From Stylophora pistillata (Eukaryota): a DNA stretch of 64,000 nucleotides. This document shows positions 1-64,000 of this stretch, piece by piece; position 1 is the first letter of the stretch, and every line of letters begins with the position of its first letter. The position numbers and the translations under genes are program-made. The stretch is from the NCBI RefSeq assembly GCF_002571385.2, contig NW_019218050.1, forward strand, positions 1 through 64,000. The letters are read 5' to 3'. The notes under the pieces were generated by a model. It ran no database searches, was not told the DNA's origin, and saw nothing but the letters and a program-made list of their open reading frames with translations.

Positions 1-712
1 ACACACGTGCTTTTGTGACAGTGCAACACGAAAGTCGAGGGAAAATGTACAGCTGGAATTTGGCAAAGCCACTGGATGTTGCCTGAAGGCTGTACCGCTG
101 GTTCTCTGGTTTATTATCTAAACCTCGACCATCTCTTATCACTCTTCAAGGAGTAAACAATGCTCACAGACGTTCGTTATCTTTCGTTTCGATAATAAAG
201 AAACAACAACAACAACAACAACAAAAAATATGTGAACATTTTTGCATAAGCAGACTTATTTTTACATTGCTGCAACGGGTGCATAAGAAACTGATTCCAA
301 AGCAAACGATTGTCAAATGAGAATCTAATCGATACGAATTTACAGCCATTCATTTGTAATAATCATGGAGAAAGAAGTCTGACTGAGATGATTTACGGAG
401 AAATGTTTAAACATGTACAAGCTAGTGAGAAAGAAAGTAGATTATTTCAAAAGCGATGTATTACCGACATCTCCATGATTATGATTTCTCCATATCAGTT
501 CCAGCCTTTAGTTTTGTGCTAAAGCACGTATAAATGTAGCATTCCTCAGCTGTTTCTCTTGTATCGTAGATTTAACCAAAGTATATAAGGTCAAACTTTT
601 CAAAGGCGATTCAATTAAAAATCTGTAACAACTCCCCCCCATTCCCCCCCTCCTTATCCCAACTATGCACGGCTCCGGAAATCAAGAGGGGTTAAAACTG
701 ATTCGCAGATAA

Positions 713-823
713 TAGTCTGAATTTCAGCCGTCTCTTCCCTTTATCCCAAGGGGGGCGCGGGAGAGAGACTCTCTTCCGCGCCCCCCTTGGGGTAAAGGGA
801 AGAGACGGCTGAAATTCAGACTA
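713..823. mobile_element. 111-bp palindromic non-autonomous DNA transposon (AcademH-like)
   Basis: TIR TAGTCTGAATTTCAGCCGTCTCTTCCCTTTA...TAAAGGGAAGAGACGGCTGAAATTCAGACTA with exact 9-bp TSD CGCAGATAA (704-712, 824-832). TA termini plus 9-bp TSD fit AcademH (recalled). Confidence 0.8.
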
Positions 824-3800
824 CGCAGATAAAGGTGCCGTCGGGATCGCACCCAAACACTATGTACACCCAGCCCCCACCCCTCCACCTCCCACCTGCA
901 CCCCCGGCCACTAATCCCAAGGGACTTTCTAGTGAGAGATAACAAAAATTAAACAGCTAGGATGAGGGAGGAATGGACTCTACAGTAAATATCATCCTCT
1001 TGCTTTGACACAGCTCGATCGCAATTGGAGTATCTTTAAAATGTGAATCTTGTTCTTTTTTTTTTTTGTTCTTCATTTTCAATCTTTTATGATTTTTACC
1101 ACCCTAGTTCCTTCCTCTTTCATTCTTGTTTCTCTCACCCTTTTTTTCATTTTTTCTTAATCAAAAAAAGTACTTTACAGCCTCTTTCAAGGTATAAAAT
1201 ACCGACTCGAGAAATCACTTAGAAGAATCAGGTTGTAAAATGAGGATTAATACAGCTCTCTTTAAAAATTTTGACAAAGAACTTAGACGGTCCCAAGTTC
1301 ACAAGCGGACTCCATTCACGCAAGTCAAATCTTTGTTGTTTTTTTTTCCACAAAGGATTACACAGTTTTACAGACGTCTAAATACGGAGTATGATCGTGC
1401 AACATGCGTAAATACGGAGTATTGAAATTAGAAACAAAAAGGTTGGAGCTATTTGAAGCGGCCTAGCGTCCTACGGCGTCAGCGTTCAGCAGACTAATTG
1501 TTTGTACCTCCAACAGATCAAAGGAGGGTTACAATAATACATTATTCAAGACATATCAGATTACAATTGCAGCGGCTTTTTTAGAGCAGATTCTCTTGTC
1601 TAGACATAGAGTATACCGCTGTCACACACAGAAACGCCCCAAAAAGCTATTTCAAAACAAGAGATTACAAGGTTTTACCAACAATAACTGATTGTCGTAT
1701 CTAACGAGCTTGATATATATGATAACTTGCAATTAACAGTCGAAATAAAAGGGATCAAAGATTTTACGCTCGGCTTGTGAGAGAGTTTTTACTGGATACC
1801 TTTCGTGTTGAAGGCATAGAACGGCAAATTCGGACTCCTCCGTATCCGGGCTTTTAATCTAGGTAAATAAGGAATGGATAATTGTTTGTGCTGCAGGTAG
1901 CGGAAGAGGAAAAATTCATAGCTTGAGGGAGTCTTTGTCGTGTCACTGCTCGGGAAACAGCAAATAAAAGTGTAAAAATTCACAAGAAATTAGACAAGTG
2001 CAACCAAATATACTTTGATAAGTTATTGCAAAACAGCCGAACCGACAAATTTTGCTGTGTACATTTTTCTATTCTCAAGATCTTAGCTGAGGCTCAGATC
2101 CTAAACTTGATTTAAATACAAAAGTACACGGCTCTAAGACATTGACTCAGTTGGCTCTCTGACGCAAGGAATGAAAAATTCACCCCATTCGAGCCGAGAA
2201 AGATCAATATGGCTACGGAAACGAAACCTGAATATAGGAAATTTCGCAGCATTGTCGAAGATTTGTTGTCTCTTGAAAAATCAATAGATCGGTAAAAAGA
2301 AAACATTAAACAAAGGGCCACCATGAGCAAAGGGCTGTTCCGAACAGAGTGAAAATTCAAATTAATGAGATGAAAATAGTTAGCTTAACAAACTCGTGAA
2401 TACCTGTTTAGTCTGTAGGTAAAACCTGTGCGCTCTTTCAAGTAACCGCTTAACAGAAGATACTGCACTAAGATGGTTAAGCACTTTCGAGTTTTTTCGG
2501 AAGAATTCTAATTTTCTGGGATTCACACGAACTGAATTCAATTTAAACTCTTGCTGCTTGATACGCAGTTGTGTTCTGTCGCAAAGACTACAACTACAGC
2601 ATGCAAGTATTCTTCACCTCTGAATTAGAGTTCCCTAAAACTGCGCACGATAAAATTGCAAATTAAGAACCATTCTGTTCTTTTTTCTTAGTTGAATAAT
2701 CAGCTCATTTCTGAACAAAGCCAATATCTTGGTTACCTAACCAGCAAATATTGCATCAGTCGAGGCTCGTCTTCTTATTCTTAGTTATACAACAATCGTA
2801 AATTACTGATACGTGATTGGTCGATCCTCTAACCAATAGGATTCCAGCTTGTCAGTCGTCAGGCCTAAATATATATTTAACTTGTAGCTTGTTGTTAAAT
2901 TACAGGATGTAAGAAGAGATTAAAAAACTAATTTCAACGATTTCTCGAAATAAGAATTTAAGCTGCGAAGACAAAAGAAGGTCGATGGTGCAAAGACAAA
3001 AAAAAAAAGAACATTAGGGATGGGAAGTGTCTCTCATTGCCTTCAATGAAATGAAGGCAATGAGACAAACAATTAAAAAAATCGAAAGTTAAAAAAAGTG
3101 TGCTTTCTTTTTTTTTTTTTTTTTAAGGTTGTCATAAACAGATAAATTGCGAGTTGTCCTTAGAGAGAGAGCTATCTGCAAAGACCTTTTTCTGTAAGCA
3201 TATTGAAAACCCTGAAAAAGTGAGAAAGATCTTTCAAAAAATAGTACAGAAATCTTTGAAAAAACCGCTGGGAAAAATAACGGGGGGAAGATTACATCTT
3301 AAATGTATTACGATCGACGGGAAACGCCGCTTCACACAAAACCGTTCCAACGTAAGCTTCACGAAAGAACTGGCATTTTTGAGGGAAAGGTGTGTTATAA
3401 TCGTATTTCAATCAGGAAATCACCAAACCAAGAGAAACAAATCATAAAAACCACCAACCATTCACTTCATTTCGCGACGAAGTAAAACTTAATTGGTCGC
3501 GAGCTATTTACGAAAATAATTTGTTCTCGAATTCTTATAAACAAACGGATTCTTTTTGAACTTGACACTGACTGGGGGACGTTGAAAAAGCCGAGAAGAA
3601 AAACAATACGACAGGAAATCAGTCACATTAGTCACGGGTTAAGATTGTCAACGTAACCTACACCCAGCAGACTTTTTCAGTTACTTGGGCAGTCGATCGG
3701 CAAACAACAACAACAAGTTAATGATTTTCTGAGCAGCTATAATTATAATGTAATTTTCTGGTTTCAATATTGTCATCTCGGCGATAAATGTGCAACAGGT

Positions 3801-4145
3801 GAAAACGACGAACGATAAATCTCGATATCAGACGAAGACCTGCGGTTTATTCATAAGTGTACCGGGGAATGGACTGGGTAGGGCGGGGCAGAAAATGAAA
3901 ATACTTCAAAATCACTCCAGTTACTGTAACTTGCTAGTGGTTCTAACACCTCTGCACAAAATTGTCGCACCATTTGATGGCGATAGGCAAGTAGTTTGAA
4001 ATACATTTCATAAAGAACAAGGTACACTTGCTAAATATGTGAAAGTTAGAACACCTAGGAGAGATAAGTTAAAATATTTGACATCATTGTTTTCAGGAGT
4101 CGTTTTCCCGTGATTCATTCTTGTTCACTAGAGAAGACTGCTATT

Positions 4146-4355
4146 TCACCCTTTAATTCCCAGAAGTGATTAAAATGTAACTTCTCCCCGGAATAACCTT
4201 ACATTATCCAGCAAAGAGGTAGTGAGAATACTCAAACCTATCAGGTTGAAGTTAATACCTCGATGTAACACCAGATTCTCCTTACTCGTCGAAAAAGAAA
4301 ATGTTTAGAAGCGAGAGGGGAGAATTAACAATCAGATCTTAGGAGTTCAAGGAAT
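4146..4355. repeat. Interspersed MITE-like repeat with (TTAA)CCCTTT...AAAGGG(TTAA)-type ends, piggyBac-like, degenerate
   Basis: A clearly related copy lies at about 58603-58830 (shared aaacaggtaatgagaatact and gaggggagaattaacaat..gatctt). A sister family occurs at about 9401-9543 and 12179-12378. Confidence 0.55.
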
Positions 4356-6324
4356 TTATTCAAATTTGTCTGTTTTCTGTTGTCGTTGATCGCCAGAATA
4401 TGTTCAGTTGTAGGAAGATTACCACATTGTTATTGCTTATTCAGTGAAACATAAATGTAACAACACCAGAGGCTATGGACGTACATCAAACGGAACATAA
4501 ACATTACATAACGTACGGTTAAAAATGAATGAGTTATTGCAACTGATAAGTTTGTTTCCTGTCGTCTCAGCAGGCAACTCATCGTACAATGTTTGATTCA
4601 TTAAATTTTGGACAAATATCACTTCGGCCGGAAATCATGTTTTGCAAACAGAGTTTTAATCTACGGTTTTTCCGCACAGTTGTACGAGGAAACACTTGCG
4701 TGCTTATTTAATTTCTGAAAGTAATTTAAGTATTGTTATTTCCAACCAGAGTTTAAACTTTATAATTTGAGAAGTCTGCACATAAGCTAAATTTGCAAAC
4801 CAGTAGTGCAAAACAAAAGATCTCAGTTCTTTATTCAATGAGGCTGTATTGCAAAATATAAGAATGCGTAAGAAAGCTGTGGAAGGAAAGAAACAAAAAA
4901 AATTCTTATCTCCTATTAAATGCATGTATTTCCTTAAATTCTTCCCTTACTCATGAAAACGAACCCTCTTATCTATTATAACTCAAAAATATATCTTGTT
5001 TTCCCTTTTCTTAAAAACATTTGCATCGCACAAAATTACAGATCATAAACTTCGGCGTGGTGAATGTTATGGTAATTTGTTTACGAGAATTTCTTCATTT
5101 CGGGTCAAAATAATCATTCACCGCTATTTCGAGCAAATTTATATAGAGTATCGAAAGTCATTCGGGGTTACTATGGCTTAATTTACTTTGAAAACACCTG
5201 CAAAGAGGAAAACGCAAAACTAAAAAAACAAATATGACTCGCATTCTCGCGATCTACCGCGCTTTGGGGCCTGGGCAGGTTGAAGCGCGGGTTCCGGTTC
5301 TCAAGCAGCGGCCGGTAATCGAGCCTTGTTTCTTGTGTTAACATTGATTCTTGTCTTTTCCTCCTTGTGATATTTTCTGTCTTTCTAATTGGCCATCGTG
5401 TCTGCTTAGGGTTTCGTTTTACAACACTCGATCGTAAAATGCTCAGGTAAAAACTCAAGCTGTGATCGTTTGGTTTTTTTTAGCCTTAATTTGTACTGAA
5501 TTTGGTACTTCAGTAAACTTCTCAATATTTTCTAACCCTCCCTATTTTTATTGCTGTTTGTTTCAAAATAACATCTGCAACTTAAAAAGGTGTCAATTTC
5601 ACCAAACACTCGGTTATTACTTTATTAATTTAACACAACTTGTGCATACATCCCCAGCGCTTTGCTTGTGTGAGACACTTGAAACTGACATATTTGGCAG
5701 ATTTTCTAGAATATTTTCAACAATGACAATAGGTGACCTTGGTCTTTAACAAAAATAAACTGCGAAGGTGAAATCAATAAATAAAACCACATGCATTGTT
5801 TGGTCAAACAAAAACCGCGGGAGGGCAATAACACATGTTTCCCTATGGATTAAGGCGAACCAATAATAAAATATAAGCTTAGGCTAATTTAACGTCTCCA
5901 AACAACAATTAATGCTTGCGTTCTTAAGGTGACAGGTCAGTGACGCTAAACCCTACGAAAGTAAATAGCTAACGGCTATTTAATACGAATGAGTATCTAA
6001 GAAAAAAAAAAACAATCAATATTTAAAGCAAAACATACCATCGATGGCGAGAAAGCGCGGGAAAATACGTCATCGATCAGGTGAGAAACGGCGCGAAAAA
6101 AACTGGTATTGGCACCACGCAGATTATTTTATTAATTTTTATTATCTCTCTTTAGTTTTTCTTCGAATCTCATAAGTTAAAGATATAACTTCTTTAGGTG
6201 AAATACGAAAAAAACCACCATGGAGGATCAATTCTTTAGCAATCGTCAAAAAAATTGACAATAAATTACTACACAACGAAAACTGGGATTACAACTACTA
6301 ACATGAATTGAAACCGTGGCTATT

Positions 6325-6369
6325 CAACCTCGTTCTCAGGGCCTTTTCCCTTCATTGGGAACGAGGTTG
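6325..6369. mobile_element. 45-bp minimal MITE (AcademH-like)
   Basis: TIR CAACCTCGTTCTCA/TGGGAACGAGGTTG with exact 9-bp TSD GTGGCTATT (6316-6324, 6370-6378). Confidence 0.7.
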
Positions 6370-7631
6370 GTGGCTATTTCAACCTTAGAAAAGAAAGCTA
6401 ATACTGAGCTTTGCATATGAATTTGCTCAAAGTGCGACGACAAAACTGAAAAAGCAATCTTGTCTGTGAAGAATTATGAATTAAACTATCCCATTCAAAA
6501 ACAAATGTGCAATGCGCAGGCGTCAACAAACACGTAATGCTGTGTTTTGAATTTTGTGGTTCAAAGTTATGTTTTCCGTTTTATGCAACAAGCGTCTAAA
6601 AAACAAGTCACCTATTAAAAATGTGCTTCTTCTCCTGTGATGTCAGTTTTCTCTAAATAATTTAGCAGCACCAGACAACTGTGTCAGCTGGATATAAGAA
6701 TCGTTTGTTAAATTGTTTTGGACAACTTGCATCCGTTTGCGAGACAAAGAAACCTGTCCCATTTAATTTTTGGTTTCGGACAACGACCACTAACATAAAA
6801 CAAAACTATCGAAAAGAATTTTAAAGTCAATTAAATGATTAAAAATCATGAGAAATCACAGAAAAATTGACATGAGTTCCTCGGCAAACAACTGTCCAGA
6901 AAAGTTGCTTATAGTTCAAAGTTGCGTTGTGTGGATATATCAGTGGAAACATTTGGGCGCGGCGGAACACGTTTTAGAAAAAATAACAAAACAGGCAAAG
7001 CCCATTTGAAAACAAGGGTTAGTAAAATACGAGAAACACAACTGCTTCCAAAGGAGAGTCGACCTCCATGCTTAGTTTTTTAAATAGACTCGAGTTATTT
7101 TTCTTTCTAAACAAATAGACTCGGCTTTGGATTTTATCTCGCCATCGAAAAGCAGTCTACGCGTACAATAATCTCGTATCCAGGTCCCACCGTTTGACTG
7201 TACTTCTTGGCCGTGGAAGGTCTGGGTAAGACACTAGTTCAACAAGTTAAAGGAGTAAAAGACCATTGTTGAAAATGATTTATAAGCTTTAATTCCTAAC
7301 TTTTTCTTTGTTCTTTATGGAACTCTGATTCCTTCACATATTAACGTTTTTTTAATTTTCTGTAATTAAATACAAATGTTTACATTTTGTCATCATGAGC
7401 CTAGATAAGGCCAATTTAGGACAATAGCGTGTTTACTTTGCTGTGGAAATCAATGGGGCGTCGATGTGTACATGCCATTGTAGCACTCTTAGTAACCGGC
7501 TAAACTGGCCAAATCGTTCCCTGACAAACACTGTGGCTCAGAGGGTTCATCTTTCATAGCGATCATCCGGCTTTCATTTAAAAGTTAGCCACGTAGTGAC
7601 CTAACGCATTATTTCCAAGCCATTTGACAAG

Positions 7632-10600
7632 TCACGTGCCGTTAATGTAAACAGAGGCAAGCTCGGCCGCACAGCCAACAAAAGCTCCCAACACACTCCC
7701 CCAGAAAACTATCCAACTTAGATGTCGGTAGACCGCGTCTTCAACCAGCTGCACGTGAACAGATAAGGAGAGTCACGTGAAGATCATGTGAATTCTCAAG
7801 CTAAGGAAGTTTTCACTATCACCCTCCTTGTTAACGATAGTTGAACAAGCCAGGTTCGTTTTCAAAACAGGGAGCACTGATTTTCACTCGCTGCGGTTTA
7901 TTAGTTTGTTCAAATGATTACGATTTCAAGCGGTCAATCACCTTCTCGTCAAATTTCTCACATTACGCATCATGCCACCAAACAGAAATCGTCTGTTCAG
8001 TTACTCGGCTACAACTTTCAAGGATTTACAAGAAAGAGCACTTTCTCTCACTTTTTGAGATAATCATTGCACACCTTATAGCTTTCTTCTGCTTCAAGAA
8101 ACCTTTGCAGTTTCTCGCTTGAAAAAATATCACTATTAGCGTTGATTCTTTTCACATAACCTAAGATTTTCTATTTTTTCTTGTTACTTTTTTCGTTGGA
8201 TAAAGTTATCCAAAGGGTAAATCGCTATCCAGTGGTAAGTGGTAAAAAAAGCGTACCGCGCTCTACAGTATAGAGAGTTGCCCAGTGGATAGCGTTATCC
8301 TCCTTCCTAGAACCGGACGATTGCTAACAATTATTAAGAGAACATAACAATTGGTCACCCAAGGATGGCACTCACCTGCTTGACTTGTTGTGCGGACAGT
8401 TCATGCGTCCTTGATGAAATCAAATCCACAATCTTTAAAAAAAAAAAAAAAAAAAAAAACCAACAAAAAGAAAAAAAATGTCGGATTACTTGAGGGGAGT
8501 TAGCCACACCCTGATTGCGCGGTATGGGAGTGCAATGGGGTAGAAAGGAGTGATGGAACCCGCACACCTTGCGTTTCCATGCCAACTGCGCCGGCTGCTC
8601 GCGCTGAGGAGACGACTGGGGACGAGTCAGCTACCAGAATAAGTAATCTAAACATCAACCTGGCCATAGTTTGCCTTTTCTAAACGAGTCGTTATTTAAG
8701 TGCAGTTAAGAAAATACACGAAATATCCACGCAGGACGCACTTTGGCTTTCACTGACCGTGGCGATTGCGAGGGCACTGGTTACGAGCTTGAAGAGCGAG
8801 GAAGTACAGAAATATGACATTCCAGACCAAGCCAATCCCTTCCTAAGAGACATCGTACTAAACCTAGTGCTCAAGGCCCCACGGAATAACATCAGCTTTT
8901 AATTTTACGTTTGGCGCGACTTCTTAAAATAGTTAAAGGGCATGAATGGGTATCTCTACTACGCATTGTCGAAAATAATGCATACCTGTTCTCTGAGGTG
9001 ATCAGCATTTAACAGATCTACTGATTCCATTGATGATAGTACCTACAAACCATAAACAAAAACAACAAATCAAAACAAAAAAACATCCGGTTTCAGTGGC
9101 GGATACAGACCTTGAACTAAGGGGGGGGGAGGGGGCATTTTTGTCCGTGTGCGTTCACCTGCCGGCTTTTCTTCCCCCTGCGTTTATTTCTTTACCCAAA
9201 ACAAGGGGGGAGAGGAGCGTGTGCCCCTCCCCTAGATCCGCCACTGGGTTTTCAAAATAATGTCTATTCACTGCACATATGATAATGAATTTTATATGCG
9301 TTCAAGAAAAAAAAAACTATTAACTGGATTAATAACAGATGGCTTAATAGCATTTAGTATAGCAAAGTTTCACAGTTTCACTTCCTGTTGATGACGTTCT
9401 GTAACCCTTTGGTCCCTAGGCGTGAGGAGCATGTTATTTCTCCTAACAATATCACCTCCCCCACCCCCCACCTCAAACATTAAGGTCACAAGAATAATGG
9501 AAATGATCACCAACTAAAGACGCTCTGGATTAAACAAATTCTCNNNNNNNNNNNNNNNNNNNNNNNNNNNNNNNNNNNNNNNNNNNNNNNNNNNNNNNNN
9601 NNNNNNNNNNNNNNNNNNNNNNNNNNNNNNNNNNNNNNNNNNNNNNNNNNNNNNNNNNNNNNNNNNNNNNNNNNNNNNNNNNNNNNNNNNNNNNNNNNNN
9701 NNNNNNNNNNNNNNNNNNNNNNNNNNNNNNNNNNNNNNNGATTAAATGCAAATGAAGAATTATGAGAGACCATAGGTCTACTTTCCCTTTTCCTTACCAA
9801 TGGTACAATTTGTGTTTTAAACTTCAACAATTGAGGCTTAACAAGGGGTGCCAGTTTGGCTTTGGTGACACCAAGCATACGAAGTCTGAGACCTACAAGT
9901 AAAACCAGATAACATGGCACTGAGTCAATAACTTTTCAGGGGTGGATCCCGCATTTTTTTGAGGAGGGGGTGCACAACTAAAGAATGGCGTAACTGACTG
10001 GTGACCAGACGTAAAGTGAGTAGGACTAATGCTCCAAACTTCAGTGCCAATTACTACCATTTTTACGCCATTTAACATAATTTCTTCAACCTAGTCTCTT
10101 ACTCTACTTCAACACCAATAAACCACATAGTTTTTTTTTGCAGAATACCACTTGTATTAGAAAGCCGCAGGTCATCTCAGGGGGGGTACCCACCCCCTGC
10201 ACCCTCCCCCTAGATCTGCCCCTGCCTTTACACTACAATGGAAGGGCCTGTTATACTGGTCTGTTTTAACCAGACAATGAGCACTTAGAGAATGTGTTCC
10301 ATGTATGAGTGACTGACAGAATGAATGAAAAAAGGAATGAATGAATGGATGAATGAATGTATATGTAAACGAGCAATCAAACAAATGTCCTATGGATGGA
10401 TGGATAGATGGATGGATGGATGGATGGATGGATAGATAAATGATCCTTGCCTTGCTTCAACTCCTTTGCAAATAGCCGACTAATTTGTCTCTAACCAGAT
10501 GAGATTATTGTTACTAATGGCAGTCAGAAATTCAATCCACTAAACAACAAATAAATCTGCTGCTGAATGAAGCAATGAATGGACCTGCTGAATGGACAGG

Positions 10601-11755
10601 TCAACTTACCCTCCGGTGTTCCCATCAAGACATCCAATTGCTCATGAATCATATTTTCTGCCCTTCTGGAATCAAGCAATTTCTCTAGCTGATTATCTAT
10701 TTGAAAGAAAAAAAATTAAATAAAATAATATGACAGAACATTTGAGAAAAATTCAGCAACTAAACTTTCCAAGGCATGACTGAGCTAGACTTACACTACA
10801 CATATCAAAATTAACTAGTTCTGGTTCATTGTCTTATTCTTAAGCAGAAAAGAAACTCCAGTATTATTGTTGTGTCACTTTACTAATTTCGATAAGTTCT
10901 AAAAAAAAGGAAAATGAGTGGAAATCATTCCATAGTAACCTAGAGGTGAACAACTTAAAACAATGTTATGCTAATTTTATTTAACTCTCATAAACTACAT
11001 CTTTATTTACCTATGTGTTCTGCTGTCAGATATGACCTCTTCTTGTCCTTAACATAAGTTCTTACTTGTGAAGGACTGAAAAATTCCTCCAAAATAAAAT
11101 TAGCCATCAGTTTCCTGGCTGTGACAAAATTCTTAGAAATGGCTCCACTACAAAAAAGGGAGAGAAGACTTCAAATAAGAAATATAATAACTACCTATGT
11201 GATACCAATGACAGGCTTAGTTTACTAATTTAATGCAAAGCTGCATACAAGGCAAATGAAAATATAAAAGTGGCCTGGCCATGAAAAATTGCGACAACCT
11301 CTTCAAGGCCACTGACCCCAGCAATACCCTTCTTTAAGAGACCAGTGTTGATGGATAAATCTAATTTGAAAATGTCTGAAGTATGATAGCTTTGAAAAGA
11401 CCAAGAAGTTTGCTGAAATAATTTCATTTTTCCATCCTCCTCTACATTCCCAAACAAGAGTTTTGTGGAAAGACAAGTAAGTCAGTTTGTGCCATTTTTG
11501 AAGATTGGCACTGTTAAAAAGGAGCCTTTGAGTGCTGAAGCAATCTTCCCTCTGAAAAATACTATTTCATAATATTTCAAAAAACCAAGGTGGTTTCAAT
11601 TACTTTAAGACTAAGACAGATTCATGGGTGAAGTTTAAAAGAAATCGAATTTTTGAAATGAAATGCATCACATCACTAACAGAGACTGCCTCTCAAAGGG
11701 TTAAAGCCACAACAGCACCACAGAACAAAAGGTAATTAACAATTATTCCAAGAGG

Positions 11756-11794
<39 letters not shown>

Positions 11795-11814
11795 ATAGCG
11801 CCAAGTTGGCTATA

Positions 11815-11848
<34 letters not shown>

Positions 11849-11956
11849 CTGTTTTATTAAAAACATTAAATTAAATTATTAAATTTTTAGCTCCCTTTTA
11901 ATTTCAAGCTGACACGAACGCTTTCCATATTTGTAGATTATGGAATATTGGCTCAC

Positions 11957-12006
<50 letters not shown>

Positions 12007-14834
12007 CTCCAGTTTTTAATAATAATAAACATTCCCCCTCAGAGGCCAACAATAAGGGTCACATACCTGAAAAACAACCCTGGAATCCTGTTGAATATCA
12101 GTTTAAGTCCAACCCAGTTGGTTACTCCACCTAAAGCAACAGAGTAAAATACAAAATGTATTAAATATAAGTTCATTGTTAACTCTTTGATCCCTAGGAG
12201 CTGCTACCATCTAATTTCTTCAATATCAACCCTGAAACACATATTAAGGTCATGGGAATAAAGGAAATGATCACAAACTATAGAGAGTCTTGATTGTTAG
12301 ACAAATTCTCTCAATCTGCACCTTAGGAAATGTACAGAGAACAGTATGGAGAATATGCATCCTGATGTTAGGGTGTAGAACTTTGACAAAATATCACAAG
12401 AGAACTGAGTTCCTACTTTAACAAAGCGTACAATAGGTTCCTACAAATGGCAAAATGTCTGATTTGGAAAGGAAAATGAATGAAGAACAGCCAAAAAGAT
12501 TTTTGAAAAAGGACAAGTTTTCTGAACTTGCATCACATGCTCTATTCCCCCTGCTTTGATACTAACTAACAATTCCTTCTTTCAGTAAATCATTGCTCTG
12601 GGCAATATCAGTTACAACAGAAATACCAACAGATGGCAGGGTAAGAAAAAGGCAGCGAAAATATGTCAAATAAGAACACATAAAGACAGGTGTCATCATA
12701 CCAGTGAATCCAAAGAGCCCTGCTGCCATCAACACTTCACAAGCCATCTTGATGGCTGAAGAGAAAAATTTAAGCATTGATGAATAACGGTTATGCTTAA
12801 TCCCTTTATAAATTGATTAGTGTACAACCTGTGTTGATTCTGCTGTGGTTGAAGCTTAAAAAGTTAAAACTTATATGTGGCAATAGAATGGGTTTTCCCT
12901 GTGTCTCTACTATTCAAGACCATGAGTGAGGAAGGGGGAGCTTGTTTGATTTTATGGCCTGGGGGTGGGTGCTTACTCAGGGGGGGGGGCACTTATTAAA
13001 AGCATGGGCTCTTACCAGAGGAAATATGGTAATCCAAAAGGCAGACAGTGAAAAAAGACATTCAATCACTATTCTGCATGCCAATAGGCAGCCCCAGCCT
13101 CTAACATGCATGAAAACATTTAGTGCCTCCTCTGCTCTATGTAGAGATTTTTTAATGATCTGCATTTGATTATGTCTGGATGTCCATTAAAGTGTCTCAC
13201 TTGCCTTTCTGTTCATTTTTGTGTTTAAAAACTGTGATCAGAACTCCACCAGTGATGAAGAGAAAAAATGCAACAACAATGCTGACACAGCCAATGGTTA
13301 TGTTGGGGTAGCTTCTGTGGTATGTCTTTGGGATACATGCAGGCAAAGATTAAAAGTAGAAAAAAAAATATTTGAATGAGGCTTCAGTTTGTATATAGTG
13401 TTACAGCACTAACGGTTTTCAGAAATAACATGGACAATTTAACTATATGCTTGATGCTTTTCACAAAACATGAGATTAATAAGTTGGATTCCAGCCAAAA
13501 TAGCAATCTTCATTTAATTGAGTTAATGGCATATAATAAAAAGAACACTTTTAATCCTCAGTTGGTGACATTTCTGGTGACCATCAATGCCACAACTTTA
13601 TTAAGTGTCAACAGGCCAAATTGCAATGGATGCCATCTGCTTATTAGGCTAAAAAATGCAAATGAGGCACTGAGGTCAGAATAAATAACTTCTGGGTTGG
13701 TCTATGTTTGCCAAATAACCATGAGAAAAAATTTCCTTGATAAATACAAAATATTTATCAAAAAAAAGGGAACAACATACAACTTCTGATGAAAAGTGTG
13801 AGGGTAAACTGACAGAATCTTGCAAATTATCAGCATGTTGACTATACAATGATTCTGTGTGAAAGGATGACACATCACTCATGGCTTGTCCATTGCATTC
13901 CACAGAGACACCTAAATTGTCAAATTCTGCATGCCTACTGCTTGCTTGAGAGCCTCTAGAGTGTCTTCTTCTACCATCTGATAGTAACTCAAGGGTTGCA
14001 TTTCTGTAATGAGACAATACTTTCACTTAAATTAACTTATCACAACACCAGGGATTTAATAATTTCAGCTGATCATTGTTCATATGTTTCCACTCTCTTT
14101 CCTTTAACTTGCACCTTGCTAAAGACAATGTTGAAGATAATAAGATAAACTGTCCCATCTTCTCAACCAATCAGACTCAAAACTTAAACCAATTGCCTCT
14201 TCTAATGTTTTCCTACACCTCAAGCAGTTTCTTTGTTTTTACTTTGCGATATGATTGGCTCCATGTGTTCTTTATACTTGGCTCTGATTGGTTGTTGCAA
14301 TTAATTTGGCTTTGGTTTTACAAAACTTAATCAAGATGTGCCTCATATTGAGAGTAATTAAAGGAAACTGAAAAAATTACCTTTCTTAATTTTCTCACCA
14401 AGACCTGAGCTTGATGTACAGAATAGGAGGATTAATTTGTAGGGGGTTGCTTATTCTTTATGGTAATTTGCTTAGTGGGGGAAAATTGTCAAATACGGGT
14501 ATTTATACCGCTCAGAGGAAAAATAGTTGAAGGGGTAATTATTTGAGAGGGAGCATCCTTGATTGGAGAAGGGGAGCTGAATTGAATCAAGTCATTACGG
14601 CACCAACAATGCTTTTTTATGTCACCTAACAGTCAAGTTATTTTATGGGTGAATGAACCCGATCACTAGATTAGTTATTTCTTAGGTTTTAGTAAATTAG
14701 TATTAAAACTGAAAGTGGACCTAAGTCGAGAGCTCGAAACTTCGAGCACGAAATGAGGAATAAAGAAAGTTGATCTCTGTATGCTCTCACCGTGCATGAG
14801 TACGTTTTTGGTTTGCTTCAGGCCAAGTTGCCAT
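7632..14834 (-). CDS. DUF445/UPF0754-like membrane protein, 11 coding exons, 351 aa
   Basis: Exons 14834-14791, 14003-13781, 13325-13205, 12755-12702, 12130-12067, 11147-11011, 10696-10610, 9892-9798, 9042-8986, 8432-8376 and 7748-7632 splice in phase (1056 nt, no internal stop, TGA at 7632). The product has GLFGFTGGVTNWVGLKLIFNRIPGLFFSG...FILEEFF and RTHELSAQQVKQLVEDAVYRHLSWIVFWGSVLGAFVG, matching my recollection of the N- and C-terminal motifs of short bacterial DUF445 proteins. Exon 1 is the least certain. Confidence 0.85.
9093..9246. mobile_element. MITE with CAGTGGCGGAT...ATCCGCCACTG termini (hAT-like)
   Basis: TIRs visible. Related elements at about 9937-10224 and 23882-24051. TSDs not cleanly preserved. 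Confidence 0.6.
9544..9739. other. Assembly gap (N run)
   Basis: Run of n. Others at 34845-34968 and 47695-48401, single n at 30833. Confidence 1.
10320..10437. repeat. (TGAA)n/(TGGA)n microsatellite
   Basis: Visible directly. Confidence 0.9.
11735..12025. repeat. Hairpin-containing interspersed repeat (Crypton-like non-autonomous, tentative)
   Basis: Begins TTAACAATTATT and has a long internal inverted repeat (gttggatatgagatgat...atcatctcatatccaac). Similar architecture at about 15715-16297, 53170-53487 and 62890-63060. Confidence 0.45.
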
Positions 14835-14983
14835 CGTCAAAACTAAAACAGCTGGTTTCCATGATTTGTGTTAAAAGGACCACAACTTCTTCCAAACGTC
14901 GCCATATTGGGTACTGAGAAAGGGACTGGAAATTACATGACCCTTCAAAACCCCCAGCGGGTAGTGGAGAGGATTCCAACACT
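14835..14983. promoter_or_regulatory. Short divergent intergenic segment, candidate bidirectional promoter
   Basis: 149 bp separate the divergent ATGs. YY1-like CGCCATATT at 14900-14908. CpG-richer than the flanking introns. Confidence 0.5.
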
Positions 14984-15445
14984 ATGGCGGTTAACGTTTG
15001 GTTACGAATTTTCCTTTACGGCCTCCACGGGTTTTTCGATGAAATAGTGTTCACATCGTTGTTTAATTTTGTCGAATCGAGCTTCCGTGACTGGAAATTC
15101 CGCGGACACTCTTCGTTATGGTCATTTTTCCAGTATGGATTTGGAAGCTTTGTAGTCGAACAAATGTACTTGAGTTGGAAAGGCAAGTGGTACTTACCTA
15201 TGCCTGTTCGAGGTGTTCTGTACGTCCTTTGGGTGTATCTGTGGGAGTTTAGTTGGGGTGTAGTGCTCAGACATTTTAATGCTTGTCCTTGGGATTATAG
15301 TAATCGACAATGGAATGTCTATGGCCTGATAACTTTGCAGTATTTTCCGGTGTGGTACATTGCAAGTTTGTATCAAGAATTACTGTCGGAATATCTACTA
15401 ACGCTTTCCAAAGATCCGAGATACACAGATCGGAAAGATTCCTGA
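14984..15445 (+). CDS. TMEM229B: Transmembrane protein 229 family (TMEM229B-like), single exon, 153 aa
   Basis: Motifs LYGLHGFFDEIVFT, WKFRGHSSLWSFFQYG, YLWEFSWG, ACPWDYS and GLITLQYFPVW are characteristic of TMEM229. Confidence 0.88.
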   Translation: MAVNVWLRIFLYGLHGFFDEIVFTSLFNFVESSFRDWKFRGHSSLWSFFQYGFGSFVVEQMYLSWKGKWYLPMPVRGVLYVLWVYLWEFSWGVVLRHFNACPWDYSNRQWNVYGLITLQYFPVWYIASLYQELLSEYLLTLSKDPRYTDRKDS

Positions 15446-15947
15446 CGCACAGAGAATTGACAAGAAGCTGAAGGAAAATCGAGTCGATTCAAGGTGGGAA
15501 AATGAGGAGAAAAAAATAAAATGTTCTTACCGTGTCACAAGCAGATTCCATCACGAATGTCACGCAACGCCCTCAGTCGCGAACACTGAGTTGTGATTAA
15601 CCCTTTGAAAAATTTTTTTAGTGGACTAAGCTTTGTCAGAAAGGGGCAGATTTTTGAGGCTTTAGGCATCTTAAAGGGTAGAGATACTACAAGTTAAGAT
15701 ATATCATTTTACATTAGACATACCATAAAAACTCTGATTGGTCGAGAGCATACAACGGTCAATAAACAAGGTATATCTGCAGCAAATATTGGGTTATCAT
15801 GTTGAGTTCAAAGTCTGCCTAGTTTCCAAGCCCCTTTCCTGTGTAGTTTCCTCAAACTCGCAAACTCAGAGTGGTGTCTTCTCTTGCAGATTGTTTAAAA
15901 AAATGTATAATAAAACAATTATTGAATGCCTTTTTCCCATGATGTCA

Positions 15948-16169
15948 TAGCCTGTGGAGCAGGTGTAATTTGGGCGAGCGAGTGCTGAGTATTTTCTTAG
16001 CTAAATGTGACTGCCATTTTTTATTTTAATGGCAGTGGAAGGCTGGGGAGAGAAAGAAATTTGTACTAAGGGGGTGAATGACAGTCAATTTAAACACAGC
16101 TGGTTGAATAAATGATCGTGTACTTCTTAACATTAACTCATCCTAATAAGACGCCTGCACTGTGGGCTA
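15948..16169. mobile_element. AcademH-like MITE nested in a hairpin repeat
   Basis: TAGCCTG...GGGCTA termini and degenerate 9-bp TSD ATGATGTCA/ATTATATCA. The host repeat resumes on both sides (compare the uninterrupted relative at about 62890-63060). Confidence 0.6.
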
Positions 16170-17556
16170 ATTATATCATGAATTATCAAACCTTGTCTGT
16201 GTTACCTGCCTCAGCCCTTGGCTTTGGCAGATAACTCAGACCGCAGCATTGATAATTCATGATATCATACTCGACCTCATCCAATAATTGCTTAATATAT
16301 GGTCACCATTAGCCAATGAGAACTCAAATCGAAACAGGAAAACCACAAAAAGTGTGGGAAAACACCATTGGTAAACCAAATCACCATTGGTTCTTGTTTT
16401 AACTTTTTGCTGTGCTCCTGATTGGTTACGAGTATGGCAACTGACACTGCTAATCCCCTGGCTGCTAATGGAGCATGACAAATATGGATCAGTACTTTGA
16501 CTTCTGAATATTGTGATGTTTCTTAGAGGCACATGGATCCCAGAGGAGAATCAAAAGTTGAAGAAATCTTGAACAATGTGCAAATAAATGTTCATTTGTA
16601 AATGTAGGGTGAACTCTGTGTTAGGTTAAGGTTATGTTACTTTCTGACAAGAAATGGAGAGGTACACACAAAACTTGTTCCAAAGACATGAACATCCTCC
16701 AATCAAAGCCATTCTTTAATAGCTTGGTGCTAGTTTTGAGAGGATTCTACCCAGTCACAATGCAAATATTGCCTAGTCTTGTCACTAAATGGTTTTTTTT
16801 TTTATCAGTGAAAGAGTAATCACATCAATGATAAGAAAATATTGTTTGTTTACGATGTGGTCCCTTATGATATGAATTGTGACATTTCAACTGCAAAGAC
16901 CATGAGACAAACGATGATACTTTATTATCACTGTCCTTTACCACAATGAACAAGTACAATCTTTTTTTACAAAAGTAATCCCATCTCTGGTTTCACCAAG
17001 ATGGAGACATCTTACTCACTGCTTTAAGCATTTGTGCTTGCACTGATGCTAATCTATACTGGACATAAACTTGTCCATATTCTTGTATGCATACAGTACA
17101 GAAAGAAAACACACCCTAGATCTAAAACCTCAAAACTTAATTTTTTGCTTACAAATTGCTCATGCATGACTAAGAGTTTTCTTGTTTGTATTCAAGATAA
17201 ACAACTTTTGCAAGCATCTGACAAGTTCAACTGAATGTCAAAGTTCAATTGATGTATTTCTTCTCCAACCTCCCAGCAACATGGCAAACATTTTATAGGT
17301 ACAGCTATACCAACAGCTCATGGTATAGCACTACAAATAATTATAAAATATAATTACATTTAAAAGAAAATGATCAGGAATGATCAAGCACAAAAGCAGT
17401 CAAAAAAATCAATAATTCAAAATGAGAAGCCCTCAAGTTTGAGGTCTGTAGGCTTCTCACACATTAAATTGCTCAGAATAAACCATTTCACTCGTATTAA
17501 GATCACAGTTCATTTTTTTCCATTATTGATAATAATCTAAGCAAATGCCTCAGCCA

Positions 17557-19278
17557 CTAATCATGAGATCCTTCCACTGACAAGGCATTGATAAACTTTT
17601 TTGGCACCTTAAGTAATGATGCTTGCAGAAATGAGCATTCCCCACTTGGTATAAACGATACCCTGTGCCATCTATTTGTACCTATGTCAAAGCACTGCAC
17701 ATCACCCAGGTCTTCCTTCAGGTATTCTTCTTCATCATCATAAACAACACCCTCTCCTCCAAACACATAAACAGTGTCTCCAATACTCACAATACCACTT
17801 CCTGCTCGAGGAAGTCTAAGACTAGGTTCCAGGCTCCATTGATTTGTGCTTGAATCAAATATTTCACAGGAGGGTTCAATAGCCCCCAAGACATTGTCAG
17901 CATATCCTCCAAACACAAAAACTTTTGTGCCAACTTCCACTGCGGCAGCTGACCTTCGGACATTGGACATACTTGAAATCTCAGTCCATTGGTCAGTTAA
18001 TGGATTGTAACGTTCTGCACTGTTTAAACAATCCACACCATTGTGACCAGCAAAGACAAAAATATGTCCTTGCAGTACTACTGCACTGTGTTCAGCACGA
18101 GAAGTTTCCATTGAACCTCCTTGTCTCCACTTGTTAAGAACTGGATTGTAAATTTGAACATCTCGCCATGAATACTCTCCACCAATTACATAGAGCTCTT
18201 CATTAAGTGATGTGACTGTACAGCCTTTTCGGCGCGACATCAGGTCAAGTGTGTTCCACTCATTCTTTTTAGGGTTAAAGCAACAGATGGGGGCTGATTC
18301 GCTCCCACCCATCACGTATAAGACGCCACCACAAACTGCAGCACCATGATGAACATGTGGTATAGGTATGTTGGGTAACGACACCCAGGTATTGGAAGCA
18401 GGCACAAAGCAGTCAGAAGTTTCCTCTGGGAAATCAACTTCTGTGCCAGTGAGGATCACTACATTTTCATAACCATCTAAAGACAAGCGCGACCTTTGTG
18501 AAGAATCTTGAGAGCAAGCTGGAAATACAACAAGGTCTAATGCATCCACTACTAACCTAGTACAAGTTAGGTTCTTCCTAATCAACTCTTCATGGAGAAT
18601 CTTTCGCATACTGTACTTGGACATTGAAAACCATCTTACACATTCCAACAGTTCTGGGAGTAAACATTCCCTAGATGGTAGATCATGTTTTACCCAGGCC
18701 ATCGTTGCTTCATATACTTCCTCTTCCTCAGCCACGTTTATCTCATCCATACAAATCAGGTCCTTAACTTTATTTACATCCAGCTTTCTAAAGTCTTCCG
18801 ATCGCGTCACCCTTACAAAATTATTAACTTTGTAGGTAACTGCCGCTTGCTTTAGCGTTTCACAGTTATACCGAGAGGCAAATGATTCTAACGCCATGCA
18901 ATTGGAAGCATCTAATTTACTCTTAAGGAATACAGCAGCTTTCTCTTTTAAACTTGGCATGATCAAATAGTCGGCGGCCATTACTAAGTCTTGAGCGCTA
19001 GCAAAAGTAGTGCTCACCTCGCCAGTGTAAATAAACCAAATAACATCGCCGAATGTGGCAGATTTTATCTCCTGTAACTCAACAAGACCGCTCTCCCTTT
19101 CTCTCAGATGACTGCTAAACATGGCCCGGAAGTAAGAGCTTGCCGCTGAAAGAACACATCTATGGGCAGGAAAATCCTGGCCTTGAGCTCGAATGGTCGT
19201 ATCACAAAGAATGTTATTTTCTCTGAGCTCGTTGAGTGTGTGGAGCAACTCGTCTTTATAATCATTGAAAGTTCTCAT
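17557..19278 (-). CDS. Kelch-like protein (BTB-BACK-Kelch), paralog 1, intronless
   Basis: BTB (LCDTTIRAQGQDFPAHRCVLSAASSYFRAMF), BACK (EEEVYEATMAWVKHD) and Kelch repeats (LYVIGG, YNP..DQW). Start set at MRTFND (19278) by paralog comparison. Upstream in-frame ATGs exist at 19350 and inside the transposon. Confidence 0.9.
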   Translation of the reverse strand: MRTFNDYKDELLHTLNELRENNILCDTTIRAQGQDFPAHRCVLSAASSYFRAMFSSHLRERESGLVELQEIKSATFGDVIWFIYTGEVSTTFASAQDLVMAADYLIMPSLKEKAAVFLKSKLDASNCMALESFASRYNCETLKQAAVTYKVNNFVRVTRSEDFRKLDVNKVKDLICMDEINVAEEEEVYEATMAWVKHDLPSRECLLPELLECVRWFSMSKYSMRKILHEELIRKNLTCTRLVVDALDLVVFPACSQDSSQRSRLSLDGYENVVILTGTEVDFPEETSDCFVPASNTWVSLPNIPIPHVHHGAAVCGGVLYVMGGSESAPICCFNPKKNEWNTLDLMSRRKGCTVTSLNEELYVIGGEYSWRDVQIYNPVLNKWRQGGSMETSRAEHSAVVLQGHIFVFAGHNGVDCLNSAERYNPLTDQWTEISSMSNVRRSAAAVEVGTKVFVFGGYADNVLGAIEPSCEIFDSSTNQWSLEPSLRLPRAGSGIVSIGDTVYVFGGEGVVYDDEEEYLKEDLGDVQCFDIGTNRWHRVSFIPSGECSFLQASLLKVPKKFINALSVEGSHD

Positions 19279-19369
19279 CTCTGCTTCTTTTAGTGCGAAG
19301 CCGTCGCCAACGAAGTGCCCAGGTTGCAACGTGGGCAGTAGATGTGTCATGTAGGAGGAAGCGAAGTAT

Positions 19370-19907
19370 AGAGCGTTTTCACTCACGTGACCAAATTTCT
19401 TTATCGTCATGGTAACCGACTTCATCCGCCATGTTGGTGTTCTATGATACTCAGCTGTGAGTGTTGTGACAAGAAACATTTGGAGCACATTTTACGGTTT
19501 TGAGAAGACAATAGTGTAATATTTTATATTTTTGTTATCACGGTCCTTTGCCTTGTCATTAGCTGTGGGAACAAAACAGGGAAGAAGTGGTCTAACGTCG
19601 GAAAAGTAATGTTTTTTCGTGTCCCACGTGTTCAGCTTACTGTAATAACTCGTGTCAAGCACCAAAAACAACAATAAATCCATCGATTCGACCAGAGGCA
19701 GGCACTCTGGATCGTATTTTTTGTCTGATAACAAGAGAGGATCGATTCCAACACAAGAAATCTTCTCTAAATAACGTTTTCTCATGTGGGGATCGAGTGT
19801 GTTCGCATAATCTGAGAGAGGATATCCCGCCATGTTGAAAAATGTGGAACACCAACATGGCGACTCAACTTTCCCGCGAAATTTGTGACGTCATGTGCAA
19901 ACGCTCT
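19370..19907. mobile_element. 538-bp internally deleted ISL2EU-type (Harbinger-related) transposon
   Basis: TIR AGAGCGTTT(T/G)CAC flanked by AT on both sides. Plus-strand THAP N-terminal remnant (ACG)VLCLVISCGNKTGKK...FFRVPR at 19540-19632 abuts a minus-strand remnant MAGYPLSDYA...RYLEKI...GIDP...LPLVESMDLLLFLVLDTSYYS (19833-about 19636), which resembles the N-terminus of the SWIM/YqaJ second ORF. Confidence 0.7.
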
Positions 19908-21685
19908 ATAGTATGATGACAATTTCCTTGCACACTACGAGAACATCGCGCGCAACCTCGTCTTTTCCTCCCTCGGCAAAGGAGAGAAGCCAGAGAGGAC
20001 ACTTTGAACGAGGTAAATTTTCATCCCGGTCAAAGACGATGTTAGTTAGTGAATGACTAGGACACTCTACCATTGGGCTATGTCAGAGACTCGTGGCAAA
20101 GACCATTTAACAAGGTCCATGCCGACAAACTTCCTGCATACGAGTATCTTAGAGTATCTCATGGCCAAGTTGTAGAACGCCCGAAGTATTGGGAGCACTC
20201 GGCAAATGATGGTAGAGTGTAATGAGACTAATAACTAACTAACTAACTGAGCGGTGGGACATCACCCTGATTGTTCTGTTAACAAGCGTCAGAATATAAT
20301 AAAGGGTATAGGGCGAGTAAAAACAAAGGGGAAGATTAGCATAAGTGCTCGTCGTGCACATTACTAGTATAAAGACCGGCGAGAAAGCCGAGTAATGACA
20401 CGATTCACACTCGAAAAGTAAAGCTTTAGAATCGTGGGGGAAGGCATTCCTACGAATAAATTACTAATTCCGGTGAACTGCTTTTAACGGATGGACGAAA
20501 TGGGCAGCTCCATGCTCAGTAGAAAAACATATTTCAGCTAGAGATCATAAACTCTGCATTTCAGTGATGAGAATTGAAATCAGTGCCAAGCGTCGCGTAG
20601 CTATAACATTTAAAACGATGGCAAAGTATAATTAAGCTAACCATTAATAAAGAATGGTAGTTTTCGTCTTGTGGCATCTTTTCCATGCAATCGTCAACTC
20701 TGGATCGTGTTTGGTTCATCCGAGCTCAAATTAGGGTATTCTGCACAACGACTGTTGTCGATGACAGCGAATTGTTTTACACAGACTGAGAAGTGGTCAG
20801 TGTCGTGGTTCAATGTAAGAGTTCTTTTTGAGAATGATTCCATCAAATGTTTCAAATTTGATGCATTATTTATTGAAACTGATTCAGTCAGTTCCTTCGT
20901 GCTGTTATACCTAACACGTTTTCCACTTAACAGTCAAAAAACAAAAGCTAAAGTATTGTGATGATAACGCCCAATCTTATCATAAGTAATGAGCCAATAG
21001 GAACTAAGAGTTAAATAAAACAAACCTCTAAAAACGTGGGAAAACGCTGCTGACCAATAACAACGAATGGAAGACTCGCAATGGTCATTACCTGATTTTG
21101 TCTATTATAAATATCTTTCGGTTTCACCAAAAGGGAGACATCCAATCTAACTCGTATGCCTTCTTCACCTGGTTGTGATGACATCAAATCCAGCTAGATC
21201 TGTGCGCGTCTAGTCTTGTTCTCAGACCTTCCACGGCCAAGTAACATTTCAGTTATACGGTAGGAACTGGGTACGAGATTAGTTTCACGTCTAAGGTTTC
21301 ACGGGGTCGGCATTAGATAACATAGGGTGAAGTAGACCCGAATGATTAGCATTTTCCGATCATCTTAGTGATGTCATCTTCCGACCGCACTGTAAACTTC
21401 GGAAATTAACATGGCGACGTAACCGTGAAATCACTGTGTTGCGGGCGATTGCAGGTTGTAAGCTTAGACCAGGCCACGCATCGTTTTGGTTTACGTTTGT
21501 AGACTAATAAAAAGTTCAGCAGTTCGCGGGACAAGCAGATGGATGTTTCCGGAGGAACTCACGAGCCGACCTATTCTCTATCTACCTCACCCGATGTTAT
21601 TTAGACCTTTTGCAAAGGACAGTACAGAACATAGGGTGAGGATTATTGTTATTATTTTGAGAATTCTAAGTTGTGTAGTTCCGTG

Positions 21686-21924
21686 AATAAAGGTTGATAG
21701 TTTCTAAAGAAACTGTTTGGGGCTGCGTTGGTGGGGGTAACGAAATAATTTGGATATATCAACAAAGTTGAAATGTTAAATTGGCCACCGTAAGGATTAG
21801 AAAAGCTGACGTTTCGAGCGTTAGCCCATTCGCTCCGACGAAGGGCTAACGCTCGAAACGTCAGCTTTTCTAATCCTTACGGTGGCCAATTTATCATTTC
21901 AACTTTGTTGATATATCCAAATTA
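21686..21924. mobile_element. Penelope-like terminal-repeat remnant forming a 179-bp palindrome with a degenerate hammerhead motif
   Basis: Inverted arms span 21746-21924, centre gct-CCGACGA-agggctaacgctc-GAAAC-GTC-agc. Flanking near-direct repeats ttgtgtagttccgtg/ttatgtagttcagtg. Related copy at about 48680-48830. Confidence 0.7.
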
Positions 21925-22174
21925 TGTAGTTCAGTGTCTATCATATACACTCTGTTTTTGGCCTTCTTTGTTTAATTGATGGAACTTTATGCAATATTTA
22001 TGTTATTTTTCTATGCCAAAACTTCCGTCAATTTGAAAGCTTACATTTATCTTAATAATGTTAATTACTTGATGAACAGTTTTGAAAAATTGGTTAAGAG
22101 CAACAAATTCAGATTACTCTTTAGCAGTAAGTTCAATGTGGAAAAGAATTAACACCCAGCCTTTCTCTAGACTT

Positions 22175-22611
22175 CAGTGTTTCTCAAGGTTCCTTACTGG
22201 GACCTTTGCAATTTGTGATATACATAAACAACCTGCCTCAATGTTGCGCAGCACTTAGCCATAAGGATGTATCCCAATGATACAGTGATCTATTATACTG
22301 GGTCTCTTATCAACATAATCAGATTAAATCTACAAGAAGACCTCAAACGAGTTGAGAAGTGGTTGATGAGTAGCAGACTGATACTAAATAGACCACTTTC
22401 ATAAATGGCTGCCGGATTAATCTTCTTTTGTTTAAATTTAAATTAGCCCTACTAGCCTCGTTCTCCAGTACAAAATTCAAAAGAATACATTATCTCAAGC
22501 GAGGCCAGAAGGGTTAATTTAAATTTAAACAAAAGAATATGTAAACGGCAGCCATTTATGAAAGCGGTCTATTAGAGAAGAGTAATGAAGTTCGATTATC
22601 TGAGGGGTTAA
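22175..22611 (+). pseudogene. CR1/L2-clade LINE reverse transcriptase fragment (5' part)
   Basis: Decayed VSQGSLLGPLQFVIYINNLP, MYPNDTVIY (YADD box), LQEDLKRVEKWL..SRLILN and RRVMKFDYL. Continues at 31466. Confidence 0.85.
22390..22570. mobile_element. 181-bp MITE with long TIRs (ISL2EU-like ends)
   Basis: AGACCACTTTCATAAATGGCTGCCG...CGGCAGCCATTTATGAAAGCGGTCT flanked by AT, interrupting the LINE. Confidence 0.75.
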
Positions 22612-23479
22612 AAGCAAATGTCAGTAAAAATCATAGATTTTCCAAAAAGTCGCGGACACGGTCAAAACTCGATTTGGTTCATATTTTGCCTGTGGGTAGC
22701 CTTATCAAGTAGACAAACGGAAATAGGGTTAGATTTTTTAAATATGCACTTCAACGGGAATAATTTGTTTTAACATTTCCGGGGGTAAATAGCTCAAATT
22801 TCACCAACCGCGATCCTAAAATTATGCACTTTTCGGGCATTTGTCATGCGAACAAAAATGTAACGGAAGTACTTTTCTAGCTAGAGAAATATTGAGTTGG
22901 ACTTGTATTATCGAGACAAAGTGATAGTTTTTGTCTCATGTTATTCTTGGAGGAGTTACGTCCCTATTAAGAGAAGACATCTTCGGCCTTTTGAAATTAG
23001 GGCAAGGTTGGCCTAGAATAGCTTGGCAAAAAATATATGTGGTAGTGTCTCAAAGTTTACAATAACACTACCAAGAAGCCTTGCAAGATGGTTCTTTACG
23101 ATTTGGGTTTTATTTCTTTGGGACCTTTGACTATCAAAAGATGACCACCAGTCGAATTGCGGTTAAATTACTATGACACCATAATGAGATGCATAATAAT
23201 AAATAATAATAATAACGCTTTGGACACGAATGACTGTTTTAGTCTGTTATATCTTCACTGGCCGTTAAAATGACTAAAAACATATTAAAATGTCTAAAAC
23301 TGGACTTGATTTTTTTATACGGAGTCAGGAGAAACAATTTTCGACTTTTGCTACTTTTGGAATCACTCTATACTGCATATAATTACACACAACAGTTAAA
23401 TTGCATTTTACAGGTTAAATTTGCCACAAAGCCGTTAGTTTACGTCTACTTCTCATCCGGTGAACATGGATTCAGCATT

Positions 23480-23808
23480 TGCATCACTTCTGCGCCTTCT
23501 GCGTAGTACAAACCTCATATAATACCAAATTCCTTCATGGCTCATGTGCGTACACAATCTCACGTATTCGGAACCAGTTGCCAATGCATCTGACGCATTA
23601 TCCTTCCAGAGACTTTTAACGAAGTTGAATTTTATTTTTATAGATAGACGTTACTTCTAATTTAATTAGTGCTATTAACAGTTTTAGCTTTCTTTCATAT
23701 TATCAACACTTTTATCATAAGCCTCTGGCTCGGGGGGACTGGGAGACCACCCCCTGTGTATTTTTGACATTAAATAAATTATCCTATCCTATCCTATCCT
23801 ATCCTATC
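23480..23808 (+). mobile_element. 3' fragment of a second LINE with (ATCCT)n tail, nested in the Sola3 element
   Basis: Frame SYNTKFLHGSCAYTISRIRNQLP resembles the CR1/L2 C-terminal WN.LP region. AATAAA followed by tandem ATCCT. Confidence 0.55.
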
Positions 23809-24175
23809 TTGCACTCGTCAGTTTCGAATATGCTGAAAATCGTCCAACGCAAAGATAAGGAAGTTCACAAACAGTGGTGAGCTGGGGCGGATCCAGGGGT
23901 GGTTCGGGTGGTTCAGTGGAACCCCCCTACATTTTCCCTCAAAATGCTGAAAAGAATGTTTCCGAAGACCTAATTTTCAAAATCTCCTGGGAGAGCATGC
24001 CCTCGGACAATTTTCCGAACCCCCCTTGACTTAATCCTGGATCCGCCTCTGGTGAGCTCGAGTGACTGAAATCTGATATGTAGGACTCTACTGTCAAGTA
24101 ACGCCTTCTTATAAATTATACAAGCACTGCTTTTTAATCGGCGGACCAGTTAATCGTAAAACGTTCATTGCTCAG

Positions 24176-27100
24176 TTATTTGGAAGAACAGGTACACTCC
24201 TGGACTAATTGTGTGAGTCGTGCGATGAATGGCTTTTTCCTCTTCTGAGGTGAAATGTCAGAAATATCCGGCCCAAGGTCGATGCACATGTCTCTTAACC
24301 TAGCCACTCTTAAAGTTATGCGTGTACGTTTTTGTACAAGTTCGCAGATGTTAAGATCGAAAGATACTATCGGATACTAAATAGCCACATCACTCGTCAC
24401 ATTTGCACACACTGAAGATAGTTGACTCTCAGCTTCGGCGGAAATTTCGTCCTCGTCGACGCTCTCCATGTCCACATCTGAGACCTCACTAGCTTTTGCT
24501 TCATTACCGGCAGCTGTAACTTCTAATCGCTTCTTTGCTGAAAGACGGCTGAAGAAGCCACTAATCTGCTGCGGCGTAAGGACTTCATCGGGTTGAAATC
24601 GGCGTTCTCCCGCTTGGTCTCTTGCTAGGCTCATGGTTTTCGTAACTTCCTGTGGATCGCTTTTTCGTCCACCATACTCCCCTTTTTAAAATTGTTCAGT
24701 GAAGAATTCGGTCTGTTTCTTGGTAAAACGCACCTTTTTCTTAATTGTCTTCGAGGCCCAACCCATTGGAAGAGGCGGCAAGCCATCACTCTTTGATTGT
24801 GCAGCAACTTGAACGCTTGGTATTCGACTGTGTTCCTCCGTCAGCTTAGAAGAATAAACTCTTTTAGCGTTATCGTAGAGAGTTTCCCTTTCGAGCATCA
24901 TTTGGTGTTTTCCAGTGTCTAGGTGTGCCTGGAGGTTTGAAAAGCCAATGTATGCTTTTACGCATCCTTCTCAGTCTGGACAAGGGAAAAGCATGTCATC
25001 TGGCTTACATTCCCCATTACAGCTTCGATCTTGGTTTTCACTTTCAGTTGAGAAATCTGCTTCGATAGAGCTTTTCTTAATATGGCGGTGTCTCACGATC
25101 TTGAACGTCGGTGCCCCACTTGGATTCTGCGATGGCGAGTCTAAGATTTCCAATTTTTCGGGCTGCCTTATGACTCCTTCGAACTTGGCCCACGGCACTA
25201 CTCTACCGGAACCCACATTGAATGCTCTCCACACTCGTATGCCACGTTCATCGTACTCAAAATTGTTGAGTAAGCTTATGCCATCCCATTTGACATTAAA
25301 GGTGCTTGATGGTTTGGCAGCAACATAACTTGCTTTCACTCCTGTGGTTCCTTGGCCAGATTCAATGGCTGTTTTGAACTGTAGAGCGTTTATGACAGCA
25401 TTTCCTTCGTTTACGTACCTTCCAACGTCTCCCTTGATTGTTGCCGCTTTGCGATCACATACCCCCTTTCCACCTTGAGGGTCCGAAAAGTCGTTTCTTA
25501 CAACAGCCACTCCCACGGCATCACCGGCCAGCTTAGCTGAGATGATTGAATTTCCGCTGTGATAACAGCCAGCGTTATCTTGTTTGTAATATGCCAATTC
25601 CAGCTCTGGAATTTCCTTTTTCAGGTTAGTAAGGCAGTTAAGCATTATCGAAGCCACAGTCACACTTTCTTTGGCGCAGCTTTGAAATACGTGAACAAGT
25701 GTCTGAGATTCAAAGTGCTCAGAATCCTCCGACCGTCTTATGGCAACGCTAATGTGCCATGGCAATCCTCGCTTCGCAAACTAATCTGACTGTGCCTCTC
25801 GATATTTTCGGGGCATGTATATCATTGCCCAGTCCTGGACTAACAGCACTGATCGGCTGTTGAGTTTGGCTAGAACTGAATGCGTCGCCTCAACTTGGCG
25901 GACTGAACGTAGCTGAAGGGCTTTCCAGCTAATGATATCATCCCTTGCCTGCTTGATGGTATGCTGCAGGTCAGCTTGATCTTCCGCTGACGAGACCGCA
26001 CTTGAACACTCATCTTCTATGGCACGCAATACTTCCTGTAACTCATAACACTGTTCACATGACTCATTGTGGAGATGGTCGCAGGAGCCCCGAAATTCAG
26101 CGTTGTTTGGGTCACTTAGCGCATAAATTCGACAATGATCGGGAACCTTTGAGGCCTCCACTGCACGTATTTAAAATAAAAAGTAAAATGACAAGCGCGT
26201 GATTTAGTGTATATTTGCAAAGCAACGCATGTGCATATGATCGACATTTCAAAAAGATTACTTATCCAATTCTCAGCTCTGTATACATGTGTGTAAGCGT
26301 ATTACAGTGAATTGTAAACTGTTGTTTTCATAGGGAAGACTTGGAGAGAAAGAAAGAGGTAGCTGTGATCATAGTATTAAGTTTACTACATCATTTCTGC
26401 AAAGGCAACGCCTAATTATAAAATATGCACCCACCTTGTAGTCGCCCTTTAGGTACCACTTCGACAAACGAAGTTGCTGCTTACTTTCCCTCGCCCATTG
26501 CTGAGTCTTGCCACAGTCAACAAGCTTGTCTACGAGTTTTTCTAAGGCATCAAATGCTTCCTCTCCTGATGTTGAAAAGTTATCAAGTCCTTGCAGAGAC
26601 GGCGAACAGATGAAGAACACACGGCCAAAACTCTCTGTAGAGTTCTCTTACTCATATGCTCAAAGTTGGTTTCACAGCAGTATTGTTGATACTGCTGGAC
26701 AATACAATCTGGTATCATTGTTCTGATAACATTGGGTGTTTTTATGATTTCGCCAGTTGATAATTTCAGAAGTTTTTCCCCAAAAGGAACATCTTGAATA
26801 ACGTGTGTACTCGTTATGAAAGAAACAAAATGTTCTAATTTTATAGGTTCAATTCTCATTCTCCTTTTCTCCTGGTTTGGAAGAGGAGCAGCTCTTCCAT
26901 GTATCAGCCTGTGAAGTCGGGCAATGTTGTAGCGATAGCTAGTATCGGTTAGAATAAACTCCCTTATCTCCTTAAGGGATAACTTGTCTGACATCAAAGA
27001 GAGTATTTGCGGTCGGGTGCTCCAATGTTGCGCGTTCAAGTAGCCTTCAGCAAATGCATTAAGAAGCTCCGTCTCCTTTTCACCCCTGCCTTCGACCACA

Positions 27101-29871
27101 ACCTCACTCTAGCTGCATACAGCGTGACGATCACAAAGCTCCGTCTACAGTTCTTGCGAATTTTCAGGTGCTACGACATCCAGCATTGCAAAAGTACATT
27201 GTTGAGCTATCCGTAGGTATCTGCGTTTAGTACGCTCATGCGCTGTATTCCACGGCACTGATAATATGTGACGTACTGGACTGACGTCTCGAAGCTGTAA
27301 GAAGCGATTTAGCTGCACTTGGGACTCGTTGTCTAGACTAGAGCTTTCATCACTCTCTTCGGAATCTTTTTGGGGAACAAATAGGCTCTGCCGTCTGGAT
27401 GTGGAACCTTCTGGCAATGCTTCATCACCAAAAGTGACAGCACAAGTGGCAGGAATATCAGAGTCACTCCTTCGTTTATCAACCTGACAAAAAAGTGAAC
27501 ACATTGCTTTGGATAGCTTCAAAATGAGATCAATCGTATGCACGCGCGGGGAATTGTGTATGAAAGCGCAAGTCGCATGCAAGGCGGGAGTTAATGGTCG
27601 ATAATTATTTTTTACCTTATAATATAATTCACTGTACCCTGTGAGCAGAGGCCCTTCGATCTTCCTAGATTATTCGGTAAGAGGAAAGAGCCTCTGCCAG
27701 CCGCCGCAACTTTACCTGTTGAGCATGCGTTAAATTCAAATGTAACCGGGCCTTGCTCAGCCTTGTATTTTCCCGCGAGTTTCTTGCAAGGAAAACACGA
27801 CAAATACCGAAGGACGATTCGATTAAAAAAAGTGGATTGTAGAGTAGTTTTAATTCAGGTGATTCCATCATGGAATCGTCTGATATTTTTGGTTCTCCAA
27901 AAACGCCAGTGAAAAAGGTGACGTCCAAAGATCGTGCTGCAAGAAAAGATTTGGTGTGCTTGTTATGCGGCATAGCGCCAGTTGGGGAGCGATACACACT
28001 TAATGTGGAAAATCGCCATGATCTTCGCGTTAAGTTACAGAGCATCTTGGATAAAAGTGTTGACTTTACTGTTCAGTAGAGTCGTGTCTGAAGAACTTGT
28101 GGCCGCTAAACAGAATCGTTGGGAAAACGGTACAATGTGGTAAAATTCACGAGCTTAAACAATGAACTGTGGGCTCGTATTTAGTCAGCAATTTCTAACA
28201 ATACACATACTCACTGAGGCGAAACAGGGAAAACTGGTTTCCAACCGGACTGACTCATCCACTTCATTGGATGAGCGGCAAATCAGAGAAAGGTGCGGCG
28301 GCTGGCAGAGGATCCTACCTCTTCCCCACTAATCTAGGAAGACCGAAGGGCCTCTGCTCGCAGGGTAAATTCACTGAAAACCTATCCTGACATCTTTGTC
28401 CAGTTACTTCTCAGTATTATTTTCCATTTGGAGCATTTGGAAAAAAATGTTGAGGAAGCCATATAATGATTTTAAACCTTTACTATTTGGATATATCCTG
28501 GAGTGTGATTTGCTATCTGGGCAGGGCATGCCTATCCAATTCTTGTGTTATGTATGGTTTTGCCTAGTCGATGACGAGCGGTAATGGCGGCGTTTGAGCA
28601 TTCGCCTGCAAGTTAGTCTGGACACGCCGTTCTCCCGCCTGGGTTGAATCGTTAGGCAAGAAAAGGGCGAAGAAGGGAGAATCCAGAGGACACGTTAAGG
28701 TTTTCCACTTTTATTAGTTATATTGGATGGAAATTCTTCAGGAACTCTTTGAAGAAACTTACCAAGGTTACACCACTTAGACCTTCTGTGATATTTTCCA
28801 CACTTCCTGTGGCACCCAAGCTCTGCGATTGTAGCTGATCAATTTTTATTTTTGCTAGGGACTGTCGACATCGCACACAAATTCCTTTAATATTTTGAGG
28901 GAAAGAATTAATATATACTTTTTTTTACCTTACACATCCTCCTTAAACAAATAGCTCTGCATGTGGCAAAAGAACAAAACTAGCCCAGGCAAAAGCCCCA
29001 CAAACCCGGCCCAAATTGATGACACATGCTATAGTTAAACTTGCCACAAGTCAGTAATTTACGTTCCTTTCTTTTTATTCTCACATTGGTAGAAGGAATT
29101 AAAATATCTGTGAATATTTCAATTCGAGCGTTCCCCACGCCATTAATTAGTTTTGACAGGAGCCCATCACTGGTTTTGAATAAGTTTTGAGAGAAACGAA
29201 AATGTTGAATGAACGCCAATGTTTCCCGACGTAAAAATATTTGCAAAAATCCTGAAAAAGACGTGAAAATAATTTTGCTGTTAAACTTGACGTTGTTTTA
29301 CGCGACAGCAAAGTTATTTGAAGTTAAGATATGAAGTCTGTGATTCCCGCCAAGTACTCTGCTTGAAATGAGAAGCTATAAGGATGTTCATCCAGTTACG
29401 TACAATGAGAATAAACTAGTGGGACGTCAATTCTTACAAGATTATGACTCATTGTAATCGCTTACCTGATCCGACGGGTACGATGTTTTTCGTAGGTTCA
29501 AAAATTTGTATTGAGTGCTGCAAAGTAATTCCCCCTTCTGCTGCGGGTATTTCTTTAGATTCCTTTTTGTGACCGGAAACATCCTGTGGCACAGAACATA
29601 ATCTACTTCCTCTTCTCCATCCAATTCCAAGGCTTGATCGATGTAATGGGCAAACAGTCATTTCCGAAAAATTGACGGGCTTCGCGAAAATCCCGCTTCT
29701 TGCTTAGATAAGATCAATCTCTGTCTCAACACCTGAAAATTGTAAAAAACGCTTGTGGCTTCTGATATCCTTGCCGCATAATGACAGAGATACTGTTTGA
29801 GTGGACCGATGCCTTGCGCGATCCCCTGCGTCACAAATGCCACCCACAATATCAAGGAAAGAACAAGACAT
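24176..29871 (-). pseudogene. Sola3-type transposase pseudogene (four exons, Cys-rich N-terminus, DDD core, C2H2-like finger)
   Basis: Exons about 29871-29466, 28884-28763, 27483-26435 and 26170-24176. Motifs QDWAM..PRKYREAQSD*FAKRG.PWH, QDNAGCYH, FSDPQGGKGVCDR and FPCP..GC...HLDTGKH. Several in-frame stops, a frameshift near 26597 and a damaged acceptor near 26172. Confidence 0.82.
27635..28367 (+). mobile_element. 733-bp AcademH-like deletion derivative in a transposase intron
   Basis: TIR TACCCTG(T/C)GAGCAGAGGCCCTTCG..CTTCCTAGATTA, exact 9-bp TSD AATTCACTG (27626-27634, 28368-28376). Internal ORF remnant 27870-28079 has CLLC and a decayed downstream C..C. Confidence 0.8.
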
Positions 29872-29947
29872 TCTTTTTCTGCTGGGGTTAAAGCAACCGT
29901 TGTCTTTATTCCTTTCACCGACGATTATTTGTTTACTTTTGTTAACT

Positions 29948-31413
29948 GAGGGAGTGGAGAAAACCTGGCCTAGGTCATGGCCTATCCTGTGGCCTACCCT
30001 GTGGCCTACCCTGTGGCCTACCCTGTGGCCTACCCTGTGGCCTACCCTGTGGCCTACCCAGTGGCTTACCCTATGGCCTACCGGTGGTCAGATTTTTAAA
30101 AGGATAACATTGCTGGAAACCTTTCAACGCTTTCCTGAGTACTGTCTTACCAACGACTTTCATCTGCTGTTTTGGCGGCCACATTCCGATCAAAATTTGT
30201 TAACCTTCTGATAGAATAAGGAAATCGAGGAACAGAAGCCAGTTAAACGCAACTTTTGGGCAAACATCATCATATCACCTCTCCTTTCAAATTAATGCAA
30301 TACTTGCCCTTTCTTTGGAAAAGCAAGTAAAGTTTGTGAAATGTTTACAACGGCGATGCGTGCGTGTCGCGGGGTGCTCGTTCCTCTACAGCACTTGAGG
30401 GCACTTGACAAACTGGCCTGGCACGTAATGTTTGCGTTTTCTTACCTGGATATGTATGCTCTCCAATATAAAGCCGTTCATTACATTTTTATACCAGCAC
30501 TCCACTATATGTTACCAACTAGCCTGACAGCCTGCATCATAAAGCCGCCATTTTGTATATCCTCTGCGACCACGCAATATTGGCCCCTCCCCCTTAACCT
30601 ACCGTTATGGTTGAGTGCTGTGATATTTGCAGTGTTTCGTTCCCTCGGACGTTGAAAATCGTGTTAGCGACCTCTTAGTATACCATTCTCAGAGATAGAT
30701 AATTGTACACCAGCGTATTCGTTCGACTCTTACTGATTTTATTTTTATGTTCTTAAAAATCTGACCACCAGTAGGCCATAGGATAGGCCATAGGGTAGGC
30801 CACAGGGTAGGCCACAGGGTAGGCCACCTTTCNGCCCTTTCTTTGGAAAAGCAAGTAAAGTTTGTGAAATGTTTACAACGGCGATGCGTGCGTGTCGCGG
30901 GGTGCTCGTTCCTCTACAGCACTTGAGGGCACTTGACAAACTGGCCTGGCACGTAATGTTTGCGTTTTCTTACCTGGATATGTATGCTCTCCAATATAAC
31001 GCCGTTCATTACATTTTTACACCAGCACTCCACTATATGTTACCAACTAGCCTGACAGCCTGCATCATAATGCCGCCATTTTGTATATCCTCTGCGACCA
31101 CGCAATATTGGCCCCTCCTCTCCCCTTCCCTTAACCTACCGTTATGGTTGAGTGCTGTGATATTTGCATTGTTTCGATCCCTCGGACGTTGAAAATCGTG
31201 TTAGCGACCTCTTAGTATACCATTCTCAGAGATAGATAATTGTACACCAGCGTATTCGACTCTTACTGATTTTATTTTTATCTTCTTAAAAAACTGACCA
31301 CCGGTAGGCCATAGAGTAGGCCATAGGATAGGCCATAGGGTAGGCCACAGGGTAGGCCACAGGGTAGGCCACGGCCTAGGCCATGGCCTAGGCCAGGTTT
31401 TGTCCACATCCCC
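29948..31413. mobile_element. Foldback-type element with inverted subterminal 12-bp (TGGCCTACCCTG)n arrays
   Basis: Left GAGGGAGTGGAGAAAACCTGGCCTAGG, right (reverse complement) GGGGATGTGGACAAAACCTGGCCTAGG, each followed by 12-mer arrays. No TSD found. Superfamily uncertain. Confidence 0.7.
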
Positions 31414-31465
31414 TTGTCCGCGATTTTTTCATTTTTCTTTGATCTTAGGAGACATTCACTCTTAA

Positions 31466-32165
31466 TTGCTCAATGAACAGCTTCATTGGAAAGAGCATAC
31501 CAACTCTATTTCTGCTATTTGAAACAAAGTAAGTAAGTAAAGGGTTTGTTATTTCCACAGAGTGGCTCTTCATCTTCATCAACAAGCATTTGGGACTTTT
31601 AGCACAGATAAGATCTGGCTTTACTCTTAGGCAGCAAAGTGTGTCTACAATACCTTTATTGAGCCAATCCTGTGTTATACTGACACTGCATGGGGTGAAC
31701 TGTCAGCCATCTCCAGCAAAACCCTTCAACAGTAACAAAATCGTGCTGCCCACATTGTTTTAAGGTGTGAGTTCTCTAAAGACACTTTTAGTGTTTTAGG
31801 TGGACTGACTTAGGAATGAAACAGAAAAGACTCACATTTTTTTTAGTTTATAAATACTTAAATAAGCTAGTACTATGACACTCACAGAAAAACCAATTTC
31901 CAGCTACCCAAACTGAAGCTAAGCCTTAGGAAACAAACTTTTAAATTTTTGGACTCAGCAGAGTCACTTTTTTCCATTAAATTTTTGATGAATACTCATG
32001 AATTTTAACATGTATTATTAAATTATTACATTCTGTACTTTTAAATTACTAATTAATATAATTTTAAATTATTATACTTTTTAGTCCAGGGCTCTTCTGG
32101 ATACCAGTCCTATTGCTGATTGGGCCACCCTGGAAAAATAAAGTTTGCCTCACCATACCTAACCT
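31466..32165 (+). pseudogene. CR1/L2-clade LINE, 3' part of the element starting at about 22175
   Basis: LLNEQLHWKEH and AAKCVYNTFIEPILCYTDTAWGEL...LQQ*QNRAAHIVL, followed by an L2-like 3' end (ccagggc...ccctggaaaaataaag). Confidence 0.8.
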
Positions 32166-32516
32166 TAGCTAAATGAGGGACAAGGGTGGAAGTTATTACA
32201 CCACTACTCCCCTTTTTTTAAGAGTAGATGAAATACTTAGGTCACCTGGCATTTCTTAAACACCAAAGAGATGTCTGTACAGAATCTCTCAAGAGGAAAA
32301 CCCTCTTTCATAACCTGTATTATATGTTTCTCCTTAGCAAATGGATAATAGCTATTTCATACAGTCAATTTCACAGCAAATATTGCTTTTATGTAAGTAC
32401 ATGTATGGTCTTACAATGTTTTAGGTCATTGATCAATTTTAAAAATCATTGTTAAGATGAGTCTTGTTTCTCTTCTTTCCCTCAATCAATGATTTCAATT
32501 AATCACAACCAATGAA

Positions 32517-34223
32517 TTAATCTTTAGCCAATGAATAAATCACATCTTTTGGCAATTTTAATAGTGATGCTTGAAGAAAAGAGCATTGCCTTGGGGTATC
32601 CATAAAAGCTTTTGTATACCATTTTCTACTTGTGATGTCAAGAGACATTACTTCACTTTTATAAATTCTTTCATCCTCTCCTCCAAACAAGTGAACCTCA
32701 TCACCTATACTCACAGAACTACAAGCAGCACGAGGAAAATTACAGGTAGGAACCAAGCTCCATTGATTTGTACATGAATCATAAACTTCATAGGAGAGTT
32801 GTATTGTTTGAGTTGTCATGTCACCAAATCCTCCCACAACTATGATTTTCTCAACAACTGTTGAAGCAGCTGCAGACCTTCGAACTTTAGATAACTTTGG
32901 AGCCCTAACCCATTTATCAATTGAAGGATTGTAGCACTCTACACTGTTTTTACAAGCTCTGCCATCATGGCCAGCAATGACATAAATTTTCTGTTGAAGT
33001 ACAACTGCACTATGACCTGCCCGTGCAGTTTCCATTGATGTCACTTGCCTCCATTCATTCACAAGTGGATAATAAATGTGAACATCATGCCAAGAACCCT
33101 CTCCACCAATCACATAAAGCTCCTGATTAAAAGAAGTGACTGAGCAGCCCTTTTTATCCATTGTAACATTAAGGGTGCTCCATTTATTTTGTTTTGGGTT
33201 AAAATAACAGACTGGAGCTGATTTGTCTCCACCCATTACATATAACAGTCCACCACAAACTGCAGCACCATGATGGGAACGTGGAAAAGGCATGCTAGGT
33301 AAGGATAACCATTTGGAATCAGAAAGTACAAAACACTGAGTTTTATCATTGGAGCCTTCACCATCTTCTCCACCAGTAAGAATCACAACCTGTTCATATT
33401 TGCTCAACGGGAGGCGGGGTTTTTTAAATGCCTCTTGGAAATGTCCTGGGAACAGAGACAAATCTAAAGCAGTTATTACTTCTTTCATGCATATCGGGTC
33501 CTTACTGATTAATTCGTCATCCAAAATTTTTCGTAGTCCGTACTTTGGTATTGAGAAGAGTCTTACACGTTTCAGTAGCTCTGGAAGCAGATATTCTCTG
33601 GATGGCAGATCATATTTGACCCAGGACATCAGTGCTTCATATACTTCCTCTTCCTCTGCCACGTTTATCTCGTCCATGCAAATCAGTTCTTTTACTTTCT
33701 CTACATCAAGCAATCTGAAATCTTCGGATCTTGTGACATCTACAAAATTCTCCATCTTATAGGCAACCGCAGCTTTTTTCAGCGCTTCACAGTTATACCG
33801 AGATGCAAACGATTCTAAAGCGAGGCAACAAGAACCATTCCATGTTCCTTCAAGGAAAAGGGTAGCTCTTGCTTTCAAACTTGGAATGATCAAATAGTCT
33901 GTGGCCATCACCAAATCTTTTGCGTTAGAAGAGTCGATTCTTGTTCCACCAGTATAAACATACCGAAGAACATCAATAAGGGTTGCAGATTTGATCTCTT
34001 GTAACTCTACATGGTTACTTTCTTTTTCTTTCAATTCACTTGTAAACATGGCCCGAAAGTAAGGGCTTGCAGCTGATAGAACACACTTGTGGGCTGGGAA
34101 ATCCTCTCCTTGGGCACGTATTATCGCATCACAGAGAATGTTTGTTTCTCTGAGCTCATTGAGTTTGTGAAGCAACTCATCTTTAAAATTCTCGACGGTT
34201 CTGTCCTTCGCCTCTTCCGCCAT
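32517..34223 (-). CDS. Kelch-like protein (BTB-BACK-Kelch), paralog 2, intronless
   Basis: Same domain motifs as paralog 1. Start taken at MAEEAKD (ATAATGGCGG context); the ORF is open upstream to 34313. Confidence 0.9.
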   Translation of the reverse strand: MAEEAKDRTVENFKDELLHKLNELRETNILCDAIIRAQGEDFPAHKCVLSAASPYFRAMFTSELKEKESNHVELQEIKSATLIDVLRYVYTGGTRIDSSNAKDLVMATDYLIIPSLKARATLFLEGTWNGSCCLALESFASRYNCEALKKAAVAYKMENFVDVTRSEDFRLLDVEKVKELICMDEINVAEEEEVYEALMSWVKYDLPSREYLLPELLKRVRLFSIPKYGLRKILDDELISKDPICMKEVITALDLSLFPGHFQEAFKKPRLPLSKYEQVVILTGGEDGEGSNDKTQCFVLSDSKWLSLPSMPFPRSHHGAAVCGGLLYVMGGDKSAPVCYFNPKQNKWSTLNVTMDKKGCSVTSFNQELYVIGGEGSWHDVHIYYPLVNEWRQVTSMETARAGHSAVVLQQKIYVIAGHDGRACKNSVECYNPSIDKWVRAPKLSKVRRSAAASTVVEKIIVVGGFGDMTTQTIQLSYEVYDSCTNQWSLVPTCNFPRAACSSVSIGDEVHLFGGEDERIYKSEVMSLDITSRKWYTKAFMDTPRQCSFLQASLLKLPKDVIYSLAKD

Positions 34224-34328
34224 TATGGTCGCCACTTCCTCAAAGAAGCCTAGGTAAGCAGTAGATATGTCATGTACGGGGAAACAATTTATAACGTATA
34301 GCATGTCACGCAATCAAGGTAAGTTACC

Positions 34329-34472
34329 GGGTCATCCTCGGTGTAAAAACCTGACGAGGTTTTCTTTGTTTCATGATGTAATGTTTTGCTGTACGCTATT
34401 GTTTATAATGTTTTGTTGTGTTTGTTTTACGTCACTCGTGAGCTTAACAGGTTTTTACACCGAGGATGAGCC
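34329..34472. mobile_element. 144-bp MITE, Merlin-like
   Basis: 25-bp TIR GG(G/C)TCATCCTCGGTGTAAAAACCTG with exact 8-bp TSD AAGTTACC (34321-34328, 34473-34480). GG termini plus 8-bp TSD fit Merlin (recalled). Confidence 0.75.
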
Positions 34473-36066
34473 AAGTTACCAGATTCTTAGTTCATTACAA
34501 GGCGGGTGGCAGTCCCTTACGAGGACGTCGCCCGTCTTGTGAGTAACGTGTTGATATAAAATGTGATAGCATGACTTGCTGGGCTGAATGGGAACGCTGA
34601 GAAGTTGATCTTCTTATGATAACTCAATAAATATATATAGAGTTCAAGTGAAAGGTTTAGAGCACAACTTGAAAAAAATGTAGAGCAAGACTGGGGAGAA
34701 AAACTAGTCATGCAAGCCCCCCTTTCATGGCATGCAAGCACACAAGATCACAGGATTGAAACTTGACAAGCCACCCGTTCACCTGAGAGAGCAATGTTAC
34801 TAGTAGAGCCTGCTGTCGCATTTTGGCAGCAGTTCAAAAGGCTCNNNNNNNNNNNNNNNNNNNNNNNNNNNNNNNNNNNNNNNNNNNNNNNNNNNNNNNN
34901 NNNNNNNNNNNNNNNNNNNNNNNNNNNNNNNNNNNNNNNNNNNNNNNNNNNNNNNNNNNNNNNNNNNNAGTGGGGCTTTTAATTCATTCTATATTTCAAT
35001 GTTTAACATGTTGAAACTTGTTGGTAAGTATCTTGGTGTTTACAGTGTAAATTGCTTGTATGGATTAAGAAGCATTCCTAGCTAGTAATTGACCAGTTCC
35101 TTTCTAGTTGCTAAGGTTATTCATTTCTTCATTTTGTCTTTTTGCAACCTTTTTAAAGACAGTTAATTCTAAATGTTGTTGTCAGTCTACTTGATTTCAA
35201 AAAATATTACGTCAGGGGAAAGGAATGTCATTTTTCTAACTGTTATAGGCAGTAAGGAAAATAAACCAGCACATCAGAAATTCAATCATTCTTAAAGACA
35301 AGTGAACTGCAGATCACATCATAGAATAGAAAATTGGGGTACAAAATAGTAATTTATGTCCTTTCAAACTGGCTTGTTTGTATTTTAATTAATTGACTAA
35401 AATATGTTTGGTATTGATTAATATTCTTTATTTTGGAGGAGGGGGGGAGGGGGGAATGTTACTGAATGAATGTTTCCAGCCATCTGCAAACTAACAAATA
35501 CAGTAAAGTGGCCTAAGGAACAATCCTTCTGTAAAAAATAAAAAAAAGAATAATAATCTTAAAAAAAGAATATACACAAAAGGCAACCCTTCAGTAACAG
35601 GTTTGTACAACTCTAACACTCTGTAGAATGTTTGAGTAAAATCATTTTATCTGCAGTAAGTTAAAAAGAAAAATAAAGAAAAACAAAGTTTACGGTTCTT
35701 TTCTTTTTCCTGTGTAGTTGGCTACAAAACCTCAGTAACTGCCTCCTACCTAAGTGCAGCAATACTTTTGGTGACTCATATTAATTATGAAACTTAGAAA
35801 TAATGAACACCAGAGCTATTCATAGAATTATATTGTGTTTCAAGGAAGTAGCCTATCTTCATCATAAAATTAAACTTAACTGCTCAGGGCAATTGTAATC
35901 AGTTTGTGGTTTTTAGGTTTGTTTACATGTCCTCACCCTTATTGTGATTAGTCACTGAACACATGACCTGCCTCAATTCTATCAAAGTGTTGACAGCTTC
36001 CTATCTTTTTGAGAAATAAGATGTTATCAACTTTTTTGACAATTTGAGCAATGATGCTTGCACAAA

Positions 36067-37734
36067 CTAGCGTTGTCCAGTAGGTATAACTGATATCTTA
36101 TGCCATTCATTTTTTCCTAAATCACAACAGAGCACATCGTTTTGGTAGTCGTCCTCATCCTCCCCTCCAAACAAATAAACTTTGTCTCCGATACTCACAA
36201 TACCACTTGCAGCACGAGGAATACTAAGGCTAGGCACCAGACTCCACTGATTTGCTCCTTGGGAAAATATTTCACAGGAAGGTTCTATGGTTAAACTTGT
36301 CATGTCACCAAATCCTCCAACAACAAAAATGTTTCTTCCAACTGCCACAGCAGCTGCAGACCTTCGCACCTTAGACATACCTGAGATCTCAGCCCATTGG
36401 TCAGTTGATGGATTGTAACACTCTGCACTGCTTAGACAAACCTTACCATTGTAACCAGCAACGACATAAATATGTCCTTGTAGTACAACTGCACTGTGTC
36501 CAGCACGAGTAGTTTCCATTGATGTCCCTTGTCTCCATTTGTTAAGAAATGGAGTGTAAATTTGAACATCTTGCCATGAATCCTTGCCACCAATTACATA
36601 GAGCTCCTCATTAAGTGATGTTACTGTACAGCCTTCTCGATCCAGAGTGAGGTCTAGTGTGTCCCACTTATTTTGTTTTTGGTCCAAAAAACACACTGGG
36701 ACTGATTGTTTTCCACCCATCACATACAAGATCCCACTACAAATTGCAGCCCCATGAAGGGAACGAGAAAAAGGCATTGTGGGTAAGTAAAACCATCCTA
36801 AGGTGGAAGGTACAAAACACACAGTAGTGTCATAGTTTGATCCCCATGTAACTTCTCCACCAGTAAGAATCACAACGTCTTCCCAACTGCTCAATGAGAG
36901 ACGAGGTTTCATTGATGTGACTAGCAACTCACCTGGGAATATGAACAAATCTAATGCAGATATTACTTCTTTCATGCAAACTGGATCCTTACTGACTAAC
37001 TCCTCATCTAAAATATTTCGAAGTTTGTACTTTGATAATGAGAAAAGTCTTACACATTTAAGTAGACTTTGAAGTAAACACTCCCTGGATGAAAGATCAT
37101 GTTTGACCCAGGCCATCACTGCTTCATACACTTCCTCTTCCTCGGCCACGTTTATCTCGTCCATGCAAATCAGTTCTGTAACTTTCTCCACATCAAGCAG
37201 TCTGAAATCTTCGGATTTCGCGACCTCCACAAAATTTTCCATCTCATAGTCAACTGCAGCCCTTTTGAGTGACTCACAGTTGTACCGAGAAGCAAACGAT
37301 TCTAAAGCCAAGCAATTCGAAGCTTTCAATGTTTCTTCGAGGAAACGGGTTACTCTCCCTTTCAAACTTGGAATGATCAAATAGTCTGCGGCCATCACCA
37401 AATCTTTCGCGTTGGAAGAGTCGATTCTTGTTTCACCAGTATAAACATACCGAAGAACATCATTAAGAGTCGAAGACTTGATATCTTGTATATCAACAAG
37501 TTTACTTTCTTTTTCTCTCAATTCACCTGTAAACATTGCCCGAAAGTAAGGACTGGCAGCTGATAGAACACACTTGTGAGCGGGGAAGTCCTGTCCTTGG
37601 GCTCGAATTATCGTATCACAGAGAATGTTTGTTTCTCTGAGCTCATTGAGTTTTTGGAGTAGCTCTTCCTTAAAATCCCCGTAAGTTTTCTCCTCAGCAT
37701 CTCCCTTCAAAATGGTCGCATCAGCGGTCGCCAT
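36067..37734 (-). CDS. Kelch-like protein (BTB-BACK-Kelch), paralog 3, intronless, premature TAG near C-terminus
   Basis: Same motifs. Start MATADA. Paralog-like coding continues past the TAG at 36067-36069 to a second TAG at 36001. Confidence 0.85.
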   Translation of the reverse strand: MATADATILKGDAEEKTYGDFKEELLQKLNELRETNILCDTIIRAQGQDFPAHKCVLSAASPYFRAMFTGELREKESKLVDIQDIKSSTLNDVLRYVYTGETRIDSSNAKDLVMAADYLIIPSLKGRVTRFLEETLKASNCLALESFASRYNCESLKRAAVDYEMENFVEVAKSEDFRLLDVEKVTELICMDEINVAEEEEVYEAVMAWVKHDLSSRECLLQSLLKCVRLFSLSKYKLRNILDEELVSKDPVCMKEVISALDLFIFPGELLVTSMKPRLSLSSWEDVVILTGGEVTWGSNYDTTVCFVPSTLGWFYLPTMPFSRSLHGAAICSGILYVMGGKQSVPVCFLDQKQNKWDTLDLTLDREGCTVTSLNEELYVIGGKDSWQDVQIYTPFLNKWRQGTSMETTRAGHSAVVLQGHIYVVAGYNGKVCLSSAECYNPSTDQWAEISGMSKVRRSAAAVAVGRNIFVVGGFGDMTSLTIEPSCEIFSQGANQWSLVPSLSIPRAASGIVSIGDKVYLFGGEDEDDYQNDVLCCDLGKNEWHKISVIPTGQR

Positions 37735-38872
37735 ATTGTTTCGCAAGAACATGAACTTACTATGTCATGTACGGGAAAACAATTTGTAACGTTTGGCATG
37801 TCACACAGTCATGGTAACCACTGGGTGGGTTGTCGTCCATTACTAGGAAACATCGGAGCAACTTCAGAATACCCGGCCAGGCTTTGAAGAACGTGGCATA
37901 ACACAATAGTCGCTGTTCTTATTCCATGAGTAAATGAGTTGCTGAGTATTCTGCAGTTTAGCTGAAAGATCTCTTGGTTACACGTCCACGTCTTGCGAGC
38001 AACATGTATGGGCATAAAAAAAGGTGATAGCGTGACCTACTGTGTGACACATATAGCAATCCTACAGCAGTCGCAATGAAACGATTTAAAAATCACAGAG
38101 ACGTTTTCTACACTGTTTGGGCTGAATTAGAGTGCTGAGAAGTTTATCTCTTTGCGATCAATCAATAATTGTGTACAGGGTTCAAGTGAAAAGTTTAGAG
38201 AACGCCGTGAAAAAACGTAGCGTGATCTTCACGGACTGGGAAAAAACGCTTGTCACGCACGGTCTCGTCACGGCATGCGGGCACACACAGGTGAATCGTA
38301 TTCGACAACCGATCACTTGCCTGAAAGAGCAATGTTACTGGTAGATCTGTACTTTTCATTTTGATAGCACCCTCTATGGAATTAATATAATTATTTCCTT
38401 ATTCTAACGAACGTTTGCTAATGATCGATGAGGAGAAAACCATGACCACTTAAAATATTTGTAAAGCGATAAGAACCCCCATATCAATTTCAAAGATCGG
38501 GTCTGAAATCGAAATTGAAGAGAACGACAACAACACTATAGCTAATATTATGGAAAAAAGCTGGTTTCAAACATTAATATAATTTTTTCAGTACATCAAC
38601 TCATGAACGCGTTTTGATCATCCTAGTTTTGGATAGGCCGTTGAAAAAGACTGTTGGTAGTACAGCGATTTACGTTTCGACAACCTGAGAGGTCTTGGAG
38701 AAAGTCATCGCTAATTAGTGCCAAATTAATTGAAGTTTTGAAAATGGTATTTCTTTTTTTGACTCGTTAAAATTGATTGATGATCATTTCTGTAATGCTC
38801 TATTGTTAGCCTTCCTCACATGTGATTGGTTAATTCCTATCCGGTTGATTCATGTAAGGTCACTCATTTGGG

Positions 38873-39871
38873 TTAATTCAATTCTAAATTCTGCCGTTGG
38901 TTCACTTGATTTGAACAAATCTCAGGGTTGGTATGACTGTTGTTTTTCCCATTGCTAAAGGCAATAAGGAAAATAAACAAACACATAAGAAATTCTAACA
39001 GTCTTAAAGATGACTGCACCGCAAACCAAGGCCAGCTTTTGACAAAACCGATATCGGCAAAAACACCATATTCGCCGATAGCATTATACAATGACAGCGA
39101 AAACTTGAATATCCCTAGACAAGATGCCCAACACATCAGAATAAATAATCGCTTAAGTCGTTTGAAGTCCCGGTCTAACTCTCGGTTGAAGAATGTTCCA
39201 CCCAAAGAGGATTTTAAATTGCACCACATTCTGATTCCGGCAACTAAATACCCAACTGACACCGCTAGTCCCCAGGCCGCAAAGGTAACATGACAAATGA
39301 AGATCATCACCTTCGCTTCAGGATGAAACCAAACCACTAAGTCAGACAGCAGTAAGTAAGAGATGTTTACGAGAGCTATTGAAAGCAGGCACGGTAAGTT
39401 TTTAAGGCGGGCGGGACCCAGTGAAGTCTTAGTAGTTTCCAAAAAGATCAGAAGCATGATACTAAAACTTGATGTGATACAAGCTGAGGATATTCCCCAA
39501 GAAATAATGCAGATGAGAAGCTGCAAATCTGTTGTGTCGCTACTGGAGGCATAAGGATCCCAAAAGAGAATCAGAGATCGAAGAAATCCCGCAACAAGCA
39601 AAGCGATGTTCATTACGGCGCGATGAACTCTATGTTGCGTCAACACAGTTTTACGAGATGCGATAAAGCGCCTAATCGCGTACGATGCCACAAGAACAAA
39701 AATCCCTCCAAAACCATAGACGTGAGCTAACCACAGCCAATCCCACTCCTCGATAGCTTCGAGCCAGTTTGGGGAAGGTTCAGCCCAATTATGAAGTAAG
39801 TTGTCGCCAGTCGACTCATTTGATGAAGAAAATTGATGAGGTTTTTGGTCTTTGTCAGAGTTGGATGTCAT
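38873..39871 (-). CDS. PRRT3/PRRT4-like multi-pass membrane protein, single exon, 332 aa
   Basis: WAEPSPNW...W.WLWLAHVYGFGGIF motif, RSLILFWDPY, about seven hydrophobic segments and PWFAVQSSLRLLE. Confidence 0.78.
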   Translation of the reverse strand: MTSNSDKDQKPHQFSSSNESTGDNLLHNWAEPSPNWLEAIEEWDWLWLAHVYGFGGIFVLVASYAIRRFIASRKTVLTQHRVHRAVMNIALLVAGFLRSLILFWDPYASSSDTTDLQLLICIISWGISSACITSSFSIMLLIFLETTKTSLGPARLKNLPCLLSIALVNISYLLLSDLVVWFHPEAKVMIFICHVTFAAWGLAVSVGYLVAGIRMWCNLKSSLGGTFFNRELDRDFKRLKRLFILMCWASCLGIFKFSLSLYNAIGEYGVFADIGFVKSWPWFAVQSSLRLLEFLMCLFIFLIAFSNGKNNSHTNPEICSNQVNQRQNLELN

Positions 39872-41159
39872 GTTTTTTTTGTTTGCTGTAGTCCCGCACT
39901 GACACGGTTTGCCAAAGTGTCCATCACCACAGTACAGATGTCTTATTTCATTTCAGCATGCCGGCCAGCTTGAATGGTGAAGAGTAGGCAAATAGTCATA
40001 GATAAATAAACAAAAAAAAAAATCTGGAAGACTTAGGAAAACAAATTAAAACTCGGAAAGAATCGTGTGAAATAGTGAACCCGGGACCCAAAGGGCATGT
40101 TTTACCTGGTTAAAGGTACGTCGAGCGCAGAAGAACAGTGAATGATGCGAGGTAGAAACTGAGTATGGAGTTTCACGGTGGGCTTGAATCTAACAGTTTT
40201 TTTGATATTCGCTGTTTATCAATTGACAGAAATTTTCACCTCTTCCGCAGTAACAAGTCGTTCATTGGTTGAACAGGGGAGCACTCTTGTCAATCACCCT
40301 AACTGAAGTGGGTTTTTCAGTTGTGAAATCCGGTGATATTGACCCCTTGAGATCTGCCTAGCTAAGCACATATAAAAAGAATTTATTTTGATGCACGTTT
40401 TACATTTTTAATTAAATACCCGTGAAGAGAAGAGCAGAATTAAGGTTTTAAATTTCTTTGGGAAAGCTTCATCCCACGGGCTTGTTACTAATGGCGATAA
40501 TTTTTTTTAATTTTTTTTTTGTTGCATTAAAAATTTTAGTGATCTAAAGTTTGCGTTGGTGGCAAGGAGATGTTTTTACCTGATTTGAATTTAAATATGA
40601 ATGAAGTTGATTTGAATTAGAATTCAAAGATTTTTCATAACATTTGTTAATTTTGACAGCTTTTAATTAAAATGCAGCTCTGAAAATGCAACTGTTCCCG
40701 AAGTCTGCTGCAATTGGGTAATAAGCGGCTCGAAAAGACCTTGTAAAGTGGCACTAAGGACCCCTGCTGTGTTTTAGTGAGTCAAACTATTGGTTTAATG
40801 AAACTCTGAGGTGTTCTTCAAGTCTGTTGAGACGAAAAAAAAGGCTGATCATGGTCTGATTTCAAATAAGTTAATTTTAATACCCAGGCACTCGTGAAAA
40901 AGCAAAATTTTGGCCAAAAATCTGTGAAAATTTTATCAAATTCAGGTGAGCAATTAAAATGTGGACTTTCCAATTTCACTGAGTTGTAGGGTTTGATGGT
41001 CTCCGAGTTTGCGTTGGTTGTAAAGGGGGTGTATTCCAAATTGATAGCAACTAAAATTTGACATATTTTCATACATGGATATGTTTTGGTAACTTGAATT
41101 TAGTTATAAAACCGTTGATTGGTTGTATCTGATTCAAACGCTCAATCCAGTGCTCTTCC

Positions 41160-41495
41160 TCACGACGAAAAACATCTTTCTCTATTTCTTTACTAAGCTC
41201 AAAACTTACCATCTTTCTTATTCTATTTCTAAAACATGACTCTATCGACATTGCCGATCCTAGCAGTATGCAGGAAGCGCGTCGTACATGAACTTCGTTA
41301 TGAACTTTGCTCTCGATAGAGCCGGTCTCGGTGGGTCATTTGTAGAGGATCAGAGCGGGAAATCCGAAGGTCTGAGTTTCGATTCCTCGCGGGGACTCAG
41401 AATTTTTCCTTTGTTCCACGCTCGTGACAAATCGAAAAACTTCTTTCTCTTTTTCTTTACCAAGCTCAGAACTTACTATCTTTCTTATCCTGTAA
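41160..41495 (+). repeat. tRNA-related SINE-like repeat with about 65-bp direct repeats
   Basis: cgaaaaac.tctttctct.tttctttac.aagctca.aacttac.atctttcttat occurs at about 41166 and 41433. Between them is a decayed tRNA-like segment with B-box-like GTTTCGATTCC (about 41376). Confidence 0.55.
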
Positions 41496-42188
41496 CATAT
41501 ATGCAGGCCTCATATTGTAATTAGTATATACCACACACGTGAGTAGTGGTTTTCACGCGCGCTGATTGGTTGCTTCATAGGTGATTAGCTAGTACTATTT
41601 ACCCCGAGCAGCCGAAGAGACAAAATTGCACGCCAACAACTTAATTTGCGATCAGTTTTTGATATATTGACAGAAATTTTTTTTTCGGTTTCTGTGGGGT
41701 ATACACTAAAACACGTATTTACCGAAGTTGAGGTGAAAATGGTGGATATTTTACTTTGCTCTGGTGAATAATTGTTAATTATGATTGCAAGCAGGTCGGG
41801 CAAAATAAATATAATCTAACGAGTTGCTCCCGGACATACGTGGAATTATTCTTGCAACCCATCTGAGTCCTGCTAATGGCTAATGGCACTCTGAGGTGCT
41901 TTTATAATTGAGTTACACAACTGGAATAAAAACACGGAGTTGTGATGGATTGTGTGCGATTTCTTTAGCACATCCATGGTACTACAGAGCAGAGTAGTGG
42001 CTTCAAGCCCGTCCTGGAAAACTATATCCAGCTGAGTTAACAAAAACAAGAGTCATCATTTTCTTTGAATCTTGGATGAAAATAAGAAGTGTGTGTCGGC
42101 GGTAAGGTGAATCACTAAACCTGAACTTTGAGGATGTAATCCATGTAAAGTTTTGCAGTGATTGATTGGAAAGTTAACATATTGACAT

Positions 42189-42595
42189 TGACATGCGGTG
42201 CGAATAATAAGCATGCACTTCGCGCAGCACGAAATTGTGCGCTCTTTAGGGGAAGTTGCCGCAAAGTGAGAAGTAAGCAGGGCTCGCTCATTGAACAAAT
42301 TCACCTGTAATTTTTTCCAACGTCGCTTTCTCTCTAGATGCGAATCGACTGGAGTAATATGATTGAAAAAAATCGGATTTAACAAGTGACATGCGGTGCA
42401 AATAACAAGCATGCACTTCGCGCAGCACGAAATTGTGCGCTCTTTAGAGTAAGTTGCCGCAAAGTGAGAAGTAAGCCGGCAGGGCTCGCTCATTGAACAA
42501 ATTCACCTGTAATTTTTTCGAACGTCGCTTTCTCTCTAGATGCGAATCGACTGGAGTAATATGATTGCAAAAAAATCGGATTTAACAAGTGACAT
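42189..42595. repeat. Tandem duplication, about 200-bp unit x2
   Basis: tgacatgcggtgc...ggatttaacaag repeated at 42189 and 42388 with few differences. Confidence 0.9.
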
Positions 42596-42906
42596 TCTTA
42601 AGAGACAAGAAAAACAGTTTTTCCTATCCTTGCACCACCTAAAATCGAAATTCAGTTGGCTTGCCTAAAGATGTGACACCGTGGTGAGGAAGCGCTATTG
42701 CTCAAAACGACATGCCCCCGCCAAGATTAGGCTTTAAACTGTATATAAGTTTTGTAATCTTCGCAAGTGTCCGGCTGATTATCAACCATGCATGCTAAGT
42801 GTTTGACTCAGTACGCCTACGAAACATACACAACAGTTTCTTTCCAAGGTAACCCCTTTCTTTTCGACTAGTTGCTTATTTCAAGCGAAGTAACAAGAAT
42901 TAGTTA

Positions 42907-43762
42907 TTAGAAGGGCCTCTTCAGTTCTTCCAATTGAACACCCCGTGTACTGTTGGCGTCAGTATTTTTCGTCATCGCATTATGGAAAGATAATGTGAAA
43001 ATAGAGAAACTCATCAGAAGTTCAAACATCCTCAGTGGTGTCTGAACAGCAAACCAGGGCCAACTTTTAACGAAACCGATATCAGCAAAAGCACCGTACT
43101 CCCCGATAGCCGTATACAGTGATAGACAGAACTTTATCATTTTACAAAAAGATCAGTGCCCAACACTTCAGAGAAAATAATCGCTTAAGTCGTTTGGAGT
43201 CCTGCGCTGAAGTGAAGCGGCGAGCATTATCAACCAACGATGATTTCAAATTGAGCCACATTCTGATTCCAGCAACCAAATACCCAACTGACACTGCCAG
43301 TCCCCAAGCCGAGAATGTAACATGGCAGATAAAAATCATCACTCTCACATCAGGATGAAACCAAACTACCAAGTCAAACATTGGTACGTAAAATATGTCT
43401 ACGAGAGTTATTGATAGCAGGCACGGTAAGTTTTTAAGGCGGGCGGGACCCAGTGAGGTCTAAGTAGTTTCAAAAAAAGATGAAAAGCATGATACTAAAA
43501 CTTGATGTAATACAAGCTGAGGATATTCCCCTAGAAATAATGCAGATGACGAGCTGCAAGTCTGTTCTGTCGCTACTGGACGTATAGGGATACCAAAAGA
43601 GGATCAAAGATCGGAGAAATCCCGCAACAACAAAAAAAAAAATTAACTTTATTAGCTAACACAATTACTGGTAACCCAGTAGTTTACATGGTGGGCTATA
43701 GTCAAATTAAGTGATGTTCATTACCGTGCGATGAACTCTGGGTTGAGTAAAAATCGTTTTGT
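42907..43762 (-). pseudogene. 5'-truncated, frameshifted copy of the PRRT3/4-like gene
   Basis: Collinear with about 38960-39660. Frameshifts near 43141 and 43475, an insertion of about 80 bp at 43632-43710, and no first TM segment. Confidence 0.85.
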
Positions 43763-45737
43763 GCAAGGCTTTGAGCTTGTGTGTGAGGTTTTTCGCTTTT
43801 TTTCTCATTGGCACATTTTTTGGTATACTGGTAAATCCTTTAAGGGTGATATCCTCAAGAGAATAAACGCTGCTCTTCAATGAAATGCGAATTTTTTTTT
43901 TTCGTGTTTAGTACCAGTCCAAAGGAAGAGATATTTAAAAATCGCCGGTATCACAGCATAAGAATTATGATAAGCAGTTGGTTTGGGTCCTCAACAGTTT
44001 AGGATATTGTCAACTGTGGCCAATGTTTAGCAAAACAGCAAGCCATTTAGCAAAATATTCCCTACACGTGTGGGTTGGTATTTATTTCTGACTAATCATT
44101 CATATCGTAGGGCTACCCCTTGGGCCTAATTTTGCTAGTGTGTAGGCCGACCGCGTCGTAACGAACTTTTGACTGCACAGGATTTGGCGGACGCGCATTC
44201 TAATGGCGTTGAAATGGCGGTCAATTTCACATTTTCGCTGGGCTGGTTGCTCGACAACCCAACTTTTGTGGGATTTGTTTCGGTGAAATTGAAGGGCAAC
44301 TATTTGGCTTTCGTGCTGCCAAGTTTCGATTCAAGGGGAAGTATTTAAGTGTGTTTTTCGAGCGAGTTTGGCGAGCGTGTGTGAGACAAGGCTTTCCTAC
44401 CTTCCCTTTTATTTTGTAGTGCTAGGACGTTAAGCTGAAACACAACAAAACGGCCTCAAATCGCGACAAGAACAGCACAGACTACTCTTTATGAAGGTAA
44501 GACTTTATTTATTTGATTATTTCACACAACTTTATATTTACGGAGCTCAAAAGCAAGTCCAACTAAACCTCTATAGTAATCCGCTGTGAAAGACCCTGTG
44601 GTTTTATCGGGAACAATCATCAGTAAAATAGGATCAAAGAAGAAGAAAAGCAGCCATTCATCAAGTAATGAAAGATAATAGTAGAGATGAAATGTTTGAT
44701 TACTAAGTTTGCAGTCTTGTAAAGGTGATCACTAGAAATAATATTAAATTCTATAACTATTTTCTTGGATTACAACTTGGGTGATTCGCAGAACGTATCA
44801 GATCGTATTCAAGATGAAAATAATGCTAATAAATTTCAAGAAACATGTCTCAAGCAACTTTACCCCGATGATTTAAATAACAATGGGGCTCTTTTCATAG
44901 CTGGACATCTCAAAATTAATTACACTGTAAGTCAAATATTTGCAAAAGGCTTTTGGTCAGCCACCGTTGCTATCCAGTTTTACTGCAGCTTTGGATGTTT
45001 GAAAGCTAAAACAAACTAACTTTGACACGGTTCTTTGTCTTTTATCCAAGCTCTTCATCGAAATAAGTGGGAGAATCTGAATTTCAATGACAATATCAAA
45101 TAAAGGAAATAATCGACGAAAGAAACAGAATCGGAAAGCATGTCGTACTTGAATTTATTTCTACCATCCCGAAAGTCAAGAGGACAAAATGGTCAACTGG
45201 TGTTATTCCTAAAGAGAGCTCTTAACACTTGCAGCTTGCTAAAGAAATGCGTTTACTTCAAACTCATGCGGCCCTTCCCCTTCTTTTCAAGCTAACAAAG
45301 AAAATTAAAGTTTCATTCACAGCTACAGTCACCATTAAAGGTGTCTACAGTACTTCATTAATATTTAAAAATGGTTTTGTGCGCTTGAAGTCAACTTAGG
45401 TGATTTATTTAGAGTCAAGTTGGTTTAATGGCGTTTCAAATAAATTAAGGAGAAACTGAAACTACGATTAAAACAAGTTTCGATTTTCACTTCTCTTAAA
45501 TGTACCACATATTCTTATTGATTAAAGGTTTTGAAGATCCCCTGACCAGTTGAAATAATCGCAGAGATTCACTGTCCTGCAGTCCTACTTTCACACTTTT
45601 CGTATTCATCTATTCTGCGTTTCAAACAACGCACTATCTTGAACGTTCGTCCACGAAACAATTTTTTTTCCATTCTCATGTGTTTCCATTTGTAACTATC
45701 AAAATGTTTTGCCACGTCCCTTTTCGCGGTCTTTACT

Positions 45738-46718
45738 CTACTCTTCGTTTTCATCTACTCTTCTTTTAACACAACAGCATATTTGTCTAAGAAGCCTTTT
45801 AAAAGCTCTTCTGAAGTCCCTTCTCAAGAGGCTGTACGCTAAAGGATTGGCGGCTGTGCTAAACAAAGACAGCACAGTTGCAAATGTATCTGCCACAGCG
45901 GGAATAATTTCATGGTTCCATGCAACCGTTTTAATAAAGCGTGTTGCACTAAAAGGAGTCCACGAAATAATAAACAAAATTATAACCGCAGTTATTGTTC
46001 GGAAACCTTTAAATCTGTAACAGCTTCTCCAAGCTTGGCGCCGCGAATTTTTAGAATTCGTCATCTCTCTCGAAGTAATGGTGTTCACTCGTCTGTTTTG
46101 ATGTCGCACTACGGAGATTATTCGAAAGTAGCAAAAGAGTATCACAGTCGATGGAATTATGATACACAGTGCAATTGTAAGAACGCTGTAAATTAAGACC
46201 CGTATTTTCCACTCATTGCCTGTACCGGTGAAGTTATAAGTGCACATAGATTCGTATTCTCCATATCTAAACCAACCCATGGCTGCGCAGGGGATTGTAA
46301 AAATAAAGGCCCACATCCAACTGAACGCAACGGCTGCATAAATTCTCCTCGGTGTTACCTTCCCCCTGTATTTAAGGGGATAGATTATGGCATAAAATCG
46401 ATCCCAACTTATGAACGCTAAACTTTCAAGGCCAACGATTGCCAAGCTGTAGTAAACAAAAGCTGTTGCTTGACACCACGCATCACCATAGTTCCAATCC
46501 CCTTGAATCAGCGCCGCAGCACAAAATGGGATCACAAAGACCACAGTTAGAAGATCAGTCACGGCGAGGTTAAAAAGAAAGTAGTTCGAGTGTTGTTGGC
46601 GAAGATCTTTGTCGAAGTAAATCGCCAAACAGACAAGAAAGTTACCCACGAGACCACAAACGAACACGACCAATAAAATCCCGGCGAAAGAAAACGCCTC
46701 TTCTCTGGACAACAACAT
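45738..46718 (-). CDS. Rhodopsin-family (class A) GPCR, amine-receptor-like orphan, single coding exon, 326 aa
   Basis: GN in TM1, LAVTD in TM2, WC, DRF in TM3, SWTPF in TM6, NPLAY in TM7, and CCC in the tail. Confidence 0.92.
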   Translation of the reverse strand: MLLSREEAFSFAGILLVVFVCGLVGNFLVCLAIYFDKDLRQQHSNYFLFNLAVTDLLTVVFVIPFCAAALIQGDWNYGDAWCQATAFVYYSLAIVGLESLAFISWDRFYAIIYPLKYRGKVTPRRIYAAVAFSWMWAFIFTIPCAAMGWFRYGEYESMCTYNFTGTGNEWKIRVLIYSVLTIALCIIIPSTVILFCYFRIISVVRHQNRRVNTITSREMTNSKNSRRQAWRSCYRFKGFRTITAVIILFIISWTPFSATRFIKTVAWNHEIIPAVADTFATVLSLFSTAANPLAYSLLRRDFRRAFKRLLRQICCCVKRRVDENEE

Positions 46719-49116
46719 TTCGCATTCGGTTCAAGAAACTTTCCAGCGTTAGGAAACTCCTTCAAAAAGGCTTAATTTGGAAAGGTGTCCACGAAGAAAT
46801 AGGCAACATCTCCCCTGTAGACATTTATTGCGACCTATCGGAAACATCGTCATAAATAACAAATAAAATGTGTCAATAAATAATTACTTACGTTCCGTTC
46901 CGAGTTAATGAAAAAGAGTTTCATTTTCAGACGTGAGTCGATGACGAGGACCAAATATTTGATGAGTGATTACAGACTCCTTTTTTGTTTTCAATCTGCA
47001 AAATATTATGCGAACAGAAACCTCCCAAAACTTATCAACGTCTTGCCCGAATCTCAGAAATACCCATCAAATGTCTCCAATAGATAAAACTTTTTAGATA
47101 AGTATTTCGCACCTGCAGTTTAAAACAAACATGGAGCATAAAAGGCACCCGTACGAAATTAATTATTAAAACGTGAAAAGGACGTTTTACAGAGTAGCAA
47201 CTTTCAGTTTCCTAAATTCAATGTTTAGTCAATCGCGATTGCCCGAAAAGTATCTAAAACATCAAATTTTGTTCGTAAATCTTGGTAAATTTCTGACCTC
47301 GTTTTCTATCCAAATTCGAACGAAACGCCCATTTCTAATACAGTGAAATTCAAACTCCCACTTTATCGCCAAAACATAATCATAAAATGCTCGTCAAATT
47401 TTATTTTAAAAAAAGAGTACATATAACGCCTGACTTCTAGCCCCGGGCTTTCTGGATAAATTCATATGAAATTTTTCCTTCATAATCCCTGATAATTAGC
47501 ACCATCGCGTATAGCATTTTGGTTGTTAAAGACTTTGTTGCGTTAGTGAAACTCGAATTACACATCAAAAGCCTACTGTCGAACAGTTACCACAAGTTCA
47601 GTGAAACAGTCTGTGTGCACTTTCATGGAAGGTAATAGAGAATGCTCTGAAAATAATTTGGGCGGTTAAAATAAAATTTATTAATGTTTTGGGTNNNNNN
47701 NNNNNNNNNNNNNNNNNNNNNNNNNNNNNNNNNNNNNNNNNNNNNNNNNNNNNNNNNNNNNNNNNNNNNNNNNNNNNNNNNNNNNNNNNNNNNNNNNNNN
47801 NNNNNNNNNNNNNNNNNNNNNNNNNNNNNNNNNNNNNNNNNNNNNNNNNNNNNNNNNNNNNNNNNNNNNNNNNNNNNNNNNNNNNNNNNNNNNNNNNNNN
47901 NNNNNNNNNNNNNNNNNNNNNNNNNNNNNNNNNNNNNNNNNNNNNNNNNNNNNNNNNNNNNNNNNNNNNNNNNNNNNNNNNNNNNNNNNNNNNNNNNNNN
48001 NNNNNNNNNNNNNNNNNNNNNNNNNNNNNNNNNNNNNNNNNNNNNNNNNNNNNNNNNNNNNNNNNNNNNNNNNNNNNNNNNNNNNNNNNNNNNNNNNNNN
48101 NNNNNNNNNNNNNNNNNNNNNNNNNNNNNNNNNNNNNNNNNNNNNNNNNNNNNNNNNNNNNNNNNNNNNNNNNNNNNNNNNNNNNNNNNNNNNNNNNNNN
48201 NNNNNNNNNNNNNNNNNNNNNNNNNNNNNNNNNNNNNNNNNNNNNNNNNNNNNNNNNNNNNNNNNNNNNNNNNNNNNNNNNNNNNNNNNNNNNNNNNNNN
48301 NNNNNNNNNNNNNNNNNNNNNNNNNNNNNNNNNNNNNNNNNNNNNNNNNNNNNNNNNNNNNNNNNNNNNNNNNNNNNNNNNNNNNNNNNNNNNNNNNNNN
48401 NGATATACAAGGCCAATCTTTTTTAAAAATACGTTAAACCAGCAGCAAATACTTATCACTCTTGCAAGTTTTTGTTTTTTATGGCTAAGAAGATCCCCAC
48501 GGGCAAACAGACACTTTCTTAAAAGTTGTCAAACAAAGAGAAACCAAAAGAAAAAAAAGTTATAAAAGCACGAGCAATGAATACCACCGGCTTCATAAAT
48601 CATAGAAATGAAGTATGGGATGACATTTCTCTTTGATTTGTATGAGCTATAAACATATTTAATATACAGTATTGAATATGCCCTTCGTCAGAGCGAAGAA
48701 GGGCTAACGTTCGAAACATCAGCTTCGAAACTCTTTACGGTAGCCAATTTACTTTATAAAACCAAGATTACCTTGTTACTTCCACCGACGCAGCATCACA
48801 GCTTCTTGAAAAAAACTCACTCCCTTTATATTTAATACACAATTACATGTCAAGCAAAGTTGGCGGCCTTTCAGACAGAATCTTACTCAAGTTTTCATGG
48901 CAAAAACAACTGAATTTGAAGTATAGTCACTCGTAATCAATAACGTGATTGATCTCGGAGTCTCCCAGAGGTGCCAGTTAGTCTTATTATGTCATATTGC
49001 CTAAATACAGTTCACCAGTAATACGCATGTGAGGAACTCATTACCAGCTTGAGGCGAAGTTCTGCTGACGTCATTGTCTCAATTTCACTTGTCATAAGTT
49101 AACAAAGCGACTTACG

Positions 49117-49486
49117 TCCAGTTGAGACGTCATGCTTCTTCCGGGACGAACTTAATTCCAATTAGGTTTGCCTACAGCACGGCAGAAGCACGACTCTAAT
49201 TTAGACATCGGACTAGAGTTGTACGTACGCAATTCAGGATTTACTGAAACCAACTAACAATCCCGCCAAAATACATTAAACGTAATTTTTTAATTTAGTT
49301 TCGCTCGGCAGAGGCACGATGTCCAAAGCGCTTTCGTGTCAGAGTCGCGTAGCACGGCAGAACTTGTCGGAATTAATTGCTTTGCCGAACTTAATTAAAA
49401 AGACGCCGTGCTTCCACCGCGCTCTTATCGGACTTAATTGCCTGAATTAGGTTCGACACGACAGGAGCACGACGTCTAAACTAGGA
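49117..49486. repeat. MITE-like repeat built from internal GCACGGCAGAAGCACGAC / GAACTTAATT motifs
   Basis: Imperfect terminal inverted match (ccagttgagacgtcatgct vs agcacgacgtctaaactag) and repeated internal motifs in both orientations. Confidence 0.5.
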
Positions 49487-50167
49487 CTTAAAAAGGGAAT
49501 CATTCTTAGCACAGAGTGACACTTCAGGAAGCGTTTTACCTACTTTTCAGTTTTTGTGAATTTCAACTTCGTTCTGCTTATAGATATTAGTCAATCTGGC
49601 TGTTACAGGTAATAATGAGCTCATATATTCTTTGATTTATTATTTTAGCCTCATAACATCGCTCCGAACAAAAATAAATTATGAAATTTTTTGGAAGTGG
49701 TATATGTTTTATGGCTTTTGAAAGATTCAGAACTGACCTTCTTGCCATTTTTTTCAGGGAAAAAAACTGTTATAGAAATATGGAGAAACTTGTCAACAAA
49801 GATTCACTCTCTTCTCTTGCCGTCTCTCTGTCCACAAAGTTAGTTTCGGTAGACAGAAGAAAAAGCAGAGGGAATAATAAACAACAAGTTAATGGTAAGG
49901 TTTTTGAGATAAAGAAACGTTCCGTAGCTGAGCAGTCAATTTCTCTTTCTCTCCGATAAAAGGAATAAATTGTAAGACGAATTGCCCGCGAAACCAAGAC
50001 TCGTTAATTTCCATGTCTAGTTGTGATATGAGCTCGCGTTCCACGCAGTCTAACCACGGCTGGCCCAGCCAGAGAATATTAATCTGAAGACTTGGGGTGG
50101 CTTAGAGTTAAATTGTGAGAGAGGACTAAGTGCTTTATTCAAAAAATAAATTACAATCTCATTTTAT

Positions 50168-53100
50168 CTACAAAATTGATCGATATCTGACAGCGAACAT
50201 GATCCATACTGCGCACGCGCCTTCAGGGTAGGTGAACACTCGGACCCGAACTGCCAATCTCACGTGATCACCGCGGCAGCAAATGATCTCCTCACATACC
50301 GGTGACCTGGGAAAGACATAATTTTTACCGCCTACTTTCAGTTGTTTCGAAACAGAATTTTAATCAGACTGAAGAAGTATGCCACAAGGATACTTTTTGT
50401 GCCACAACGTTCACGAACGAACGGTTAAGTTAGGTTAGGATTTGAAGATTCTGAAAAACGTTTATGCGGGAGGCAAACAGCACGATATGAACTTTTGCCT
50501 ACTGTCTTTCAGCCGTTTGCCCAACAAAGGGAAATCGTTTGCATTTGTTGTGTTCAACACGATGGTTTTTATTTAGGGACTTTTCAACATAAAGTAAACA
50601 ACATCAGAGGCAAGTTTTTCCGTTTACATTTGTTAGCCACGTAGCACTTAATCTACCCAAAGTAGAAGTTTAGCCATTCGAAACGTTCATATGAATGAGC
50701 TTAGGATTAAAAAAAAAAAAACATTCAAAAAATTTTTTTGCTGTTTTTCGCAGGTGGAAATTGAGATAAATTCCATTTCACTTGGTTTGTATTCCTGGAA
50801 AAAAACATATTTCTAGAGCCTTGCAAACAACCGAGTCATAAATTAAACGCGACTTACCTCAGGCATGTGGCAAATGCCCGCCTTGCGTTACGATGCACAA
50901 ACTGGATGGGAAACCCTTTGAAAGTGTGACCGTCAGGAATTGCTCGTCTTATAGCTTGTTGAAATTCTTCATTCCCGGCGGAAACACCCGTGCTATGTTC
51001 CAATTCATAAGCAGCGAGAGCTGGAGTAAGAATGTAGCTTAACTCGTCATCCCATGTGGTGTTAAGGCCGAGATCCTAAAGCATTATGGGAAATTTACCA
51101 ACGATCAGACTCATGCGTAGTTTCCATCACAGCCGATGTTTGAATGTCACACAACGCTCCCTGAACGCTTCTTTAGGGAGTGGGCGTGTGAAAGCATTAC
51201 GTAACATCCCAAAGGACCACTGTGAAAGAGACGAGCTGGCGCGTCCCTTTTTCAAGTATATGGAGCGATCGATGCCGATTATAAATCGAACGGTGAGAAG
51301 AAGACTAGCATCCAAAATTAATCCAAAGCAAATTTCTTTAGTGATGATTGTAACATTTAAATCTGAAGCAAAATTTTACCCTTCTATGATCCGTTACTAG
51401 GCCCCTCAGCTCGTGTTCCATGTCATTGCTAACCAGGGCCGAGTCCACACCAGAAGGATACATGGGAGGGAAGACTGGGCCGCTGGGCTGTGATAAAAAA
51501 GAACAAAAACCCCTTAGTCCATCTTATATTTAAAGTCAATCATGGGATCCGGGTAAAACTTAAAAACGATAGTTTGTTACGCTAGACAAACGCCAGACGA
51601 TTAAATGTATGAAAAAAGTAGCTAGGATAACTAACGACAGAGAAAACAGCAAATCGCGTATTGGGAAAAACGTAGACAATAAAATTCTGCACCAATATTT
51701 TAGGTCCACACACGGATCGTAAAGCCTCCTCGCTCATACTCTTCCACCGTGCTTCATTCTGAAGTTCAAATTGACAAACCTCAACAGAATCTGTTGGCTG
51801 AAAACAGATGTGCAGCGGTCAGTATTCAATATTACAACAAGAGATGCATTCTCCATTCTCAAATGAATATTTCAATAAATCTTAATTGGTAGCAATATAT
51901 TCTCAACATATTCCTTTTTGAAAGAGTGGTTCGCAGCATTGAAGAAGTTCGTTCAAGGTCATCTCATTCCTGTCAAGGTAACCAGTTCTCTATAAAGTGT
52001 CCAAATATATTTCTTAAATTTTTAGATGACCCAAATTTTCCTTTCCTGTGTTGCAAATTCACAAAACATGTCGATACAGGAGTTGTAGGGCGCAAAGAAA
52101 AAAAAAAAAAAAAAAAAAAGATTTAATGCGCTGGTAACCTAAAAAAAAAAAAATTTCGCTCGTGAGGAGCAACTAAATCTAAATAATCACAACAGCCAAT
52201 AAGAAGAAAGGTGAGTATGACAGCGTGCCAATAGAGCAATTTTCATTTGAATGACGAAAATAATCAGAGATTGCGTTGGTTTCGCTTCACTCCATTCTGT
52301 GATTGGTCCAGAAAACTCGCGCCACTTTCTCAACGAATCAGATGCAAAAATAAAAGCAATCTCATTAATCATGCCTTAGTCGCCCGCGTTTTCCAGTTTG
52401 GTTGTTTTTACTCTGACTTCTCATTGGCTCTTAAAGATACTTTCCTTTCTTCGGATTGGCCGCTGCGATTACTTTGGTTTTTGGTTTTAGGACACTCAAT
52501 GGAAACGCGCTCTCAGAAGTCAAAGCAAAAACAAACAAAAAAAGGGGAGGGGGAAATGCGGAAAAACCTGGGTGACTATGTCGCTATTAATCATTTCTAC
52601 TCTTCGCATCTGATGTGTCGAAAATTGGTCGCACGAGTTTTCAGGACCAAAATGACAAAATGAACGACAAAAGCTCTAAAGGGAGACGAGTAACTCTCAG
52701 GTTGTGATTTGATTTCTAACCTGACTGTTGGCGTAAAAGGTCCGATGATTAAACACACAGCCTACGGTTCTGTACGGGTGATCAGGGCGGGACTGCTTGA
52801 GAGCTGGGGGGTCATCAGGGTTTACTGGGCGGTGAGCGTACCTTTCGAATAAAATGCCAAATAATGAATTCATGTGAAATGGTAGGTTTAACCAAAATCA
52901 GAGCCATGACAACTTGAACCCTCGCTACCACAGACCTTGCACAAACTTACTTCCGAGCACATTTACTTCAATATTTGACCCTCAATAACTCGCACCCCCG
53001 ATAAATCAGACCTTGCGCTGACACGAACAAAACTCGATTTCCCCTGGATTTCTGTCAAAAATTAAGTAATTACCTTATCCTTCCAGGTCATCCACTACAT

Positions 53101-56100
53101 AGGTTTACCCTTGATAACGCAAACCATGTTTTCAATACCTTAGGTGTCAAAACAAACTTCAGTATTTACTTCTCATTAACCGAGCGGGAGGTCTGTATGG
53201 GAGAATCTTGACCAGGGTCGCCAGTACAGACCGAACGCAGTGAGGTCTGTATCAGCGACCGAGGTCAAGATTCTCCCATACAGACCGACCTAGCTCGGTT
53301 AATAAGATGTTTATTATATGGCTGTGTCTTATATGCCAATTTTTTATATTCTTTGTCCCTTTTTTTTTTTAGACCGGTCTAGATGCCGGTCTAGCGGGAA
53401 AATCTAGACTATTTTCAATATTGATTTCAGCCAATCAAATTCGTGAATTCGGTAGTTCCCAGTCCCTGTGAGACAGCCATATAATATGTAGTATTGAACC
53501 GTAGTATAGTATAGAAGATGAATTTAACAGTGCATTCCATTTCAATACAGCTTTGCTCCTTTAAAATTCCATCTTCAAACTGAATCGTTCAATTTACAAT
53601 CGACAACTCTAAAATTCCATCAATTTGATTAAAATGTATACCACTTTTTCCTTATTTTAGGTAACTTGTCCTTAAACGCGATAAATCGAACCTGCTTCAA
53701 TTCCCTCTAAAGTTCAAGTAATCTGGAGTTGACTTTATCATAAAGTTTAGTTTAGTTTAGTTTTGTTTAATTCATTCGCCACGGGAATGGTAGGAGAAAG
53801 GAACAGAACTTTCGTCCCAATTGACACCTAACCCCTTTGCACCCACCATCCCACCCCAGAAAGGACATCCATCACACAGTAATCTCGTGCGTGGGAAATT
53901 AATGTCTCCTACCCCCAACCCTGCAGGAGACGGGACCTCCATTTATTCGTCCCTATCTGAGAAGACTAGAATATCTAACCATTTCTTAATGTTATAGAAA
54001 GGTAGCAAATTCCTCTCAATTATTTTAAGACCTTGAGTGTTGGTCAGGCCGGAGCTCGAACCCTCGACCTCCCGCACAACAGTCCAGCACACTATCCATT
54101 GGACTAACTGGGCGGCGGTAAAGAGACAGTTTGCTGGCACCTCCTGTCACAAACATAGAACTAGATAAATACATTCTTAATATTCAGATAAAACGATACC
54201 TGTGAGCTGTCAAACTCTCCCAAAAGTTGACTTCCCCCTCAGGGCTGATTGTCATCACCCAGGTATGGGCAGCACCTTTTGCCTTGGTGCCAACACAAAC
54301 ATATGCATTGAGACCAAAACCCAGAAGAAGACTGCACAATAGGACTGCATGATCCTCACAATCCTTTAAGTAGTGATATAATGAAAGCAAACATTACAGC
54401 AAAACACATTCTTTCTGACAACAATAAAATCAAAACAAACCAAAACAAAGCAGATAAACAAATTATGATTGAAACACTTCTGGTATTTTTTGTCGATAAT
54501 TAGCAACATTTTTCTTATTCCTAAATCTGTTCATTAGAATTCCAGTTCTTGTCACTTTTCCTCAACAATTACTTACCCCTTTTCCTTTGCAGAGAAATGC
54601 ATGCAAACTGCTCCACATCTCTGCCTTTCCACCACCAACAGATGGTGCATGTTCATACCCTAATAAACTGACAAATCTTGCAGCATGCCGGGGGCTATCA
54701 AGTAATCTCCCAGCACGGAGAGGACACACAAATAAGCAGACAGGACGATTGGTGCCACACTCATCTTGAGCAAAAATCTTCACAAGTCTGTTGCTATGAG
54801 AGGCACGTATCTGGAGAAATTCCCTCCACCACTGTTTTGCATATACCAAGAAGAGTCGCTCTCTTTCTGCTATTCTGGAGTGTTCCAAGTTTTCTTGTGC
54901 TGTGATTACTTCTTTTGTTAAGATCTGAAATTTTGAAACAAAATATTTTTTTTAAAGGTGGTAGTATGTTTTATGGAGACAAAATAATCCTAGCAGCTAT
55001 TAACCTGTTATTAGAGAATTTGGAGACAAAGAAGTCTGAAAAATTAAACAGGCTTTAATGGCTGCACCGTGCCTCTTAGATCCTACCAGCTATGCTACCA
55101 AGCCTCATGATTTTGAGGGAGACAAATTTTGGAGGGTTCTTTTTCCTGTTAAATAATATCCCCACAAGTAACTAAAATAAATCACATTTTGACTTGCTGA
55201 TGATATACAATTAAAAGAAATGAAAACATCTGTTCATGCACATACAAGTATAACCTCACCTGACTCAACCTTGGAATTATTTCAAACTTAATCTCTACTA
55301 TTCCCATTGGCACTTTCGCTTCAGCGCCTACACCATTTATTTCCACAGCAGATGTCAATCTTCCATTTGCTGCAGACAGAATGTCCCTCCAGGGAAGGAA
55401 ATGTGAACCAATAAGTGTTGTGTCACCTGAAGGATCTGTTTTAATAAGGACTAGATGAATGTAATCTGAGATTGATAGAAGAGTTGCTGCATCAGCCATT
55501 TTGCCACCATCCTTCTGCAGTTCCAGCAAGAATCCTATGGAAGACAGACTGTGTAAATAACTGAGGGAGCCCATAGTAGCCAAAAGGATTGGGTTTTGAA
55601 AGGACCTACAATAGATTAAATCAAAAGGAAAATTTAATACCTTCATTTATGTCTGGTTCACAGGCACAAGGAACAGGTCTTGACCTGAATCGCTGTCCTT
55701 TAAAATGAACATGCAAGGTAAATGTGGATGTGACTTTTCCTGGCAGTGGTTCAGGGTCCTGCAGATGTTCCAAAAATGCTTTGCCTCCAAGCACTTGTAG
55801 GTATAGATAACGTTTAGTGGGATCCACACCAACTACAAAACACACAAAATGTCAGCAACAACAATAAGCAATGCCTAATTGTTGATTATCAGAGTTGATT
55901 ATCAGAGTGATGGTTGTCTGGAGAAGAAGACAGTGTTGTTAGATGTAGTGATTCACATTTTGAATTCCTTAGTTGGAGTCTTCATTAGAATCAGAGCTAA
56001 AAGTTGTTTGTCAGTTGTGCATTATATGTCTGATTTGTGTAAACTGATTAGCCAGTTTTCTCATGATGTTATTCCCTGAAAGACTGAAGTACTGTACATC

Positions 56101-57297
56101 AATGATCAAACAATGAAATCGAGTTGCTCTTTTCTGCTCGACTGGACAATCAGAATTCACAACCACACTCACAACACTCATTTGAAAAACAACTCTTCCT
56201 TTGATTCCGATGATGACTTCTGCTGAGGTTGTCAAAACATCAGTCTCCTCGACTAATAGTCCTTATCGTGGCCCAGTTCTTCAAAGGCTGATTAGTGTGA
56301 TCCCAGGGTTAATTTTTAACCCTGATTTCACTATTTCTTTATTTAAAAAGTATTTTTGGATAATTTTCTCTTTTCTTCTCAGAACATCTAATCATCAAAT
56401 TGTAGTAAAAAAAAATCATATTGAATTTTAAAACTTTCAGATCTAAAATCAGATTTTGCACTCACCCTGGGTTTTCTTAACCCACTTTTCAACAACTCGA
56501 TCCAGGAATATTACTCTTACCAGGACGATCTGACTATACAATCAAATGTTACTTCCTGGATTCAAACCATTTACTGAACAGACAATGCCTTAGTGTGTGC
56601 TAAAACTATAATCACTAGTAATAAAGATGCTAAAAGTAGGGAAATGAATGATAAGCTTTCAGTTCTAATATAATAATAAAAGGGTGTAAAACAAATACTT
56701 TCGTTTGTAATTTCATAAATTTGACCAATCTAACGCGTTTGTTTCCCTCGTGTGGTACCTCCAACTGGAGAGTTCAGCCACTTTAAATATCATTATAATT
56801 GATACAAGTTTGTTATATTTTGTAAGGAAACACACATGTAAAACGTTCTAAATGGAGTTTGATTCATTCAAAGATGTACATAAATGTACATGTATATACG
56901 CGTGTTGCCATCGCGTTTAACAGAGTCCGAAAACAGTTGTTTGTTTACAATCATTTTGCATCTTTTACACTTTATTATAACACTTGGCTACCTAGAGTAA
57001 AATGTTAATACCCCTTGTCGGGACTTCGTCCGAGGCATCTACCCTCCTTTTATCCTTTAGTCGTCTCGGATCTCTTTCAAGACCCTCGAATTTTAGCGTA
57101 TTCATCACATCATCAACGATGCCTCGTTCTTTCAACGCATTCAAAAGCCCTGCTTCATCGATTCCTGAGCTTTCAGCATCCTCTCCTCGGAACGATTCAT
57201 CCACACAGTCTCTGATCCTAGAATGCACGTTCATTTGAGATACCTGACTGTGAATAATCTGTTTGAGTTCATGAACTTTTTCTGAAGGAAGAGCCAT
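50168..57297 (-). CDS. CEP76: Centrosomal protein 76, 10 coding exons
   Basis: Exons 57297-57012, 55832-55641, 55534-55260, 54924-54577, 54363-54200, 52841-52721, 51797-51693, 51487-51380, 51075-50858 and 50306-50168 splice in phase with GT-AG. Motifs MALPSEKVHELKQIIH, RYLYLQVLGGKAFLEHL, YAKQWWRE, DCEDHAVLLCSLLLGFG and C-terminal VWIMFAVRYRSIL*. Confidence 0.95.
52231..52514. repeat. Abundant TAGAGC...GCTCT(A)-ended MITE family
   Basis: tagagcaattttcatttgaatgacgaaaa...acactcaatggaaacgcgctct. Related decayed copies at about 5235-5445, 14130-14345 and 58260-58530. Confidence 0.55.
53746..54119 (-). mobile_element. tRNA-derived SINE
   Basis: Minus-strand head with A-box-like TTAGTCCAATGG and B-box-like GGTTCGAGCTCC, and an (AACTA)n tail at 53746-53770. 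Confidence 0.75.
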
Positions 57298-57611
57298 TTT
57301 CGCCAAATTTCACTGCAAACTATGCCGTTCAAATGTGGCGCGTGACTTCCGGAAACGGAACTGCGCAAACTCTGCAGCGCTTATGTTGTTGTTCTTATCC
57401 GCTGTGTGGATGTATCGCGTCTGATGATTCAGCGCATGTCAACATTACACAGCTTCGCTGTCCTTCGCTGTAACTTATCGCATGTTCATTTTTCTTGGCG
57501 CAAAAATTTGAACGAGTAATTCTCTTTCCGCAATGAATACCTTCGTAAATTGAAATTGTTTGAGCGATTGAGAACAAAAGAGAGACCTGCAAGATCAACT
57601 TAGTCTCTGTT
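57298..57611. promoter_or_regulatory. Bidirectional promoter of CEP76 and TRIP13 with ETS and E2F/CDE-CHR-like motifs
   Basis: 314 bp between ATGs. ACTTCCGGAA at 57345-57354, TTGGCGC-AAAAA-TTTGAA at 57495-57512 (+), and CGCG-CCACA-TTTGAA at 57342-57328 (-). Confidence 0.65.
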
Positions 57612-60600
57612 ATGGAGCTAGTCCATGATCTCTCAGAGGCCCTTCCTCTTCAGGCTCCTCTAACCTACCATGTTGAAGTCCTTCAAAATCCATCCAGGTA
57701 AATGAAGAAGATGGTCGATTACCCCCAAAAAAACTATAATGGAAATGAAAACAATTTTAAAAATCCAAGATTCACGTAAATTTTGTAGACTGAAGATGGG
57801 TTAACTGGTTTCTATTTCAAAAAGTGAACACTTGGAATGTACCAATTCCCGGAAGACTTGCATATGTGATTTAAAAGCAGTACAGCCGAGTACAAAGTTT
57901 GACATGCTTCAGGAAAAGATATTGTTAAGTTAAACCCGACGTATCTATTTACTAAAAAACTTTGAGTGAAAAATAGTTTCTTTTTTGTAAAAGTAATGTT
58001 TGTATAACCATATTTTCAATCTTTGAACTCATAGCACAGCCCGCTCTGATTTTATAAAAGAGCGTGTGAGAAAATTTTTGATGTGTGAAGCAACTGTTTA
58101 TGGCGACACCACCTTCACGGAATTCACAGATGGGTTTTTGACGGAGCATGTGAAAGCTGTGAGTGTCTGTGACACAGATTTAGTGTCTAAAGAGAGACAG
58201 GTATACAAATCATTCTAACAAGTTTAGATAATGTATTTCAAACAACGAGTCTTGTAATTTAGAGCAGTTTTCTTGTAAGTGTTGAAAAACCAAAACTGAA
58301 TTATTAATCACAACCACCAATTGGAGCAAAGGTTAACATCATCATTAGATGATGATGATTAGAGAACTCAAAGTAAAAACAGGAAAGCTGCTTGAAGTGC
58401 AGCAAAACACAAGTGACCAAATTGGGATCATTTTTTACTTTTGGATTGGATTGGCTTAGATGTTGGCCCAAGTTTTCCAAAACCAAAGAAATTCAGGGTT
58501 ACTTTTGATAGTCAAATGAAAATCAGTCTAATGGAATGGAGCAACCACATATTTCAGATGAAACTCATGGATCTGAACAAATCCCTGTTTTAACTACCAC
58601 CTTCAACTCTTTAACTCCCAGATATGATTAACATGTAACTTCCCCCTATAAACTCCATACATAATCAAGCAAACAGGTAATGAGAATACTTAAACTTAAC
58701 AAGAATTACAGTTGTTTTTTTTTTTTGTGATCTTACACCAAATTCTTATCAATAATTCACAAGGAAATGTGTAGTAGTCAGAGGGGAGAATTAACAATTG
58801 GATCTTCATTTCTTGGGAGTTAAAAGGCTAAGAAGTTCTGTATTGATGGCAGTGTGGACCTCAGGAACCATGACTCTATACTGTCCCAATGCCATGACCT
58901 CATCTATGGCTTTCCATGCTTCTACTCGTAGTCATTAATGTGGCAAGGCTGTTTTTCTTTTTGAACAGAGTAATCTCAAGAATTGCAAACTTGCAATCCA
59001 TGTTTTCCAATTGCATGATGATGGGCCAGCAACAGAAGAATTAGAAGACGACATAGCAGCAGCTAATCATTGGCTTCTTCCCTCGGGTATGTGCATAAGT
59101 CAGTCCACTTTGAGGTGATAAAAAAAAATGCAAATATTACCTATGATATTTTTTTGATTATTATAACTGTTATCCATCCTCAGTGTTGTTAAGTATAGCC
59201 AAAAGGCAGTAAGGTTAAAATGCCAACTTGTAGGAAGCCAACCAGTTGGCTGTTTGCAAGTCTGTAATGACTCAGCCTCGGGCCTCTGATTGCAAGTCCA
59301 GCTATTTAAGCAGTAACCCTCTTCCTTGATGAAAATATTTGCTTCGATGGTTGCAGCTGAGTAATTGGATGAATGAATAAAAGAAAATCCTTAATTATGA
59401 CGACATACTTTCCTTTTCAGATGATTTTCACGGAATGTGGGAAAGTCTGATCTTTGATTCAGATGTCAAAGCCCAGGTGAGAAAACCCTTTAATTTTCAC
59501 TTCTAGTTTTTCAGTTTTGATTTTGAAAACATGTTTGTGATATTTTCTTCTGATTTTTTTTATTATTATTTATTTATTTTACAGCTGATAAACTACGCAA
59601 TGACAACATTACTCTTCTCAGACAGGTCAGGAATAATCCCTTCCCACTGCAATTATTTTTAATTTACATACATCGTTTGAAGAAGTTATGAATGCCCCAC
59701 ATGAAGAAATATTGTGGGTTAATAACAACATAAGGAAGAATGCATAGAAGAAAGCTTTGTGCAGGCGTATAAAGATCCAGACTAAGTGCAAGACCTTGAA
59801 AAAAATTGCCTTAGAGGCTTTATTAATTTTTGACTGAGAGAAGAAATGATTGTGCAAGAGAATTCACATAAAATGATTTGAACAAATAAAACTTGTGTAG
59901 TGTGAAAATTCTCCATTTCTCCCTAACTATTTCATTTTCTATCCCAGAAACTGTATCAATGACACACTGAAATGATCATTATTTTGTTTAGGGGTGTGAA
60001 CAGTAACATAATATCATGGAATAGAGTGATTCTACTTCACGGTAAGGATGGAAGAGGTCAAAGATTGCTCTCTGTTCAGGGAAGAAGTTTATATTTGTGA
60101 CAGGGTAGGCAAGAACAGGATAACTTGGTTCATAACATTAATTAGCCATCCTAAAGAGGCCACAAATGTACCTTCTACCTCAAGGAAATTTGTGACTTTA
60201 GTAGGTAATAATTTTCATGAATTTTTCTCTAAATGGCAGGGTGAGAGCAGGTCAGGGACTGTCATGGAATTTAGAATTTCTTTCCAGGTCTGGAAAGTTG
60301 TGGAATACAAGTGTGGGTTATGAAGAGTCATGATGAAAAATTTTGGGAATTGTTTTGGGGTAGATCCAAAAGCAAGACATCTCAAGAATTAATGATCCAT
60401 CTTAAATGTTGTATTTAAAGTAATTTTTTTTTGCTCAAGGTCCACCAGGAACTGGGAAGACATCTCTCTGCAAAGCACTGGCTCAAAAACTGAGCATTAG
60501 ATTGTCAGATAGGTGAGGCAGCATGAAAGTACAGTTCTGTTGCAATCACAATGAAAGTTGTGAAACCACATACATAATTGATCACTACTCCAGGACCAGT

Positions 60601-61174
60601 TAAAACAAAAATGGAACAAATATTCCAAAATGATAGAAAGAAATCAGCCAAAATCCTGAATGACTGGAGCCAGAGCAGAGGGCTGGTTCTGTGGAAAGTG
60701 CTGCTGAAGACCACTGTGTTTAAGTCTGTTGAATACAGCAAGGCAGGATTGTTGTTGCTAAGCACTGGTTGCATAAATCGCCAGATGGAAAAGAGGTGAT
60801 CACTGGCTGGATTTTTGGCTGGCAATCACTTGGTAAAGCACAATGGGCCGGGCACCTTTCAGGTCACACACTTACAATCCTTCACCACCTTTGAGCTGCC
60901 TCGCTTCAAATTTCAGCTGGCAGCATAATTTCTTAGCTAGAACCACGGCAAAGTGGAAAGTTTGAACCTGCAACAATTTTACCTTTAAAAATCAAGAAAA
61001 TTAGCAGTAGGGTACCATTTAGGGAGTCTTAAGATCAATTTTTTGCAGAGGGCATTTAGTTAGGTGCATAGTCATTCTTATCTTATTCTAGTTTTTATCC
61101 TTATAGTATGTTATTTAGACAGGACCCCTTTGATAACAGTGCTCCTGCACTGTAGGGCTATCCTGTATAAATAT

Positions 61175-61215
<41 letters not shown>

Positions 61216-63622
61216 GTTATTATTATTAAAGTCCAGTACCCTAACAACTGTGCCATGCTGTCCCCTGTTTCATTAAATACTATAAGTCTAGAAACAAAAA
61301 AATATGTAAGTTTTTAGAAATTTTAATTTCTGTGACTAATTCAGTTCTTTGAATGTACATTTACCATACCATTTTTTTTTTTGTTTGTTTCCCAAGGTAT
61401 TCCTATGGGCAGCTGATAGAGATAAATAGCCATAGTCTGTTTTCAAAATGGTTTTCCGAGGAAAGTACTAGTATCATACTTACAATTTCTTTTTCTCTCT
61501 TTCAAGTGTTTAAGCATTTTAAAATTTACTATTTTTTTGGTTTCTTTTTTATTGTATTACTCTCTTGATTAAAACAGAGTGGAAAACTTGTGATGAAGAT
61601 GTTCCAGAAAATCCAAGAACTACTCGATGACAAAGATGCACTTGTTTGTGTCTTGATAGACGAGGTACATATCCTTGAAGTTCACTTTACAAATTCCTTT
61701 TCTATTCTTTGGGGCAGCTGAATTTTCATGCTTCTTAATGCAACTACCAAAGGAGGGGCGGCAGATACTTCCCAGTAATAGGCTTATGGGGATATGCTGC
61801 TAGATAGGGATGCACTTTTCTCAACTGAATTGACTATGATAGGCAGGGCTCGACACTAACAGTAGCCAACTAGCCACAGACTAGTAGAAATTCAGTTTTG
61901 GCTGTGATTTTCGATTTCCAATCGCAATTTTGGCCAGTAAACAAACTGAAATTGTCGAAACATCTAAGTTGTCACTAGCCACTTGGCTTGTAAGTTTAAA
62001 AATTGGAGTCAAGCCCTGATAGGGTTGCATTTTCATTAGAATTTCTAGAAAGGGATCACACATTTTTGAGATTTTGGAGGTAAGAAAATCCTGGTGAGAA
62101 GGGATTTAACAATAAGATAGATGCATCAACAGAAAGTGACTCTGTTGGGATCGTAATATTACGTTACCCAATTGGCCACAGAATAGACTCTAATGGGGTA
62201 GGGGTTCTGAGAGGCCAGTGGCACATACCCGGCCAAAATTGGCACAAGTACGGTTCCTGCGGGGATTACACACCCGTGTTAAGACATTCAGTTATGCTAC
62301 ATTATATGAACTGGCAGGTTGAGAGTTTGACTGCAGCTCGCAAGTCTGCAATGCAGGGCCAGGAGCCTTCAGATGCAATAAGAGTGGTAAATGCTCTGCT
62401 CACACAGATTGATCACATTAAAAGGTAATCACTCTATAAACCCACAGAGGTCTTGAAAGATAATTTCCTCAATTAGCTTTAACTAGTCTGTCAACCTAGG
62501 CAAGTGAGATGGACCACACTGTAAGTTCAAACAGGCTACCGAGTTACTCCAGTAAAACTGAAGATTCTCTTGAAAATATTCGATTCTGATTTGCATGGAG
62601 GGAATGTAGACAAAGGAACAGTGGACTTAGCATCAGTGCTGTTTACCTGTAGGAACATGCCCCTGTTACATTTCCTAAGGGACATTTAACCACAAAAGCT
62701 GGAGATTTGGGAGTCCATAGATCATCATCTTGACGTGATTCCTCAGAAAAATCAGTGTTGCACCGGCTAAATAACGACGATTAACATTACAAATATCTCA
62801 TACGATCAGTTGTTAAACTATACGTAGAAGTGATGTCATACCTACAGACAATAGTTTTATGCACTCTTGTCTTTACAAGTGCAGCCCAGGGATATGCATA
62901 ATAAAACAATCATTGGATTCGGTTTTCGCATGATAGCGATAATTATCAAGGCCTCAGTTTGTGTTATCGGCCTCAGTCTTCGGCTTACGCAGATAACACA
63001 AACTTTGGCCCTGATAATTATCGCTATCATGCTCAACCTCATCCAATAATTGTTAAGTATCTTCGCCACGAGTACGTATCTGATTCACTCGATACAACCT
63101 CGTATCTAGAATGTGACTCCAAATTTGGTTTTCTACCATGAATGGAAGCTCTAGAGTTTGCAAAACTCAGCCCTTACCTTTCTTTTAGTATACTCGTCAA
63201 TTAGTCTTGAATTTGATTGACTAAACAACCTCCGCATCAGACATGAGAAGTTGCACTTTTCTCTCATTTTCCTCATTATCTTTGTTGTTCTGTTGTCATT
63301 GTCTCGTGTACTCCTTTTCTGTGCCTTTCTCTTCTACTTTTGCCCTTTGTCGTTGTTGTCATTTTTCTATCCCTCTTTCCACCCTCGTTTCTTATCTTTT
63401 CTAATTGCGTTTTCAATACTCTTACTCTTTCCCTTAATTCCCCATCTATGATGATAATACAAACGACAGTCTAAGAGAATAAGTATTTTTAATGTAATGT
63501 CTTCGAAAAATCGCCCCACCCGCCGGATTTAAGACTCACTATTACCTTTTCAGATTCCCTAACGTAATCATCCTGACCACCTCTAATGTGACTAAAGCTA
63601 TAGACTTGGCATTTGTGGACAG
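57612..63622 (+). CDS. TRIP13: Pachytene checkpoint protein 2 / TRIP13 AAA+ ATPase, first 11 coding exons, 3' end beyond the window
   Basis: Exons 57612-57697, 58035-58200, 58969-59086, 59421-59476, 59585-59625, 59992-60041, 60440-60512, 61397-61460, 61578-61664, 62318-62424 and 63554-63622. Motifs [79 protein letters not shown] and IDLAFVDR. Confidence 0.95.
61115..61228 (+). repeat. L2-like LINE/SINE 3' tail with (TTA)n
   Basis: caggacccc...gggctatcctgtataaata followed by a (TTA)n run. Confidence 0.55.
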
Positions 63623-64000
63623 GTATGTTGAGTGAAGATTTAAATCTGTGGAAAATCTGTTTCTTTTTTAATTTCGATTACGCTTTTCCACACCCCCTCC
63701 ATTTTATTTTTGTTTTCACGCGTGACTCGCGTGATTTTTCGTGAATTAGCCAATCATGTTGGGGTTCATTCGTCTTGGCCTTGACATTGGAAACACTGGC
63801 GTGGACATTTTCTCGCGCGTGTCTTAGTTGTTCTGCTTTCGGAGTTTAGTCTTTGGTTGTTGTTTTTCAGTTTTCGTTCACGCTTATTTTGATCCCTTCG
63901 GAAATTTAAGGAGTTTTATTTAAACCGAATGTCGTGATAATTCTCATAACATTTAGATGGCTCTAGGCTGANNAGTCTCTTTTTTTTGCCCTTGGATTTT

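Follow-up and report, generated by a model that had tools for sequence, protein, structure and literature searches.

The window, a 64,000-nucleotide stretch of Stylophora pistillata DNA, holds a real, spliced and transcribed coral gene for a relative of the DUF445/UPF0754 membrane proteins (PF04286). The reading that best explains the whole, which we put forward tentatively and in part on modeled structure, is that a short-form DUF445 gene has come down from early eukaryotes and encodes a three-pass membrane protein, likely involved in lipid handling or in the shaping of internal membranes. The gene was originally described as hidden, a description that no longer holds: RefSeq or UniRef models exist, for example Pocillopora verrucosa LOC131797741 and Nematostella LOC5513789. 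The gene is thus already annotated, and uncharacterized families with a patchy distribution are many. The coral orthologs are stored in RefSeq as uncharacterized. Among the papers found, none gives a function for DUF445 and none deals with its eukaryotic members, and searches by six identifiers of annotated orthologs returned no papers.

Gene structure and transcripts

The gene lies on the minus strand, from 14834 to 7632, with 11 coding exons that join into a CDS of 1056 nt, encoding 351 amino acids and ending in a single terminal stop (Table 1). The introns span 314-919 bp, nine of them GT-AG and one (intron 3) GC-AG. The original proposal of eleven exons splicing into a 351-residue frame is borne out by the exon model, by the RNA junctions and by the transcript-derived protein P0001. 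A model of 12 exons, the additional one placed at 14409-14381, was dropped, because the splice joint runs directly from 14791 to 14003 and there is no RNA depth at the extra exon (X21, X22, X24, X5, X8). The open stretch on the plus strand at 8693-8896 has no Pfam match, and no similarity was found between the neighbor gene and the DUF445 protein.

The RNA evidence comes from 7 of the 24 runs found, in which nine of the ten junctions were seen directly. In the raw run X22 each of the nine is crossed by 9-46 reads, and eight of the nine also appear in X24 (1-22 reads) and in the contig run X8; X3 has none of the nine, and X15 (79% of words; kind off record) has none at the two gene joints checked. 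First mates fall mostly on the plus strand, in keeping with minus-strand RNA. The tenth junction, 8986/8432, adjoins a poly-A repeat that was skipped and is absent from the joint table. Its support is indirect: in a 1031-nt contig from X5, exon 2 begins at base 137, and 136 nt plus the 895 nt of exons 2-10 give exactly 1031, while P0001, a Logan transcript protein, agrees with the gene model at 347 of 351 residues, including those across this junction. As originally argued, the gene is not contamination; it is a real, spliced and expressed animal gene.

Table 1. Features of the DUF445 gene, with positions in the window
Feature	Positions	Strand	Evidence and remarks
5' UTR	extends to ~14897-14926	-	read ends cluster at 14896-14897 in X22; 136 nt precede exon 2 in the X5 contig
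Exon 1, coding part	14791..14834	-	ATG at 14834; joint 14003/14791 in RNA runs X22, X24, X8
Exon 2, 223 nt, bulk of disordered tail	13781..14003	-	joints 14003/14791 and 13325/13781; pLDDT < 50 at residues 1-78
Exon 3, 121 nt, predicted membrane helix 1 (residues 100-121), GC donor at end	13205..13325	-	joint 12755/13205; hydropathy
Intron 3, GC-AG, 449 bp	12756..13204	-	joint 12755/13205 with ends CT..GC, 10 and 13 reads
Exon 4, 54 nt, predicted membrane helix 2 begins	12702..12755	-	RNA joints; G142 in 122/127 rows
Exon 5, 64 nt, conserved G-x-T-N-W and F-x-x-I-P motif	12067..12130	-	RNA joints; G148 in 124/127, T151 in 121/127, N152 in 124/127 rows
Exon 6, 137 nt, amphipathic helical region begins	11011..11147	-	RNA joints; as query found P0001 and the Pocillopora model
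Exon 7, 87 nt	10610..10696	-	joints 10696/11011 and 9892/10610
Exon 8, 95 nt	9798..9892	-	RNA joints
196-N gap	9544-9739		within intron 8, spanned by 755-nt joint
Exon 9, 57 nt	8986..9042	-	RNA for 5' joint; 3' joint by indirect support
Exon 10, 57 nt	8376..8432	-	joint 7748/8376; following intron at residue 313|314, likely common to other animals
Exon 11, coding portion through TGA; encodes predicted membrane helix 3 and its W-G-x3-G-x3-G zipper	7632..7748	-	PF04286 E 0.0014 alone; G330 in 124/127, G334 in 124/127, G338 in 125/127 rows
3' UTR	continues to at least ~7330	-	RNA depth

Family membership and predicted shape

The Pfam test and the folding run used P0001 as a stand-in for the window model, to which it is identical at all but four positions. 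P0001 scores 37.6 bits against PF04286, where the gathering cut-off is 33.8, which upholds the assignment to DUF445; the pass is a narrow one carried by the last 58 residues. These residues (289-346) match model positions 309-366, which comprise the C-terminal hydrophobic helix with its H-L-x-W and G-x3-G-x3-G signatures. The Pocillopora protein reaches 39.0 bits, relatives match the model from about position 7 onward, and 122 of the 127 rows of our alignment match it at E 0.001 or better. At the other end of the protein, profile A2 aligns with Escherichia coli YjiN over 92 columns (probability 90.7, E 1.3e-6) that take in the N-terminal helix and the G-x-x-N/D-W-x-A...LF-x-P motif. Both the G-x-T-N-W motif and the C-terminal signatures first quoted from the spliced protein are present in the model. 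No full-length match to the 368-position PF04286 model was found, nor was the long helical middle region of the long form, and nothing in NCBIfam comes near a cut-off.

The predicted structure is all helical (mean pLDDT 81), with three hydrophobic helices and, between them, five helices with moments of 0.30-0.38; helix 3 carries a glycine zipper, G330, G334 and G338, spaced i, i+4, i+8. The N-terminal tail of about 95 residues, originally described as low-complexity, is disordered and rich in serine (17/95) but barely of low complexity (3.92 vs 4.04 bits). The same description took one transmembrane helix to be an addition, which does not fit the comparison with bacteria: helix 1 is present in 66 of 80 bacterial loci, and the YjiN alignment starts at this helix. 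Judged from these alignments, helix 1 is ancestral, and the disordered tail is the sole novelty. At 5 of 29 well-kept positions the coral residue differs from the consensus, and the role of the protein may therefore have shifted.

Of the structural check proposed with the original prediction, the folding part gave the all-helical model, and in the Foldseek part no match reached E 0.001, whether in PDB with either model or in BFVD. A sequence search of PDB returned four weak rows, the best (E 0.0026) being a designed chimera. The best VIA-align hit, the TrwI/VirB6 stalk (Z 8.4, rmsd 3.7, 119 residues), falls within the helical-bundle background; longer matches to F-BAR and chemoreceptor helices (rmsd 10-14) hint that the modeled protein may be elongated in shape. 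A homotrimer prediction for residues 94-351, run without an alignment, scored 0.00 with the fold uncertain, and speaks neither for nor against a trimer.

Relatives and descent

Named relatives come from anemones, sponges, placozoans, hemichordates, amphioxus, choanoflagellates (three species) and many protist groups; 20 of the 30 proteins looked up carried names, all of eukaryotes. No vertebrate, ecdysozoan, fungal or plant name occurs among the best 150 of 535 or the best 120 of 1171 matches. Four animal-like clusters among the best 150 representatives are without a name, and the human-derived name field of the Trichoplax gene is empty. From these searches the gene appears to be absent from the usual model animals. 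Ostreobium, an alga, is among the named relatives, which weakens any strict link between the eukaryotic subfamily and phagotrophy.

In a tree of 69 rows, the 43 eukaryote-type rows form one branch (support 100/99), within which 13 animal rows are grouped (97/95), and planctomycete-type proteins are nearest; the root of this tree is assumed, its bootstrap is unsettled, and 13 eukaryote-type and 4 bacterial-type rows are without a species name. Choanoflagellates join the animals with an SH-aLRT of 93, and of 96 in a tree that includes P0030; the 69-row tree does not resolve the two together. The clade nearest to eukaryotes consists of eight planctomycete forms with P0053 and P0086, and short forms occur in 34 of 401 sampled Planctomycetota genomes.

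How did the gene come to be in a coral? Very probably, DUF445 has an old eukaryotic subfamily, present in Discoba, Metamonada, Amoebozoa, CRuMs, Obazoa, Archaeplastida and stramenopiles, which animals inherited and many lineages lost. An independent horizontal transfer, by which cnidarians or early animals took the gene from bacteria and introns were gained later, could draw on how common short forms are among marine bacteria (of 592 confirmed loci, 80 were kept), on the long hexacoral branch (0.62) and on a looser test that did not reject a branch setting hexacorals together with all bacteria apart from the rest (p 0.098). Such a transfer is nonetheless very unlikely. The nearest matches outside the hexacorals are those of Sycon (E 1.7e-48) and Trichoplax (E 7.8e-45), with the best bacterial-type row, P0053, far weaker (E 1.9e-29), and nesting of the animals with the 22 main bacterial rows is rejected by the AU test (p 0.014). 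Moreover, the break points of five of nine truncated relatives fall at coral intron 10 and the other four elsewhere, an indirect test by which this intron is likely common to other animals. Because the family is found across many protists and the eukaryote-type rows group in a single branch, the domesticated transfer originally offered as one of two options is unsupported, and the other, an ancestral gene with patchy loss, is the one that stood. Transfers between eukaryotes could also give a wide but patchy spread.

The coral genome holds a second DUF445 gene, a paralog of four exons, on contig C181. A separate transfer for this paralog was rejected as an explanation, its grouping with the animal branch being allowed (p 0.40). 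A further match on contig C516 is not a paralog; it reflects a contig end that overlaps (8460 bp, 99.99%). Most of the other PF04286 rows in the genome search have internal stops.

Possible functions and known systems

What might such a protein do? In the predicted topology the tail is cytosolic, helices 1 and 2 cross the membrane, a stretch of about 160 residues forms amphipathic helices at the cytosolic face, and helix 3 passes through the membrane again; the charge asymmetry behind this topology is weak. Perhaps copies of the protein associate by way of the helix 3 glycine zipper, while the amphipathic helices bind or bend the bilayer, or pass lipid, at an endomembrane or phagosomal contact site. 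We regard this scheme, which is drawn from sequence features, as possible and somewhat doubtful. The lead toward lipids comes from two relatives, P0034 and P0077, that carry a VASt domain (PF16016) ahead of the DUF445 core; they are 32% identical over 582 columns, which argues for one old, kept fusion. This single event accounts for 2 of the 211 proteins scanned, in which the other fusions are to an EF-1 exchange domain (2), TPR (1) and a GTPase (1).

Glycine zippers line several oligomeric pores, and the helix 3 glycines are kept, along with the polar residues T151, N152 and H322, in 112-125 of 127 rows. These features would suit a channel or pore, built as an oligomer, through which ions or small solutes pass; the gene and its old origin would be the same, and the helical region would serve as its cytosolic vestibule. 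We consider a channel unlikely, since the three hydrophobic helices contain no charged residue among the positions kept at >= 80%, the VASt fusion points to lipids, and no transporter partner recurs widely beside the bacterial genes. It is also quite improbable that the protein serves some other membrane machine, for instance a P-type ATPase or dynamin-like protein, as an accessory or scaffold subunit, in the manner of the GxxxG proteins of ferrosome clusters. Such proteins do accompany FezB, according to the ferrosome preprint (10.1101/2020.01.10.902569), but its main text does not contain YheB, and its two DUF mentions are of other families. In addition, the 80 and 25 bacterial loci have no conserved neighbor; antisense shadows aside, no partner of the short forms recurs beyond 14/80 or 5/25. 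A mitochondrial role was set aside, the supplements of the Andalucia mitochondrial proteome, as available (PMC7050145), containing no entry for ANDGO_06017, DUF445, YheB or UPF0754. Twelve of the 16 supplements of PMC6040629 likewise contained no match.

Old membrane proteins that are "patchy" and lost in model organisms are a blind spot of cell biology. An adventurous and rather improbable reading is that the family was a membrane-lipid component of the eukaryotes' last common ancestor, common to a planctomycete lineage, that worked at contact sites or food vacuoles, as the VASt fusion would suggest, and was kept chiefly by protists that feed on bacteria and by animals with intracellular digestion (sponges, placozoans, cnidarians, hemichordates, amphioxus). 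It would then have been overlooked because yeast, flies, worms and vertebrates lost it, and the coral protein could act on the vacuole that holds the symbiont. A result from Nematostella, Trichoplax, amphioxus or a choanoflagellate would give DUF445 its first function. The planctomycete-type sister group is relevant to the question of which bacteria supplied early eukaryotes with membrane proteins, though with the direction not yet fixed.

Comparison with known systems begins with the LAM/GRAMD1 (Aster) VASt proteins, which act in sterol transfer at membrane contact sites. In the two fused relatives the VASt domain lies on the predicted cytosolic side; the coral protein is without this domain, and its link to LAM/GRAMD1 is a fusion lead, not membership. 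Within DUF445/UPF0754, the N-terminal hydrophobic helices and motif of the coral protein align with residues 20-114 of E. coli YjiN (b4336), a protein of 426 amino acids. The long form to which YjiN belongs runs to about 370-430 residues, whereas the coral core has about 250 and a much shorter middle. Relative to YjiN and to Bacillus subtilis YheB, another member of the family, whose name appears in JGI labels, the coral protein adds the 95-residue disordered tail, ten introns and a eukaryotic host. A lead toward the cell envelope comes from YjiN, whose level in the inner membrane rises 5.96-fold in an spr mutant, according to PMC7774453.

The two annotated orthologs named at the outset, together with Trichoplax TRIADDRAFT_55628 and Thecamonas AMSG_06634, share the tree branch of the window gene, and carry labels only ("uncharacterized", "DUF445 domain-containing"); the Pocillopora model, also of 351 amino acids, is 85% identical to the coral protein. 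The bacterial short forms (about 230-270 amino acids; Vibrio, Shewanella, Colwellia, Planctomycetota and others) are single genes in no conserved operon, are about 20-30% identical to the coral protein and lack its N-terminal tail, so that the median motif position is 47 as against 157. They have the same three hydrophobic helices and motifs as the coral protein, and in the two models compared the order of the helices matches.

A spliced coral gene and its surroundings

The window gene belongs to an undescribed, old, eukaryote-wide subfamily of the DUF445 (PF04286) short form. The window sequence is of animal origin, and the prediction of a real spliced gene was borne out. Nine of its introns are GT-AG and one is GC-AG, and the GC content of the CDS is 42% versus 39% for the whole window. 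In RNA drawn from 7 of the 24 runs containing the stretch, nine of the ten splice junctions are directly visible as joints (none of these nine in run X3), and the GC-donor junction carries 10 and 13 reads. The tenth is backed by the length of an RNA contig (136+895 = 1031) and by P0001, an independent public transcript protein that agrees with the window model at 347 of 351 residues. A Pocillopora verrucosa model is 85% identical to the window protein; together with the coral-metagenome label on RNA runs containing the stretch, this makes a pocilloporid stony coral the likely host. P0001, which stood in for the window protein in the Pfam scan and in folding, scores 37.6 bits against PF04286 (cut-off 33.8). 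The gene had also been called hidden, which goes too far: RefSeq and UniRef already hold orthologs, labelled uncharacterized or 'DUF445 domain-containing'.

Retention of the last intron would delete helix 3, a loss also seen in several truncated database forms. The neighbouring 153-aa gene likely shares a two-way promoter with the DUF445 gene. It is transcribed from the + strand at low depth, and its product has no similarity to the DUF445 protein; against PF06541 it gives E 4.2e-5 and 24.2 bits, below the 25.9 cut-off. We take it to resemble TMEM229B.

Features of the window and the second DUF445 gene of the same genome
Feature	Position	Strand	Remarks
DUF445 gene	14834 to 7632	-	11 exons; CDS 1056 nt, 351 aa
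Region of intron 10, DUF445 gene	7749-8405		RNA depth and a contig in runs X5 and X8
Minor non-canonical joint	13333-13936		run X24 only, 4 reads from 2 starts; likely an artefact
Intronic repeats	11730-12050, 12180-12380, 9400-9540		short, high-copy, interspersed; depth very high in run X15
Membrane gene, 153 aa	14984-15445	+	intronless; head to head with DUF445 gene, 150 bases between the start codons
BTB-BACK-Kelch open frame	17557-19491	-	intronless, 644 codons
Broken open frames (series)	24971-28072	-	resemble a decayed mobile element, judged from sequence alone
Contig-start duplication	1-8459		duplicates end of contig C516 (8460 bp, 99.99%); assembly overlap
Paralog 2, predicted DUF445-type gene	L094 6051-3121 = G000:C181 about 557050-554120	-	4 exons, 325 aa, open frame

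Distribution and origin of the short form

The window protein is a short form, with a DUF445 core of about 250 aa, and 122 of 127 aligned relatives match PF04286 at E 0.001 or better. The top ESM Atlas clusters are DUF445, one being all-eukaryote with Cnidaria commonest and a second 63% eukaryote with Planctomycetota commonest. Names of relatives come from the best 150 of 535 HMMER matches among 1.84 billion representatives, from 120 of 1171 profile matches, and from 30 relatives looked up, 20 of them named. Animals are represented by five stony corals, Actinia, Nematostella, Sycon, Ephydatia, Trichoplax, Saccoglossus, Ptychodera and Branchiostoma; choanoflagellates are represented by Diaphanoeca, Helgoeca and Didymoeca. 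Further eukaryotes are Thecamonas, Diphylleia, Mantamonas, Vannella, Vermistella, Anaeramoeba, Barthelona, Stygiella, Rhodelphis, Ostreobium and a bicosoecid, together with ids prefixed ANDGO and PLAT, presumably Andalucia and Platysulcus. The best 150 of 535 extend down to bacterial forms; an animal is the best match in 15 of their 137 non-reference rows (8 coral, 3 named, 4 unnamed). Of 600 bacterial stretches scanned, 592 were confirmed, and Pseudomonadota supply 68 of the best 80 retained. Among the Planctomycetota, 34 of 401 genomes sampled carry the short form.

No vertebrate, ecdysozoan, lophotrochozoan, echinoderm, fungal or land-plant name is among the matches listed, and the human-derived name of the Trichoplax gene is empty in a placozoan orthology table (PMC10580291, supplement). 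Both are compatible with patchy loss.

Did animals alone acquire the gene by horizontal transfer? An IQ-TREE C20 tree (69 chosen rows, 251 columns, partial and redundant rows excluded, bootstrap not settled) unites 43 eukaryote-type rows in a branch with 100/99 support and 13 animal rows in one with 97/95; a species name is lacking for 13 of the 43 eukaryote-type rows and for 4 of the 26 bacterial-type ones. Animal-specific transfer, which the original prediction had entertained, is unlikely: the AU test rejects a branch joining animals to the main bacterial group of 22 rows (p 0.014), though not one joining hexacorals to all bacteria (p 0.098). With the root assumed, closest to eukaryotes are P0053 and 8 planctomycete loci in a clade with P0086. 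Choanoflagellates grouped with animals in two quick trees (SH-aLRT 93, and 96 with P0030 included), a grouping not recovered in the C20 tree. An indirect second line comes from break points, mapped for nine of twelve truncated or alternative forms. Five of the nine (from Nematostella, Branchiostoma and Ptychodera, plus one Ephydatia-like and one Helgoeca-like sequence) part from their full-length relatives precisely where coral intron 10 lies, and four do so elsewhere. P0030 and P0104 are 57% identical to each other and cluster beside choanoflagellates and animals in one of the trees; the pair may represent some unidentified lineage of holozoans or animals.

Paralog 2 could be an old duplicate or could have been gained separately. 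Its product is identical to the window protein at 69 of 309 residues and to the ortholog-like Nematostella LOC5509698 at 126 of 323. It has 3 introns, none at exactly the same position as in the window gene, one being a codon off. Trees place it outside the animal branch, but not significantly (AU test for animals plus paralog 2, p 0.40).

Literature searches on DUF445, UPF0754, yheB and yjiN, in the available parts of mostly non-subscription papers, yielded no description of a eukaryotic subfamily, nor do the accessible portions of a ferrosome preprint, the Andalucia paper with its supplements, or 12 of 16 supplements of PMC6040629 describe one. PF04286 by accession and six ortholog gene ids gave no match, and a topical search brought up unrelated papers. 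In passages of PMC12919932, PMC7272582 and PMC7774453 the DUF445 mentions are all bacterial, several other hits seem to be prefix matches to DUF445x names, and a microalgal barcode legend names a partial UPF0754 member (10.1101/2023.03.16.532925).

Predicted structure and function

AlphaFold2 gives an all-helical model for P0001 (mean pLDDT 81, pTM 0.62). Hydrophobic helices at 100-121, 138-160 and 324-349 are family-wide, with five amphipathic ones lying between them (moment 0.30-0.38). Conservation peaks in helix 2 (G142, G148, T151, N152), in the P-x-x-x-G-S-G turn after it and in helix 3 (H322, W325, W329, G330, G334, G338). Model, helices and conservation together point to a three-pass membrane protein, with tail and helical region predicted to be cytosolic, that would pack through a glycine zipper. 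The original prediction counted one added TM helix. Helix 1, however, is found in 66 of 80 bacterial loci and is therefore ancestral; the eukaryotic addition is the tail only, which is disordered.

The best lead on function comes from the eukaryote-type proteins P0034 and P0077 (2 of 211 scanned), in which a VASt lipid-transfer domain precedes the core; their 32% identity over 582 columns suggests one old fusion. Perhaps, then, the protein handles lipids or shapes membranes, a reading we hold tentatively. The conserved residues contain no evident catalytic-type motif. That the protein is a channel seems unlikely, and a role as accessory subunit quite improbable; bacterial neighbourhoods gave no partner gene. 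Unrelated fusions involve an EF-1 guanine nucleotide exchange domain (P0042, P0252), TPR (P0118) and an HflX-like GTPase (P0153, perhaps read-through).

The predicted model of one bacterial-type form has the same helix order as P0001. The N-terminal half of the family can be aligned to E. coli YjiN, whose level, according to PMC7774453, goes up roughly six-fold when a cell-wall hydrolase is mutated.
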